DNA of 53,104 nucleotides from a virus (Duplodnaviria; Caudoviricetes). Location of the stretch: positions 1 through 53,104 of the IMG/VR virus record IMGVR_UViG_3300044991_002645; one strand, written 5' to 3'. This document shows positions 1-53,104 of this stretch, piece by piece (the stretch's first letter is position 1; every line of letters starts with the position of its first letter). The notes beneath the pieces were generated by a model. The model did not search any database. It had not been told where the DNA came from and saw only the letters and a program-made list of their open reading frames with translations. The position numbers and the translations under genes were made by a program.

Positions 1-1234
1 CGTTGGCGACGACCGCCGCGTCGGCTTTCGCGCCCTGTGTGGCCGTGGCGTAGCTGCCGCTCGCCTGCTTGCCGTCGAGGGCGGTCTGCAATCCGGACAC
101 GCCGGAGATTGAGTGCGCGGAGCCGTCCGTCTTGCCTGCGTGGGCGGACACCGCCGAGCTGGCGGCCCCCGCGGACTCATAACTGCCTGAGGCCTGCTTG
201 CCGTCGAGCGCCGTCTGCAACCCTGAGATGGCTGCGATCGCCGCGCCTGACTGAAGGGCGCTGTCGGCCTTCGCCCCCTGCGCGGCCGTGGCGTAGGCCG
301 TGGCGCTGGTCGTGGCGGCCGTGCCCAGGCCCGATATGTCCGCGGCGGCCAGATCCACCGCGCCCACCTTGCCGGCCACGCTCAGCACGGCGTTGGGCGG
401 CGTGAGCAGCTCCTGCCAGTTGGCCAGCGTGGCGGGCCCGGCGGCTTTCAAAATGAACGATTTGCTGACATCCGGGCGGATGGCCACGTCGCCCACCTCG
501 GCGGTGGACAGCGCCAGCATGGCGGCCTGGTCGGCGGCCACGAAGGTCTCGGTGATGGCCAGCGCGGGCAGCTGGCTGGAGTCGACCTTGCCGCCCACCA
601 AGTCGGCCTTGGCCGAGAGCGCGGTCGATAGGCCGGCCACCGTGGATATGGCGGTCCCGGACTGGAGGGCCGTGTCGGCCAGCGCGCCTTGCGCGGCCGT
701 GGCGTATGACCCGGCGGCCTGTTTGCCGTCGAGCGCGGTCTGGAGTCCGGAGACTCCGGATATCGTGTGGGCGGATCCGTCCGCCTTGCCTGCGTGGGCT
801 GACACGGCGGACGCGGCCGCGCCTGAGGCCTCGTAGCTGCCTGAGGCTTGTTTGCCGTCCAATGCGGTCTGCAGTCCGGAGACGCCTGAAATTGTATGAG
901 CGGAGCCGTCGGTCTTGCCTGAGTGGGTCGAAACGGCGGAAGCCGCCGTCCCGGCCGCCTCGTAGCTGCCGGCCGCCTGCTTGCCCTCCAAGGCCGTCTG
1001 CAGTCCTGAGATGGCCGTGATCGCGGCGCCGCTCTGCAGGGCGGTGTCCGCCAGCGCGCCCTGGGCCGCCGTGGCGTAGGCCGACGCGGCGGTCGTGGCC
1101 GCGGTGCCCAGGCCCAGGCCCTCGCGCGTGGCCGCCATGTCGGCGGCGTTCAGGGTCAGGCCGCCCACCATGACGCCGGCCCCGTTGGTCTTCTCCTCGA
1201 CGCGATCCGCGAATATCTTCTTAAAGCTGGCCAT
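1..1234 (-). CDS. Tail/head fibre protein with phage tail repeats (3' end runs off the window)
   Basis: Not in the ORF track because its stop is outside the window. ATG at 1234, 2 nt from the upstream gene's stop. Reads MASFKKIFADRVEEK... with repeated HTISGVSGLQTALDGKQ and YATAAQGALADTALQ units and a KADLVGGKVDSSQLP motif typical of fibres. Confidence 0.8.
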   Translation of the reverse strand, partial: MASFKKIFADRVEEKTNGAGVMVGGLTLNAADMAATREGLGLGTAATTAASAYATAAQGALADTALQSGAAITAISGLQTALEGKQAAGSYEAAGTAASAVSTHSGKTDGSAHTISGVSGLQTALDGKQASGSYEASGAAASAVSAHAGKADGSAHTISGVSGLQTALDGKQAAGSYATAAQGALADTALQSGTAISTVAGLSTALSAKADLVGGKVDSSQLPALAITETFVAADQAAMLALSTAEVGDVAIRPDVSKSFILKAAGPATLANWQELLTPPNAVLSVAGKVGAVDLAAADISGLGTAATTSATAYATAAQGAKADSALQSGAAIAAISGLQTALDGKQASGSYESAGAASSAVSAHAGKTDGSAHSISGVSGLQTALDGKQASGSYATATQGAKADAAVVAN

Positions 1235-1235
1235 T

Positions 1236-2276
1236 TTACGCTCCCCATGTGTTTGTCAGTATGTTGGTCCATCCGTAGGCGCCCGCCCCGGTCTGCATGT
1301 ACATCTCGCACCGCGCGGCCCCGTCGGCCGCCACGTAGCGCAGCCTGCCCACGTGGTCCGGCCCGGTGAGCAGGTTGTCGGGGTCCACGGAGGGCACGGT
1401 GGCGCCGGCCGAGGATCCGATCACGATCTCGTCGGCCCCCTCGGTCACGGTGATGCTGGGGCCGGCTTTTATGGAGCGCAGCACCAGGTCATAGGCCAGC
1501 TTCCCCTTGAACACGCCCGCGCCGGTTCCGGCGTTGCTCGCCGTGTTCGGCTCGCCGCTGACCACGACGACAGTCCCGATCTTGATCTGCCAGCCGCCGT
1601 TGTCGGGGTACATCTCGGCGTCGCCGGCCACGGGCAGCTCGATGGTTGAAAGCGACCCGTTGATCTTCTCGGACCCGTGGGCCGCGATCGTGACCGGATA
1701 TAAACTTGAGTTGCGCAGCGTGATCAGCGCCTTGCCCGACTGGCCCGCGGCGGACTCCAGCGAGAAGGTGGCGGGGGCCGGGGTGCCGCCCGCGTAGACG
1801 AAGTATTTGCCCCAGTCGCCGGCGGTGGCGTAGTCGGCGGTCAGGACCTGGCTCTCGAACGAGCCGCCGTCCATGACGTTGTTGATCCAGGCCCAGCTGG
1901 CGCCCGTGCGTATGTAGGTGCGGCCGGAGTCGGTGGCGTAGAATATCGCCTTGTCCTTGGTGTGGTTGTCGCGCTCGGACTCCAGCCCGTAGAAAGTCAG
2001 GTCGGTGACCGCGCTGTCGGCCAGCGGGCGCCACGCGGAGCTCGTCTTCAGGTAGCAGCGGCCGTCGCCGGTGTCGTAGAACAGGCAGCCGGTGTACTGG
2101 TCGTAGTTGGCGCGCGTGTCGAAAGGCCCGTGGAACACGGCGCCGACGAAGGCTTTGCCCGTGCCAGTGCCCACGACCACCGCTTTGGCGTCCGTGACGA
2201 ACCCAAGCTCGCCTTGCTCCAGAACGGCGGCGGCCAAGTCGGCCTGCTCGCCCCTGCGTAGTTTGATTCTCGCCAT
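1236..2276 (-). CDS. Fibre protein with Mtd_N-like N-terminal domain
   Basis: N-terminus RIKLRRGEQADLAAAVLEQGELGFVTD..VVGTG matches the LRRG...GELG..TD...GDG pattern of the major tropism determinant N-terminal domain. Also has an NAGTGAGVFKGK fibre motif. Confidence 0.75.
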   Translation of the reverse strand: MARIKLRRGEQADLAAAVLEQGELGFVTDAKAVVVGTGTGKAFVGAVFHGPFDTRANYDQYTGCLFYDTGDGRCYLKTSSAWRPLADSAVTDLTFYGLESERDNHTKDKAIFYATDSGRTYIRTGASWAWINNVMDGGSFESQVLTADYATAGDWGKYFVYAGGTPAPATFSLESAAGQSGKALITLRNSSLYPVTIAAHGSEKINGSLSTIELPVAGDAEMYPDNGGWQIKIGTVVVVSGEPNTASNAGTGAGVFKGKLAYDLVLRSIKAGPSITVTEGADEIVIGSSAGATVPSVDPDNLLTGPDHVGRLRYVAADGAARCEMYMQTGAGAYGWTNILTNTWGA

Positions 2277-2364
2277 GCCGCCAGCCCCCGAGTTTAGGTG
2301 TCCCCTGTGTGTGCCCCGCGCCGGGGCCGCATGAGATTACTATAACATGCGCCGCAAGGCCTGT

Positions 2365-2787
2365 CTACCAGGTGTTGGTGAGTATCCCGACCCACTCGTA
2401 GGCGTCCGGCCCGACGCGCATGACCATCTCCGTGTGGCTCGCGTTCTGCGTCTCGCGGTAGCGCAGCCGGCCCGCCACGGCGGCCGACGCGGCGGTCGAG
2501 TCGGGCGACGCCTTGGCCGTAGGCTGCGCGCCCGCGGCCACCCACGCGCCGGAGTGCCGCAGCAGCATCTCGCCGGTGTCCGACCTGCGGTAGAGGCAGC
2601 CCGCGAACTGCTCGTACGCGGCCATATCCTCGGGCGGCCCGCTGAACACTTTGCCTACCAGCGACTTGCCCACGCCGTCGCCTATGACCACCGCCTTGGC
2701 GTCCGTGGCGTAGCCTAGCTCGCCCACCGCGAACTCCGCGGCCGGCAGATCCGCCGCGGCGCCGCGCCTGACTTTCATCGTGCTCAT
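2365..2787 (-). CDS. Short Mtd_N-like paralogue of 1236..2276
   Basis: VRRGAAADL...GELGYATDAKAVVIGDG N-terminus, and a C-terminus GRLRY..EM.M..G..AY.W..ILTNTW shared with the neighbouring gene. Confidence 0.75.
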   Translation of the reverse strand: MSTMKVRRGAAADLPAAEFAVGELGYATDAKAVVIGDGVGKSLVGKVFSGPPEDMAAYEQFAGCLYRRSDTGEMLLRHSGAWVAAGAQPTAKASPDSTAASAAVAGRLRYRETQNASHTEMVMRVGPDAYEWVGILTNTW

Positions 2788-2796
2788 CGAGCCCCC

Positions 2797-3000
2797 TTAT
2801 GCTATTCTATATTGGCCGGCCAGGTTGAACACGGCGTTGTTGGATAGGACGCCGCTGCCCGCGGCCAGTTTGATCTGCGCGGCGGTGTCCATGCTCTGCG
2901 CGAAGTATATGTGGCCGTCGGTCTCGGCCGAGCACGACAGGCTGCGCGTGTTGTTGTTCAGGTTCACGTAGGACAGCGTGAGCTCGCCCGGCGCGCCGAC
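2797..3000 (-). pseudogene. Orphan fibre-tip-like C-terminal fragment with no credible start
   Basis: Coding-like GC3-rich frame GAPGELTLSYVNLNNNTRS...FNLAGQYRIA*. The ORF-track start at 3063 lies inside a terminator hairpin. Confidence 0.45.
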
Positions 3001-3043
3001 AATATAGCACAAAACACAACTAAAGCCACATCCGCGCGGCAAT

Positions 3044-3080
3044 AAAAAAAGGGGCCGGGCCACGCGGACCCGGCCCCTTT
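3044..3080 (-). terminator. Rho-independent terminator after the 486-aa fibre gene
   Basis: Stem GGGGCCGGG/CCCGGCCCC followed by T7 on the minus strand. Confidence 0.85.
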
Positions 3081-3101
3081 GGAAGAGCCCTATGGGCTGG
3101 A

Positions 3102-4562
3102 TCAGGCGAACGTGCCGCCGTCGATGATGTCGACGTAGAGCTTGTTCGATCCGTCCACCTTGATGGAGCTGTTGTCGTACTTGACGTCGATCTCGTTGGT
3201 CGTGGCATGGAGCTCGAGCGCGATGCCGACGATGTCGGAGTTCAACTTGGCCTTGGTCACCGCGTTGGCGGCGATCTTGGCGGTGGAGATCCCGCTGTCC
3301 TTGACGCGGAGGGCGTCGGTGGCGATCTCGATCGTGGTCCCGTCGACGTTGACGTCGAGCGCGCCGGACGTGGCCTGGACCAAACCTTCGCCAGCGACGT
3401 CGGAGTTGATCTTGGCGGCTGTGACTGCGTCCGCGCCGATTTTGTCGGCGACGACAGCGCCGTCGGCCAACTTGCCGGTGGTGACGTTGACGTCGGCGAT
3501 TTTGTCCGTGGTGACCGCGCTGTTCGCGATCTTGGCCTCGACGATGCCGCTATCCTTGACGCGGATCGCGCCGGAGCTGACCTCGAGCGTGGACCCGTCG
3601 ACGGCCACGCCGGCGCCAGCCTCGCTGAGCGCGATGGGGGCGACGTTGGCGGTCGTCGTGTCGGGCTTGATGGCGAGCTGATCCGCGGTTCCGCCTGCGC
3701 CGACGGTCAAACCGCCTGCGGCGTCGATGTCGATTCCGACCTGGTCGTCGGGCAGGATTGTGATACCTGCGCCGACGTTGACGAAGATCTCATTGCCGTT
3801 TTTGTCCAAACCCTGGCCGGCGACGATCTGGCCGGCTCCGGAGAACTGCACCCAGGCGGCGCCCTCAACGTCGAAAGTGTAGCCGGCGTCCGTGGTTTTG
3901 TCCAGGACGGCCCAGTTGGCGTCGGGGGAGACGCCGACCCACGCCCCGGCCGTGCGGGTGTAGATCTTCTTGTCGGTGGTGTTGAGGAAGCGGACGCCGT
4001 CGGCGGCCGTGGCTGGGTTGCTTGCGCCGACGGAGTCGACGGGCGGCTTCCAGGTCAAGCCGGAAATGGCGTTGTCGACGTAGGTCTTGGTCTTGAGGCT
4101 GGACCAGAGGCTGGTGGCCACTGGGTCGGAGACGTCGTCGATGCTGCGGTGGATGGTCTCGTCGTCAATATGGCTGCGGGCCTCGGAGGCGGAGACGACG
4201 TTCGTTCCGTCGTTGATCTGCTTGACGAGTCCGGAGCTCAGCTCGGAGTTTTTGACTTTGCCGTAGGTTGTTCCGTCGGCGAGCTGGTCGAGGTTTGTGA
4301 CGTTGACTTGGACCCAGGCGCTGCCGCTGTCAAGCCAAAAAGCCTTGGTGTCCGTCGCGAAGTACAGCCGGCCGGAGACTTCCGCGTCCGGGCGGGCGGC
4401 CTCGGCGCCCTGGAGCACCTTGCCGATAAGGTTCTTGGCTGCGCCGTCGTAGACGTACACGCACTTGGTGTCCGTTGTGAACAGAATTTCACCGGCGCTG
4501 CAGACGGCCGCGTCGATTTGAGCTTGCAGACCACGGCGCAACAGGATCTTTTGGTAAGCCAT
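3102..4562 (-). CDS. Fibre protein: Mtd_N-like N-terminus plus 10-aa VTxxKIAxxA repeats
   Basis: ILLRRG...GEILFTTDTK..YVYDG start, tandem VTTDKIADVN/VTTGKLADGA/VTAAKI repeats, DGTTIEI..DALRVK repeats, C-terminal IDGGTF. Confidence 0.8.
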   Translation of the reverse strand: MAYQKILLRRGLQAQIDAAVCSAGEILFTTDTKCVYVYDGAAKNLIGKVLQGAEAARPDAEVSGRLYFATDTKAFWLDSGSAWVQVNVTNLDQLADGTTYGKVKNSELSSGLVKQINDGTNVVSASEARSHIDDETIHRSIDDVSDPVATSLWSSLKTKTYVDNAISGLTWKPPVDSVGASNPATAADGVRFLNTTDKKIYTRTAGAWVGVSPDANWAVLDKTTDAGYTFDVEGAAWVQFSGAGQIVAGQGLDKNGNEIFVNVGAGITILPDDQVGIDIDAAGGLTVGAGGTADQLAIKPDTTTANVAPIALSEAGAGVAVDGSTLEVSSGAIRVKDSGIVEAKIANSAVTTDKIADVNVTTGKLADGAVVADKIGADAVTAAKINSDVAGEGLVQATSGALDVNVDGTTIEIATDALRVKDSGISTAKIAANAVTKAKLNSDIVGIALELHATTNEIDVKYDNSSIKVDGSNKLYVDIIDGGTFA

Positions 4563-4684
4563 GTGAGCTTCCCCCTTTTTTCTTTTTTTATGCCTATTTC
4601 CCCACTATGCGCAAACCGCCGCCGATGCGGAGGAGAGCTTCTCTGTTTACTATACACCCCGGGAGGAGGGCCGGCAACCACGTG

Positions 4685-5506
4685 CTACAGCGAGCCGCCG
4701 TCGATGACGGGGTCCTCGTAGGCCGGCCGCCACGCTTTGGCCGAGTCGTCCCAGAAGTGCATGGCCGGCGGATCGCCGGTCAGGGCGTAGTCGCCCAGCC
4801 TGCCGACCGGAACCGCGCCCGTCAGGCCGCTCAGCGTCGGGTACTGCCCCCGGAAGTTGCTCGCGCCGCCGGATTGCGACAGCGCCTTGTCTATGCGCGC
4901 GATGGACTGCTTGGCCGCCTGCTCCCACCCTGGGGTGAAGGCGCCCTGGTACAGCTCGGCCGTGCCCGTGGCCTTGTACAGCGTGGCCTCGCCCTCGGCC
5001 GGGAACTCGCCGTCCTTCTGCACCTCCACCAGCCTTATGGGCTCGTCGAACCTGTTCTCCGACAGGTGGGAAATTTCGAACTCCTTGCCATTGCTGTCCA
5101 GCACATGGTCGCCGACCACCGCCATGGCGGCCTGCACCGGGTCGTCCCAGCTGGCCGTCACCACGTACTCGTAGTGCGGGCCGCTGTATAGCTCCGCGCC
5201 GGACAGCCATCCGCGGACCGACATGTCGGCCGTGAAGTCCTCCTGGGCCGGCGTGCTCAGCGCGCAGTCGTAAAGGTAGAAGGTGGCCTCCGGCCTGGCC
5301 GGGCCCGTGGCCGTCACGCGGCCGCCGTCGATGAACGCGCCGGGCGAGCCCTCCCAGTCCGTTATGGCGAACGAGTTGCCGGCCGTGTCCTCGATCAGGT
5401 CGCCGGCGTTGAGGTACATCGCCTTGGCCGTGTCCTCGAAGGACACGCTGAACACATACGGGCCGGAGCCTATGACACCCTGCAACATGACTTTTCGGTT
5501 CAACAT
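4685..5506 (-). CDS. Hypothetical virion structural protein
   Basis: 273-aa ORF coupled to the upstream gene, with a fibre-type C-terminal IDGGSL. Confidence 0.65.
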   Translation of the reverse strand: MLNRKVMLQGVIGSGPYVFSVSFEDTAKAMYLNAGDLIEDTAGNSFAITDWEGSPGAFIDGGRVTATGPARPEATFYLYDCALSTPAQEDFTADMSVRGWLSGAELYSGPHYEYVVTASWDDPVQAAMAVVGDHVLDSNGKEFEISHLSENRFDEPIRLVEVQKDGEFPAEGEATLYKATGTAELYQGAFTPGWEQAAKQSIARIDKALSQSGGASNFRGQYPTLSGLTGAVPVGRLGDYALTGDPPAMHFWDDSAKAWRPAYEDPVIDGGSL

Positions 5507-5507
5507 G

Positions 5508-7235
5508 TCACGCCATCCTCACCAGCAGCGTCATCGCGGACGCCGCCGATATGCCGCTTATGCCCTTCACGCCCGTCTGCGACTTGGAGCTGTTGGTCAC
5601 CCAGTCGCCGGCCACGTTGACGAAATTCTTCCATTGGTACGGCGACACCGACGCCTGGTACGTGATGCTCAGCGCCGTCACCATCCTGCCCGAGTTGTGG
5701 GCGATGATCATGCTGGTCGCGGCCGCCGTGAAGCTTAGGTTGGCCAGGTCGGCCGCCGGGTCGTCCGCGCCGAACATGGACCAGCCCGCGGGCTTGTACT
5801 GCGCGGGCATGGCCGCCCAGCGGGCCGCGAACGTGGCCGCCGCCGGCAGGGGCAGGAGATACTCGGTGGTGGGGCCGGTCGAGCCGCCGGTCCCGTCCTG
5901 ACCCACGAAGCGGATGGCCGCCGACCAGGATCCAGAGCCGACTTTGACCTGCACGTACAGATCGCCCTGCGCCCATGTTGAATGCCACGCCGTGGAGCCA
6001 TCCACGGCGTACTGCAGCGACACGGAGTCGCCTGTCAGGCCCTGGACCCCATCCGCGCCGTCTGGCCCCGCCGGACCTTGCACGCCTTGGACACCTTGCG
6101 CGCCGGTGTCGCCCTTCAAACCTTGAACACCCTGCGCGCCAGCCGCGCCCGTGTCGCCTTTGAGCCCTTGGACGCCTGTGTCGCCCTTCAAACCTTGAAC
6201 GCCTTGCGGGCCCTGCGGCCCGATGGACACTGGAATGGCCCCGGACCAGGTGGCGCCGCCGTCGCGCGACATGCGGATGTACACGTCGCCGGCGGCGAAC
6301 GCGTCATGCCACTCGACGCCGGCCACCGAATACTGTATGGCCACGGCCGGACCGGCCGCGCCTGCGTCGCCCTTGACTCCTTGAACGCCCTGGGCTCCGG
6401 CCGGCCCCGTGGCGCCCGTGTCGCCTTTGAGCCCCGGGACGCCTTGCGGGCCCTGCGCTCCGGTGTCGCCTTTAAGGCCTTGGATGCCTTGTGGCCCGGT
6501 GGAGCCTGTGGCGCCCGTGTCGCCCTTCAAACCTTGAACGCCTTGCGCGCCGGTGTCGCCCTTGGGGCCTGACGCGAACAACATGGCGCCGGACCACGTG
6601 GCGCCGCCGTCCACGGAAGAGCGCAGGTATTTATCTTCGGCGGACCACGTGGCGTGCCACAGCGTGGACCCGTCGACGGAATAACTGAAGATGGTGGCGG
6701 GCGCGGACGATCCGGCCGGACCAGTGGCGCCCGCCGCGCCGGCCGAGCCTGTATCGCCCTTGAGGCCTTGAATGCCTTGCGGCCCTTGTGGCCCGGCGGC
6801 TCCAGGCAGACCTTGCGGGCCGGCCGGTCCTTGAACGCCCTGCGCTCCGGCGGATCCTGTTCCCCCTTTAAGTCCTTGCGGCCCCTCGGGTCCAACTTCA
6901 CCCTGTGGGCCTTGGGCGCCTTGAGGGCCGGAAGAGCCTGTCAATCCGCGAATGCCTTGAGGGCCCGCGGGCCCGGTGTCGCCCTTGACGCCTTGCGGGC
7001 CTTGGGCTCCCTGCCCCCCCTGTGGTCCCGCCACTCCGGGGGTGAAATAGGCTGTCCCTGTGTCGGTCCAACCCGCGGGGTCGACCCACACCCATGTGTG
7101 GCCCGTGTCCACGGCCACCGCGAAATAGCCTGCGGGGGCCGTGGGATGGACGTCTCTGATGGCGGCGACGTCCAGGAACGACCCCAATGATTCGTCGACG
7201 ACGGACCCGCCGCCTGGATTGTATACTGGCATCAC
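5508..7235 (-). CDS. Collagen-like fibre protein
   Basis: Long G-X-Y runs (GPQG, GLKGDTG) interrupted by three copies of a YSVDG..WH...D.Y.......G.TWSGA knob. Confidence 0.9.
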
Positions 7236-7513
7236 GCGTCTCCGTTAATAGGTCCCGGAGAGGCCGCCAGGCATTCCCTGACCATGCGGCGCAGCTCCAA
7301 CTGCTTCAAAGCGTAAACCCTAGGCTCTATCAAGGCCTTGCCCGAGCGGAACAGTTTGTGCAGCGCCTCGCCCGCGGCCGCGTCCACCGCGTCCATCAGG
7401 AAATAAACTACGCGGCGGCGGCCTGTGTCGTCCACCTCCGCGCCCGACATCTCGAAGACGCCGGAGCATCCCAGAAAAGCTGATTCGTCTATATCCTTCA
7501 GGCGCAGTCGCAT
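7232..7513 (-). CDS. Small phage protein, DUF5659-like
   Basis: D..AFL...G......D..RRVVYF......[10 protein letters not shown]......LR pattern recalled for DUF5659. Overlaps the next gene (GTGA). Confidence 0.55.
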
Positions 7514-7515
7514 CC

Positions 7516-7806
7516 TTAACCCTCCACCACCGATATGTTCTTGCCAGCGGAGGCGCAGTATATCGAAATCGGTCCTGTGTAATAATTCAGATAATTCATC
7601 TCGTAGACCCCCCCGTTGGGAGCCAACCTTATGCCCTTGTGAGCCTCGGCGGCCGAATAGAGGGCCAAATACATGACGGTGTCGCTGTCATTGCACACAC
7701 AGGCGTACCTGCGCGACACCTTGTCCGGCAGAACCAGCACGGAACCCGCGACGGATGTGACGCTCAAAGGAGGAAGTGTGATGCAACGTTCGTTATATGT
7801 GACCAT
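7516..7806 (-). CDS. Small beta-rich virion protein
   Basis: R.Y....NDSDTVMYL......GIRLAPNGG......YTGPI pattern common in phage structural modules. RBS AGGAAGG. Confidence 0.65.
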   Translation of the reverse strand: MVTYNERCITLPPLSVTSVAGSVLVLPDKVSRRYACVCNDSDTVMYLALYSAAEAHKGIRLAPNGGVYEMNYLNYYTGPISIYCASAGKNISVVEG

Positions 7807-7869
7807 GGGACCTTCCTATGTTTAGGCTATCTCTAAATATATCCTCTGGATTGTCGGGCCTGGCTAAAA

Positions 7870-8292
7870 TCACCATATGGCGCGGGTCACCGGCTGGCCC
7901 GCGCACTCCACTGGAACTCCCTGGTGCTCCACATCCCACGTGGTCTGAGGCTCGTCCGGGGGCTCATCGGGAACAAGGGGCACCGCCCCGGACCACTCCG
8001 CGACGGGACCCTCCGAATCCTTATCCGCCCACTCGGACAGGGAGGACTTGCGCCACATGCCAGAGGCGACGCAGAAATACACATAGGACTGATCAAACGC
8101 CCTATCCCCTGGCTCTCCGGGGGATGCCGGGACAGGGGGGACGGGCCGCCACACGGAGGTCCGGGCCAGATATCCCGGCTGGAATATGCGCCCCCTGACC
8201 AGTTCCGATCCCTTGGGCGGGACGGCTACGGCGGCATGCCCCCTCTTGGAGCCGCTATGAGCGGCTGGAGTTTTAATTGGGGTGTATGACAT
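7870..8292 (-). CDS. Hypothetical protein with a fibre-type P..PG.PG...D..Y.YFCVA...W motif
   Basis: PASPGEPGDRAFDQSYVYFCVASGMWRK. Start uncertain (8292 or 8319). Confidence 0.55.
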   Translation of the reverse strand: MSYTPIKTPAAHSGSKRGHAAVAVPPKGSELVRGRIFQPGYLARTSVWRPVPPVPASPGEPGDRAFDQSYVYFCVASGMWRKSSLSEWADKDSEGPVAEWSGAVPLVPDEPPDEPQTTWDVEHQGVPVECAGQPVTRAIW

Positions 8293-8608
8293 CCGACCCC
8301 CCATGCCGCACAGGATCACCTAGATGGACCACTCCGTAGGCTGTCAGGGACGCGACAGGCGTCCGCCGCCATGAGTTGCGGGCCACGCAGACATAAAGAA
8401 AACGGTCAGAGACGGCCAACTGGCCCGGTATGCCCCTGGAGTGGGAATAAAGGGGCACCGAGGCTTGAACTGCCTGGGGTCTGACCCTAGGTGGGATCAG
8501 ACCCTCACGACCCGTGGTGGCCTCCCTAGAGGCTGCCTGGGCAGATCTAGTGGTTGGGTGGACCTCGCAGTTTGCCCGAGGATGCGCGGCCGTTCTCATC
8601 AACGCCAT
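8273..8608 (-). CDS. Paralogue of 7870..8292 (same YVCVA..W motif)
   Basis: SRGIPGQLAVSDRFLYVCVARNSWRR. Confidence 0.55.
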   Translation of the reverse strand: MALMRTAAHPRANCEVHPTTRSAQAASREATTGREGLIPPRVRPQAVQASVPLYSHSRGIPGQLAVSDRFLYVCVARNSWRRTPVASLTAYGVVHLGDPVRHGGSDVIHPN

Positions 8609-8611
8609 GAA

Positions 8612-8827
8612 TCACCAAGCAACTACGTGAAGTTTAACCCTGTTCCCGGAGGACGCCGTCAACTCCACCTCGTCCTCCGCGCGAATAGATCTACCGTACT
8701 CCCGATAGACCTCCAACGGGGTCAACATAGAGCCCGCGGGCGATAAACCCGCGGGGTCCACATGGGACGACGACGCGTCAGGCCTTGTGAGCGACGGGTC
8801 GTGGTTTCTTGTCGGTTTTGACTGCAA
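8612..8827 (-). CDS. Small hypothetical protein (start uncertain)
   Basis: Fills the gap between flanking minus-strand genes; its stop is 3 nt from the next start. Confidence 0.35.
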   Translation of the reverse strand: MQSKPTRNHDPSLTRPDASSSHVDPAGLSPAGSMLTPLEVYREYGRSIRAEDEVELTASSGNRVKLHVVAW

Positions 8828-9317
8828 CGGGGGCCTCCGCCGTCTTGGGGGCTTGGACTGCCGGATCGAAGTCGGCGATCAGATCCCTGCGCTCAATCAC
8901 CAGGGCCTCATCCTTCTCACCTGACAATATATCCATCAAAGGGCGCTTCTCAGGAAGCAATGAGTCAAATGAGCGCCTCTCCGTTTTCTTGAACACAGCC
9001 TCGTCGGACGTGTCCTCGGGCTCCTTGACTTTGGCCTTGGGCGTAGAAGGGAGAGCCACTGGTGTTCGGCCCATCATAGTTGAAAGTCTAATCCCCTCGA
9101 CGGTATCGGGTCCAATGAGTATCTCCACGTCGATGCGTTCCGAGTTGAACGCGCTCCACAGCACCTCTTTATTGGCCACATCGAAATGGGTCCAGGCCTC
9201 GTAGGGCAACACAGCGCAGCCTCCCGGAGGGACGAACACACCCATGCCCCTCACAAGAAAGGGATGCTCGGCGCTTAAATTTATAATCTTGGTGCGGACC
9301 ATCGGCTTGATAGCCAT
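8778..9317 (-). CDS. Hypothetical protein downstream of the major capsid gene
   Basis: 179-aa ORF with RBS AGGAGAG. Confidence 0.7.
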   Translation of the reverse strand: MAIKPMVRTKIINLSAEHPFLVRGMGVFVPPGGCAVLPYEAWTHFDVANKEVLWSAFNSERIDVEILIGPDTVEGIRLSTMMGRTPVALPSTPKAKVKEPEDTSDEAVFKKTERRSFDSLLPEKRPLMDILSGEKDEALVIERRDLIADFDPAVQAPKTAEAPVAVKTDKKPRPVAHKA

Positions 9318-9365
9318 GAATCTCTCCTGTTACTTGTTGATACTTCAAAATATCCTGTTATTGAG

Positions 9366-9396
9366 AAAAGGCCTCGGAGGGTAGCCTCCGAGGCCC
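9366..9396 (-). terminator. Rho-independent terminator after the major capsid gene
   Basis: Perfect 11-bp stem GGCCTCGGAGG/CCTCCGAGGCC with a 4-nt loop, followed by TTTT on the minus strand. Confidence 0.8.
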
Positions 9397-9436
9397 TAGT
9401 CCAGCGCAGGGCGCTGAGTAGCCGCGCCCTAGACTA

Positions 9437-10396
9437 TCAATGACCTGTGCGCCAATCCATCGGGGTACCCTCGAAGGACACCTTGGTCACGCCAGCGACG
9501 TTGCCGATGGCGGAGCCTATGCACTCGTAGCCGAAGAACTCGAACATGAAGTCCTCGGTCTTCGTGCTGATGGTGACGTCGTCCAGAATGAAGAAGTCGC
9601 CGAAGTACTTGGGCTCGGCGAACGTGTACATCTGGTTGTCCGGCACGAGGTCGTGCTTGAGGGTGGTGTACCATTTGAGCCCCATGATCTGGCGCTCGGC
9701 GAAACCGTTGACGAACATGTCCTCGGCCAAGCTGCCACCGACCTCGTTCCAATCGAGTGCCGCGACGTCCCAGACGGTGACGTTGTTCACCAGGTTGACG
9801 GATGGGCTGAGATGGCGGTTGGAGGATGCCATGCCCTTCATGGAGTGGGCGAGGGCTGAGCGGCTAAGCGGCCCGACCGTCACCCATGGACAGCTGCCCA
9901 GGACCGTGGACGGGGTGTTGACCGCGCCGAGGACCGCGTTGCAGGAGTCCATGAAGGTGCTGTCTTCCTTGTCCATCAAATCTTTGACGAGGTAGTCGTT
10001 GAAGATCTGGCGGATGTCCATGTCGTAGGTCAGTAGGTTGTTCACATCCGCCGTGTAGCGGTACGTGGCCAAACGGTTGAACATGATTTTGTAACGGCCG
10101 GCGCGGATGTACGTGTCCTTCACCGTGGTGGCGAACGGGATCATGTAGGCCCCGGCGCTATTCGGCTCGACGTCCTTGATGATGACCGGTTTGGCGGTCG
10201 TCTCGGAGCGGTCGAAGTCGGACGGCGTGACTTTGATGGGCTTGAGGATGCGGCGCATGAAGCCGTCCTCGCGGAGACGCATGCGCATGAAGTCGTCGAC
10301 TCCCTCGCGGGCCTCTTTGCTCATCATGTTGTCGGAGGAGGTCAGCCCGTTGATGACGGACTCGTTAAGCATCTTGGTCTCTGGATCCAGTCTCAT
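9437..10396 (-). CDS. Probable major capsid protein (HK97 fold)
   Basis: 319 aa with strongly biased codons, RBS AGGAGG and a terminator downstream. It is the last gene of a protease-scaffold-decoration run. REDGFMRRIL and D....ED..F motifs fit phage MCPs. Confidence 0.75.
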   Translation of the reverse strand: MRLDPETKMLNESVINGLTSSDNMMSKEAREGVDDFMRMRLREDGFMRRILKPIKVTPSDFDRSETTAKPVIIKDVEPNSAGAYMIPFATTVKDTYIRAGRYKIMFNRLATYRYTADVNNLLTYDMDIRQIFNDYLVKDLMDKEDSTFMDSCNAVLGAVNTPSTVLGSCPWVTVGPLSRSALAHSMKGMASSNRHLSPSVNLVNNVTVWDVAALDWNEVGGSLAEDMFVNGFAERQIMGLKWYTTLKHDLVPDNQMYTFAEPKYFGDFFILDDVTISTKTEDFMFEFFGYECIGSAIGNVAGVTKVSFEGTPMDWRTGH

Positions 10397-10408
10397 TGTC
10401 TGTCCTCC

Positions 10409-10954
10409 TTAAGCGTTGGCGGGCAGGAATGTGGTCCAGAAACGGAGCACAGACGTACCGTCGCGGTTGGTGTTGGCGGCTTGGCTCACGATTCCGACCA
10501 CGGGGGCTGCCCCGTAGACGTCGCCGGAAGCGGCCCTGGTCACCTTGCCCACGCCGCCGACGGCTGTGGAGGGGACGAGGAGGTCGTTGCACGCGTAGGT
10601 GACGAGAGCATTATACTCGGACGTCTCGATCTCGAAACCGCCCGTGGCCACGACTGCGGATTGGGATCCGCCCGACATGTTGACAGGCCCATGAATCGGG
10701 TCGTAGTCGCTGTTGACGTCGAAATCATTCCAGTTCTGGATGGCGAACATGGGCATTGGTTTGTTGATCGCGCTGCCTGCGCCGCAACCGAGGATCAAGG
10801 ACCCCTGGCTATCGATGGAGCAGATGGAGCCCTCCTTGATGGCCTCACCCGTCTTCATGCCCGCCACGAAATCGAGGCGGTGCATGAGCGGTGGACCTTT
10901 AACTACCTGGAGCAAGCTCCCGAACATGGACCCGGGGGTCAGATTACCTGCCAT
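10409..10954 (-). CDS. Probable capsid decoration/cement protein
   Basis: 181 aa, Gly/beta-rich, immediately upstream of the MCP, with highly expressed codon bias. Confidence 0.55.
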   Translation of the reverse strand: MAGNLTPGSMFGSLLQVVKGPPLMHRLDFVAGMKTGEAIKEGSICSIDSQGSLILGCGAGSAINKPMPMFAIQNWNDFDVNSDYDPIHGPVNMSGGSQSAVVATGGFEIETSEYNALVTYACNDLLVPSTAVGGVGKVTRAASGDVYGAAPVVGIVSQAANTNRDGTSVLRFWTTFLPANA

Positions 10955-11008
10955 TTTAACACCTCTGTTGAACTTTTTTAACCTGTTGTACCTATTCGAC
11001 CTGGGCCT

Positions 11009-11365
11009 TCAGCGGGCTCCAAACCTCTCTGACATGAGCCTGTACGAGGCAGGCTCGCTACCTGACCTGGACTGCTTGGCCGGTCTGTCGCCCGAACCCA
11101 GAGAATGTCCCTGGGCCTCGGCCGGAGCTGCCGACCACGCAGCCAATTTCTGTAGACTCTCCAACGCCTTATCAGGGTCGGAGAGGAACGCGTTCCCTAA
11201 ATTCACGGCGGAGTCCGGATTGACGAACCCCCCGCGGACCAGGGCGGAGACTGTGCGATCCACAGCCTCCTTCGAGAAGCGGGGCTTATCCTCCTGGTAT
11301 GAGGCCAGCAGGCCGTCAACAGTGTTGACGTAATCCCGGATCAACTCTACGATTCCTGGCTCCAT
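11009..11365 (-). CDS. Small head-assembly (scaffold-like) protein
   Basis: Helical 118-aa protein in the head operon with KEA/KLA motifs. RBS AGGAG. Confidence 0.55.
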   Translation of the reverse strand: MEPGIVELIRDYVNTVDGLLASYQEDKPRFSKEAVDRTVSALVRGGFVNPDSAVNLGNAFLSDPDKALESLQKLAAWSAAPAEAQGHSLGSGDRPAKQSRSGSEPASYRLMSERFGAR

Positions 11366-11375
11366 CGTGGTCTCC

Positions 11376-12323
11376 TTAGCCGGCGGTTTGGGCGCGGCGC
11401 ATGAAGTCCTTGATGGCCCCGACGCGTTGGGCGGCCGCCATCTTCTCCTGCTCTGCGGCTCCTTGACCCTCTTGAGTCATCTGCTGGGACGCCGCGACGA
11501 TCTCCTCGGGGGACGCGCCGGCCTGAAGAAGCTGCTCGAGCTGCTGCGCGGCCTGCATGATCTCCTCGGAGGAGAGTCCCTGCTCGGCGAGGTATTTAGA
11601 GATCTGAAGCAATTGATCCCTCTGCTCGGGAGGCATTTGATCCAACATCTGGAGGATGCCTTGCTCCTCGGCCTCGGCCTTCTTCTGCAGCATGCCCTCG
11701 AAGTATTCCTCCGGCATGATGGACTCGGGGTCGAGGGACGCCGCCTTCTCCAAAATGGAGGCGGCCACCTTGGGATCATTGGTCACGCCAGCCTTGATAA
11801 GCTCATTGATGTCCTCCGCCTTCTTTTCGAGGCCCCTGAGGTATCCATGGGTGAACTCGTCGAATGACGCGCTGATGTTCTGAGCGAGGGCGGGGTTCTG
11901 CGCCGCAACCTTCTCGATCAAGGAGCTCTCCTTCTCGACGCCGGCCAGAGTCTGCAGGATCCGGTGGCCTAGACGTTGGGCGCGGGCATGGCTCGCAGCC
12001 TTCTGGACCTCTGGCTTGGAGCAGGCCATTGCGTTGACTTCAGTGGACAGGGTCGTGATAGTGGATCCCGGCATGACGCCAGCCTTGTACGCGCCCTTCT
12101 TGCCGCCCACCGCAGCGGGAACGCCTGTGTTCTTCTCCGCCGGGACGTTGTTGATGGCAGCCTCCGGGGTGCTGTCGCTCTCATTCTTGGAGAGGGCGGC
12201 GGCAGCCTTGTAGACTCCGTTGGCAAGCCTGTTGGCTCTCGTGTCCGCGGCGGCTTTCTCAATGCCGAACTTGCCGAGGAAACTGTTCATCGAATCGATC
12301 ACATCTTTGTAGGGACCAGCCAT
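11376..12323 (-). CDS. Probable scaffold/core protein, rich in KxA motifs
   Basis: Q/E/A-rich and helical, between the protease and MCP. Motifs EKAAA, QKAAS, EKVAA, GYLRGLEKKAE, EKAAS, EKMAA. RBS GGAGG favours the ATG at 12323. Confidence 0.65.
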   Translation of the reverse strand: MAGPYKDVIDSMNSFLGKFGIEKAAADTRANRLANGVYKAAAALSKNESDSTPEAAINNVPAEKNTGVPAAVGGKKGAYKAGVMPGSTITTLSTEVNAMACSKPEVQKAASHARAQRLGHRILQTLAGVEKESSLIEKVAAQNPALAQNISASFDEFTHGYLRGLEKKAEDINELIKAGVTNDPKVAASILEKAASLDPESIMPEEYFEGMLQKKAEAEEQGILQMLDQMPPEQRDQLLQISKYLAEQGLSSEEIMQAAQQLEQLLQAGASPEEIVAASQQMTQEGQGAAEQEKMAAAQRVGAIKDFMRRAQTAG

Positions 12324-12361
12324 TCTATGCCTCCATTCACTGTTTACGTTCACTTTCCATC

Positions 12362-13834
12362 TTAAATATACGCCGCGGTCCTAGCTGCCGCCAGCGAAAC
12401 CGCAGCCTCCGGCATGTCCGCCACAGCGGACACGACGTATTTCACATACTCCAACGCCAGATACCTGGCTTCAGGACTAGTCTGGAGTGAGGCCCTCTTT
12501 TGAATAAATATAACACCAACTCCAGAAGGTCGCCCCATTCCAGCTATCGGATTGGAAGCCAGACGGCGGGATACAACCCCGGGAAGCGCCGAGAACATGG
12601 GAGCCAAGGCGGATGCCACCACCCGGGCCAACCCCCCGGAACGACAGGCATCCCCGTCATAGGAGGAGTCGTCCAGGACTTCGGATGACAGTCCGGGGTC
12701 GTCGCAAACCTCCGACAACATCCCGGGCAACATGGATTGGGCCTCATCCTCGAAAGGTTCTATCTCCTCCCGGCTGGCCGCGGCCACCAGGCGTATGAAC
12801 ACCTTGAAGGGCAGCACGACTCCCGCGGAGGACAACTCCTTGAACAATCCCGAAGACTTAGTCTTGAACAGGTTGCACATGTCGTCGTCAGACAACTCGT
12901 CGGGACATCCGCAGCAGGGTCGGAAGGCGTCGAGGACGGCGTCCTCCCCCTCCGCCGAGGATAGGAACCGCTTCTCCATCCTCGACAGCTTGCCCAGCGC
13001 GGCCGACTTGCGTTGCGCGGCCGACTTGCCTATAGCTAAAAAAGAGGGAATGGTTTTAACCAATCCACACATCTCGGCCAATTCCGCTCCGCCCATGACC
13101 CGGGCGGACGCGACCTTCATCAAACCAAAAGCTATCTTGTCCGCGGGAATCACCACCCCGGAGATGTCATGGAACATAGGGGAATCGTTTATGGCCCCTA
13201 TCCTGTGACCCTCCTTGGTGAGGGTGCACATGGCCTCTTTGAGGTGGCTGCAGTAATCCTCCCTGCGGCTGGCCCTGTTGTGGCAGTAGCTGCACATGTC
13301 CGTGGGGACGTTCGCAGCCATGCTGAAGTAGACTGGTTTGTCATTGGCCAGCTTCTCCAACTCCCCCCTCCATTTATCCTCTTGGAGCCCCACAAGCAGT
13401 TCGCCGCGCTCCATCTCCTCATTGTACGCCTGCTTAACTATGTATCCGCTGGGCTTGCCTCCCTTCATGCTGTTGACGTGGTTCTTGTAGACGGCGGCCG
13501 TCTTCTCGAATGTTGGATGGTACTTTTTAAGACCCCCATCCAGGGCCACCACCCGGAGGCATCCCTTCCCCGGAGCAGCGCACTCATGCTCCACGGCCTC
13601 CTTGTTGAAGTAGTCCCCGTTATTGTTAGATCCATACATCTCCATGGAACCCAAAGAGATAAGGTGCATGTAGGAATGATCGGCCCTGCGTTCGAAGTCC
13701 AATCCGGCGAACATGCCGCCGGACGCCCGCTTCTCCAGCACCGTCCTGTCCAGGCCCCTACTCCCCACCCCTATCAAGGTGGCGGGAGGCATGCCGAAGT
13801 CGAAACTATCTGGAAATATGACTTTGGTCATCAT
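12362..13834 (-). CDS. Probable prohead (maturation) protease with Cys/His Zn-binding insert
   Basis: NNNGDYF, YKNH, FSMAANVPTDMCSYCHN..YCSHL and FHDISGVVIPAD motifs resemble HK97/assemblin-type prohead proteases. Sits upstream of scaffold and MCP. Confidence 0.7.
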   Translation of the reverse strand: MMTKVIFPDSFDFGMPPATLIGVGSRGLDRTVLEKRASGGMFAGLDFERRADHSYMHLISLGSMEMYGSNNNGDYFNKEAVEHECAAPGKGCLRVVALDGGLKKYHPTFEKTAAVYKNHVNSMKGGKPSGYIVKQAYNEEMERGELLVGLQEDKWRGELEKLANDKPVYFSMAANVPTDMCSYCHNRASRREDYCSHLKEAMCTLTKEGHRIGAINDSPMFHDISGVVIPADKIAFGLMKVASARVMGGAELAEMCGLVKTIPSFLAIGKSAAQRKSAALGKLSRMEKRFLSSAEGEDAVLDAFRPCCGCPDELSDDDMCNLFKTKSSGLFKELSSAGVVLPFKVFIRLVAAASREEIEPFEDEAQSMLPGMLSEVCDDPGLSSEVLDDSSYDGDACRSGGLARVVASALAPMFSALPGVVSRRLASNPIAGMGRPSGVGVIFIQKRASLQTSPEARYLALEYVKYVVSAVADMPEAAVSLAAARTAAYI

Positions 13835-15312
13835 TTGGAGGACCCTTTGCCTTTATTTTTATCCTTGCCTGGATCTTTCCCCTTCATGGAGTCGCCCACG
13901 CTCTTCATAACGGGCTCGGTGAACCCCTTGAGCAAAGAAGACAAAGACTGTAGATTGGTGCTCCCCTCGGCAATAGGCTTCACTTTGAGGGGCTCCTTGT
14001 CCAGGGTGTCCGACGGGTCTATGCGCGCGCTGGCCGCCAAATCCCCCCGTTTGGACTCCGCGTCCGACATGTACCTCTCGGTCGAAACCTCTGATGCCAT
14101 CGTGGCGGGATCCACCCTGTTGTCCCTGCCCAGCAGCTCGGCCATGGCTGCGGCAAGATACGGGCGCATGCGGGGATCCGCTAGGCTAGGCCGGGTGTTG
14201 ACTACGACACTGAAGGCCTCCGCGGCCTTGTCTGCTGGATATTTAGCGACGGCTTGATCACCTAGGGCGTAGATGAAAGACTGCCTTAGATCATGGGAGC
14301 GCACGGCTGCGTCGAGCGAGGGATCCCCGAAAACTTTCTCCGTCTTGGGGGACTTGCCCATGTCCGACACTATATTGGCCAACAACTCCGACTGCGTGGT
14401 CACCCTGTCGGCTGTTGTTCCTGCGTAGCCGGCCACCGAGTCGCTAGCCGCACTCAGCATATTGCCGAAACCCCCCATGGCGCCGCCGCCCATAATGCCC
14501 CCAGCCAATGCGGATATGATAGGATACGCGGCGGATTTCTCGAAACCGTCGGCGACCGCGACGGCCCTCTCCAAGGCGGTCATGCGGGCGTCGGCCGCGG
14601 CGAGCGCGTCGGCCGCCATTTTGTATATGCGACCCTTGGGGGGCAAGGCGGCCACTCTGGAGGGCAGACTGTCCAGGGACAGCCCAGTGCGGACGGCCGC
14701 GTATTTGACTAGGCGCTCGCCGTCCGGCCCATAATGGGTAGAGATGATCCCGGCTGCCTCCCTGGCTGCGACAGGCTCCAGTTCGGCGAACTCCTTGGCG
14801 AATCTCAAAGCGGCCTCCTTCGCCATCTGATCGGCCTGACCCGCCGCGGATCGGATATCGGCCAGCACGCCCACGGAGCCATGGAGTCTTTTCTGCATGC
14901 GGTTGCCGTCTAACTCATCCATCGTCTCATACTCCTTGGGGCGGCCCCAGGACGCTGCCTTGTACAACGGGACGGGCCTATCGTCAAAATCCATTCTGGA
15001 GTAGTCATCGAACTTGAGGGGTGCCGGGATGCCCGCGTCCCCGCCTCCGGATTTGTGCAGAAGACCTAGAACGACGTCGGGACACGCTAGGGGGAACGCC
15101 TCGGCCCGCTTCTCCATGGGGGCTTTGGTGATGTGGTCCACCGTCCGCGTCTTGTTGTAGTTGTGGCACAGGAGCGGAACCATCTGATCCGATATCCCAT
15201 GGTCCGCCGCGGATTTGGCCAACAATTGGCTAGGGTCGCCCCTGCAGCTCAACGCGTCTCGCAACGCCGAGGCCAACCTGGTCTCGTCTCTCCTGGAAAT
15301 TCGCTCCACCAT
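13831..15312 (-). CDS. Hypothetical head-module protein
   Basis: 493 aa with EKRA, YKAA and EKSAA motifs and a Gly-rich hydrophobic stretch; coupled to the protease gene. Confidence 0.75.
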   Translation of the reverse strand: MVERISRRDETRLASALRDALSCRGDPSQLLAKSAADHGISDQMVPLLCHNYNKTRTVDHITKAPMEKRAEAFPLACPDVVLGLLHKSGGGDAGIPAPLKFDDYSRMDFDDRPVPLYKAASWGRPKEYETMDELDGNRMQKRLHGSVGVLADIRSAAGQADQMAKEAALRFAKEFAELEPVAAREAAGIISTHYGPDGERLVKYAAVRTGLSLDSLPSRVAALPPKGRIYKMAADALAAADARMTALERAVAVADGFEKSAAYPIISALAGGIMGGGAMGGFGNMLSAASDSVAGYAGTTADRVTTQSELLANIVSDMGKSPKTEKVFGDPSLDAAVRSHDLRQSFIYALGDQAVAKYPADKAAEAFSVVVNTRPSLADPRMRPYLAAAMAELLGRDNRVDPATMASEVSTERYMSDAESKRGDLAASARIDPSDTLDKEPLKVKPIAEGSTNLQSLSSLLKGFTEPVMKSVGDSMKGKDPGKDKNKGKGSSK

Positions 15313-15313
15313 C

Positions 15314-16087
15314 TCACGCCTCCTTGGCTGGCCTCTGAGTCTCCAGCAGGCCCGTCCCGCTGGCCATCAATTGAAAAACAGGCGTGGCCGCGGCGTATAA
15401 ATCCCCGTGGTTCGACCCTGTATCCACCTGCACATGATCTCTAGCTAAATCCGTCATAGTCAGTTCCCTGGGTATGAATTCAAGACTGAAGTCTCGGCGT
15501 ATGGCCTGGCGGACCCTTTCCGACTTGCACATGCGGAGCATGCGGTCCTCCTCTTTGTCCGTCAACTCGGAACCTCGCTCGACACATTTCTTCAGCATCT
15601 CCTCGCCCCCGTAATATCCCATGACCTTCCACACGTGCCGAGAGAACCTAGCATCCTCCGACCCTCCTTGAGCGGGGGCGAGCACCCGGGCCTCCACCCA
15701 GGGTTTGCACGATATTCTCGAAGCCACGTCGAAGAACCACAGCCTATACAGGAGCTGGACCTGCGGTATGAAGGCCGGACCCAAATCCTCTCTTATCCTG
15801 TAAGGAGGCACCCCAGCCAGGATGGCGGCCTCCAGATAATGGCGCTCGCAACCCGGGAAATCCTGTTCCGATATCTTGAAGGCCTGATACTGCACAGGGG
15901 TCACGGACATCAGTTGATCCCTTGGATGGGTCCATTTGGCCACCAACTCCAAGTAGGCGGCCAACCCATAGGCCGCGGGATCCAAATGCAGAGGGCATGG
16001 AAGCCCTTGCTCCCTCGCGGCCACCCACACGTTGGCGGCGGCCAGCCTCCACGCGGGATCGTCCAACAACTCTGATGCCTTGATCAA
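15314..16087 (-). CDS. Hypothetical protein
   Basis: 257 aa, coupled to both neighbours. Confidence 0.7.
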   Translation of the reverse strand: MIKASELLDDPAWRLAAANVWVAAREQGLPCPLHLDPAAYGLAAYLELVAKWTHPRDQLMSVTPVQYQAFKISEQDFPGCERHYLEAAILAGVPPYRIREDLGPAFIPQVQLLYRLWFFDVASRISCKPWVEARVLAPAQGGSEDARFSRHVWKVMGYYGGEEMLKKCVERGSELTDKEEDRMLRMCKSERVRQAIRRDFSLEFIPRELTMTDLARDHVQVDTGSNHGDLYAAATPVFQLMASGTGLLETQRPAKEA

Positions 16088-18144
16088 ACCTTGAACTCCT
16101 CTCCAGGGTCGAAACCCAGCCTGTCGGACGCCGGATTGCTGGACACCGTCTTCCTCATCAGGAACAAGGACATGTCGCCGAGCATCTGGAACACGTTGCG
16201 GAGGCCATCCTCCAGCTCGCGCATCTCCTCGGAGCCGTAGCGGCTCTTGAACTCCTCATTGTGCCAATAAAACAGGAACAGCAGGCGGCCCACCTTGTCC
16301 AGGGCGCGCAGCATGTCAGGGATGCACTCGTCCACCAGCATCAGAGGGGAGTGGGTCTTGGCCAGCAGCTTAAGCACGCCCACATCCATCACATCCTTCA
16401 GCCCCGCGTTGGATGCCTTCACCACGTCCTGGACGCCGGACGCAGGGGTAGCCCCCGTCACGTCCTTGGTCTCCGTGATCGACTGGGACTCCGGCGCGGC
16501 GGCGGCACCCGTGCTGGGATATTCGGCAGCGTACTTGACCAGGCAGGATCTGCTGCGGCCGTCCAGCGCCTCGGACATGACGGAACTCGCGTCCCCGAGG
16601 GACATCCCATAATTGGCCATCAGAAGTTTGAGGGCCGCGCCCTTCTCCAGGGACCCGGAGCAGCCCAACTCGTCGGAGGATATCTCTATCCTGGATCCGT
16701 CGGAGTTGAAACGGACACGTTTGAGGCCCAGTTTAGAGCGCAGGGCATTAAGCGGAGTGTTCGCATTGCCCAGCCTGTAGGCCTCGGCGCGCCTGTCGGA
16801 CTCGCCGACTGACACGACGTACCGGGCCCCCGACGGGATGTACAGAGTGTCCCCGACGCACATCATGGAGCCCGGCTTGCCTGTGAGCTCCAACTGGGCT
16901 ATCCTCTTGCCCTTCGCCCCCTCCATGCCGGGCGAGCGCGCCTTGTAGCGGGATCCGTAAACGTCCCTGCTCTTCTCCACGTACACCTCGTACGCCTTCA
17001 AATCCTTGTCGAACAGCACGAATATCTGGCCGTCCTTCTCGTCCCGTAGCGATGATATGGGTTTGCCCCACGATCCGGCCACGGTCTTGAGGAGGGATTC
17101 CGGCTTGGCGGCCTGGACGTGCGTGTTGCCCGGGATGGCCACGGCCTTGTCCTCCGGCACCAGTTTGAAACTGCCCGAGCCCTCGTCGGGATTGGACACC
17201 CTCTGGGTGTTGGCGGGGAAGAGCACCAGGAATTTATGGTAGGACCCGTCGCCCATCAGAACCTCATGCTCCCCCTGGGCCACGGGGGTCGAGAGCGATC
17301 CGGAGCCCGCGGGTGTCTCGGACATGTACACGTCGGTGTGATCCTCCCGGTCGTCGCGGGCGACGACTCCGACGGAGGCTTTTTTAAGGAGTTGCGAACG
17401 TTCCTGGGCTGTCAAATCGGAAGATCCCATATCCCGGAACGATAAGAATGATTCGGGCTCGGCCGCCGTCTTCTGGATAGACTCCAGGACAGTCGCCGCG
17501 ACGGCCCCCATCAAATCGGAGGGGTCGTAGTAGCGCAGCACCGCGTTGGCCAGGTCGGGCTCGTCGTTCAGCAGGAAAGGGAGTCGCTCGGCCGCCGTCT
17601 TGCCCAACCGGGGAACCCACTCCAGTAGATCGAACGTCCCAGGGCGCCAATCGGCCCTGGACTCATTGAGCATATCCTCGAGCACCATGCCGACGTTGCG
17701 CCCGTCGAAGGACGCCAACTTGTCCACCTGGCCCGCGTAGGGGGCTGTGTTCTGCGCAACCCTCGCGCTGCCTGGCCCGCCCGTGGGCCGATAGCCCTCG
17801 GGGGCCGGCTCGCCTATGCTGTGTGGTTGTTTGCTCTTCACCCATGTGATCCAGCTGTCCTTGTTAGGCAGCATCTGGGACATTCCCGGGATGAACATCA
17901 AATCCAATCCACGGAGCCTGCCGTTCAAATAGAAGACAGGTATGTATATCCACTGCGAACCCAATTTGTAGACCATCACCCCCACCGCGCGGGAGCCTGA
18001 GTCGTCAGACTCTATGAGCTGGAAACCCACTTTGTTGTCCGCCAATCCAGGGGAGTTCTGCGATATCTCCGCGTCAGCCAGTTGGGCCAACGAGGTCTCG
18101 ATTGCCGGTCCCGCCGCCTGCTTAGTGAATGTGGTCAAAGACAT
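16084..18144 (-). CDS. Large hypothetical head-module protein with many KxA motifs
   Basis: 686 aa with KQAA, KLAS, KTAA (twice), KKAS and KYAA. RBS GGAGG with a TATATT motif upstream. Confidence 0.8.
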   Translation of the reverse strand: MSLTTFTKQAAGPAIETSLAQLADAEISQNSPGLADNKVGFQLIESDDSGSRAVGVMVYKLGSQWIYIPVFYLNGRLRGLDLMFIPGMSQMLPNKDSWITWVKSKQPHSIGEPAPEGYRPTGGPGSARVAQNTAPYAGQVDKLASFDGRNVGMVLEDMLNESRADWRPGTFDLLEWVPRLGKTAAERLPFLLNDEPDLANAVLRYYDPSDLMGAVAATVLESIQKTAAEPESFLSFRDMGSSDLTAQERSQLLKKASVGVVARDDREDHTDVYMSETPAGSGSLSTPVAQGEHEVLMGDGSYHKFLVLFPANTQRVSNPDEGSGSFKLVPEDKAVAIPGNTHVQAAKPESLLKTVAGSWGKPISSLRDEKDGQIFVLFDKDLKAYEVYVEKSRDVYGSRYKARSPGMEGAKGKRIAQLELTGKPGSMMCVGDTLYIPSGARYVVSVGESDRRAEAYRLGNANTPLNALRSKLGLKRVRFNSDGSRIEISSDELGCSGSLEKGAALKLLMANYGMSLGDASSVMSEALDGRSRSCLVKYAAEYPSTGAAAAPESQSITETKDVTGATPASGVQDVVKASNAGLKDVMDVGVLKLLAKTHSPLMLVDECIPDMLRALDKVGRLLFLFYWHNEEFKSRYGSEEMRELEDGLRNVFQMLGDMSLFLMRKTVSSNPASDRLGFDPGEEFKV

Positions 18145-18182
18145 TTTCTTCCTCCAATGGGGATTAAGCCCTGTACAAATTA

Positions 18183-18188
18183 AATATA
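18183..18188 (-). promoter_or_regulatory. TATATT candidate promoter motif (one of about 9 intergenic copies)
   Basis: AT island in GC-rich DNA about 39 nt upstream of the 18144 start. The same hexamer occurs at 3001, 7836, 12365, 32472, 38839, 39546, 41364 and 45943. Confidence 0.55.
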
Positions 18189-18191
18189 ACC

Positions 18192-20078
18192 CTAATTTCC
18201 GGGGGTCCAGGCCGATGATTTCTCCATGGGGGATTTGTCCCCTATGGATCTGAAGTTATCGGCCCCGCCCATGAAAGTCAACTTAGAGAAGTATGAGGTC
18301 CCCTTGGGATCCGACAGCGACCCTCTGGACGCCGCGTCGGTCACGGAGCGCATCAGCTGCTCCCCTCCCATCCGAGACACCCAATCCTCGTCCAGAGTCT
18401 GAAAGGCCTGCGCCCTGCCCACAACAGGGGTAAAAGGCGGTGGATCCTTATGGACAAGGACAGTCGAATGCCCGAACTCCCTCAACTCCTTCACCACCGA
18501 CGGAGTCAACTCAGTGCCTATGGTATAGTGCAGATAGGGTTTCTCCAAGTACCTGCCGGCAGCCCTGTCCAGCGGAACGGGCGCGGAGCCTTCCCGAGGC
18601 TCCCACCCCGCCGCCAGCTTCTCATAGGGCACCACGTCGCCCAGTATATGGCCGGGCACGCTATCATCCTCAATACGGACCCTGTCTATGAACGCGCGGG
18701 CCAGCATCTCCATATTTCGGCGGGACGTCGACATCTTGTTATTCTTAAGGACGTCCTTGAATGAATTTATGAAAATCCTACGGGCCTCCCCTATACCCCT
18801 GAGACGGGCCACCTCGGCTGGATTGGACGTTCCCGTCGACAAAGGCAGGCCCCGCTCCACGGAATCCCCCTCGGCCACAGATAGATCCATCGATGGGGGC
18901 ACGTAGTGATCCACTCCCAAGACGCTCACGCTCCAGCCCCCCTGGGGCAGAGGGCGGACCGTCCCCACCCTGCCCGCGGCCTGGGCCAGCGTGGCCCCGC
19001 CGACGAAATGCTCCGGCACCTGGATCATCTGGTTCACCTCGGGCAATCCGGACAACCCAGGCCTGCTTTTGCCTTTGGTGACCGCCCCTGCGTGTTTCGC
19101 GCCCAGCGCCATCTGAGTGGCCGCCTCGGTGAAGGCCTTGACCGCGTTCAACCCGACGTTGTCCCCTATGGGCGGGAGATCCCCGTTCTCGCGCCATCCG
19201 GCTGCAGCCTGGGTTATCCCCTCGGCCACGTTGTTGGCTATGGGACTCTTCACAACGATCCGGCCCCTCAACAGAGGCATGTGATCCTTGCGTATGACGG
19301 TGCCCGCGGGTAATTCCCCTACGGGCCTGGCCAGCACCGAACCTACGTTGTCTGGGTCGGACCCATCCACGATGTACCCCTCGTCGGGATCGCCCCCGTC
19401 GACGGATGTCACCATCAGCCTGTGGGCCACGTTCGAGACCTGTTTGGATAGATAACCCGCCTTGCCCGTGGCCAACTGCGTGCCCACGAAGCCTTTGCGC
19501 GTGGCCTGGGCACCCAGCCAGTAGGAGAAGGAGTCCTCCCCCTGCCCATAGCCCCTCAGCGCGGGCCAGGGGTACGCCTTGCCGTCGGGGTCGCCTATGA
19601 GGTAATCCCCCATGGCTATCTGCATCAACTGCTGTTTGCTGCCGCGGGCCCCCACGTTGACCTGGCCGGCCAGACTATTCTTGTTCTTCTCTAGAATATT
19701 CCAAGCGGATGCCTCGGCCCCATCCCTGTCGGCCATCATCGAATCCACCAGCCGCGTACCCCTCTTCGCGGGATCAGGCTCCGCTTTGGCTGCGGCCAGG
19801 GCCCTGGACCTGACGCCTGCCTTGAGCGCGGCCATGTCGGGCGAGTCCTCTATGTCTTTGAGCGAGACGCTGGCTTCCCGCCCATAGGTGGACACCGTCT
19901 CGTCGCCCAAAGCCAGAAAAACCTCCATCGAGCGTTTATAATCCTCCGGATTGGTGACGGCCAACTCCGTGAAATATTTCTTTATGTCGGGGGTGGTCCA
20001 CGCGCGGTCCGCCCTGTCCTTGTAACCGTCGGGAAGACCCTTGCGCAGCAATTCCCTGCCTAATGTGGTGACGGCCAT
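18192..20078 (-). CDS. Phage RNA polymerase beta' subunit, C-terminal half
   Basis: Bridge helix ATRKGFVGTQLATGKAGYLSKQV (cf. [23 protein letters not shown]), trigger loop GDNVGLNAVKAFTEAATQMALGAKHAG, and GLPEVNQM (cf. GLPRVADL). Confidence 0.9.
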   Translation of the reverse strand: MAVTTLGRELLRKGLPDGYKDRADRAWTTPDIKKYFTELAVTNPEDYKRSMEVFLALGDETVSTYGREASVSLKDIEDSPDMAALKAGVRSRALAAAKAEPDPAKRGTRLVDSMMADRDGAEASAWNILEKNKNSLAGQVNVGARGSKQQLMQIAMGDYLIGDPDGKAYPWPALRGYGQGEDSFSYWLGAQATRKGFVGTQLATGKAGYLSKQVSNVAHRLMVTSVDGGDPDEGYIVDGSDPDNVGSVLARPVGELPAGTVIRKDHMPLLRGRIVVKSPIANNVAEGITQAAAGWRENGDLPPIGDNVGLNAVKAFTEAATQMALGAKHAGAVTKGKSRPGLSGLPEVNQMIQVPEHFVGGATLAQAAGRVGTVRPLPQGGWSVSVLGVDHYVPPSMDLSVAEGDSVERGLPLSTGTSNPAEVARLRGIGEARRIFINSFKDVLKNNKMSTSRRNMEMLARAFIDRVRIEDDSVPGHILGDVVPYEKLAAGWEPREGSAPVPLDRAAGRYLEKPYLHYTIGTELTPSVVKELREFGHSTVLVHKDPPPFTPVVGRAQAFQTLDEDWVSRMGGEQLMRSVTDAASRGSLSDPKGTSYFSKLTFMGGADNFRSIGDKSPMEKSSAWTPGN

Positions 20079-20100
20079 GAGACGTTCCCCAATCTACGGG

Positions 20101-20910
20101 TCACTTGGTTGAGGTGGGTTGCGGTTGTTTCGGGCCCTTGTAGCCCGCGCCGGCCCACGTGTACAAGGTCTCGGCCAACAAGGTGATGGCGCCGGCCTTG
20201 GCCGTGGCCTTGCCCCATTTGACCTTTCTAAGTTTATCCATCGCGGCGCGGTCGGCCTCGGTCAGCACGGCCCCGGGGGTTCCGGCGCGGGATATCCTAT
20301 CGGCGGACGCGTGGTTGGATCCCGCCGCGTCCGGCTCGATGCCCGCCTTTTTGAGGGCCGCCAGGTCGGCCCGCTCGGCGGCCACCAGCTCCGGCGAAGG
20401 AACGTGTCGGTTCTTGGCTTTGTACATTGAGTGGGCGATACTCCCTCCGAACGCTCCCAGTTTGACGGCCGAGTTGTCGACCTCCCAATTGGCCAGGGTG
20501 TTGTTCAGGAGACTGTCCGTGAAGCCGCCCGGGACGAGTCCCGCGCCGACGGCGACGTTTCCCCCCAGCGTCCTCCCGAACGAGCCTATGTTCTCCATGG
20601 TGGTTTTCTCGCTGGCGGGTTTGGCATCCGTCGCTTTATCCGCGGCCGCCATGGCCTTGGCCTTCTCGGCCTTGGCCTCCGCGGCCTTCTCGGCCTTGGC
20701 CTCCGCGGCCTTGCCATCCTGCCGCAACCCCTCCAAGGTGGATCCCACCCCCAGGCCCAGCACCGCGCCGCCGGCGGAGGTCGCGGCCAGGCTGGCCGCG
20801 TCACTCAACTCGAACGCATACTTGCCAGTCAGGAATCCAGCCAACGCCCCCACCAAGGCTCCCGTGGCTGGAAGGGCGTACTCCGCTTGCTTCTCGATGT
20901 GTCTGCTCAT
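20101..20910 (-). CDS. Hypothetical glycine-zipper/membrane-type protein
   Basis: Starts MSRHIEKQA, followed by two Gly/Ala hydrophobic helices and an AEAKAEKA tandem repeat. Confidence 0.7.
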   Translation of the reverse strand: MSRHIEKQAEYALPATGALVGALAGFLTGKYAFELSDAASLAATSAGGAVLGLGVGSTLEGLRQDGKAAEAKAEKAAEAKAEKAKAMAAADKATDAKPASEKTTMENIGSFGRTLGGNVAVGAGLVPGGFTDSLLNNTLANWEVDNSAVKLGAFGGSIAHSMYKAKNRHVPSPELVAAERADLAALKKAGIEPDAAGSNHASADRISRAGTPGAVLTEADRAAMDKLRKVKWGKATAKAGAITLLAETLYTWAGAGYKGPKQPQPTSTK

Positions 20911-20922
20911 GGGGCTCCCTGA

Positions 20923-21879
20923 TTATTTGGATTCGCGCATGTTGCGCATCATTTGAAAAACTCGATTGCCCCTGCCGGATGCCGCCTGCTTTTGTTGAGG
21001 GCTCGAACGGGGGCTTGCGGGTCCGGTGGCTCCGACGGCCTCGGCCAAGTCCATGGGGCCGGGACTTTGTCCCTGAGGGGATCCGCCAGCCAATTGGCCG
21101 ATCAGCCCCTCCAACTTGTCCAGCCTGTCCATTATGTCCGAGTTGCTTATCCGCTGGTTCTGCCCGTCCCTGCTCTTGCCGCCCTCCTCCATGATCTCGG
21201 CGACCATCTGCCTGAGCTGGTCCGTCGACATGGTCACAGAGCCCCCCGCGGGAGTTGGCATGGGGCCGCCCTGGCCGCCCTCCGGCGGGGGTTGGCCGCC
21301 GCCCTGGCCCATGGCCTGCTGGACGATCGGCATGACCTGGTCGGGTCCCACGGGATTGCCCTGGGCGTCGACCGGACCCTTCTGAGGGTCGACCGTTATC
21401 CCCGCGGCCTGCAACGCCTGCTGGACCTGGGGCTGCATCAGAACCTGCATGACTTCCGGTGGAACTGGACTGCCTCCCTGCGCCGGTGGCTGGCCGCCTT
21501 GAGGTGGCTGGCCGCCGCCCTGGCCCATGGCCTGCTGGACGATCGGCATGACCTGGTCGGGTCCGACCGGCTGCCCGTTCTGATCCACAGGGCCTTGCTG
21601 GGGGTCCACGGTTATGCCTTGGGCCTTCAGCGCCTGCTGGACCTGGGGCTGCATCAGAACCTGCATGACCTCCGGAGGTATCTGCGGGCCACCTTGCGGA
21701 GGGGGTTGGCCGCCGCCCTGGGCCGGGGGTTGGCCGCCGCCGTTGGCCGGGGGTTGGCCGCCGCCCTGGGCAGCCTGCTGGGCCTCGGGGGTCATGGGCG
21801 AGAACGCCCTCTTCTGTAAACCGCGGTTTAACGCCAGCCGGGCCAATAAATCTGGATTGAGCATGAGGTGGGTCTCCAT
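20923..21879 (-). CDS. Gln/Pro/Gly-rich protein with an internal duplication
   Basis: GGGQPP repeats, two copies of PPEVMQVLMQPQVQQAL...VMPIVQQAMGQ, and LQKRA near the N-terminus. Confidence 0.8.
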   Translation of the reverse strand: METHLMLNPDLLARLALNRGLQKRAFSPMTPEAQQAAQGGGQPPANGGGQPPAQGGGQPPPQGGPQIPPEVMQVLMQPQVQQALKAQGITVDPQQGPVDQNGQPVGPDQVMPIVQQAMGQGGGQPPQGGQPPAQGGSPVPPEVMQVLMQPQVQQALQAAGITVDPQKGPVDAQGNPVGPDQVMPIVQQAMGQGGGQPPPEGGQGGPMPTPAGGSVTMSTDQLRQMVAEIMEEGGKSRDGQNQRISNSDIMDRLDKLEGLIGQLAGGSPQGQSPGPMDLAEAVGATGPASPRSSPQQKQAASGRGNRVFQMMRNMRESK

Positions 21880-21895
21880 TGTGTTTAAGTCTAAT

Positions 21896-24800
21896 TTACA
21901 CCGGCAACGCGCGAGCGGTTATCTCTATGGGGTCGTCCACGTCGAGCAAACCTTTCCTCCAAGCCGCGCGGGCCTCCTCCAGGGAGGCGAACACCTTGGT
22001 GGCCTGGTCCTGTCTGGCCCTGGTGGCCAGCGCCACGCCCTGCGCGAACTCCGCCGACGGCGTGTAGTTGGCCTGGAACGTGGACGCCCCCAGCAGCGCC
22101 CGCGAGGGCAGCATCCGGTCGCGGGCCTCCTTGACGGCCGCGTCGGTCACGGGCACGTGGAAGGACATTGTGTTGGATAGGATCACCCCGTCCACGGACA
22201 TGAACGTCTCGTACCCAGGCACGGTCAGATCGTATCCGGTTTCCACCTTGCCTGTCCTCTCATAAGACTCGACCCTGTCCCACACCACGGACTCGTTGGT
22301 CACGAACTGCACGAATGCCTCATAATCCTTATGCGTCCGGATAGCGGCCACATGCTCCGAGAGGAAACGCCGGGCGAACGAACGGGATATGCACCCCGTG
22401 ACCAAGGCTTTGCGTAATATGACATACCCGCTGCCGGCCTTATGCGCCGAGTACTCCGCCGCGGAGATCGTCTTGACCAGATCAGACGTGATCGGGATTT
22501 GATCGTTGCGATTAGCCGAGGCGGACGCCTCTTTTTGCAGGGGGGCGTCTCTCAAGGCGGCAGCTTTGTTGTCTTTGGCCAAATGCAAATCCAACTTCAA
22601 CACGTCGGATGCGCACATGGCTAACACCCAGCACTGACGGCCGGCGGGTGTTTTTGACGAGGAGATGCGGCTATACACGCCCAGCGTGCGGCATAGGTGC
22701 TGCGTCTCCCTGACCAGCCGCAGGGAGTTAGACTGCAGAGACACATGCAACTGAGGTATTTTTCTAGCTTTATTCACCGCCACCGAGCCGTCCGTGTCCA
22801 GCAATCCCTCGAGAAGTGCTTTACGCGTGGCCTCGGGGGCGGAGGCGAACCAGCGGGGCAGGTGTTTGTTATCCGCGCCGGAGCTGATCCACTCCTTAAT
22901 CTGAATGGCCATGGCTTTGTTGGAAATGCACAGCCTGCTGCAGTCCGCGTGTCTATCCGCGTACACTGGATTGGCTTTATCGAAAAAGGAACGGCCTATA
23001 TGCTGCTCCGATCCCCAAACCATGCGCACGGAGGAGCTAAACCGGGCGAACACGGACTCATCGTCCCCGGCGAGGAAAACCTGCATACCGCCGGTCCGCC
23101 CCTCGGTCACCCAGCCGTCGCCAGCCATGGCGCCGACCACGTACCCCAACTCGGGGATCAACTCGAAACCGTCCACTTTGCGCAGCTCCCTCGGCGGATC
23201 CACCCTGTCCGCCCGCGGGACCAGCATGCCGATGGACTCCGACGGCCGGCGGCGGACCAGCTCGTACGTGCCCGGCAGCAGCCCGTACACGGCGCGCTCG
23301 TCGTCGTCCGTGAGTATCTGGCGGCCCGACAAGAGGTTGACTATCTCCACCTCGCAGCCGGTGTGCTCCGACCATCCCGCGACCGGCGCGGCCTTGACCA
23401 TCTTGGTGGCCTCGTCATAGGCGTACACGCTAATGCCCTCGGGCATCACATGATATTTTATGTTCCCCTGATCCACATGATCCTCGTGATGCGGCACGTC
23501 GGCCAAGTCAACGACGGCCCAGCACCCGCCTTGTCCCACCACCGCCCCGTTTTTGACAAACATCTTGTAGGCCTCCTCATAAGTGACGCTAACTCCGGCG
23601 ACACTTAAATGTAGCCCTTTACTGCAATCTTTACAAGGGGTTTTCATAAACATCTTAATGAGGCTATTCTCTTGGTCCCCGTCGAAATCAAGGTTATACG
23701 GCTTCACTATCGAGGGATTCACCCTGAGAACGTCCCCCGGCACCAGCACCGGCTCGTGGGCCATGATGCCGAACTTGTGCAGCGTGGGCGCGCGGTTGAG
23801 CAGCACGGGGCGCTCGGCCACGGCCTGGACGAGGAACGGCCGGGCGGCCTTGGCCCTGTCGGCCACCAGCCGGACCGCGTCGGTCGCGGGGAACCCCGCC
23901 TGTATCATCTTGCGCACGACGAACGGCTCGAACGAGTCCCAGGCCAGCGTCTCCGGCAGGCCGACCTGGTCCATGCCTATGCTGGAGTCGGGCACCACGG
24001 CCGCGCGGCCGACCATCTCGGTGGTGGCCCCGGCGACCCTGCGCTGGAACGCCCCCTCCTTGGGGCTGGCCTTGCCGAACACCCACGAGAGCAGTCCGCC
24101 CACGCCTTTGGCCTGGGCCTCCTTGTCCTCGGGGTCGCCGTAGCCTCCCGCCGCCTTGAACGCCCGCCACACGGAGGCCCTGGCGTCGGCCAGCTGGCTG
24201 CCGCCCATGACGGACTTGGCCTCGCGGAGGTCGTCCCGGGCCGCGAGCAGGTCCTTGTACATGTAGTTGGCGTCGGACACGATGCTGAAGTCGGACGCCG
24301 TGGCTATGCCCCGGAAGGCCGGCGGGAGCACGGGCACCTTGTCGAACACGTAGTCCGAGGGCTTCTCGCCGCGGGACTCCATGGAGGCCAGGGCGCGGTA
24401 CCGCTTCAGGGCGGCGTCGCGGGACTGGCCCTTGCCTCTCTTGAAATCGTTGAGGGATGCCGCCATCTCGGCCTTGACGTCCACGGCGGCCAGCGCCTTC
24501 TTTATGGCGGCCCCCCCGGTGGCCCCTGCCAACTCCTTGTTCCCCTCCACCACGGCGTCGTAATCCTTCAGGGTCAGATTCAATATCCTGCGGAGGGAGT
24601 CCGTCATGGCGGGGTTGGGCAGCGGCTCGTCGAGCGGTATGGCCGCCCAGCCCCTGCCATCCTTTCCGAAAGTCGCGTCGTCGAATAGGCCGCCCCGCAT
24701 GGGCGTGAAGTTCTTGGAGTCGTATGTGTCCGCGTTGACGACCTCCCGGGGGCCCGCCAGATCGGCCACCGAGGCTGCCGTCATGGGCGTGAGCGAGACT

Positions 24801-27800
24801 TTCCCGTCGCCCGTGCGCCGGACGTCCAGGCCCGCCCCCTTGAGGGACTCCACGAACTTCTCATGCACCAGCGGCACGCCCGGCAGCTGCGGGGTGCCCC
24901 CCAGCTTGAACTCGCGCCAGAAGTCGTAGTTCTGCTGGCCGCGGACGAGTTTGGCGTCCTCCAGAACCTTCCAGGCCCCGTGGGCCACGATGGCCCCCAC
25001 CTCCAGACTGTTGGCGGCCAAGGCGCCGGACACCGTGTATGAATGCGTCTCGTCGACCGTGATATTGTACACCGGCACGGTGGCCGAGGGCTTGTCCGGA
25101 ATATAAGACCGCACGTCGCGGACGCGCAGCGGGACCAGACCCAGCCTGGCGGCCTTGTCGAACGGCGACAGGGCTCTGGCTCCGATAATCTCCGAGACCA
25201 CTCTGATGAGCATGTCTTTACTTTTCGGTATGACTGACACGGGAACGTGTCGCGACACTATGGCGGCCAATTCATAGAAACCCTTTTTATTGAAGGCTAT
25301 CACATATTGTGGGACCCCTGAAAACGACTCGGCGTCCTGTTTCGCGTGAATGCTCGTCACATTGAATCTGTTCCTTAACATGTCAATCAAAAGCTCCACC
25401 TCGGGCAAGGAGTAACTATGTGTGCATAATTTACCCTCGTATTTGGGCTTACCTTTTTTCTTACACATGTTTCTGAAATATCCGTCGTCGATGATCCACA
25501 GGGCGATCCCAGCCTCCGACACAGCGTCCGCCCACTCCCGCGTGACTATCTTGCCTGCGCCCGTTGAGCGGCAGACGGCGAACACTGACCTAACCACATG
25601 CGGCATGGATATGCACACGACGCTTCTAGTGTATCTCGCTCCCGGGACGACTTGATCCGCGCAATAATACCGCATGCCCATCAAAGACCCGAACAGACTT
25701 TGCTTGAACTCCAGGTACGCCTGCTGCTTATTGGAGTGCATGAAAGACACCGTCTCGGATGTGACCGACGCGTCGCCGAGCATGGTGCCCAGCAGCGCGC
25801 CCATCTGATCGGCCGTGGGAACGGGACCCCAGGTCGCCACCTCGTCGCCCGGGCGCAACTCACCCGCCGGCTTCTTGGAGCCATCGGTCAGATAGAACGG
25901 ATGATTCTTGGTCGGATACGCGCACGATGTGTGCTTGAATTTGCTTTTGCCTCCGTAAACCGAGGGGGCCCCCGCGAATTCTACGGTAATCACATCCTCC
26001 ACAGGCACTTCGCGGGTGAACCAGTCCACGACCCTCCGGTACACCCATTCCCCTTGTTTATCCGACCACGTCAACACATAGTCTCCAGTGCGCTTCTCCA
26101 CTATGGTGCCTATCTTCCGTTCGCCGTGCGCGGTCATCACCGGCTGTTTGGATATGAAGCAGCCCAGTCTCTTTCCCCCTCCATAACCACCTTTGACCGG
26201 AGTCTCGTCCATCGAGTAGCCGCCGGTCCCCCGGGCCCCCGTCTTGCCCTCGGACATGTGCTTGGACCTGAGTATGTACTGGACCCCGGTGAATATCTCG
26301 GGTATGTTGCGGCCGGTCTCCGGATCGGTGAGGTCCTCCGTGTCGGACAACCCCGCCTTGTCCAGCTCCTCCCTGGCCATCTGGGCCATGGAGCGGTCCA
26401 TGAAGCCGGGCAGGACGTATGGCTTGCCCGTCTTGGCCGTCACCTTGCCCAGGACCGTCTCGACCATCTGGCTGGTGTTGGTCCTCGTTATCAACCCCAT
26501 CGGGTTGATGACGAGCTCGAAAGGATTCCCCTGCGCGTCATGGGGCATTTGATTGTCCGGAAGCACTTGGCTGACGACGCCTTTATTTCCGAACCTGCCC
26601 GCGATTTTGTCCCCCGACTGCACCGGGACGTTGGCCCGGACGAATACCCTGACGGTCCCATCCTTGCCCTTCACCACGTCGGACACCACCCCGGGGAACT
26701 CGTGGTCCCACACGGCGGACACGTCCTTGGTGAGCCTGCGGCCCAGCGTGCCCACCCCCGGCTCCGTCTCCTTGACGGCCAGCACCAGCGGGTCGCCGTG
26801 CGCGACGGCGGTCCCGGGCTTGACCATGCCCCTGTCGTCCATGCGGGACTTGACGAACTCTGGATCATGCGCCCCAGGGTAGAGCGACATGAACTTCAAC
26901 CTGTCCACGACCACCCCGGGCCCCGCGCCCACCGAGACGGGCATCATCTCCTCGGCCGCCATCTTCCTGGCGGCCGACTCCGACATGCAGAACGCGTCCT
27001 CGAAGGTCTTGCCCTTCCACGGCATGTATGCCACGCGCAGGTTGCGGCCCACCGCGAGCGCCCCGTCCTTGTCCGCGTAGTTGGTCGTGGCCAGCACTTG
27101 GCCGGGGGCCACGGCGTCGCCCCGCTTGACCAGCGGTATGGACCTCAGGTACCCTTTGTTGTTGAACGGGAAATTGTCGTATAGCTCCACGGTCTCCATC
27201 TTGCCGTCCTGGCCCTGCAGTTTGATCTCCCCGGACCCGACCGACATCACGGTGGAGGGGGCCGATGCCTTGCGGACCCCCATCATGCCGCCTATCTTGT
27301 CCTCGTAGGATTTGCCCGTCTCGGAGTCCAGCGTGCGCACGAAGGGGGCCTCCCGGTCCACCAGCGGCATGGATTGGCCTATGTGCTTGGATGCCATCAG
27401 AAGGCGCATGCCCTTCACGCCGGATTTGAGCGGGACCAGGTTTGACGCGAAGTTGAACATGCTGTCAGGGTCGTCGACTATGAGGTCCACGTCCTTGCGG
27501 TCCACCACCCCTACGTCCTTGCTGCGGCTCATCACCGGGATCAACTCGTCCTTGGAGTTCCACATGTCGGCCGTGGTGACCTTGGCCAGGCTGGCCTTCT
27601 TGGAGTCCACCCACACGACCTGCCCGGTCCTGGCGTCCCTGAACCTCGAATGCAGCAGGTTGTCGGAGCCCTTGCGCGTGCGGTCGGCCAGGTAGACGTC
27701 CAACCCTATGGTGGACTTCTCGGGGGACCTCACGGGGTCTATGAAGTTGTGGAAGGAGTTCTGCACGGAGCGCATGGTCGAGTTCTCGGGGGCCGCGCGC

Positions 27801-29059
27801 TCGTCGGAGACACCGCCCTCGCCCAGCCGCGTGATCTTGGACGACTGGTCCAGGGCCTCCAGGGGGTTCGCGCCGTCCAGGTAGGTCATCACCCCGGTGT
27901 CGGTGAAAACGCCGTCCACTGCCTTCTGCAAGGCCCCTGAGGGCAATGTGCTAAGGTCGCCCTTGAACGTGTGCTTCCAAAGCATCTTGTTGATGTGGCC
28001 GCCTCCGTCGCGCCTGAGCCGCTCGCCGAAGAAGTCGTCGAGTCCGTGGACCTTTTGGAACTCCATGCTGTCGCGGGGGTCCTCGTCGACCTCGCCCCTG
28101 TTGAGCTTGATGAGTTTGGCCGCGGTCGCCGTGAGGAGCTCCGGCGAGACCTTGTCGTGGCGGAACCCCAGATTCAACTCGGTGGCGTCGGGGTCCAGCC
28201 TCATCTTGGCGAAGGCCTCGCGCAGCCTGTCGCCGGATCCGTCGCCCCTGATGGAAACGACAGTTGGCCCACTCTTAATCTGAGTCAGGCTGGTGGGCGC
28301 GGGAGTCTCCTCGGGTAGGTGCAGCCGCGGCAGCTCGGCGGCCTCCTTCTCCACGGTTTCAGGCGGAGGCGTGGTTCGGAACGCCTTCTCCAGGGAATCC
28401 GTGGTTGCTCGAGCGGAGGCCTCGGAGTTGGCCTTCAATATCTCGGGGCCCCACGCGGCGGCGAGCTGCCCGTCGGTGACGCCCATGGCCTTGAGCGCGG
28501 GGTACAGTTTGTGGGATCCGCCCTTGTCCACGGAGAACACCCCGGTGGCCGGGTCCATCTCGACGCGGAAGGGGTAGCCCGTGCCCTGCTCCACGTTGAC
28601 GTGGGACTCCAGCCCCCCGTCCAGGCGGCGGCGGGCGAACACGCCCGAGGCCAGACGCATCATGTAGCCGCCGGCGTACTCGGCGCCGTTCTTGATGAAG
28701 GTGCCCCGCTCGGTGAGCCAGGGGACGCGGGCCAGGACCTTGCGGCCGGTTTCGTCCAGGACGTTCCCGGTGGCCTTGTCGACCAGCCTCCATTTGCCCG
28801 ACACGGGCACGGAGATGTCGCCGCCGTCCATGATGGCCTGCTTCTGCTCCTTGAGCGAGAACCCCTTCTTGGCGTCGGTCCTCACGTCAGACAGCTCCAG
28901 CCGGACGCGGCCGTTGTCCACGGGGAACCTCTCGGCCAGGGACTTGACCACGTTGGCCAACAACTTGTCCCGCTTGCGCACGAAATCGAAAAGGCCTATG
29001 GGCTCGTCAACAGGATCCCCGGGCTTGACCCCGGCGACGTCGTCCAATAAATACTCCAT
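21896..29059 (-). CDS. Phage RNA polymerase: beta fused to N-half of beta', with two inteins (about 1502 aa spliced)
   Basis: Beta motifs FIDPVRSPEK..IGL, GRNLRVAYMPWKG.TFEDA, GDKIAGRFGNKGVV and GGKRLG..E. Beta' motifs GGLFD...FG, VPVLPPAFR, LLNRAPTLHK and NLDFDGD..M..HVP. Confidence 0.95.
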   Translation of the reverse strand: MEYLLDDVAGVKPGDPVDEPIGLFDFVRKRDKLLANVVKSLAERFPVDNGRVRLELSDVRTDAKKGFSLKEQKQAIMDGGDISVPVSGKWRLVDKATGNVLDETGRKVLARVPWLTERGTFIKNGAEYAGGYMMRLASGVFARRRLDGGLESHVNVEQGTGYPFRVEMDPATGVFSVDKGGSHKLYPALKAMGVTDGQLAAAWGPEILKANSEASARATTDSLEKAFRTTPPPETVEKEAAELPRLHLPEETPAPTSLTQIKSGPTVVSIRGDGSGDRLREAFAKMRLDPDATELNLGFRHDKVSPELLTATAAKLIKLNRGEVDEDPRDSMEFQKVHGLDDFFGERLRRDGGGHINKMLWKHTFKGDLSTLPSGALQKAVDGVFTDTGVMTYLDGANPLEALDQSSKITRLGEGGVSDERAAPENSTMRSVQNSFHNFIDPVRSPEKSTIGLDVYLADRTRKGSDNLLHSRFRDARTGQVVWVDSKKASLAKVTTADMWNSKDELIPVMSRSKDVGVVDRKDVDLIVDDPDSMFNFASNLVPLKSGVKGMRLLMASKHIGQSMPLVDREAPFVRTLDSETGKSYEDKIGGMMGVRKASAPSTVMSVGSGEIKLQGQDGKMETVELYDNFPFNNKGYLRSIPLVKRGDAVAPGQVLATTNYADKDGALAVGRNLRVAYMPWKGKTFEDAFCMSESAARKMAAEEMMPVSVGAGPGVVVDRLKFMSLYPGAHDPEFVKSRMDDRGMVKPGTAVAHGDPLVLAVKETEPGVGTLGRRLTKDVSAVWDHEFPGVVSDVVKGKDGTVRVFVRANVPVQSGDKIAGRFGNKGVVSQVLPDNQMPHDAQGNPFELVINPMGLITRTNTSQMVETVLGKVTAKTGKPYVLPGFMDRSMAQMAREELDKAGLSDTEDLTDPETGRNIPEIFTGVQYILRSKHMSEGKTGARGTGGYSMDETPVKGGYGGGKRLGCFISKQPVMTAHGERKIGTIVEKRTGDYVLTWSDKQGEWVYRRVVDWFTREVPVEDVITVEFAGAPSVYGGKSKFKHTSCAYPTKNHPFYLTDGSKKPAGELRPGDEVATWGPVPTADQMGALLGTMLGDASVTSETVSFMHSNKQQAYLEFKQSLFGSLMGMRYYCADQVVPGARYTRSVVCISMPHVVRSVFAVCRSTGAGKIVTREWADAVSEAGIALWIIDDGYFRNMCKKKGKPKYEGKLCTHSYSLPEVELLIDMLRNRFNVTSIHAKQDAESFSGVPQYVIAFNKKGFYELAAIVSRHVPVSVIPKSKDMLIRVVSEIIGARALSPFDKAARLGLVPLRVRDVRSYIPDKPSATVPVYNITVDETHSYTVSGALAANSLEVGAIVAHGAWKVLEDAKLVRGQQNYDFWREFKLGGTPQLPGVPLVHEKFVESLKGAGLDVRRTGDGKVSLTPMTAASVADLAGPREVVNADTYDSKNFTPMRGGLFDDATFGKDGRGWAAIPLDEPLPNPAMTDSLRRILNLTLKDYDAVVEGNKELAGATGGAAIKKALAAVDVKAEMAASLNDFKRGKGQSRDAALKRYRALASMESRGEKPSDYVFDKVPVLPPAFRGIATASDFSIVSDANYMYKDLLAARDDLREAKSVMGGSQLADARASVWRAFKAAGGYGDPEDKEAQAKGVGGLLSWVFGKASPKEGAFQRRVAGATTEMVGRAAVVPDSSIGMDQVGLPETLAWDSFEPFVVRKMIQAGFPATDAVRLVADRAKAARPFLVQAVAERPVLLNRAPTLHKFGIMAHEPVLVPGDVLRVNPSIVKPYNLDFDGDQENSLIKMFMKTPCKDCSKGLHLSVAGVSVTYEEAYKMFVKNGAVVGQGGCWAVVDLADVPHHEDHVDQGNIKYHVMPEGISVYAYDEATKMVKAAPVAGWSEHTGCEVEIVNLLSGRQILTDDDERAVYGLLPGTYELVRRRPSESIGMLVPRADRVDPPRELRKVDGFELIPELGYVVGAMAGDGWVTEGRTGGMQVFLAGDDESVFARFSSSVRMVWGSEQHIGRSFFDKANPVYADRHADCSRLCISNKAMAIQIKEWISSGADNKHLPRWFASAPEATRKALLEGLLDTDGSVAVNKARKIPQLHVSLQSNSLRLVRETQHLCRTLGVYSRISSSKTPAGRQCWVLAMCASDVLKLDLHLAKDNKAAALRDAPLQKEASASANRNDQIPITSDLVKTISAAEYSAHKAGSGYVILRKALVTGCISRSFARRFLSEHVAAIRTHKDYEAFVQFVTNESVVWDRVESYERTGKVETGYDLTVPGYETFMSVDGVILSNTMSFHVPVTDAAVKEARDRMLPSRALLGASTFQANYTPSAEFAQGVALATRARQDQATKVFASLEEARAAWRKGLLDVDDPIEITARALPV
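22172..23674 (-). mobile_element. Atypical intein (501 aa) with LAGLIDADG endonuclease, inserted after the catalytic DFDGD
   Basis: Removing QENSL...VILSN restores NLDFDGD|TMSFHVP. Block F/G reads GYDLTVPGYETFMSVDGVILSN|T. LAGLIDADG motifs VVGAMAGDG and LLEGLLDTDG. Lower GC than the flanks. Confidence 0.88.
23561..23636 (-). promoter_or_regulatory. Sigma70-like promoter, RBS and in-frame ATG inside the intein
   Basis: TTGTAA (23636-23631), 17-nt spacer, TACATT (23613-23608); then GAGGAGG 8 nt before an in-frame ATG at 23563. Confidence 0.55.
25010..26161 (-). mobile_element. Intein (384 aa) with LAGLIDADG endonuclease in the beta C-terminal GGxRxG motif
   Basis: GGKRLG|CFISKQ start, block B TKNHPF, LLGTMLGDAS and IALWIIDDG motifs, end VYNITVDETHSY..GALAAN|SLEVG. 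Confidence 0.92.
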
Positions 29060-29062
29060 GGG

Positions 29063-30115
29063 TCATCCTTGAAGTTTGGACATTAAAAAATCAGTAGGGT
29101 CTTTCGGAGGTGGTGGCAGGTGCCCCGTGGACGACGGAACGGGCGGGGCGGGGGCGGCAGCTTCGATCTGCCCGGTATTCGAGGGTTTGCTCAACTTCTT
29201 GATCAAACCCTTCATGTACGGGTCGGCCACCAACATCTGCACGGGCTCCGACATGACGCGCTGCCTCACGAAATCAGTCTGGGCGGAATCCATCTGATCA
29301 GCCTCCCGCTCCGCGGGGTCAACCGATCTCGTGTACTTGAATGCGGCGTAGCCCGACGTCAAAGCGGCCGTGGCCAGAAGCAAAGCCTCAAACGCGGTCA
29401 TGCCGTTCCACAATCCCTTGACGCTATCAGTGAAGACGCGGAGGCCGCTTTCAGCAGGGGGAGCAGAGGCCGCCTGCTGGGCTGTTTTACCCAGGACGGC
29501 TGGATCGACCCCGCCAAGCAGGCCAGCCATCTCCTGGGGGCTCATACCCCTGCGTTTGGCCAGATACTTCAGATCCAGCGCGTTCAACTCGTTCATGGAT
29601 TTGGACAGGGCCTTGTCCAATTGAGCGTTGTCCATAGCCTTGGTGTCCGCGTTGGCCAGTCGGGAGCCCAGCATGAAGGAGACCAGCGCGGCTCCCGCGG
29701 GCAGCGTCAACAGCAGGGCGGCCTCCCCCATGGCCGAGGCCTGTTTCTCCTGCGGCTCCAGCGAGCTCAACGTGGCCAGGGTGTCCGTGGCCGCCGTGTC
29801 CTTGTCCTTGAGGTTCATGTTGAGCGACGTTATGGGTGTCGTGGCCCCCAGACGGGCCCGCGTGGCCAGCTTGGCCCTGCCCTCCTGCTTCCCCGTCGCG
29901 CGGGCTCTGCCTATCATGCCACCGGCATATCCCAGAGTCAGATAAGTCAGGCTGAGCAGCGCGGTGTGGAACAATATGGAGGCCGCGCCCACCTTGCCCC
30001 CGGATCCGGGGGCGTAGTAGTCGATGGGCGTTATGGGGGCGAATGGATTAAGCATGGAGCTGGCCACCGACGCCAGGCTGGCGGTCTCCGTCGGATCGGA
30101 CGCGGACTTGTTCAT
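29063..30115 (-). CDS. Hypothetical protein with three hydrophobic segments and KxA motifs
   Basis: ATGA overlap with the upstream gene gives MNKSAS...; also EKQAS and GKTAQ. Confidence 0.75.
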   Translation of the reverse strand: MNKSASDPTETASLASVASSMLNPFAPITPIDYYAPGSGGKVGAASILFHTALLSLTYLTLGYAGGMIGRARATGKQEGRAKLATRARLGATTPITSLNMNLKDKDTAATDTLATLSSLEPQEKQASAMGEAALLLTLPAGAALVSFMLGSRLANADTKAMDNAQLDKALSKSMNELNALDLKYLAKRRGMSPQEMAGLLGGVDPAVLGKTAQQAASAPPAESGLRVFTDSVKGLWNGMTAFEALLLATAALTSGYAAFKYTRSVDPAEREADQMDSAQTDFVRQRVMSEPVQMLVADPYMKGLIKKLSKPSNTGQIEAAAPAPPVPSSTGHLPPPPKDPTDFLMSKLQG

Positions 30116-30480
30116 ATTTTCTGAGGGGCCTCGTAGCATCTCTCCACCCATCGTAAAAAGGCTATGTATTTACCCTCCTTGGAGAATTTGATCTTCTCCT
30201 TGGACAACTCGAAAGCGTTGTTTCCCGCGGCTAGGGCGTCGGCGATCTTCTGTATGACTACGTTATACGCAGCCAGTTCAGCCTCATCGGAGAGGTTGTA
30301 CACTCCAGCCCTCGCCGTGATGCGCAGGGTCGGCATTTTGCACGCGGGATCGCCCTCCTTGACCATAAGGGCGGGCCCCCTGTAAGGCAGATTGTTCCAG
30401 CTGCCCTCCACCGTGGACTCCTCCGGAGACGTCCTGCGCAGGACCATGGAGTCCAACGCCGATTGCAGATCGACCGTCAT
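30112..30480 (-). CDS. Hypothetical protein
   Basis: 122 aa, ATGA-coupled on both sides. Confidence 0.75.
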   Translation of the reverse strand: MTVDLQSALDSMVLRRTSPEESTVEGSWNNLPYRGPALMVKEGDPACKMPTLRITARAGVYNLSDEAELAAYNVVIQKIADALAAGNNAFELSKEKIKFSKEGKYIAFLRWVERCYEAPQKI

Positions 30481-30749
30481 AGCCGGATCGACCTTCCCGG
30501 CTTGACGCTCTGAGACCGGTCGAACACGTCCTGGGAGCTCATCATCCGAGTTAATTTGGCCTTGTCGGCGTCGACCTCGCCCAACAGAAGTCGCTTGCGC
30601 TCAGCCTCTGGGTCGATCCTGGGGAGGCTGGTGGCCTTCGCTATGGCCACTCCGCCCACCATGCCGACCGCGGAGGCCAGAGCCCCTACGGCCAATAATA
30701 TACCGGAGACGAAATCCCCGGATCCGCTTTTCTTCTCCCCATCGGCCAT
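30477..30749 (-). CDS. Small protein with an N-terminal hydrophobic helix
   Basis: 90 aa, ILLAVGALASAVGMVGGVAIA. Confidence 0.7.
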   Translation of the reverse strand: MADGEKKSGSGDFVSGILLAVGALASAVGMVGGVAIAKATSLPRIDPEAERKRLLLGEVDADKAKLTRMMSSQDVFDRSQSVKPGRSIRL

Positions 30750-30758
30750 GACACACCC

Positions 30759-31109
30759 CTATCTTGAAAAAAAGTTGGGAAACGAATTGACGATGGCGCC
30801 AGTGGCCGCCCCCGCCATTCCTAATTTGAAGGGCGACGCACCCATGGCGAAACCGGCCGCCGCCCCGAACAAACCGCCTATGCCGCCGCCCACCGCCGCC
30901 CGACCCGCGAAACCCAGGACGTCGGAGAGTCCGAAACCCCCTGACGCGTCCGCCCGCTGCTCGAACGTGGGCCGGCCTGAGAACCCCCCGATGGGTATGG
31001 TCTTCATGCCGAGCACCGAGGAGTTCTCGTCCTCCAGCAGGCCGAAACCCGCCTCTTTGGCCATGTAGCCCGCGTTGAATCCGGCGGACCTCAGGGACTC
31101 AATCGTCAT
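30759..31109 (-). CDS. Leader-motif glycine-zipper protein
   Basis: AGFNAGYMAKEAG leader, C-terminal Gly zipper, ATGA overlap. Confidence 0.75.
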   Translation of the reverse strand: MTIESLRSAGFNAGYMAKEAGFGLLEDENSSVLGMKTIPIGGFSGRPTFEQRADASGGFGLSDVLGFAGRAAVGGGIGGLFGAAAGFAMGASPFKLGMAGAATGAIVNSFPNFFSR

Positions 31110-31591
31110 TTGGAGCCTCCGTTTGTTGGTTTGGACCATTCCGGATAAGGCTCGGTGACTCCGTAATAGGGTTTGCTCCAGTCATGGTTGAGGGCCAGGG
31201 GCGCTATCAGCCCCAGAATGCCCGCGGCCACGGCCATTCGTCTGCGGGCGTCGGCCGGATCCATCTCCAATTTGGCGTTTATGTTGGCCTCCATCTCCGC
31301 GGAGTCGATCCCGGACACTGCGCCTAGGCCGCCGGCCAGCGTGCGCATGACGGGCTTATATCCGAAGTATCCGGCCGCCGCGGCGGCGGCCCCGAGAGCT
31401 AGCGACGCCCCCAATGGATTGTACGTCAGGGATCTGCCCGCCCTCAACGGGGCCGTGAGGTCCGCCTTGGCCAGCGAGTCGCCCCAGGCCATCGGGCCGT
31501 ACACATCGTTGGCCTCCATGCCCACGAGAGGGGGCAGGGCGTTGCCTTCCTTCAATGGATTATCCGTCGTGTAGCTCAAACAGCCCCCCAT
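31106..31591 (-). CDS. Hypothetical membrane-type protein
   Basis: Two hydrophobic Ala/Gly helices. Start uncertain. Confidence 0.65.
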   Translation of the reverse strand: MGGCLSYTTDNPLKEGNALPPLVGMEANDVYGPMAWGDSLAKADLTAPLRAGRSLTYNPLGASLALGAAAAAAGYFGYKPVMRTLAGGLGAVSGIDSAEMEANINAKLEMDPADARRRMAVAAGILGLIAPLALNHDWSKPYYGVTEPYPEWSKPTNGGSK

Positions 31592-32436
31592 TCCCTGCCG
31601 GACAGGTTGTACCCTCTTTTATTGTCGGCCAAAGCCGGGGCGGCCGTCTGCTGGCCATTGCCGCCCCGGCCGCCGAACATCGACTTGAACAGCGCCAGCG
31701 AGGCTATGCCCCCGCCGGCCAGCAACAAGCCCCCCAGCCCGTAGACCCAGGGCTTGTATTCGTCCCATTTATTGTTCGCGAACGTCTTGAATTGGGCCTC
31801 GACCTTGCCGTCGCCCGCCAACGATGGCAGCGCCCAGGCCGCCGCGGTCCTTTTTATCGGATCCTTGATGGCGTAGTTGAGCAGTCGCGGGTTCTTGGTT
31901 ATGTGATCGGTAAGGGCCTGTAGATCTTTGGCATTGTCATTTATGTTATAAGGGTTTAGCAATCCTGAGTTGGCCGCTGTCCACCAGGCGGAGGGATCGG
32001 TCAATCTATTCGACAACGTTGTTTTTAGTTTAGAGGCGGCGGTGGTCCGCAACTCCCTCATTTTATCCTGGTCCAAGTGGTCTCCAGTCAGCACGGAGCG
32101 TAAGGAGGCCCCGGGTTTGACCAAAGTTTTCAAACTGGAAGCCGACAGCCCCAGGTCCGTGTCGTTCACATCCTGCAGGACGGTGTATGCGGATGGTCCA
32201 AGGCGCCGGAGGTTCTCCGGCAAGGCCGCGGTGAATCCCTTCTCCCCCTCCATGTAGGTCTTGTCGTCGCTGGGCTGAATACTCCCATCCACCAGGAGAT
32301 CGGCCACTGGTTTGACCAGGCCCTTCGCGTCCAGCGCGGCGTTCGCTCCGTGTTTGGCGGCCTGGGCCACGATACCAACCTTCGGACTGGCCACGGCGAG
32401 TCCCTGCTCCAATATATCCTGCAACGACCAGGCCAT
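31576..32436 (-). CDS. Hypothetical protein with a C-terminal hydrophobic helix
   Basis: 286 aa; TATATT motif and AAAGGTG RBS upstream. Confidence 0.75.
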   Translation of the reverse strand: MAWSLQDILEQGLAVASPKVGIVAQAAKHGANAALDAKGLVKPVADLLVDGSIQPSDDKTYMEGEKGFTAALPENLRRLGPSAYTVLQDVNDTDLGLSASSLKTLVKPGASLRSVLTGDHLDQDKMRELRTTAASKLKTTLSNRLTDPSAWWTAANSGLLNPYNINDNAKDLQALTDHITKNPRLLNYAIKDPIKRTAAAWALPSLAGDGKVEAQFKTFANNKWDEYKPWVYGLGGLLLAGGGIASLALFKSMFGGRGGNGQQTAAPALADNKRGYNLSGREWGAV

Positions 32437-32485
32437 AATACACCTTTGACTGGGGTTCCACGCTTCTAGTAAATATAACCCCGAC

Positions 32486-34303
32486 TCACGCGGGGGGTTG
32501 CGCGGCCTGCTGGGCCTGGTTGCGGGCCGACGCCACGCCCTGCATGGCGGCGTCGTTCTCGTAGCCCTTCAGCACCTGGGTCACCTGCGCGTGCAGCGTG
32601 GGATTCTTGCCCTTCATATCGACCAGGGCCCTGCGCCTGTTGGTGGAGTCCAGGCCCATGATGCGCTGGGCCTCCTGCTCGGCCATGGCCATAAGGTCCT
32701 CTATGCCCCCCGGGTTGGCCATGGCCTGCGCGTTGGGGTCGCCGCCGGCCCGCCCGCGGGGCTGGCCGCCCTGGCCCCCCTGCTGCTGGGCCCCCGGCGG
32801 GGGCTGGGCCATCGCCTGGTAGAATTTCGCGGCGGCCTCCTGCTCCTTCTGCATCTCCATCAGGCGCTCCTGCTGGTCGCGCTCCTCCTCCAGCCGGCGC
32901 TCGAACTCGGTGTCGGCGTCTATGTCGAAAGACTTGAGGGCCGTCTGCTGGGATATGATCTTGCTGGCAGCCAGGTTCAACTTGACGTCCTTGGCCTTGT
33001 CGTCCTCGTACATCGAGGTGCGCAGCAGTTTGCCCTCTATGCGCTCCCACCCGTTGATGCGGGATATCTGCCCCAGGTACCAGTTGAGCCACTCGTCGAA
33101 GAGGCTGGTGTAGGGCAGCCAGCTGCGCTCGAACATGCGCAACGCTATGGGCGGGCCGCCCCATTTGGAGATGGACGACCTGTAGAACTCCTGCGGGACG
33201 CTCATGGACGTGAGCAGATTGTCCAGCGCGCGGTCCATCAACTCCACGGGGACGAGCTGCTTGGCCTCGCCGCCGAGCATCTGGTACTGCAGGGGCATCG
33301 GCATGATGCTCCAGGAGGTCGGATCGCGGCGGCGCTGCTTCAGCATGCTGGACACCCTGCCTGTGAAATCCCCCAAGTTGACTCCTATGAGGGGGTCGCG
33401 CCCACCCGGCGTGCCCTGCGGCGGGGTCAGCACGCGGAACGGGATGATGTAATCCATCGCGATGGCCTCGTTGTAGCGCTCGAGGATCATCAGATGGACC
33501 ACCTGGTTGAAACTGGACATGAACGGGGGCAGCCCCCATCCATTCAATTTGAATCTGAGCGTCGCGGGGGCCTCCGCCTTCAGATGCTTGAACGTGCTTT
33601 TATCGAACTTGAACCGGACGCCGTCCTTGATGGACTCGATCATCTCCCAAGGCATGGTGGCCAGCCAGATGTGGTCGCCGCGCTCCACCCCCTTGCGGAC
33701 CTCGGCGGGCGGGTCGAAGTAGTAGTCGGACTCGCCGGACACCGAGCAGTGCTCTATGGATATGAGGGCCGGGGGCCAGCGAATCGTGGTCACCCGGGCC
33801 TCCTCGGCCAAAGGCTTTGGCGCGTCCTCCCTTTTGAACTCCACGCCTTTGGTCCGGCATACGGGGCAGTCCCCCGTGAACTTCCAATTGGACCACTTGT
33901 AGTCCTCGTCCTTCTGCATATTGCGCAAGGGCCTGCTGGAGGAGCACTTAGGGCAGGTCAACGATCTGGAGATGGGCACGAGTATGGAGGTGAAGACGTT
34001 ACCGAAGAAAATCAAGTCGTCGGCGACGGTGGCCATGGTGTCCATCACGTTGGCCTTGCGGCTGAGGTAGTCCTGATACTTCTTGCGGACCCCCGCTCCA
34101 CCTTTGGCCTTCAACTCAATGCCGGTCATGAAATATCTGACGGACTTCCTAACGGCTGAAGAGTACATGCCATGCCTGAGGCTGAGCCATTCCCCCCACT
34201 CGAAGACGTCTTTCACGGTCCTCGGGTATATCAGATTGGAGAAACTGGCGAAGGGGTCCGGGAAATCCGCCACCTTCTCCGCTATCCTTGAGGTAACTGC
34301 CAT
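32486..34303 (-). CDS. Probable portal protein with a CxxC...CxxC insert
   Basis: 605 aa with DDLIFFGNVF, GWGLPP and IPFRVL motifs, and a Q-rich helical C-terminus typical of portals. Upstream of the protease/MCP block. Confidence 0.65.
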   Translation of the reverse strand: MAVTSRIAEKVADFPDPFASFSNLIYPRTVKDVFEWGEWLSLRHGMYSSAVRKSVRYFMTGIELKAKGGAGVRKKYQDYLSRKANVMDTMATVADDLIFFGNVFTSILVPISRSLTCPKCSSSRPLRNMQKDEDYKWSNWKFTGDCPVCRTKGVEFKREDAPKPLAEEARVTTIRWPPALISIEHCSVSGESDYYFDPPAEVRKGVERGDHIWLATMPWEMIESIKDGVRFKFDKSTFKHLKAEAPATLRFKLNGWGLPPFMSSFNQVVHLMILERYNEAIAMDYIIPFRVLTPPQGTPGGRDPLIGVNLGDFTGRVSSMLKQRRRDPTSWSIMPMPLQYQMLGGEAKQLVPVELMDRALDNLLTSMSVPQEFYRSSISKWGGPPIALRMFERSWLPYTSLFDEWLNWYLGQISRINGWERIEGKLLRTSMYEDDKAKDVKLNLAASKIISQQTALKSFDIDADTEFERRLEEERDQQERLMEMQKEQEAAAKFYQAMAQPPPGAQQQGGQGGQPRGRAGGDPNAQAMANPGGIEDLMAMAEQEAQRIMGLDSTNRRRALVDMKGKNPTLHAQVTQVLKGYENDAAMQGVASARNQAQQAAQPPA

Positions 34304-34313
34304 GCCCCCGCTC

Positions 34314-34802
34314 CTATTCCATCACTATGAAGATTAAAGTCCTGCCTGCGGCCCCTCTATCGAACTCGGCCCCCATCGAGAGCAGCCTGGCTCCCGTCAA
34401 ACCCCCTGCCTCCGACGAGGCTGCCATGAAATCGTCCTCGGACGTGGCCTCTGGCGGGGACCATTTGAACCCCCGGGCCGGGAGGTCCACGAGGAGGAAC
34501 CCGTCCGCCTGGATCAACGCGGAGCACTCCAGCTCCACTTTGCCGAACCGCCCCGCCAGCGTCAAGTCCATGAATGGAATGCCCTCGGCCTCCTGCTCGC
34601 GGGGAGGGGGGCTCAGGCTGCGCGCGCCCTTTTTCTTGCCTGCGGCTGGACGGCCACCGCCGACCAGCCTTGCGGGCGGAGCCTGCCGCTCCATATTCTC
34701 ATGGGGATCGTAAGGCTGCGCCACCGCGTCGAAACCCGGCGGCGGGCCTCTCCTGACCACGCTCAAACCCTCATGCCTCGAATCCACCGATGCGTCTACC
34801 AT
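34314..34802 (-). CDS. Hypothetical protein
   Basis: 162 aa, RBS GGAGG. Confidence 0.7.
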   Translation of the reverse strand: MVDASVDSRHEGLSVVRRGPPPGFDAVAQPYDPHENMERQAPPARLVGGGRPAAGKKKGARSLSPPPREQEAEGIPFMDLTLAGRFGKVELECSALIQADGFLLVDLPARGFKWSPPEATSEDDFMAASSEAGGLTGARLLSMGAEFDRGAAGRTLIFIVME

Positions 34803-34877
34803 GTCCTGCCTCCGTTGTTACTCGCCTCCGCGGCCTCATCAGATAAGATAGTTGCTGGACAGGCGATCGGCAAGCGT

Positions 34878-35834
34878 TCAATCCTGATTGGCGTAGTCGC
34901 TGGCTTTGCGTGAATATGCCCTGGCAGACATCGACTCCAGACCCTTCTTGGGCTTCTTGAGTTTGAACGCCTTGTTCTGGGCGGCCGCCATCCTGCGGGC
35001 CACCAGGGACTCCACTCCGCCGGGCTCGTCGGACATGTTGCCCGCGACCTTCAGACTGTCCGACTCCAGAGACGCAGCCAGGGCGTCGTCCATGCTGGGG
35101 GACCTGGGGGCCGTGTCATGGTTGTATCCCTCCGAGAATCCCGCGGCGACCATGCGGCCGGGATTGACCTTTATGACGGGGGATCCGAAGAAATCGGAGA
35201 ACGCGTGGGACGCGGAGGCCGACTTGGGGATGGTTGGACCGGCTTTGCCCGCCGGGTCCAGGGCGTCGGCCAGCTGGTTCAGCCGTTTGCCTACATCCTT
35301 AGCCTCCCTCACGCCCACCTCCACGCCGAACGACAAAGGAGCCATGAGGGAGGGCAGGTCTATCCCGGAGTACATGCGCCTGGGCGCGAAATCTTTAACC
35401 GCTTTGGCCACTTTGACCGCCCCCACATGCTTGAGGACGCTGGCCAGCTCGGCCGATGTGAATCGGGCGGCCAGCCCCATTCCCGTCAAATGGGCCGACG
35501 CCAACACGCGGGAGGCTGAGGGGGACGTCAAGGCCAGCCCCGGCCCGCTTAGGGATAAGGTCCCCTTGCCCTCGAGATGCCCGTCGGTCCCGGGGATGAA
35601 GCCACCGCGGCCCCCCGCCGTCCTGGCCTTGCTCGCCATGCCCCGCAACAGGGATGCGGCGTTGGACTTCAGATGGCCGACGGTCCACTCCGGGGCCACC
35701 GCGTAGGATACCCCAGCGGCGGCGGCCGCCAAGGCCCCCAGAGCCACGGGGAGCATCGGGACGGCTAGCCACAGGGGCACCGGCTCTATCTTGGCCTGCG
35801 CCGCGTTGTATGCGTCTTTTACCCAATCAAACAT
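34878..35834 (-). CDS. Hypothetical protein with an N-terminal hydrophobic helix
   Basis: 318 aa, LWLAVPMLPVALGALAAAAAGVSYAV. Confidence 0.7.
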   Translation of the reverse strand: MFDWVKDAYNAAQAKIEPVPLWLAVPMLPVALGALAAAAAGVSYAVAPEWTVGHLKSNAASLLRGMASKARTAGGRGGFIPGTDGHLEGKGTLSLSGPGLALTSPSASRVLASAHLTGMGLAARFTSAELASVLKHVGAVKVAKAVKDFAPRRMYSGIDLPSLMAPLSFGVEVGVREAKDVGKRLNQLADALDPAGKAGPTIPKSASASHAFSDFFGSPVIKVNPGRMVAAGFSEGYNHDTAPRSPSMDDALAASLESDSLKVAGNMSDEPGGVESLVARRMAAAQNKAFKLKKPKKGLESMSARAYSRKASDYANQD

Positions 35835-35858
35835 CCGAACCCCCGTCGAGTGGTCGAA

Positions 35859-36653
35859 TCATTCCCTTGACAAAAGAGCGGCGCCGGTTCCTACGGCCCC
35901 GCCGGCCACGGCGCCTATGCCAGCCCCGCGCCAGCCGTCCACCAGGTAGCCCAACACGGATCCCAGCGCTCCGGCAGACACTCCAGCCACGGCCGTGGAC
36001 CCCAATGCCGATCCCTTGTCCTCCGCGGGAGCCGGCGCATCAGCCTCGGCCTTCACAGGCGCGGGGGCTGCCTGGGGTTGTGGGACTTCCACCTGTTTTT
36101 GTGGAGGGGCTTCCCCCATTTTGTTCTTGCGCGCGCCGCCAACGACGCCTCCTCCGATGAGGGTGGAGGCCAGGACAGCTATGGTGCTTTTCGGATTGCC
36201 CTTGGCCACGGCCATGAGCTTGACGGAGCCTGCCGCCGCCTTGCTGGCCCCGTCAGCTACGGCGGTTCCGGCGGCCTTGGTGGCGTCCATGATTCGGACT
36301 AGCCGGCCTCCCAATGTGGAGTCGCCCGAGGGTGGGGGCACGGGTGGATTGGGGGGCACGAAAGGGGGTAGGGGCTTTGGAGGAGGTGGGGGCGCGGAAG
36401 GTTTGGGCGCGGAAGGTTTGGGCGGGGGAGCGGGAGGCGCCGTGGCTCCAGCGTTAACTTGCGCCGTGATTCGGTCGTTGAGGGCCTTGGCGGACTCCTG
36501 CTCCGGAGTGAGGGCCGCCGGGCCCCCTCCTGAGGCATTCTTTTGCTTCCCGGATTGCTTGTGCTTCCTTTTGCCGCCGGCCTCCTTCATGAGAAAATCC
36601 CCCATGCTCATGCGGGCGCCTGCCAAACACTCCAAAACTTGATTGCTCGTCAT
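35859..36653 (-). CDS. Pro-rich protein with a C-terminal GYLVDGWRGAG glycine zipper
   Basis: LMKEAG motif, poly-Pro linker, terminal GYLVDGWRGAGIGAVAGGAVGTGA. Confidence 0.75.
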   Translation of the reverse strand: MTSNQVLECLAGARMSMGDFLMKEAGGKRKHKQSGKQKNASGGGPAALTPEQESAKALNDRITAQVNAGATAPPAPPPKPSAPKPSAPPPPPKPLPPFVPPNPPVPPPSGDSTLGGRLVRIMDATKAAGTAVADGASKAAAGSVKLMAVAKGNPKSTIAVLASTLIGGGVVGGARKNKMGEAPPQKQVEVPQPQAAPAPVKAEADAPAPAEDKGSALGSTAVAGVSAGALGSVLGYLVDGWRGAGIGAVAGGAVGTGAALLSRE

Positions 36654-36655
36654 CG

Positions 36656-37468
36656 TCACTCCCATTCCTTGTATGTGTTGCCTGTTCCTGCCAGAGCCTC
36701 CGGGACGGCCGCGACGGCCGCTGAGATGTTCCGCGCCAGTGGATGCAGCATGTCGGGCATCATCGTCACGGCGGCGGCAGGATTGAATCTGGACTCAAGC
36801 AGATAAGGGACAAGGCTCCCGTAGGATCCGGCGCTCGTGCCCGTGGCCTCGTCCACGGCGGCCCCGGCATATCCCGACAGCGCGGGAATGGCCCCCTGCT
36901 CCGCCAATTGGCTTCTGCCCGCGGCGGTGCCCATCCGGGCGGCCATCCAGGGCAGCTTCGCGCCGAACCAGTCGGCGTTCTTATACTTGTCGGCGAGCCA
37001 TTCGCCGCGGGCCCTGGACCTGTCCCCGGCGTCGTTGGCCTTTATCGCCACGCTGTTGCCGAAACTGTCCACGTCGTTGGCGCGGCCCTCGTTGAGGAGG
37101 GCCGAGTCGTACACGGCCTCCCCGGCGGACTCCGCCAGCAGGCCGGAGGCTGTGTACCGAACGGGCTTGGACCCGGTGATCCTGGCCATCGTTGAGAATC
37201 CGGGCAGCCCTTCGAGATATTTGCTTGTCTGTTTATACTTGGAATAGGGGTAGGTGACCGGGGTGGCTAAAACTGAACCCGTCCGGCGCAGAAGGCTCGG
37301 AGGCGGTTGGATCGCCTCCGCCGCTTGAGTGGCTGGCTTGTCGACCTTCCCCGCCACTTTGAACCAGGACCGGATCATCGAGGCCAGGGAGGCCGTGTTG
37401 GGCGCGGCCTCCTTGTGGAGGAGGGCCAGCGCGGCCACTGCGTTCAATCCATCGAGGTCATCCCGCAT
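36656..37468 (-). CDS. Hypothetical protein with a KEAA leader
   Basis: LHKEAAP at residues 17-23; 270 aa. Confidence 0.75.
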   Translation of the reverse strand: MRDDLDGLNAVAALALLHKEAAPNTASLASMIRSWFKVAGKVDKPATQAAEAIQPPPSLLRRTGSVLATPVTYPYSKYKQTSKYLEGLPGFSTMARITGSKPVRYTASGLLAESAGEAVYDSALLNEGRANDVDSFGNSVAIKANDAGDRSRARGEWLADKYKNADWFGAKLPWMAARMGTAAGRSQLAEQGAIPALSGYAGAAVDEATGTSAGSYGSLVPYLLESRFNPAAAVTMMPDMLHPLARNISAAVAAVPEALAGTGNTYKEWE

Positions 37469-37494
37469 CCCCGCAACCTCCCTGATTCGATCAG

Positions 37495-37904
37495 TTATTT
37501 AATGACTGATTTGGCTCCAGACTCCTGAAGCGCCGTGAATATGTTGCTCGCCCGGGCCACCGTGTTGCCCGCGCCGGTTCCGACGGCCCCGCCGGCCACG
37601 GCGCCTATGCCCGCCCCGCGCCAGCCGTCCACCAGGTAGCCGATGATCGTGCCTAGGGTCAAGCCGACGCCGGCGCCCGTGGCCGTGCCCTTCCACGTGT
37701 GTGCCTTGTCCACATACCTTGCAGCGGAGTTGACCCTATCAGTATCCCCCCTATCGGGTAACTTATCAAAAGGATAATCGGAGATTACACCCTCAGGGGG
37801 GTTCTATCATTCACGAATCTATCATTTCGGAGTTCGGCAAGAGCATTCTCATCAGATGCGTCATCCGCTTTCTTCATCATGGACAACATATTCGCCAATT
37901 CCAT
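37495..37904 (-). pseudogene. Glycine-zipper gene split by a -1 frameshift at a C6 run
   Basis: RBS and ATG at 37904 (MELANMLSMMKKAD...) stop just after the C6 run at 37796-37801. One extra C joins this frame to the frame of ORF 37495..37713. Confidence 0.6.
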
Positions 37905-37929
37905 CGGTCCACCTTTGTTTAACATGTTT

Positions 37930-38364
37930 CTATGCTGACGTGCCTGTCTGCTGCAACCTCTTAAGGTCGCCCACGGTCAGCGTGTCCCTGCGCACGGCGT
38001 AGCGGCCCAGCTCGGACCCGCCCAACGTGCCCAGCGACGCGCCCAGCAGCGAGCCCAGCGCGGCCAGCGCCAAACCCGATTTGACGGTGTTGCCTGTGGC
38101 CGTGTTGTCGCCGCTCATGGCTTGCCCGGCGCCGCCGCCGACCAATGCGCCCACCCCGCCGCCCACAAGGGCTCCGGCCAGGCCGCCGCCCAGTCCCATC
38201 AATCCCTGGACAGCCCCCGCCTCGATCCTGTTGGTGCCCCTGGGGGGATTGACAACCCCGCTGACGAGGCCCCCCACCATGGGAACGGCCCCCGTGTACG
38301 GCAGATAACTGGATCCGGAGTCCGAATCCTCGGCCGCTTGTTTGGGGAATCTCATCGTCTTCAC
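37930..38364 (-). CDS. Glycine-zipper protein with a KQAA leader
   Basis: FPKQAA followed by GxxxG-rich helices. Confidence 0.75.
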   Translation of the reverse strand: MKTMRFPKQAAEDSDSGSSYLPYTGAVPMVGGLVSGVVNPPRGTNRIEAGAVQGLMGLGGGLAGALVGGGVGALVGGGAGQAMSGDNTATGNTVKSGLALAALGSLLGASLGTLGGSELGRYAVRRDTLTVGDLKRLQQTGTSA

Positions 38365-38384
38365 CCTCTTGATTCGATCAGTTA

Positions 38385-38801
38385 TTATACCCTGGCGCCC
38401 GGGATCGAGGCGAGTGCTGTTTCCCCTGTGGTGTGGTTCATGATGTTGTGCAGATAATCCGAGCTCAGGCCGAGGGTGTTCGCGGCTTTGGATCCCATGT
38501 CCCTGATCCCGCCGGCGTTCCTGTTGTAGGCCACGCCCGCCCCGGCCCCGCCTGCGGCTCCGACGGCTGCTCCGACGCCGGCTCCGCGCCAGCCGTCGAC
38601 CAGGTAGCCGATGATCGTGCCTAGGGTCAAGCCGACGCCGGCGCCGGCCGCGCCGAATTTGACGTCGGGGGATTGGTCTTGAAAGAAGGTGGCCGCCGCG
38701 GTGGCGGCGTCGCCTACCCCACTCTTGATGTCCCCCATGACTCCGGCTTGTTTGTCCATGCTCCTGGACGCGTTGACTAGATACTCGCTGATCTTGCTCA
38801 T
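38385..38801 (-). CDS. Glycine-zipper protein (GYLVDGWRGAG family)
   Basis: MDKQAG and GAGVGLTLGTIIGYLVDGWRGAG. RBS AGGAGAG. Confidence 0.8.
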   Translation of the reverse strand: MSKISEYLVNASRSMDKQAGVMGDIKSGVGDAATAAATFFQDQSPDVKFGAAGAGVGLTLGTIIGYLVDGWRGAGVGAAVGAAGGAGAGVAYNRNAGGIRDMGSKAANTLGLSSDYLHNIMNHTTGETALASIPGARV

Positions 38802-38854
38802 TGACGCTCTCCTGTTCGTTGTTTGCGGGTTACTCTCTAATATACAACTCCCGC

Positions 38855-39644
38855 GTCACCTGCGCGGGCTGTCCATCCCGGTCGCTCATCCCATGAGGGC
38901 CTTCCTGTTGTTGTAGACGGCCGCCGCTCCCGCGCCCATGACGGCCCCCGCCGCGGTCTTCCGCCAATCGTGGCCGCCCGAGACGGCCCATTGGGCCAGG
39001 ACCGACGCCAAAGCGCCCACCGCGGCCCCCGATCCGGCCCAGGCGGCCTGGCCGGCCCAATCCACCCCCGCCGGAACAGCGGTTTTTTCGGAGGTGGCTG
39101 TTTTAGACTTATTAGCAGCCACACTCTTGGCAGCAGCCACACTCTTGGCAGCAGCCTTATTGACTATGTCTTGTTTCAGCCTTTGGAGTCCTTCATGATT
39201 TGTGCCCGAACCATCGGGCATCCCTTTTAAGAGAATGGCTTCAAGAGTCTGTTTCTCAACGAACAGCTTCTTCAGGGCTGCTGTATCCTCTCCGCCAATA
39301 AGGGGTGCCGCCCTTTCGTATACGGACTGGAGGCCCTTATAAGCCTTGCGGAACTCCGCCGCATCCGCGTTTATCTTCTCCGTCGGGGTCTGGCCCCCGG
39401 GCCTGCCGCCCTGCATGACTTGATCCGGCATGGCGCGCTTCTCGAGATACCCGCCCATGAAACTGGTGGTGTAGAGATTATCCATTTGGCAATTCCCCTT
39501 CGCGTTGTTTGATCGAGGGGGGGGCCGATTCCGGCCCCTATCCCTAATATAAGCCTTGTCACCTGCGCGGGCTGTCCATCCCGGTCGCTCATCCCATGAG
39601 GGCCTTCCTGTTGTTGTAGACGGCCGCCGCTCCCGCGCCCATGA
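38855..39644. repeat. Perfect 87-bp direct repeat (38855-38941 and 39558-39644)
   Basis: Identical sequence covering the last 17 codons (MGAGAAAVYNNRKALMG*) and the 3' flank of two adjacent genes. Confidence 0.92.
38886..39485 (-). CDS. Leader-motif protein with a C-terminal glycine zipper
   Basis: MDNLYTTSFMGGYLEKRAM leader. Confidence 0.8.
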   Translation of the reverse strand: MDNLYTTSFMGGYLEKRAMPDQVMQGGRPGGQTPTEKINADAAEFRKAYKGLQSVYERAAPLIGGEDTAALKKLFVEKQTLEAILLKGMPDGSGTNHEGLQRLKQDIVNKAAAKSVAAAKSVAANKSKTATSEKTAVPAGVDWAGQAAWAGSGAAVGALASVLAQWAVSGGHDWRKTAAGAVMGAGAAAVYNNRKALMG

Positions 39645-39894
39645 TCCCCGCTTGGCCTTTGGTGGACTCCCTGTTCTTGAGCGGGCCCTCCGAATTGGTC
39701 GGGGCCACCGTCTCGCGGCGGACGGTCATGTCGGGGACTCCGTCGGCTTTCGAGTCGACCTCCTTGGTGGACCTGTTGGCCACCGAGGCGGCCGGGTGCT
39801 CGTTGCCGACCGGGTTGCCGGGCTGGCCGTTGTTGATCAGGTCGGCGCGCTTCTCGAAATACCCGTTGAGGAATCCGTCTCTGTACAGGCTCAT
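39589..39894 (-). CDS. Small leader-motif protein
   Basis: AGGAG RBS, then MSLYRDGFLNGYFEKRAD. Confidence 0.75.
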   Translation of the reverse strand: MSLYRDGFLNGYFEKRADLINNGQPGNPVGNEHPAASVANRSTKEVDSKADGVPDMTVRRETVAPTNSEGPLKNRESTKGQAGIMGAGAAAVYNNRKALMG

Positions 39895-39896
39895 GT

Positions 39897-40481
39897 CTAT
39901 CTCCTGGATTGCTGGCGTTGCGTGTCGGCGCTGGCCGCGCCGGAGGGGGTTCCAGCTCCGATCGAGCCCAGCCAACCTTGTATGGCCCCGCTGGCCTTGT
40001 TGCCGGCGTTGGATATGTCGGCCCTCGCTTTGGCAGACGCGGTGTTGACTTTGTCGGTCAGCTGCCGGGCCAGGGTGTCCCCCTTGATCCTGGGCAGGGC
40101 TTCGGCGCCCGCCTCGAGCGTGGCGTTGGCCACCTGCCCGCCGGAGCGGATCAATTGCTTGTTTATCTCGGTGCCCTTGTTCAGGTAGTTGGTCAGGAAA
40201 TTGCTGATCAGCGGCGCGTTGTGGCTCACGGCGGTGTCGACGGCGGGGGCCAGGTTGTCGGCGGCCGTGTTGACCAACTCGATCTGCGGCATGGCTGTGT
40301 TGACCAGATCCATGGCGTTGCGGTCGGCCGTGGTTGTCAAGTCCTTGCCCAGGCCCTCGGCCTTGCGCGCGACGTTCATGGACGTCCGCTCCCAGGGTGT
40401 GGGGACCGCCTGCTCCTCGTCGACGTCGGCCGCGCTCTTGTGCAGGTAACCCTCCATGAATCCAACTTTGTACGTTCCCAT
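39897..40481 (-). CDS. Leader-motif helical protein
   Basis: AAGGAG RBS, then MGTYKVGFMEGYLHKSAAD. The ORF-track start at 40712 is too far upstream. Confidence 0.8.
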   Translation of the reverse strand: MGTYKVGFMEGYLHKSAADVDEEQAVPTPWERTSMNVARKAEGLGKDLTTTADRNAMDLVNTAMPQIELVNTAADNLAPAVDTAVSHNAPLISNFLTNYLNKGTEINKQLIRSGGQVANATLEAGAEALPRIKGDTLARQLTDKVNTASAKARADISNAGNKASGAIQGWLGSIGAGTPSGAASADTQRQQSRR

Positions 40482-40494
40482 GATGCTCCTTTGG

Positions 40495-41328
40495 TTATTT
40501 GCCTTTAGTCCGATACTCGTTCCATAGTTTAGAAACCTTGGCGCCGGCCTGGCCGGCCAGGTTGTAGGCTCCTTCAGTGACCGACCACGCCTGGCCAAGG
40601 GGTTTGCCCGAGGCCACCGAGTGGGCGTACGCGAACACCGGCGACCGCCTGGCCGTTGTGTCGGCCGCGGCGAGCGCCACCTCCTTGACCGCCCTGCCCG
40701 CGCCGCCGTCAAGCCAGCCGCGCAGCTTGTCGAGCGGGCGCTCCCGCTTGTCCTGCGCGAGGGCCCTGTACGCGGACTCGACCGCGTTCAACGCGGAATA
40801 GCCTTGGGCCTCCCACGCCCTCCTGGGGTCGTGCACCGTGGCCAGCGCCGCCCGGAACGGATGCGAGAAACCCCCAAGCGCCTGGCTGGCCTGGCCCGCC
40901 GCCCTTATGTATGACGGATACGACAGTTCGCCCTTGACGTCGGGGGTCAGCCTGTCGTGGTACACGTTCCAGGCCGTCTCGCCCGTGAGCTCTCCCGAGA
41001 AGGGGGTGGTGGTGGAGGTCACCCCGTCGGCTATGCCCTGCAACCCCCACACCACGGGCGAAACCCTCGCGCCCAGCTTGGCAGCGGCCCACGCGTCGAC
41101 CGCGGTGGCCGCCAGCGGGGTCAGCGCGTTCTGCGCCTCTTTCTCCTTGGCGGCGGCCAGCGCGACGGACTCCGCCGAGGCCATGGCTGCGCCGGCCGCG
41201 TCCGCCTCGGTGCGCGCCGCGGGCAGTCCGCCTATGCGTTTGGCCGCGTCGGCCTCGACCCGGCCGGCCGGCGTGTCGGCCGCCGATTTGAGCAGGTATC
41301 CCGCCATGTAGCCCGCAGCGTACATCAT
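40495..41328 (-). CDS. Leader-motif Ala-rich protein
   Basis: AAGGAGG RBS, MMYAAGYMAGYLLKSAAD. Confidence 0.8.
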   Translation of the reverse strand: MMYAAGYMAGYLLKSAADTPAGRVEADAAKRIGGLPAARTEADAAGAAMASAESVALAAAKEKEAQNALTPLAATAVDAWAAAKLGARVSPVVWGLQGIADGVTSTTTPFSGELTGETAWNVYHDRLTPDVKGELSYPSYIRAAGQASQALGGFSHPFRAALATVHDPRRAWEAQGYSALNAVESAYRALAQDKRERPLDKLRGWLDGGAGRAVKEVALAAADTTARRSPVFAYAHSVASGKPLGQAWSVTEGAYNLAGQAGAKVSKLWNEYRTKGK

Positions 41329-41381
41329 GCCCTCCTTGGTTTAGGCAGTCGGTCCCATCCTGTAATATAAGCCGCGGCGCG

Positions 41382-41681
41382 TCATTCCCCGGAGTTCGAG
41401 TCGCAATCCGGCTCCGCCCGCTTGACCAGCGCTTTGGCCATCATGGCCAGCGTGAGGTTCCTCTTGTCCATGGCGGACGCGGGCATGGACCCCCCGAAGT
41501 GGTTTTGCGCTCCAATGGCCAGATCAACCATGTCCAGCTCGTCCAACCCCTGCGAGGCCGGCGGCTTGCCTGGTTTGAGGGCGCCCAGGCCGGCCTCCCC
41601 GGCGTGGCGCGCCAGCGCCTAGTTCAACTTCGTTTGACGTCTCTCGATAGTCGGTCCAACCTCTAGCCCGGTCCGGTACAA
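41382..41681 (-). pseudogene. Degenerate leader gene with an acyl-carrier-protein-like segment and an internal TAG
   Basis: TTG-YRTGLEVG..., TAG at 41619-41621, then ...QGLDELDMVDLAIGAQNHFGGSMP...*, which resembles the ACP GxDSLDxVEL motif. Confidence 0.35.
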
Positions 41682-41690
41682 GCCGCACGG

Positions 41691-43160
41691 TCACTCCCGC
41701 TCGGTCGATCCAGCTGCTATGGAGGCGGGTGCGCCGACGCCGCCCACCACGTAAGGCAGCGTGCGTGACAGCAGTCCGGACAGCGTCCGCCTGTCCTCCG
41801 GCGTGGACGTCGCTAGATCCGGATAGATGTGGTGCAGGCCGTAGCCTAGCGCCGCGGCCTGCGGATCCACTTCGGTCACAGCCGCCGCCTCGTCGAGTTT
41901 GCCATCCAGGATGGGCCGGTAGGACTCGGCTAGCCGCTGCGCGGGGGTCTTGGCGTAATCCTCCGCCCCGGCCGCCATTCCGCGCTCGAAAGCCTTGACG
42001 TCCCTGCCGTCCCATGTCGGTCTGACGGGCACGGGCGCTGGCGCCTTAATCCCCTGGAAAGTCACTCCGCCGGCCGGGTTGTTGGCCAGCGAGGCCTTCA
42101 TCCCGGACAGCACGGGCAGCAGCTCCGCGCCGATGCCGTACCCACCCTTATCCGCGATGAACTTCTGCATTTCGTCGAACGCGCCGCCGACTGGCGGGGG
42201 CGACCGCAAATCGAACGCGGCCAGCGGATGTTCGCCCGGCACGGCCGTCCTCGGGGCCCTGCTGACGGCGGCGTGCGCTACCTCGTGCGCCAGGGAGTTT
42301 GGATCCCCGACGCCGTTCAATCCAACCCCCTCGCTCATTTTGTAGGAGCCGTCCGGATTGGGAACTACGCTGCGCAGCGAAATTTTCGCAGGTTGGCCCG
42401 GAACTGGCGCCATGGTAACGCCGGTCCACCCGGCCATCGGGTGGCCGGCCAGCGACGCCTCGTCGGTGTCTGTGAGCCGGTATGATCGGAATGGCACGCC
42501 GTCGCTAAAGTTCCGACCGTCCGCTCGATTGTCCTGCTTACCGCTGTCGCCTGGCGACCGCTTGTACGGACCTATGGGTTGGTTGGACTCCAGCCAAGCG
42601 GCGTCCTCCGGACTCAGCCTAGATCTGTTGTCCTCTACGGACTTCACGTAATCCTCGCCGTGTATTCCTTTAACGAACCTGTCTCGCTGGTTGTAAGAGC
42701 CCTCGATGGCCGAGGGGATGTGCAATCTTCTTGTGTAGGCTCCCTCGCCCGCCGCGAGCTGATCGGTAGTCAACTGCACCGTGGGCTCATAGTTTCCGAG
42801 CCGGTAGCCTTCCGCGGCCACGGCCGGTCTAAGCTGGCTCGGCTTGAACGGCCAGTTGGTCATCGGCTGATCGTAGCCTATAGGACTCGAAGGGAGCAAC
42901 GCCGAGTATACGCCGTCGCCGCCTGGAAATCTATCGGCGGCCGTGCGCATAGCCCCGGACTCCAGCCCGGGCGACGGTTTGGTGGTGTCCGACTTGACCG
43001 CCCATATCTCATCCGAGATGGTCTTCGGATCTTTAACCGTATCGGTGGTGCCCCCAGGCTTCTCGATCGGAACCGTTTTCTTTTTGCCGAGAAGACCGGA
43101 CCACAAAGCCGCCTCTTTGCTCAAGTACCCCGTCTGATGGCCTAACGCGCGCATGTCCAT
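41691..43160 (-). CDS. Leader-motif protein with an HExxH zincin-like domain
   Basis: GHQTGYLSKEAA leader; LAHEVAHA with a downstream ELLPVLSGMK. Confidence 0.75.
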   Translation of the reverse strand: MDMRALGHQTGYLSKEAALWSGLLGKKKTVPIEKPGGTTDTVKDPKTISDEIWAVKSDTTKPSPGLESGAMRTAADRFPGGDGVYSALLPSSPIGYDQPMTNWPFKPSQLRPAVAAEGYRLGNYEPTVQLTTDQLAAGEGAYTRRLHIPSAIEGSYNQRDRFVKGIHGEDYVKSVEDNRSRLSPEDAAWLESNQPIGPYKRSPGDSGKQDNRADGRNFSDGVPFRSYRLTDTDEASLAGHPMAGWTGVTMAPVPGQPAKISLRSVVPNPDGSYKMSEGVGLNGVGDPNSLAHEVAHAAVSRAPRTAVPGEHPLAAFDLRSPPPVGGAFDEMQKFIADKGGYGIGAELLPVLSGMKASLANNPAGGVTFQGIKAPAPVPVRPTWDGRDVKAFERGMAAGAEDYAKTPAQRLAESYRPILDGKLDEAAAVTEVDPQAAALGYGLHHIYPDLATSTPEDRRTLSGLLSRTLPYVVGGVGAPASIAAGSTERE

Positions 43161-43221
43161 GACGTCACCTTTCACTAACACGATACCACATCGGTCCGCT
43201 GAACCGTTCAGCGGCTTCGAA

Positions 43222-43998
43222 TCAGTCCGCAGCCGCCGGCTGCTGGTCCTTAGTCCAAAAAGCGCCTCCGAGATTGGCCAGTCCTTGAATGGCCTGCGGA
43301 TTCAACATATCCCAGGCGCCGGCGGCGGCGCCCTTGGCCGCGGAGCCAACTACGCTGGTCCCGGAGCCGTCCAGGCTGTCGGTGGCCGCGGCGGAGCCCC
43401 ACGGCGCGTTGTCCATCAGGTTGTGGCCGGTCTGCTGGGCGTAGCCTTGGACTCTGTCCACCCACGAGTCCGAGTTCATAAGTTGGCCGTTCTCGTCCTC
43501 CAAAGTCTTGTTCCACTTCGCTGCGGCCGAGGCCGCGTCGAGATCGGCTCCGGCGTATGGGTTCCAGCTGGCTTTCACCGCCTGGCCCAGGCCGCGCACA
43601 GCCGTAGTGCCCAGCTCCGCGGCGAGCAGCGGCGGCGCGGCGTACGCCCACGGCGCCCAGGCCGTCGGATTTACCGCAGCCAGCTGGTGAGCGTGGGCTA
43701 TCCACGGGGCCACCCTGCCGGACTGCTCCAGCATCTGCCCGCCCATGTCGGCCGCCATAGCTCCGAGACCCAACGGCGCCGACGGCACGTATCCGCCGGC
43801 CGCGTTCTGCTCCACCGGCATGTTGCCGTCATCCAGGAACGAGAAGAATGGATTGTCCAGGCCAAAGGTCAGCTTGGGCCCCAGGTTGGAGGCCTGCCTA
43901 TTCCTGTTGGCGAGGGCGGACCTGGCCTGGACCGGGTTCATGGGGCCGGCCGCCTCCTTGCCGTAGCCGTGTAGAAAACCTTGCTCGTAGAGTGTCAT
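43222..43998 (-). CDS. Leader-motif hypothetical protein
   Basis: MTLYEQGFLHGYGKEAA. Confidence 0.8.
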   Translation of the reverse strand: MTLYEQGFLHGYGKEAAGPMNPVQARSALANRNRQASNLGPKLTFGLDNPFFSFLDDGNMPVEQNAAGGYVPSAPLGLGAMAADMGGQMLEQSGRVAPWIAHAHQLAAVNPTAWAPWAYAAPPLLAAELGTTAVRGLGQAVKASWNPYAGADLDAASAAAKWNKTLEDENGQLMNSDSWVDRVQGYAQQTGHNLMDNAPWGSAAATDSLDGSGTSVVGSAAKGAAAGAWDMLNPQAIQGLANLGGAFWTKDQQPAAAD

Positions 43999-44071
43999 AT
44001 TTTAAATCCCTCACCTTTTGAGTAGCGCCCGGCCTATGTTCTGCGCCGAGATGGATCCCTCATCCAGTTTT

Positions 44072-44896
44072 TTAGCATTGGCCTGATCGATGGCGAAGCT
44101 CTTCAAGAGCTCCCCCGTCGACTCGCTGTGGACCCCGCACTCCCATACGCGCGTAACCCAGCAAACCCAGCGCGGCCGCGCCGCCGGCCCCACCTACAAG
44201 GGCCCCCTTGGTGTCGCCGGCCTCCGTGAAGGGCATGCCGCCCATGGCGAGCCCCGCGGCCGCCGACACGCCCTTATCTTTGACCGATGCCTGCTTGCCC
44301 ATGTATCCGGCCCTGAATCCGATTCCGCGCGCCTGCTTGTCCATAGTGGTCTCCAGTTGTTTTATGTATTGCGGCGGCACGACGCCCCCCTTGACCATCA
44401 CCCTCGGATGCCTGACGCCCGTGAGCAGCGGGACGCCTTTGGCCCTGTTCGCCCTGACGCGCCTGGCCATGATGGCTGGCGCGGCCATGTTGGCCTCGTC
44501 CATTATCAGTCCGGCCCTGCGCAGGCCCTCGACGTCCACCTCCAGCGGCACCCTGTCCGAGAACGGCCAGCCGTTCCGCTCCAATATGCCGGGGGCCCTG
44601 GCGGCCTGGGCCGGACTGAAGCCGTAGAACCAGTCGCCGCCGGAGTCGGCCAGCGTGTCGCCGCGGATGGCCTTCAAGGCCAGGATGGCCCTGTCGGCGG
44701 CCGGGGCGTCCGGCGGCAGGTCCCCGGCCAGCCCGTCGTACCGCGCCTGGTGCTCCGGGCGCAGCTTGAGCTGCTTGAGGTACCTGGCCAGGTTGGCGGC
44801 GCCCTCGGGGCGGCCTTTGGCGTGCAGGGCCTGGGCGGTCATCAACCCCTCGGCCAGTATGCCGGGCAAGGCCTCCCTGGGCGCGTGGTGTATCAT
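44072..44896 (-). CDS. ADP-ribosyltransferase-like domain followed by an internal leader and glycine zipper
   Basis: HHAPREALPGILAEGL...VPPQYI resembles the H.T...L..IL..GL...IPP.YI frame of Tpt1/DarT-type ARTs. Followed by GFRAGYMGKQA. Confidence 0.5.
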   Translation of the reverse strand: MIHHAPREALPGILAEGLMTAQALHAKGRPEGAANLARYLKQLKLRPEHQARYDGLAGDLPPDAPAADRAILALKAIRGDTLADSGGDWFYGFSPAQAARAPGILERNGWPFSDRVPLEVDVEGLRRAGLIMDEANMAAPAIMARRVRANRAKGVPLLTGVRHPRVMVKGGVVPPQYIKQLETTMDKQARGIGFRAGYMGKQASVKDKGVSAAAGLAMGGMPFTEAGDTKGALVGGAGGAAALGLLGYARMGVRGPQRVDGGALEELRHRSGQC

Positions 44897-44903
44897 GGGG
44901 GCC

Positions 44904-45542
44904 TCAGTTCCGGGGAGCCGACGCCACCTGCCATCCGGCGGACGGGGCCGCGGGCAGGTTGAGGGGCGGATTGGCGGAGGGGGCGGCCGGCTGGTTGTTC
45001 CGATCCGTCCATTTGGGCACGTCGGCCAACTTCAATTTGCCGTTCAGCACCTGTTGGCGGATGTTTTTCCTCGATGCGTCCATGGCGGCCGGGCTCATCC
45101 GGCCCGCGTTGATCCGGGACCACTCCTTGAGGGCTGCGTCGGTCCCTCCGGTGGACCCCACTTTGATTCCCACCTCCCCGGCGCTGCCGTCGGCGTTGGC
45201 CACCCGGCGCTTGTCCCCGGCCCGCGTGTGCGCGGCGTTGTCGTGTATGAGGGCGGGGTCTCCGGCGGGCTCCATGGACAATGGAGTCTGGGGGAGGGGC
45301 TCGTTGCCCGGCGTGTACGGGCTGAGGGTCTCCCCTGGTTTCGGGGATGGGTTGACGCGCTCCCTGTCCTGGAGGTTCAGACTCCCCGACGTGGAGTCGG
45401 CGCGCAGGCCGGGGGCGGCGGGGCTGGCCGCGGGCCGGGCCGACTCCGACCAGGCCTGCGACGGTTTGGCCGGATCCCTCAATTCGTCGCCGGCCTCTTT
45501 GCGGAGGTAGCCCTGCCTGAATCCAATGGTCAGCATGTTCAT
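44904..45542 (-). CDS. Leader-motif low-complexity protein
   Basis: MNMLTIGFRQGYLRKEAG. Confidence 0.75.
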   Translation of the reverse strand: MNMLTIGFRQGYLRKEAGDELRDPAKPSQAWSESARPAASPAAPGLRADSTSGSLNLQDRERVNPSPKPGETLSPYTPGNEPLPQTPLSMEPAGDPALIHDNAAHTRAGDKRRVANADGSAGEVGIKVGSTGGTDAALKEWSRINAGRMSPAAMDASRKNIRQQVLNGKLKLADVPKWTDRNNQPAAPSANPPLNLPAAPSAGWQVASAPRN

Positions 45543-45544
45543 GG

Positions 45545-45898
45545 TCACACCCCCTGCGAAGGCTGCGCCGGGCCCTTGGCCGCGGGTTTGGCGGCCGTGG
45601 CGAACTGCCCGGCCAGCTCCTTGCACTGCGTTATCTCGGCGTCCAGCTGCACTTTCTGCTGCTCGAGCTGGGTGACCTTCTGCTGGACCTGCATCAACTG
45701 ATCGGGCGTCAGGGCCGGGGTGGCCTGCGGCTGCTGGGCGGTGGGCTCGGGCCCATTGGTCATCCCTGCGGCTGTCTGCTCGGCGGGGGCCGCCTGCTGC
45801 AGCAGGCCCGACGTGGGCAGCTGGGGCTGCTGGGGCTGCTCGCCCTCCGCTCGCTTTTCGAGGTATCCTCTCATGAAACCTGTGGTGTACAAACTCAT
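45545..45898 (-). CDS. Leader-motif Gln-rich coiled-coil protein
   Basis: AAGGAG RBS, MSLYTTGFMRGYLEKRAE. Confidence 0.8.
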   Translation of the reverse strand: MSLYTTGFMRGYLEKRAEGEQPQQPQLPTSGLLQQAAPAEQTAAGMTNGPEPTAQQPQATPALTPDQLMQVQQKVTQLEQQKVQLDAEITQCKELAGQFATAAKPAAKGPAQPSQGV

Positions 45899-46017
45899 CG
45901 GGGCTCCTTTTAGGTTGGGGGCCGTGGCGGCCCGTTGCTTATAATATAACGTCGAGCGGTCCTCCGTGGGATTACGCCGGAGGCGAATTCCCGCTCCATG
46001 GAACTCCCCATAATCGA

Positions 46018-46053
46018 CTATCCCGCGTTGAAACCCATCGCCATCCAGTCCAT
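46018..46053 (-). pseudogene. Leader-only remnant MDWMAMGFNAG*
   Basis: Strong RBS GGGAGG; the TAG falls exactly where the motif Tyr is expected. Confidence 0.5.
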
Positions 46054-46119
46054 CGAAACCTCCCTGTTTAATTTCAAACTTGCCACGCGCGCATGACGGG
46101 TGGCGCGCGCGGCCTCATT

Positions 46120-47913
46120 TCATCGTTTATCCGCCATTAAATAGCCCGTTCCAGCCCCGATGGCCGCGCCGCCGGCGGCCCCCATCCCGGCGCCTTGCCA
46201 TCCATATGTCAGATATCCCAGCCCGCCTCCCGCGGCCAACCCGGCCAACGCCCCGAGCAAGACGGGGCGGGACAAGGATCCCAGGGCGGCATCCGCCGCT
46301 TTGGTCGAGATTCCCTGCTCCGCCACCCCGGTCCGCGCCGGCTGCTCCTCCCGCGTCGTCGGCGGCTCACTCCCTGCCAATGGGCCATCCGGATACGGGG
46401 CGGCATCCGCCGCTTTGGTCGAGATTCCCTGCTCCGCCACCCCGGTCCGCGCCGGCTGCTCCTCCCGCGTCGTCGGCGGCTCACTCCCTGCCAATGGGCC
46501 ATCCGGATACGGGGCGGCCTCTCCGGCGGGCTCGGGCGCCATCATCTCCGCCAAAGACCCGTTCCCCTGGCCGGAGTAGGCGTCCACATACGAGGCGAGC
46601 ATGACTGGAAGCGACGCGGCCGCTGCCGATGGATACACCACACCCGCCCTCAGCATCAACCTGCCGTCGGGGCTCCTCAAAGTGGTCGACGTGGCGTGGC
46701 GCGCCATGCGCCCCATGGTCCCCAGGACGAGGCCCCAATCCTTTTTTGTCCAATCGAACAAGCGGGCGTCGAGGTTCATCAAATTCGGATGGGCAGCGGC
46801 GGCCGCCTCCCCGGACTCGCCTAGGATTTTGATCTGGCCCTTGCCTAGGTCGAACCCGTACCTCTCCGGGCCCTTGGACGCCACCTGGGGTTTGGGCCCC
46901 GGCTCGGCGTGATTCACGCCCTTCCGCAGTCCCATGATAAAGTCGGTGGCCCACTTCCTGGGGCCCGCGGCGGCCTTCTCCACGCCCCCGGGACCCCCGT
47001 TCGAGGCCAGCGTGAAGTCCCAGGCGGCCTTCAAAGGCTCGTCCCACATCTCGCCCATGTAGGCGTCGTCCATGGCCTCGGGATCCCTGCCGTAGAAGGT
47101 CCGCCAGGCCCCCCTCGCCCCGGTGGAGCGGGCCAGCGCCATGCGGGCCTTGTGGGCGTCCGCCGACTCGCCCGGCCGCGGCCGGCGCGCCAGCATGTCC
47201 CTCAACCGCGTCATCGAGGCCTTGTGACCCTTGGCCGAGGGATCAGCCTCCCAGTCCACCCCCATCAGCCTGCCCGACGTCTTCAGGGCCGACATGGTGG
47301 CCGCCAGCTCGCCGGGGACTCCCGTTCCCTCGTCGAACCCGTGGCGCAGGCTGTAGGCCTTGCGCGCCCGGAGCAGGTCGGCCCCGCGGCCCGGGTTGGC
47401 TCCCGGCCGCAGCGCGTCCGGCCCTCTGGGGGCGCCCCGACCCCCCGCCGACGCCTTGCGTGGATTCCCCAGCGCGTGGGCCAGCTCGTGGAGGAGGGTC
47501 TCCCTGTCCCCCCAATACCCCGGCGAGATGGTCACGCCGTCCTCGCCCACGTGGTAGCCCCCCTTGACCTTGGGGCGGTTGGCCCCCTCGGCCATCACGA
47601 TGGGGGCGTCCAGCCTGGCCGGGTCCTGGACAACGCCGTAGTCCGCGGCCAGCTGGCCGAACACCGTGCCCCCGGCGTCCGAGCGCGCCTTCAGCACGGC
47701 CCGCTCCACGTCGGCGAAATTCTGGCCGGTGCCGAAATCGTCCAGGGCCTTTTGGATGTGCGCCCTGGGCGTGGTGGTGAATTTGTAGTCCCCGAAATGG
47801 CCCCTGGCCGGATAGTCCGGGACCACCTGGGGGCCCCCTCCCCCCAGCGTAGACTCTTTGGCCTGCTTGCCCAGCCCGAACGCGTATCTTTTTTTTATCT
47901 CCTCGGTCGTCAT
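46120..47913 (-). CDS. HExxH zincin-like protein with a C-terminal glycine zipper
   Basis: True start MTTEEIKKRYAFGLGKQA at 47913. LLHELAHA...ELAATMSALK, internal EKAAA, terminal GYLTYGWQGAG zipper. Confidence 0.8.
   Translation of the reverse strand: MTTEEIKKRYAFGLGKQAKESTLGGGGPQVVPDYPARGHFGDYKFTTTPRAHIQKALDDFGTGQNFADVERAVLKARSDAGGTVFGQLAADYGVVQDPARLDAPIVMAEGANRPKVKGGYHVGEDGVTISPGYWGDRETLLHELAHALGNPRKASAGGRGAPRGPDALRPGANPGRGADLLRARKAYSLRHGFDEGTGVPGELAATMSALKTSGRLMGVDWEADPSAKGHKASMTRLRDMLARRPRPGESADAHKARMALARSTGARGAWRTFYGRDPEAMDDAYMGEMWDEPLKAAWDFTLASNGGPGGVEKAAAGPRKWATDFIMGLRKGVNHAEPGPKPQVASKGPERYGFDLGKGQIKILGESGEAAAAAHPNLMNLDARLFDWTKKDWGLVLGTMGRMARHATSTTLRSPDGRLMLRAGVVYPSAAAASLPVMLASYVDAYSGQGNGSLAEMMAPEPAGEAAPYPDGPLAGSEPPTTREEQPARTGVAEQGISTKAADAAPYPDGPLAGSEPPTTREEQPARTGVAEQGISTKAADAALGSLSRPVLLGALAGLAAGGGLGYLTYGWQGAGMGAAGGAAIGAGTGYLMADKR
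46284..46518. repeat. Perfect in-frame 114-bp tandem duplication
   Basis: Two copies of AAPYPDGPLAGSEPPTTREEQPARTGVAEQGISTKAAD. Confidence 0.92.
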
Positions 47914-47933
47914 CGTGTCAGTCCCCCTATGCG

Positions 47934-50135
47934 TCAAGCCGGAAACCCTGATCTGCCCTGCCGCCGGGCGGAGGCCACGGCGGCCCCCTCCCCTGGCGTC
48001 AGCGTGCTCATTCCTATCAGCATGCCCGCCATGGCGCCCACCAGCGCGCCCGCCATCACGCCGCCCATCCGGGCCGCGGCGTGAGTCGCGGGGCCCGAAC
48101 CCTCCGCCAGGGCACCGCCCGCCCAGCCCCCGGCGAGGGCTCCGGCGAAGCCTGTGCCTAGCGGCAGGTAGGCGAGCTTGCGCCGTATTCCAGGCGAGGC
48201 CTCCTCCGGGTGGATCGCCAGCCGGCCGAACTGCTTCTCCGCGCTGGCCGCCGCCTTCAGCAGACACGCGCCCCCGCTCCTGGCCGGGCGGCCGGCCTGC
48301 TTGCCCAGGTAGCCGGCCTCGAAGCCCGCCTGCTTGCCTATCTGGCCGCCGGGGCCCGCGTCCACAAGGGCCGGGGCCAGCCGCCTGTACTGGTCCAGCA
48401 GCCACGACTCCTTGTCAGGCCTGCTTTTATACAGGCGCAGATAGCGCATGGCCCTCTTCGCCTCGGTGTCCATGCCAGAATCCCGCAGCTGGCCCTCGAA
48501 AGCGTCGTCCGTCACATCCGGGCCGTAGGGGGGCAGCCGCAGCCTGAGCGCGTCGCGGCTCAGGGGCCGGTCCTGGCCGGACGAGTCGTCAAGCAGCCGG
48601 GACCCCTTCGCGCCGTAGGACCACGCGTTCAGCGCCTGGACGGCCGGCTCCAGCTCCATGGGGTTGGTGTACGGGTAGGCGTCCGCCTTGTCCGGATCGG
48701 ACGACATGTCCTCGACTATCCGGCCGCTTTTGCCTGTGGCGGCCGGCCGGGACTCGCTCCTGGCTCCCACATCATCCTTGTACTCCTGGCCGTTGCGACC
48801 CACAGTGTACTTGTGCGTGAACTCGTGCCGCAGCAGCTTCAGCCAGTCGGTGCCGTCGCCGGGGCGGACCCCGTTGGTCGTCAGGGCGGCATCGGCCCGC
48901 TGCCTGTACTCGTCGGCGTCCCCGAACGGGGATATGCCCAGCCTCGGATCCATTCCGCGCCCCAAAATCAGCGACCCGCCGCCGTTGCCGCCGGTCAGTG
49001 CCCAGCCCGTCCTGCCGCCCGGCTCGTACCTGAACGTGAAGGGCTCCTTGAACGCGTCGAGGTTGAACGGAATCCCCGCCCGCTCGGCGTAGCCCTTGGC
49101 CCGGGACCGCTCCCTCTCCGCCGCCTCCCCGTACGTCCCGGACAGGAAAAGGCGGGCGGGATCCTGGACCACGTACTTCTCGTGGTAGTCCGGGGAGCGC
49201 GTCTCAATAGGGGGCCGGGGCGCGCCCCGCTCGGGGAACTCCCTCTCGATGGCGCCGGAGGCCGCCAGCGCGTCAAGCGCGCTGGCGGACCCCTCCATGT
49301 CCCTGAGCATGGCGGCCTCGTGCTCCCGCTCCCTCTCGTCCGAGCCGACCGAGCCGCTGGCTGATTTCGCCATGTATCCCGACTTGAATCCGATCTCGTA
49401 CGCTTGCTTGCTCATAGACTTCTCGTGTGTTGACTCCGCTTGGGAGTTCTGTTTAGTGATGCCCGTCGTGAGCGGGACGAACTTGCGCTTGGCCGGGGCC
49501 GGCTTGACGACAGGCTCGGCCACCTGCTTCGGCGCGGGCTTCGCCGGAGTCCTGTCCGGAACCTTGGACTCGTCTATTATGGTCTGCCGCGGCCGCTGGT
49601 TGTCGAACCACAGCTGGTCGACCACCTCCGCATTGTCGCCGTCCTCTATCATGTTGGCCACCACGCCGGCGCGGGCCGGCCCGACCTGCTTGGCGTATAG
49701 GCTGTCGGACGCCTCTGCTCCGGCGGCCTCGAAGTCCCCCGCCTCCAGCGCGTCCCTCATGTCGGTGAACGTGGCGAGCCGTTTCGGCCCCATGTTGTAC
49801 AGCATGTTCTTCAGACCGGCCTCGCGCGTGGAGTCCAGTTCGACGCCCGGGAGCAGTTTGGCCACCTCTTTAGCGCCGGAGTCGTAGACGGCCACGGCCT
49901 CGTCGGCGTGGTCCATCAGCGAGCCGGACTTGGGCGCCGCCCCGCCTGTGAGTCCGAACGGCTGCGTCCACACCTTGCCGACGGGATCCCAGGTCGGTTT
50001 CCAGCCCTTAGCCGACGACTTGTCCTCGGCGTAGCCCTCCTGCTTGAGCAGAGTGTGGGCGCCGACGGACGGCGCGTCGGCGGCCTGTTTCAGCAGGCCC
50101 ATCGCGTAGCTTCTTTTTATCTCTTCGGCGGTCAT
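47934..50135 (-). CDS. Multidomain protein: phage lysozyme (GH24-like), HExxH zincin and glycine zipper
   Basis: LLKQEG..WDPVGKVWT..FG, NMLYNMG..L..F..M..AL..GDF..A..E..DS.YAKQVG..RA, and LRHEFTH. Domains are separated by GFKSGYMAKSA and GFEAGYLGKQA. Confidence 0.8.
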   Translation of the reverse strand: MTAEEIKRSYAMGLLKQAADAPSVGAHTLLKQEGYAEDKSSAKGWKPTWDPVGKVWTQPFGLTGGAAPKSGSLMDHADEAVAVYDSGAKEVAKLLPGVELDSTREAGLKNMLYNMGPKRLATFTDMRDALEAGDFEAAGAEASDSLYAKQVGPARAGVVANMIEDGDNAEVVDQLWFDNQRPRQTIIDESKVPDRTPAKPAPKQVAEPVVKPAPAKRKFVPLTTGITKQNSQAESTHEKSMSKQAYEIGFKSGYMAKSASGSVGSDEREREHEAAMLRDMEGSASALDALAASGAIEREFPERGAPRPPIETRSPDYHEKYVVQDPARLFLSGTYGEAAERERSRAKGYAERAGIPFNLDAFKEPFTFRYEPGGRTGWALTGGNGGGSLILGRGMDPRLGISPFGDADEYRQRADAALTTNGVRPGDGTDWLKLLRHEFTHKYTVGRNGQEYKDDVGARSESRPAATGKSGRIVEDMSSDPDKADAYPYTNPMELEPAVQALNAWSYGAKGSRLLDDSSGQDRPLSRDALRLRLPPYGPDVTDDAFEGQLRDSGMDTEAKRAMRYLRLYKSRPDKESWLLDQYRRLAPALVDAGPGGQIGKQAGFEAGYLGKQAGRPARSGGACLLKAAASAEKQFGRLAIHPEEASPGIRRKLAYLPLGTGFAGALAGGWAGGALAEGSGPATHAAARMGGVMAGALVGAMAGMLIGMSTLTPGEGAAVASARRQGRSGFPA

Positions 50136-50196
50136 TTGAAACCTCGGTTTATTTTAGCGCCCGGCTTCCCGGGCGCAGGCGCATACGCGCGCGGCC

Positions 50197-51843
50197 TCAA
50201 ACCACCACCTTGGCCCAGTCGTTGGCGGCTCCTCTTCCGGCCAGGACCCCGGGGGCGATCCTGCGCAGCGTCTCGTCGTACCACTTCTGCCTGGCCGGGT
50301 CCTTGTCGTAGTTGCGGCGGTACCTTATGGCCCTGGCCTCCTCGTCGGTCAGCCCGTCCTCGTCGAGCATCTTCTGCAGCGCGTCGTCGTCGGGGGCGGC
50401 GAAGTATCTGCCCAGGGCGCCTTGGTACTCCTCCGGCGTCATCTGCCTGTTGTCGCCTTTGTCGTCCACTCCCCAGGCCCCCTTGCCGGTGGCCCTGGTC
50501 AGCCCCCTGTTGAGCGCTCCGGCGGCCGGCGTCCACTCCAGAGGTACCTGCTCAACGTAGCTGAGCGGACGGCCGGAGGCGTCAGGAGGCCGAAAGGCGT
50601 CGGGGACGCCTCCCGCGTCGGTCATCGCCGGAACGGTCTTGGCGTGGCTGACCTCGTGGCCCAGCACGTCCACTCCGCTGCGCATCCACGTGTCCGCGGC
50701 CTCCTCCGGCGCGGTTGGCCCGCCGGCCCCCACGGGAATCCCGAGTGACTGCAGCGTCCTCCTGGGGCTCAAGCCGTTTCTCAAAGGATTGACGCTCCAC
50801 TCGTCGTAGTTGTGTATGACGCTCGGGGCTCCTCCGCCCAGGATGTTGGCCTGGTCGCCTATGGTCACCACTCCTGTGCGCCCGTCGTAGTTGGGGCCCG
50901 ACCCGGGGACCCCGTCCGGAGCGACCGAGACTCGGGTCGGCTTGTTGTAGTCGGCCATCCTGTACGGGAATCCGTTCGCCTCGTTGTACTTGTCCGCCGC
51001 CTTGATCCTGTTCTGCGTGTCCGCGCCCCACGTCCTGCGCAGTAGCGCGTCGGCCGGGCTCGGCATCACCCAGCTGGACTGCTCCGGATTTCCTGGGGCG
51101 GAGCCCGGGCTGGCGGCGGAGCTGGAGGCCAGGTCGGCTCCCTTGGAGCCTGGCGCGGCCGGCTCTGCCTGGCCGGACAGCTGGAAGTTCCGCATCAGAC
51201 GCTCGCCGCCCGCGGCCGCCTTCCGCTCCATCTTGGCCGCCGTGGCGGCCTCCCGGGACGCCTTCTCCTCGGGAGCCTCCTCCGGGGCTTTGCCTATCAG
51301 CGAGTCCAGTCCCCCCGGCCCGAACGGCCCGGCCTCCTTGGCCAGGTAGCCCGCCCTGTACCCCGCCTGCTTGGCCATGTCCGCGGCGGGCGCGGCCTGC
51401 GGCGCAGGCTGTGACGCGGGCATGACCCCGTACTTGTCCCTGTAGGCCAGGGCCTCCTCGGGCGTTATCGGGCTGCCCGCCGCCTCGAAGGCCCGCTGTA
51501 TCTTCTCGGGCTTCGCGATGTTGCTGCCGCCCTTCAGGTAGTCCACGCTGAACGGCACGCCGCGCGCCTTGAACATCTTGCCGAACTGGTCCCTGCGCCA
51601 CAGGAACTCCCGGATCTTGCCGTCGGCTCCGATGACCTTGCGGTCAGGGTCCTTCAGCTTGGCCGCGGCCAGCATCTGCAGCGCGAACATGCAGTCCTGC
51701 AGCTCGCCGTCAAGCTCCTTTGAATCGTCGCCGGCGAGGGCCTGGTGGAACTCGTCCAGCTCGCCCTTCAGGTAGTCGGGGCCGTAGTCGCGGTCGCCCA
51801 GCAGCTGTTTTTTTATGTAGCCGTACTTGTAGCCTGGCATCAT
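50197..51843 (-). CDS. Multidomain protein: MazG-like NTP pyrophosphatase and HExxH zincin
   Basis: GELDEF...ELDGELQDCMFAL (ExxE...ExxD), linker GYRAGYLAKEA, then LGHEVSHA...EWTPAAGALN. Confidence 0.7.
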   Translation of the reverse strand: MMPGYKYGYIKKQLLGDRDYGPDYLKGELDEFHQALAGDDSKELDGELQDCMFALQMLAAAKLKDPDRKVIGADGKIREFLWRRDQFGKMFKARGVPFSVDYLKGGSNIAKPEKIQRAFEAAGSPITPEEALAYRDKYGVMPASQPAPQAAPAADMAKQAGYRAGYLAKEAGPFGPGGLDSLIGKAPEEAPEEKASREAATAAKMERKAAAGGERLMRNFQLSGQAEPAAPGSKGADLASSSAASPGSAPGNPEQSSWVMPSPADALLRRTWGADTQNRIKAADKYNEANGFPYRMADYNKPTRVSVAPDGVPGSGPNYDGRTGVVTIGDQANILGGGAPSVIHNYDEWSVNPLRNGLSPRRTLQSLGIPVGAGGPTAPEEAADTWMRSGVDVLGHEVSHAKTVPAMTDAGGVPDAFRPPDASGRPLSYVEQVPLEWTPAAGALNRGLTRATGKGAWGVDDKGDNRQMTPEEYQGALGRYFAAPDDDALQKMLDEDGLTDEEARAIRYRRNYDKDPARQKWYDETLRRIAPGVLAGRGAANDWAKVVV

Positions 51844-51847
51844 GACC

Positions 51848-53104
51848 TCATGCGGGTGATGTGTTGGTCTTTCGTTCGTTCTTCCCTAACGCGGGCAGCA
51901 GCAACTCCAGATACTGTTTGTACGGCATCTCCTTGGTGGTGCCGTCCGGCATCTTGATCTTTATGGCGGACCCCTTCTTAATGGAGGGCAGCGTGGAGTT
52001 CATGAAGACGTCCTTGCCTACGTCGTCGGGCAGGGCGGAGCCCGGCGCCCCCAGTATCCTGGCGGCCTCCTCGGACGCCTGGTTCGTAAGCGCGGCCCGC
52101 TCTCTGGCCGCCGCCCCCATATCCGCGTGCCTCCTCAGATCCGCGGACACGCTCGCGGCGAAATCCGCCCCCGGCGGAGGCCTCGGCGAATCCTGCGTCC
52201 GGCCTGCTGCCTCGGCCTGGGCCAGCAGCTCCTTGTATTTGTCCGCGGCTCCTGCGCCGTAGATGGCCTCGATGGCCTTCACCGTCTTATTGGCCTTGTC
52301 CGCGCGATTCTCGTAATCCAGCTCCAATGGAGCGGACCTTCGCGTCAGTTGGTCCAGCATGTCCGCCCCAACTGCCTCGCCCGGCTCGAAATCCTGGCGC
52401 AGGCGGGGATCCGCCAGCCTGCCCTCCGGCGTATACCCGCCGCGGGTGTAGTCCTTGGCGTAGCCGCGCAGAAACGCCAGCTGCTCGGTGAGTCTGCCTA
52501 TGTAGTTGGAGCGTGGGTCCTTGGTGCCATACGCGTTCTCCCGCAGCCCGGCCCCGTGGTCCAGGGCCCGCCTCGCGCCGCGGCTCAGGCCCATCGGATC
52601 GACCGCCGGATCCACAAGCTCCGTGGGGAGCCCGCCCGCGTCCGTGGCGTGGCTGCCCTCGTGGCCGGCCACGGTTTTGAATAGATTGTACCCATGCGCC
52701 GCGTTGGTCAGGTTGCCGGCCAGCGATCCGTTGGCCGGATCGGCCGGGTCACGCCCGGACTGCCCCCGCAGATATGCGTTGGCGTAGGCCCGGTCATCCA
52801 TGGCCAAGGCCATCCGGGGCAGCTCGCCCACCGGCGTCTTGGCCGTGAAATCCCGAGTCGACGCGAGTCTCGGGACCGCGTCCACCATGTTGACGTTGAC
52901 GGCGCCCGGATCCTTGGAGGAGTGGAAGCCGGCCATCCCCGGCCCGCCGTACTCCTTGACGTCGAAGAAGGGCGCCTGCTGGAAATCGGCCGGGGACTTG
53001 GATCCGAAGTACGAGCCGTACACGGCCGGATGGTTCTGCTCCAGCCACTGCCTGTACTTCAAGACGCTGTCCGAGTATGTCCGGGCGGCCTCCGGGCCCA
53101 GCCG
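51848..53104 (-). CDS. HExxH zincin-like protein (5' end beyond the window)
   Basis: The frame stays open to the window edge. AGHEGSHA...EQLAFLRG. Confidence 0.7.
   Translation of the reverse strand, partial: RLGPEAARTYSDSVLKYRQWLEQNHPAVYGSYFGSKSPADFQQAPFFDVKEYGGPGMAGFHSSKDPGAVNVNMVDAVPRLASTRDFTAKTPVGELPRMALAMDDRAYANAYLRGQSGRDPADPANGSLAGNLTNAAHGYNLFKTVAGHEGSHATDAGGLPTELVDPAVDPMGLSRGARRALDHGAGLRENAYGTKDPRSNYIGRLTEQLAFLRGYAKDYTRGGYTPEGRLADPRLRQDFEPGEAVGADMLDQLTRRSAPLELDYENRADKANKTVKAIEAIYGAGAADKYKELLAQAEAAGRTQDSPRPPPGADFAASVSADLRRHADMGAAARERAALTNQASEEAARILGAPGSALPDDVGKDVFMNSTLPSIKKGSAIKIKMPDGTTKEMPYKQYLELLLPALGKNERKTNTSPA

Follow-up and report, generated by a model that had tools for sequence, protein, structure and literature searches.

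The locus raises the questions of how a multisubunit RNA polymerase is divided between two genes that lie among the head genes of a phage, to which lineage such an enzyme belongs, and whether it travels in the virion. The two genes were found in a stretch of 53,104 nucleotides, hereafter the window. Record IMGVR_UViG_3300044991_002645 consists entirely of this 53-kb contig, and the phage is uncultured. We consider it likely that the window comes from a large tailed phage of Arash-like type with a two-gene, bacterial-type RNA polymerase core, which would most likely be packaged and start transcription independently of the host.

Organisation of the polymerase genes

Both polymerase genes belong to a single co-directional array between the portal gene and a protease-like gene, which is where the original prediction had placed them. 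The features of this region, in the order in which they are read, are as follows.

32486..34303, minus strand: portal protein (Arash portal gp204, E = 1e-78; weak PHROG portal match)
21896..29059, minus strand: precursor gene of beta plus the beta' N-half, 2387 aa (1502 aa without both inteins)
26162..29059, minus strand: beta before intein 1 (residues 1-966), with the rifampicin-pocket region, the beta double-psi beta-barrel (DPBB) and the GNKG lysines K818/K826
25010..26161, minus strand: intein 1 (residues 967-1350, 384 aa) with a LAGLIDADG_2 endonuclease; junctions G/CFISK...ALAAN/S
23675..25009, minus strand: beta C-terminal tail running straight into the beta' N-half, to DFDGD (residues 1351-1795), without Cys
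24605..24694, minus strand: GGLFDDATFG...EPLPNPAM, site of the absent beta' Cys4 zinc ribbon
23675..23689, minus strand: catalytic DFDGD (residues 1791-1795; E. coli beta' D460, D462, D464)
22172..23674, minus strand: intein 2 (residues 1796-2296, 501 aa) with a LAGLIDADG_3 endonuclease; junctions DFDGD/QENSLI...VILSN/T
21899..22171, minus strand: final 91 residues of the beta' N-half (TMSFHVPV...), equivalent to Thermus beta' 745-833 and ending at about E. coli beta' 550
20923..21879, minus strand: intervening ORF, 318 aa, no family; weak relatives at 7/82 loci
20101..20910, minus strand: intervening ORF, 269 aa, no family; relatives at 0/82 loci
18192..20078, minus strand: beta' C-half gene, 628 aa, without cysteine (Pfam Rpb1_5, 1.7e-14)
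19416..19532, minus strand: bridge-helix region (beta' C-half residues 183-221)
19080..19148, minus strand: first arm of the trigger loop (beta' C-half residues 311-333)
16084..18144, minus strand: 686-aa protein, no known fold; a relative follows the beta' C-half gene in 75/82 loci (median gap 61 nt)
12362..13834, minus strand: probable prohead protease with a T4 gp21-like N-terminal domain; homologue of Arash gp222
9437..10396, minus strand: major capsid protein (Arash gp226, E = 3e-30)

The 2387-codon frame of the fused gene is intact. Its product matches Rpb2_6 (9e-50, residues 606-950), Rpb2_3, Rpb1_2 (1.6e-21, residues 1747-1799) and, weakly, Rpb1_1 in Pfam, together with LAGLIDADG_2 (1088-1259), LAGLIDADG_3 (2080-2153) and Intein_splicing. 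In alignment, K818 and K826 correspond to the beta active-site lysines K1065 and K1073 of E. coli, and D1791, D1793 and D1795 form the aspartate triad of the beta' barrel. Since the lysines and DFDGD lie in the same ORF, both barrels are on one chain, and the predicted fusion of beta to the beta' N-half is borne out. DFDGD becomes contiguous with the following beta' strand only once intein 2 is removed. The join between the subunits was mapped with the family profile against E. coli rpoB and rpoC, because a phmmer search of the PDB with the 110-aa junction segment alone returned spurious matches only. In this mapping the profile reaches beta residue 1339 of 1342 and, 20 profile positions later, enters beta' at residue 35.

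Changes at the E. coli rifampicin-pocket positions Q513, H526, R529, S531 and I572 confer resistance. These residues are replaced in this phage by T, Q, K, T and D, respectively, while D516 and L533 are retained, and on this alignment the polymerase is probably rifampicin-insensitive.

The remainder of beta' is encoded by the separate 628-aa gene, which carries the bridge helix and trigger loop as had been proposed: residues 110-335 align with beta' 701-942 of 7xya_D, and the trigger loop is without the E. coli-specific insert. The profile of this family, from its position 3, starts at E. coli beta' residue 571. Taken with the profile of the fused chain, this places the cut in beta' at about E. 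coli residues 555-570, immediately past the DPBB.

The beta' N-terminal Cys4 zinc finger is deleted, again as predicted. Residues 1353-1795 of the fused protein contain no Cys, and E. coli beta' 65-159, which holds the finger, has shrunk to 29 family-profile positions. The site is absent in 102 of the 103 family members matched by pattern (48 unmatched members were left out), so its loss is a trait of the lineage and not a peculiarity of this gene. A second zinc site, near E. coli C814/C888/C895/C898, is kept in 16 of 21 aligned family members; the beta' C-half chain here has no cysteine, and the second site is thus also lost in this phage. The alpha N-terminal domain (PF01193) was matched in 0/5 related genomes, against 14/14 controls, the window itself being a fragment. 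As no alpha-like platform was detectable, some of the assembly role of alpha may fall to the covalent connection between beta and beta'.

The surrounding genes are less readily assigned. The model of the 12362-13834(-) product (pLDDT 78.7) has T4 gp21 (5jbl) as its best fold match in the PDB (probability 0.99, TM 0.61 on the target, E = 0.075); it has no Pfam or PHROG match, and because the call rests on the fold we identify it as the prohead protease with moderate confidence. The 686-aa neighbour had no usable match in the ESM Atlas (pLDDT of its own model 0.39). Most neighbouring ORFs were without PHROGs or Pfam matches, a megablast search of the phage collection with the whole region gave no match, and no tRNA genes were found. 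The genes that flank the polymerase include those for portal, capsid, protease and tail fibres.

Relation to other phage and cellular polymerases

The original prediction expected that no described phage group would have the same split, and this expectation failed. Salmonella phage Arash (OQ632216), which is cultured, encodes the same two chains, gp206 (1525 aa) and gp216 (606 aa), at the same genomic position, and the cultured Vibrio phages D69, D148 and D181 share this arrangement, with both genes located between those for portal and capsid. Chains of this type measure 1525-1527 aa (beta plus beta' N-half) and 606-609 aa (beta' C-half). Arash gp206 (32% identity) and D69_0261 (31%) can be aligned with the whole of the fused protein, and the window shares with Arash and D69 the order of the genes for portal, both polymerase chains, the protease-like protein and capsid. 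The Arash and Vibrio phages share with the window the missing beta' N-terminal zinc ribbon, and these relatives have one polymerase set per genome. They differ in that their chains are only 27-32% identical to those of the window and are free of inteins; in addition, Arash has nine small genes between the polymerase genes, where the window has two, and an SNF2 helicase directly after the beta' C-half, a position at which the window has none. Arash and D69 also encode Sigma70_r2-type sigma factors. Matches to Sigma70_r2 were found in 0/3 near-complete relatives closer to the window, those to Sigma70_r4 were all sub-threshold, and none of 34 further window ORFs searched with Pfam, the two polymerase genes apart, had a sigma domain. 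The available text of the Arash paper labels the chains 'beta' and 'beta-prime' and does not discuss a fusion or split (PMC10585845).

The family is large, with 208 IMG/VR contigs. The two-gene layout recurs in 70 of the 80 IMG/VR loci examined, in addition to Arash and D69, and many of the loci come from genomes of 140-226 kb. Rpb2 and Rpb1 domains occur in one protein in 74 of the best 76 database relatives; 21 of these 76 also carry Rpb1_5, so that fully fused forms exist inside the phage family, and 36 separate beta' C-half proteins were found. A phmmer search with the beta' C-half chain returned 872 cluster representatives at E <= 1e-30. Relatives with near-complete genomes span 144-226 kb, and one Rpb2_6 gene per genome was present in 5/5 of those examined and in Arash and D69. 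Some beta' C-half forms are long (1208-1775 aa). We considered fusion with the 686-aa neighbour and rejected it, as 0 ORFs were matched by both; the extensions had no Pfam domain.

A phylogeny had been proposed as a check on the claim of a distinct lineage, and we built one from beta segments. Of 182 candidates, 78 were incompletely covered or carried inserts and were removed, as were a further 38 that were redundant at >75%; nine bacterial rows were then re-added. The tree was inferred by a quick search from phage sequences and a narrow outgroup that was bacterial only, and within that scope the 11 bacterial beta sequences separate from the phage family as a whole (SH-aLRT 99), with a two-gene clade of 49 rows, including the window, Arash and D69, at support 97. 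AR9 enters as one row on a long branch (2.95), which makes its placement unreliable; phiKZ and the second AR9 beta piece were not found by phmmer at E <= 1e-3 and are hence off the tree. The lineage does stand apart from phiKZ/AR9 and from the sampled bacterial beta subunits, but it is already represented in published phages, and the enzyme described here is an additional member of the known Arash-like two-chain lineage.

Probably, this lineage is identical with mReC, a clade reported by Weinheimer & Aylward 2020 (PMC7481178). The available text of that work describes 'multimeric RNAP-encoding Caudovirales' as metagenomic tailed phages, some >200 kb, in which beta and beta' are near enough to their cellular counterparts to match COG0085/COG0086; the polymerase genes lie amid hallmark genes of phages and branch deeply, as a clade apart from cellular sequences. 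The same text does not describe a fusion, split or inteins of the mReC enzyme, and fusion is raised there for crAssphage only. In the literature searched (PMC10585845, PMC7481178, PMC7598289, PMC7824862, PMC12153180), as far as the texts were available, the fused-and-split architecture is not described; supplements may hold it.

The window enzyme was further said to follow a different pattern from the phiKZ and AR9 polymerases, which holds for beta and for the number of sets but not for the cut in beta'. In phiKZ and AR9, beta is in two to three pieces, nothing is fused, there are two paralogous sets (virion and non-virion) and no sigma factor, whereas beta here is unsplit and fused to the beta' N-half, in a single set (the set count being taken from relatives). 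According to the available text of PMC7598289, beta' of phiKZ/AR9 is likewise cut past the DPBB, at the position where cyanobacteria divide rpoC1 from rpoC2, and this feature is therefore common to both groups. Neither alpha nor omega homologues are reported for phiKZ/AR9, and one of their enzymes is packaged (PMC7598289, PMC7824862, in the text available).

Several other polymerases are divided or joined in comparable ways. Cyanobacterial and plastid rpoC1 (gamma) and rpoC2 have a natural beta' cut in the region past the DPBB, as in the window, with beta encoded separately. The beta' C-half residues 91-337 align with RpoC2 residues 81-348 (8gzg_Z), which offsets the two N-termini by about 10-16 residues, and gamma extends about 60 residues further beyond DFDGDQ than the phage beta' N-half, so the two cuts may differ. 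The rpoB-rpoC fusions of Helicobacter and Wolbachia link the beta C-terminus head-to-tail to the beta' N-terminus, like the window, but take in the whole of beta' and belong to an otherwise ordinary cellular holoenzyme, which has alpha, omega and the zinc sites. Phages also encode two-barrel polymerases as single chains, as in the virion enzymes of crAss-like phages and in YonO. Parts resembling beta and beta' are described as fused in the crAss-like enzyme, and these single-chain polymerases are too divergent for the cellular COG models (PMC7481178, available text); unlike them, the window enzyme retains most of the cellular beta and beta' domains.

Two other origins were weighed against membership of the Arash-like lineage, and we regard both as highly improbable. 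Were the enzyme of the phiKZ/AR9 (Chimalliviridae) type, this would fit the shared position of the beta' cut (PMC7598289, available text), the lack of an alpha homologue in both and the packaging of one polymerase by phiKZ-type phages. It would not fit an unsplit, fused beta or one set in place of two. The phiKZ/AR9 enzymes are also far more divergent from cellular ones: Rpb2_6 scores 170-204 bits in the window, Arash and D69, against 27.8 in phiKZ and 75 in AR9, and Rpb1_2 has no match in phiKZ and a weak one in AR9. With the beta segment, phmmer recovered one AR9 piece only, at 72 bits, and tblastn of the phage collection with the beta' C-half chain recovered no phiKZ-like phage at E <= 1e-5. 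Alternatively, these might be rpoB-rpoC genes of a cell, present because the contig is a chimera with host DNA or because a phage captured them recently from a bacterium. In favour of this are the closest solved structures, which are of beta and beta' subunits from bacteria, and the high GC content (58-70%). Yet the solved bacterial beta subunits that match the beta part come from various phyla and fall in a narrow band of 137-188 bits, no phylum being favoured, and in the database search phage-family relatives scored 264-876 bits against <=180 bits for bacterial beta. The split between the phage family and the bacterial sequences in the tree and the phage genes on either side also speak against a cellular origin.

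Inteins within the fused gene

Intein 1 interrupts beta at the junction that corresponds to G1271/E1272 of the E. coli subunit and is missing from Arash and D69. It has the expected ends (C967 ... N1350 / S1351), an endonuclease and an in-frame position, together with a weak PT-HINT match in Pfam; its penultimate residue is Ala instead of His. Intein 2 is less conventional. It directly follows DFDGD, has Gln instead of Cys/Ser at position 1 and 'TDDD' in block B where TxxH is usual, and ends at N2296 / T2297 with Ser in place of the penultimate His. Its Intein_splicing match (1e-5) is under the curated Pfam cut-off. Alternatively, the intein could begin at the conserved Ser1799, three residues after Gln1796. 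Class-3 inteins are defined by a block-F Cys, and assignment of intein 2 to this class was ruled out, as its block F has Asp.

If intein 2 could not splice, a 501-aa insert would adjoin the catalytic aspartates, and the gene would encode an inactive polymerase or be decaying. The absence of an N-terminal nucleophile, of the block-B His and of the penultimate His would be in keeping with this, all the more as a relative (L070) has a canonical intein (Ser1...His-Asn/Thr) at the same insertion site. We nevertheless think such a crippled gene improbable. The reading frame is intact throughout, and Gln1, DDDxRAVYG and Ser-Asn/Thr are conserved in the homologous intein of three relatives (P0073-P0075) whose polymerases are only 27-33% identical to that of this phage. 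Conservation of these odd junctions argues for a working, non-canonical intein 2.

Probable packaging and significance

With both inteins functional, the gene 1 precursor would be processed to a 1502-aa chain in which complete beta is linked head-to-tail to beta' as far as about E. coli residue 550, so that the two double-psi beta-barrels, the beta lysines and the magnesium site at DFDGD are all on one polypeptide. The rest of beta', which begins near E. coli residue 570 and includes the bridge helix and trigger loop, would come from gene 2, and the two chains would assemble into the catalytic core. Most likely, the enzyme would be made late, packed into the head and injected with the DNA, and would start transcription independently of the host polymerase. 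A late-made, packaged enzyme is suggested by the late portal-to-capsid array, by the single set in each near-complete relative and by the presence of the Arash enzyme in virions.

The Arash virion proteome, in the available text of PMC10585845, gives gp206 the most spectra of any protein (3516), ahead of the capsid protein, and gp216 1210. The same particle preparation also held ribonucleotide reductases, RNA ligases and primase, and its authors note possible carry-over of proteins abundant during infection; with so many other enzymes present, the Arash evidence for packaging is suggestive only. The polymerase might accordingly be real but absent from the virion, expressed late, or early from an unrecognised promoter, with the host polymerase starting infection as in T7-like phages. 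The non-structural enzymes in the Arash sample leave room for this, and gene position alone does not establish packaging. The intergenic regions had no shared 10-mer motif suggesting a promoter, and promoter-like and terminator-like sites were near shuffle expectation. We consider a non-virion enzyme unlikely, given that gp206 outranks even the capsid protein in Arash particles (PMC10585845), that in the window, as in Arash, D69 and the majority of loci, the genes are embedded in the portal-to-capsid array and share its direction, and that each near-complete genome has a single polymerase set. Packaging of the polymerase of this phage is thus plausible.

A more far-reaching reading, which we offer tentatively and hold to be doubtful as a whole, is that the two-chain, alpha-less enzyme is the only RNA polymerase of the phage, being packaged and injected, insensitive to rifampicin and in charge of the entire transcription programme. 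Both beta' zinc sites would have been shed in the sub-clade, activity would depend on two splicing events, intein 2 would belong to a conserved nucleophile-less family, and the architecture would perhaps be unpublished. If this were true, splicing of intein 2 beside the catalytic aspartates could act as a post-translational polymerase switch.

To what is known of the lineage, this phage adds a heavy intein load, an odd-junction intein at the catalytic loop and the loss of the second zinc site, and little else. Plain 'beta' and 'beta-prime' labels are unsuited to the chains of this family, which is large, yet has experimental data for one cultured member only. The lineage represents a naturally minimal bacterial-type RNA polymerase, which consists of two chains without a detectable alpha and in this sub-clade also lacks the zinc sites, and its enzyme is far closer to cellular RNA polymerases than those of phiKZ and AR9. 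This combination makes it a tractable model for the need of an alpha platform and zinc domains, and the lineage is also relevant to the way in which a packaged polymerase of several subunits leaves the particle.

Architecture of the two polymerase chains

The polymerase is encoded by two genes, listed here with their Pfam matches.

21896-29059, minus strand: beta plus beta' N-half gene, 2387 aa (Rpb2_6, 9e-50; Rpb2_3; weak Rpb1_1; Rpb1_2, 1.6e-21)
18192-20078, minus strand: beta' C-half gene, 628 aa (Rpb1_5, 1.7e-14)

The longer chain also matched LAGLIDADG_2, LAGLIDADG_3 and Intein_splicing (Pfam), and alignment against two intein-free relatives located two in-frame insertions (residues 967-1350 and 1796-2296); the predicted spliced chain is 1502 aa. 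A profile of this spliced chain and 21 intein-free family members was mapped onto E. coli rpoB and rpoC. E. coli beta is covered up to residue 1339 of 1342, and after a junction of 20 profile positions the beta' match resumes at E. coli residue 35. The fused chain ends near beta' residue 550 and the separate chain's own profile begins at residue 571, so that the beta' split is, by this mapping, a clean cut immediately past the catalytic barrel. E. coli beta' D460/D462/D464 correspond to window D1791/D1793/D1795 and beta K1065/K1073 to K818/K826. Alignment placed the bridge helix, along with the first arm of the trigger loop, in the 628-aa chain. Between them, the two chains carry all catalytic elements of a bacterial core enzyme. 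The mapping agrees with the original prediction that beta is fused to the beta' N-half with DFDGD in the same chain, and alignment and the beta' C-half profile bear out the placing of the bridge helix and trigger loop on a separate gene.

The predicted loss of the beta' N-terminal Cys4 finger was also confirmed: the region spanning E. coli beta' 65-159 has shrunk to 29 profile positions. This first zinc ribbon is missing family-wide, the segment being free of cysteine in 102 of 103 pattern-matched members (48 members were unmatched and lie outside this count). Of 21 aligned family members, 16 retain the second beta' zinc site, of four cysteines; it is lost in the window, its three nearest relatives (P0119-P0121) and one other protein, P0148; the window's beta' C-half chain has no cysteines at all.

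Relatives, phylogeny and published counterparts

The window polymerase is the standard enzyme of a large phage lineage with cultured, published members, and its local novelties are minor. A tblastn search of the phage collection with the beta' C-half chain matched 16 records. Among phages, matches over most of its length were confined to Salmonella phage Arash (181 kb, 27% identity) and to Vibrio phages D69, D181 and D148 (187 kb, 28.6% identity); the remaining 12 were weaker and shorter, three being annotated as bacterial-type rpoC or beta'. In Arash, portal gp204 is followed by gp205 and gp206 (1525 aa), then, beyond nine small genes, by gp216 (606 aa) and the SNF2 helicase gp217, with structural proteins and capsid gp226 after these; D69 is arranged in the same way. 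Unlike Arash, where the SNF2-type helicase (positions 16494-17912 of its locus, L001) immediately follows the beta' C-half gene, the window has no helicase there.

A word-indexed search with the beta part gave 116 matches among 7997 scored candidates. The best 76 are phage-type (27-47% identity), the next 37 are ordinary bacterial beta (24-36%, at most 180 bits) and the final three, each about 1630 aa long, are only distantly related. By a count from the table, Rpb2 and Rpb1 domains occur together in a single protein in 74 of the best 76, and 32 contain intein or endonuclease domains. Rpb1_5 is also present in 21 of the 76, which are therefore fully fused beta-beta' chains. Single-chain forms of the same family (P0054, P0057-P0070, P0072-P0076 and P0078) are about 2020-2230 aa, longer with inteins. 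Separate beta' C-half proteins numbered 36 among 8000 scored candidates, and exhaustive phmmer returned 3062 representatives at E <= 1e-3, 1485 at 1e-10 and 872 at 1e-30. Many homologues of this chain reach 1100-1775 aa, of which 500-1100 aa form a C-terminal extension (L038, L045, L079-L081, P0164, P0191, P0194 and many phmmer rows); the extensions match no Pfam domain and differ from the window's 686-aa neighbour.

In IMG/VR, 208 of 222 pattern matches encoded a relative and 80 loci were retained. A beta plus beta' N-half ORF lies upstream of a separate same-strand beta' C-half ORF in 70 of these. The beta' C-half stands alone in eight (of four such records checked, three have a fused-size ORF elsewhere and one is a 22%-complete fragment), one locus is truncated by its end, and one, the 219-kb contig L038, has beta and beta' N-half as separate ORFs. 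Seven relatives rated 92-100% complete, five of them at 100% and three with direct terminal repeats, span 144-226 kb. The layout is shared by these 70 loci, Arash and D69/D148/D181, and the suggestion that this split is itself distinctive does not hold.

The companion claim, that the lineage is distinct, does stand as regards phiKZ/AR9 and the bacterial beta sequences sampled. The beta segment was placed in a quick maximum-likelihood phylogeny of 75 rows with a narrow outgroup that included 11 bacterial beta sequences, from which the phage family split with support 99. Two-gene forms make one clade of 49 rows (support 97) including the window, Arash and D69; the window sits within a 10-row clade (support 99), and the fully fused forms were placed below the two-gene clade. 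Since the outgroup is narrow and AR9 is a single long-branch row, the position of the root is tentative, and so is the order in which fusion and split arose. With Rpb2_6 the window scored 170 bits, Arash 197 and D69 204, against 75 for AR9 and 27.8 for phiKZ, in which the Rpb1_2 search found no match. Solved bacterial beta subunits from different phyla fell in a narrow band of 137-188 bits; none of the 60 solved structures listed is a phage polymerase.

The lineage is probably the 'multimeric RNAP-encoding Caudovirales' (mReC) clade, which the available text of Weinheimer & Aylward (PMC7481178) describes as 97 metagenomic contigs with polymerase genes flanked by phage hallmark genes, and with beta/beta' near cellular ones in a deep separate clade; under fused, fusion, split or intein that text holds nothing on the mReC enzyme. 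In the portions available, the review of Sokolova et al. names mReC as a separate group and places the phiKZ-type beta' cut after the DPBB, coinciding with the cyanobacterial split (PMC7598289), and Iyer et al. confine themselves to YonO-like enzymes and the split layout of the phiKZ type (PMC7824862). The literature searched yielded no description of a fused beta plus beta' N-half with a separate beta' C-half.

The two inteins

Intein 1 (Cys967, Asn1350, Ser at +1) is canonical bar its penultimate residue, and its insertion point corresponds to the G1271/E1272 junction of E. coli beta. Intein 2 (22172-23674, minus strand) interrupts the chain immediately after the last catalytic Asp, at the equivalent of beta' D464/Q465. 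Class-1 inteins use an N-terminal nucleophile and class-3 inteins a block-F Cys. At this second site the intein of a relative, L070, is canonical (Ser1...His-Asn/Thr); the window's reads Gln1...Ser-Asn/Thr and has no His in block B. A homologous intein in P0073-P0075 also starts with Gln1, replaces the block-B TxxH with DDDxRAVYG and keeps the Ser-Asn/Thr end, and neither the class-1 nucleophile nor the class-3 Cys was seen in it or in the window's. As these deviations are conserved in polymerases only 27-33% identical to the window's, the comparison points to either a working non-canonical intein or a boundary three residues further in.

In L038 (2963-8335), beta ends in an N-terminal intein piece (G/CFTGDTEV...TKNH..., stop) at the intein 1 insertion site; 247 nt later a new ORF opens, in which a C-terminal intein piece (...HLYTLAAGIVVSN/S) precedes the remaining beta and beta' N-half. 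From its sequence this looks like a natural split intein joining the halves by trans-splicing, or an assembly or frameshift artefact.

Gene neighbourhood and proposed working of the enzyme

The record is a single 53-kb contig, and from about 1.2 kb to 45.6 kb every gene runs along the minus strand, separated from the next by a very short gap. Neighbouring features are as follows.

1236-7235, minus strand: tail-fibre genes, two with an Mtd_N (major tropism determinant N-terminal) domain, one with long collagen-like repeats
9437-10396, minus strand: capsid protein, from homology search matches
12362-13834, minus strand: probable prohead protease, Arash gp222 homologue, relatives in 60 of 82 loci
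16084-18144, minus strand: 686-aa protein of no recognised fold, directly after the beta' C-half gene
Between the polymerase genes: two family-less ORFs (318 aa, 269 aa)
32486-34303, minus strand: portal (Arash gp204 match, E = 1e-78; weak PHROG portal match)

The polymerase genes had been placed between portal and protease. The gp204 match secures the portal; the protease assignment has moderate support from a predicted model (pLDDT 78.7) whose fold is best matched in the PDB by T4 prohead protease gp21 (probability 0.99, target TM 0.61, E = 0.075). In 75 of 82 loci a relative of the 686-aa protein sits directly behind the beta' C-half gene, at a median distance of 61 nt; the protein has no family or Atlas match and may belong to the virion or act as a partner of the polymerase. 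The 318-aa and 269-aa ORFs are poorly conserved: of the 82 loci, 7 hold a relative of the former and none a relative of the latter. Within the otherwise tight array, long minus-strand ORFs are missing from 45627-47933 (2.3 kb), which holds just small plus-strand ORFs of odd codon-position GC.

The two chains would assemble like beta and beta'. The alpha N-terminal domain was matched in none of five related genomes versus 14 of 14 control genomes, and the covalent beta-beta' link may therefore assume part of alpha's assembly role. In the rifampicin pocket, E. coli Q513/H526/R529/S531/I572 are T/Q/K/T/D in the window, with D516 and L533 retained; read through established resistance genetics, these substitutions predict insensitivity to the drug. 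Sigma70_r2 is above cut-off in Arash and D69, but three near-complete relatives that are closer to the window gave no such match, and Sigma70_r4 matches are sub-threshold only. Apart from the polymerase genes, 34 window ORFs were scanned with Pfam, and no sigma domain was found in them.

In Arash particles, according to the available text of PMC10585845, gp206 gave the most spectra of all proteins (3516) and gp216 gave 1210, with sigma factor Gp10 and helicase Gp217 detected too; its authors caution that abundant enzymes in particles may reflect carry-over. Given this, the late morphogenesis array and the single polymerase set per genome (in all five near-complete relatives, Arash and D69), the simplest model is that the enzyme would be packaged, injected and start transcription without the host polymerase.
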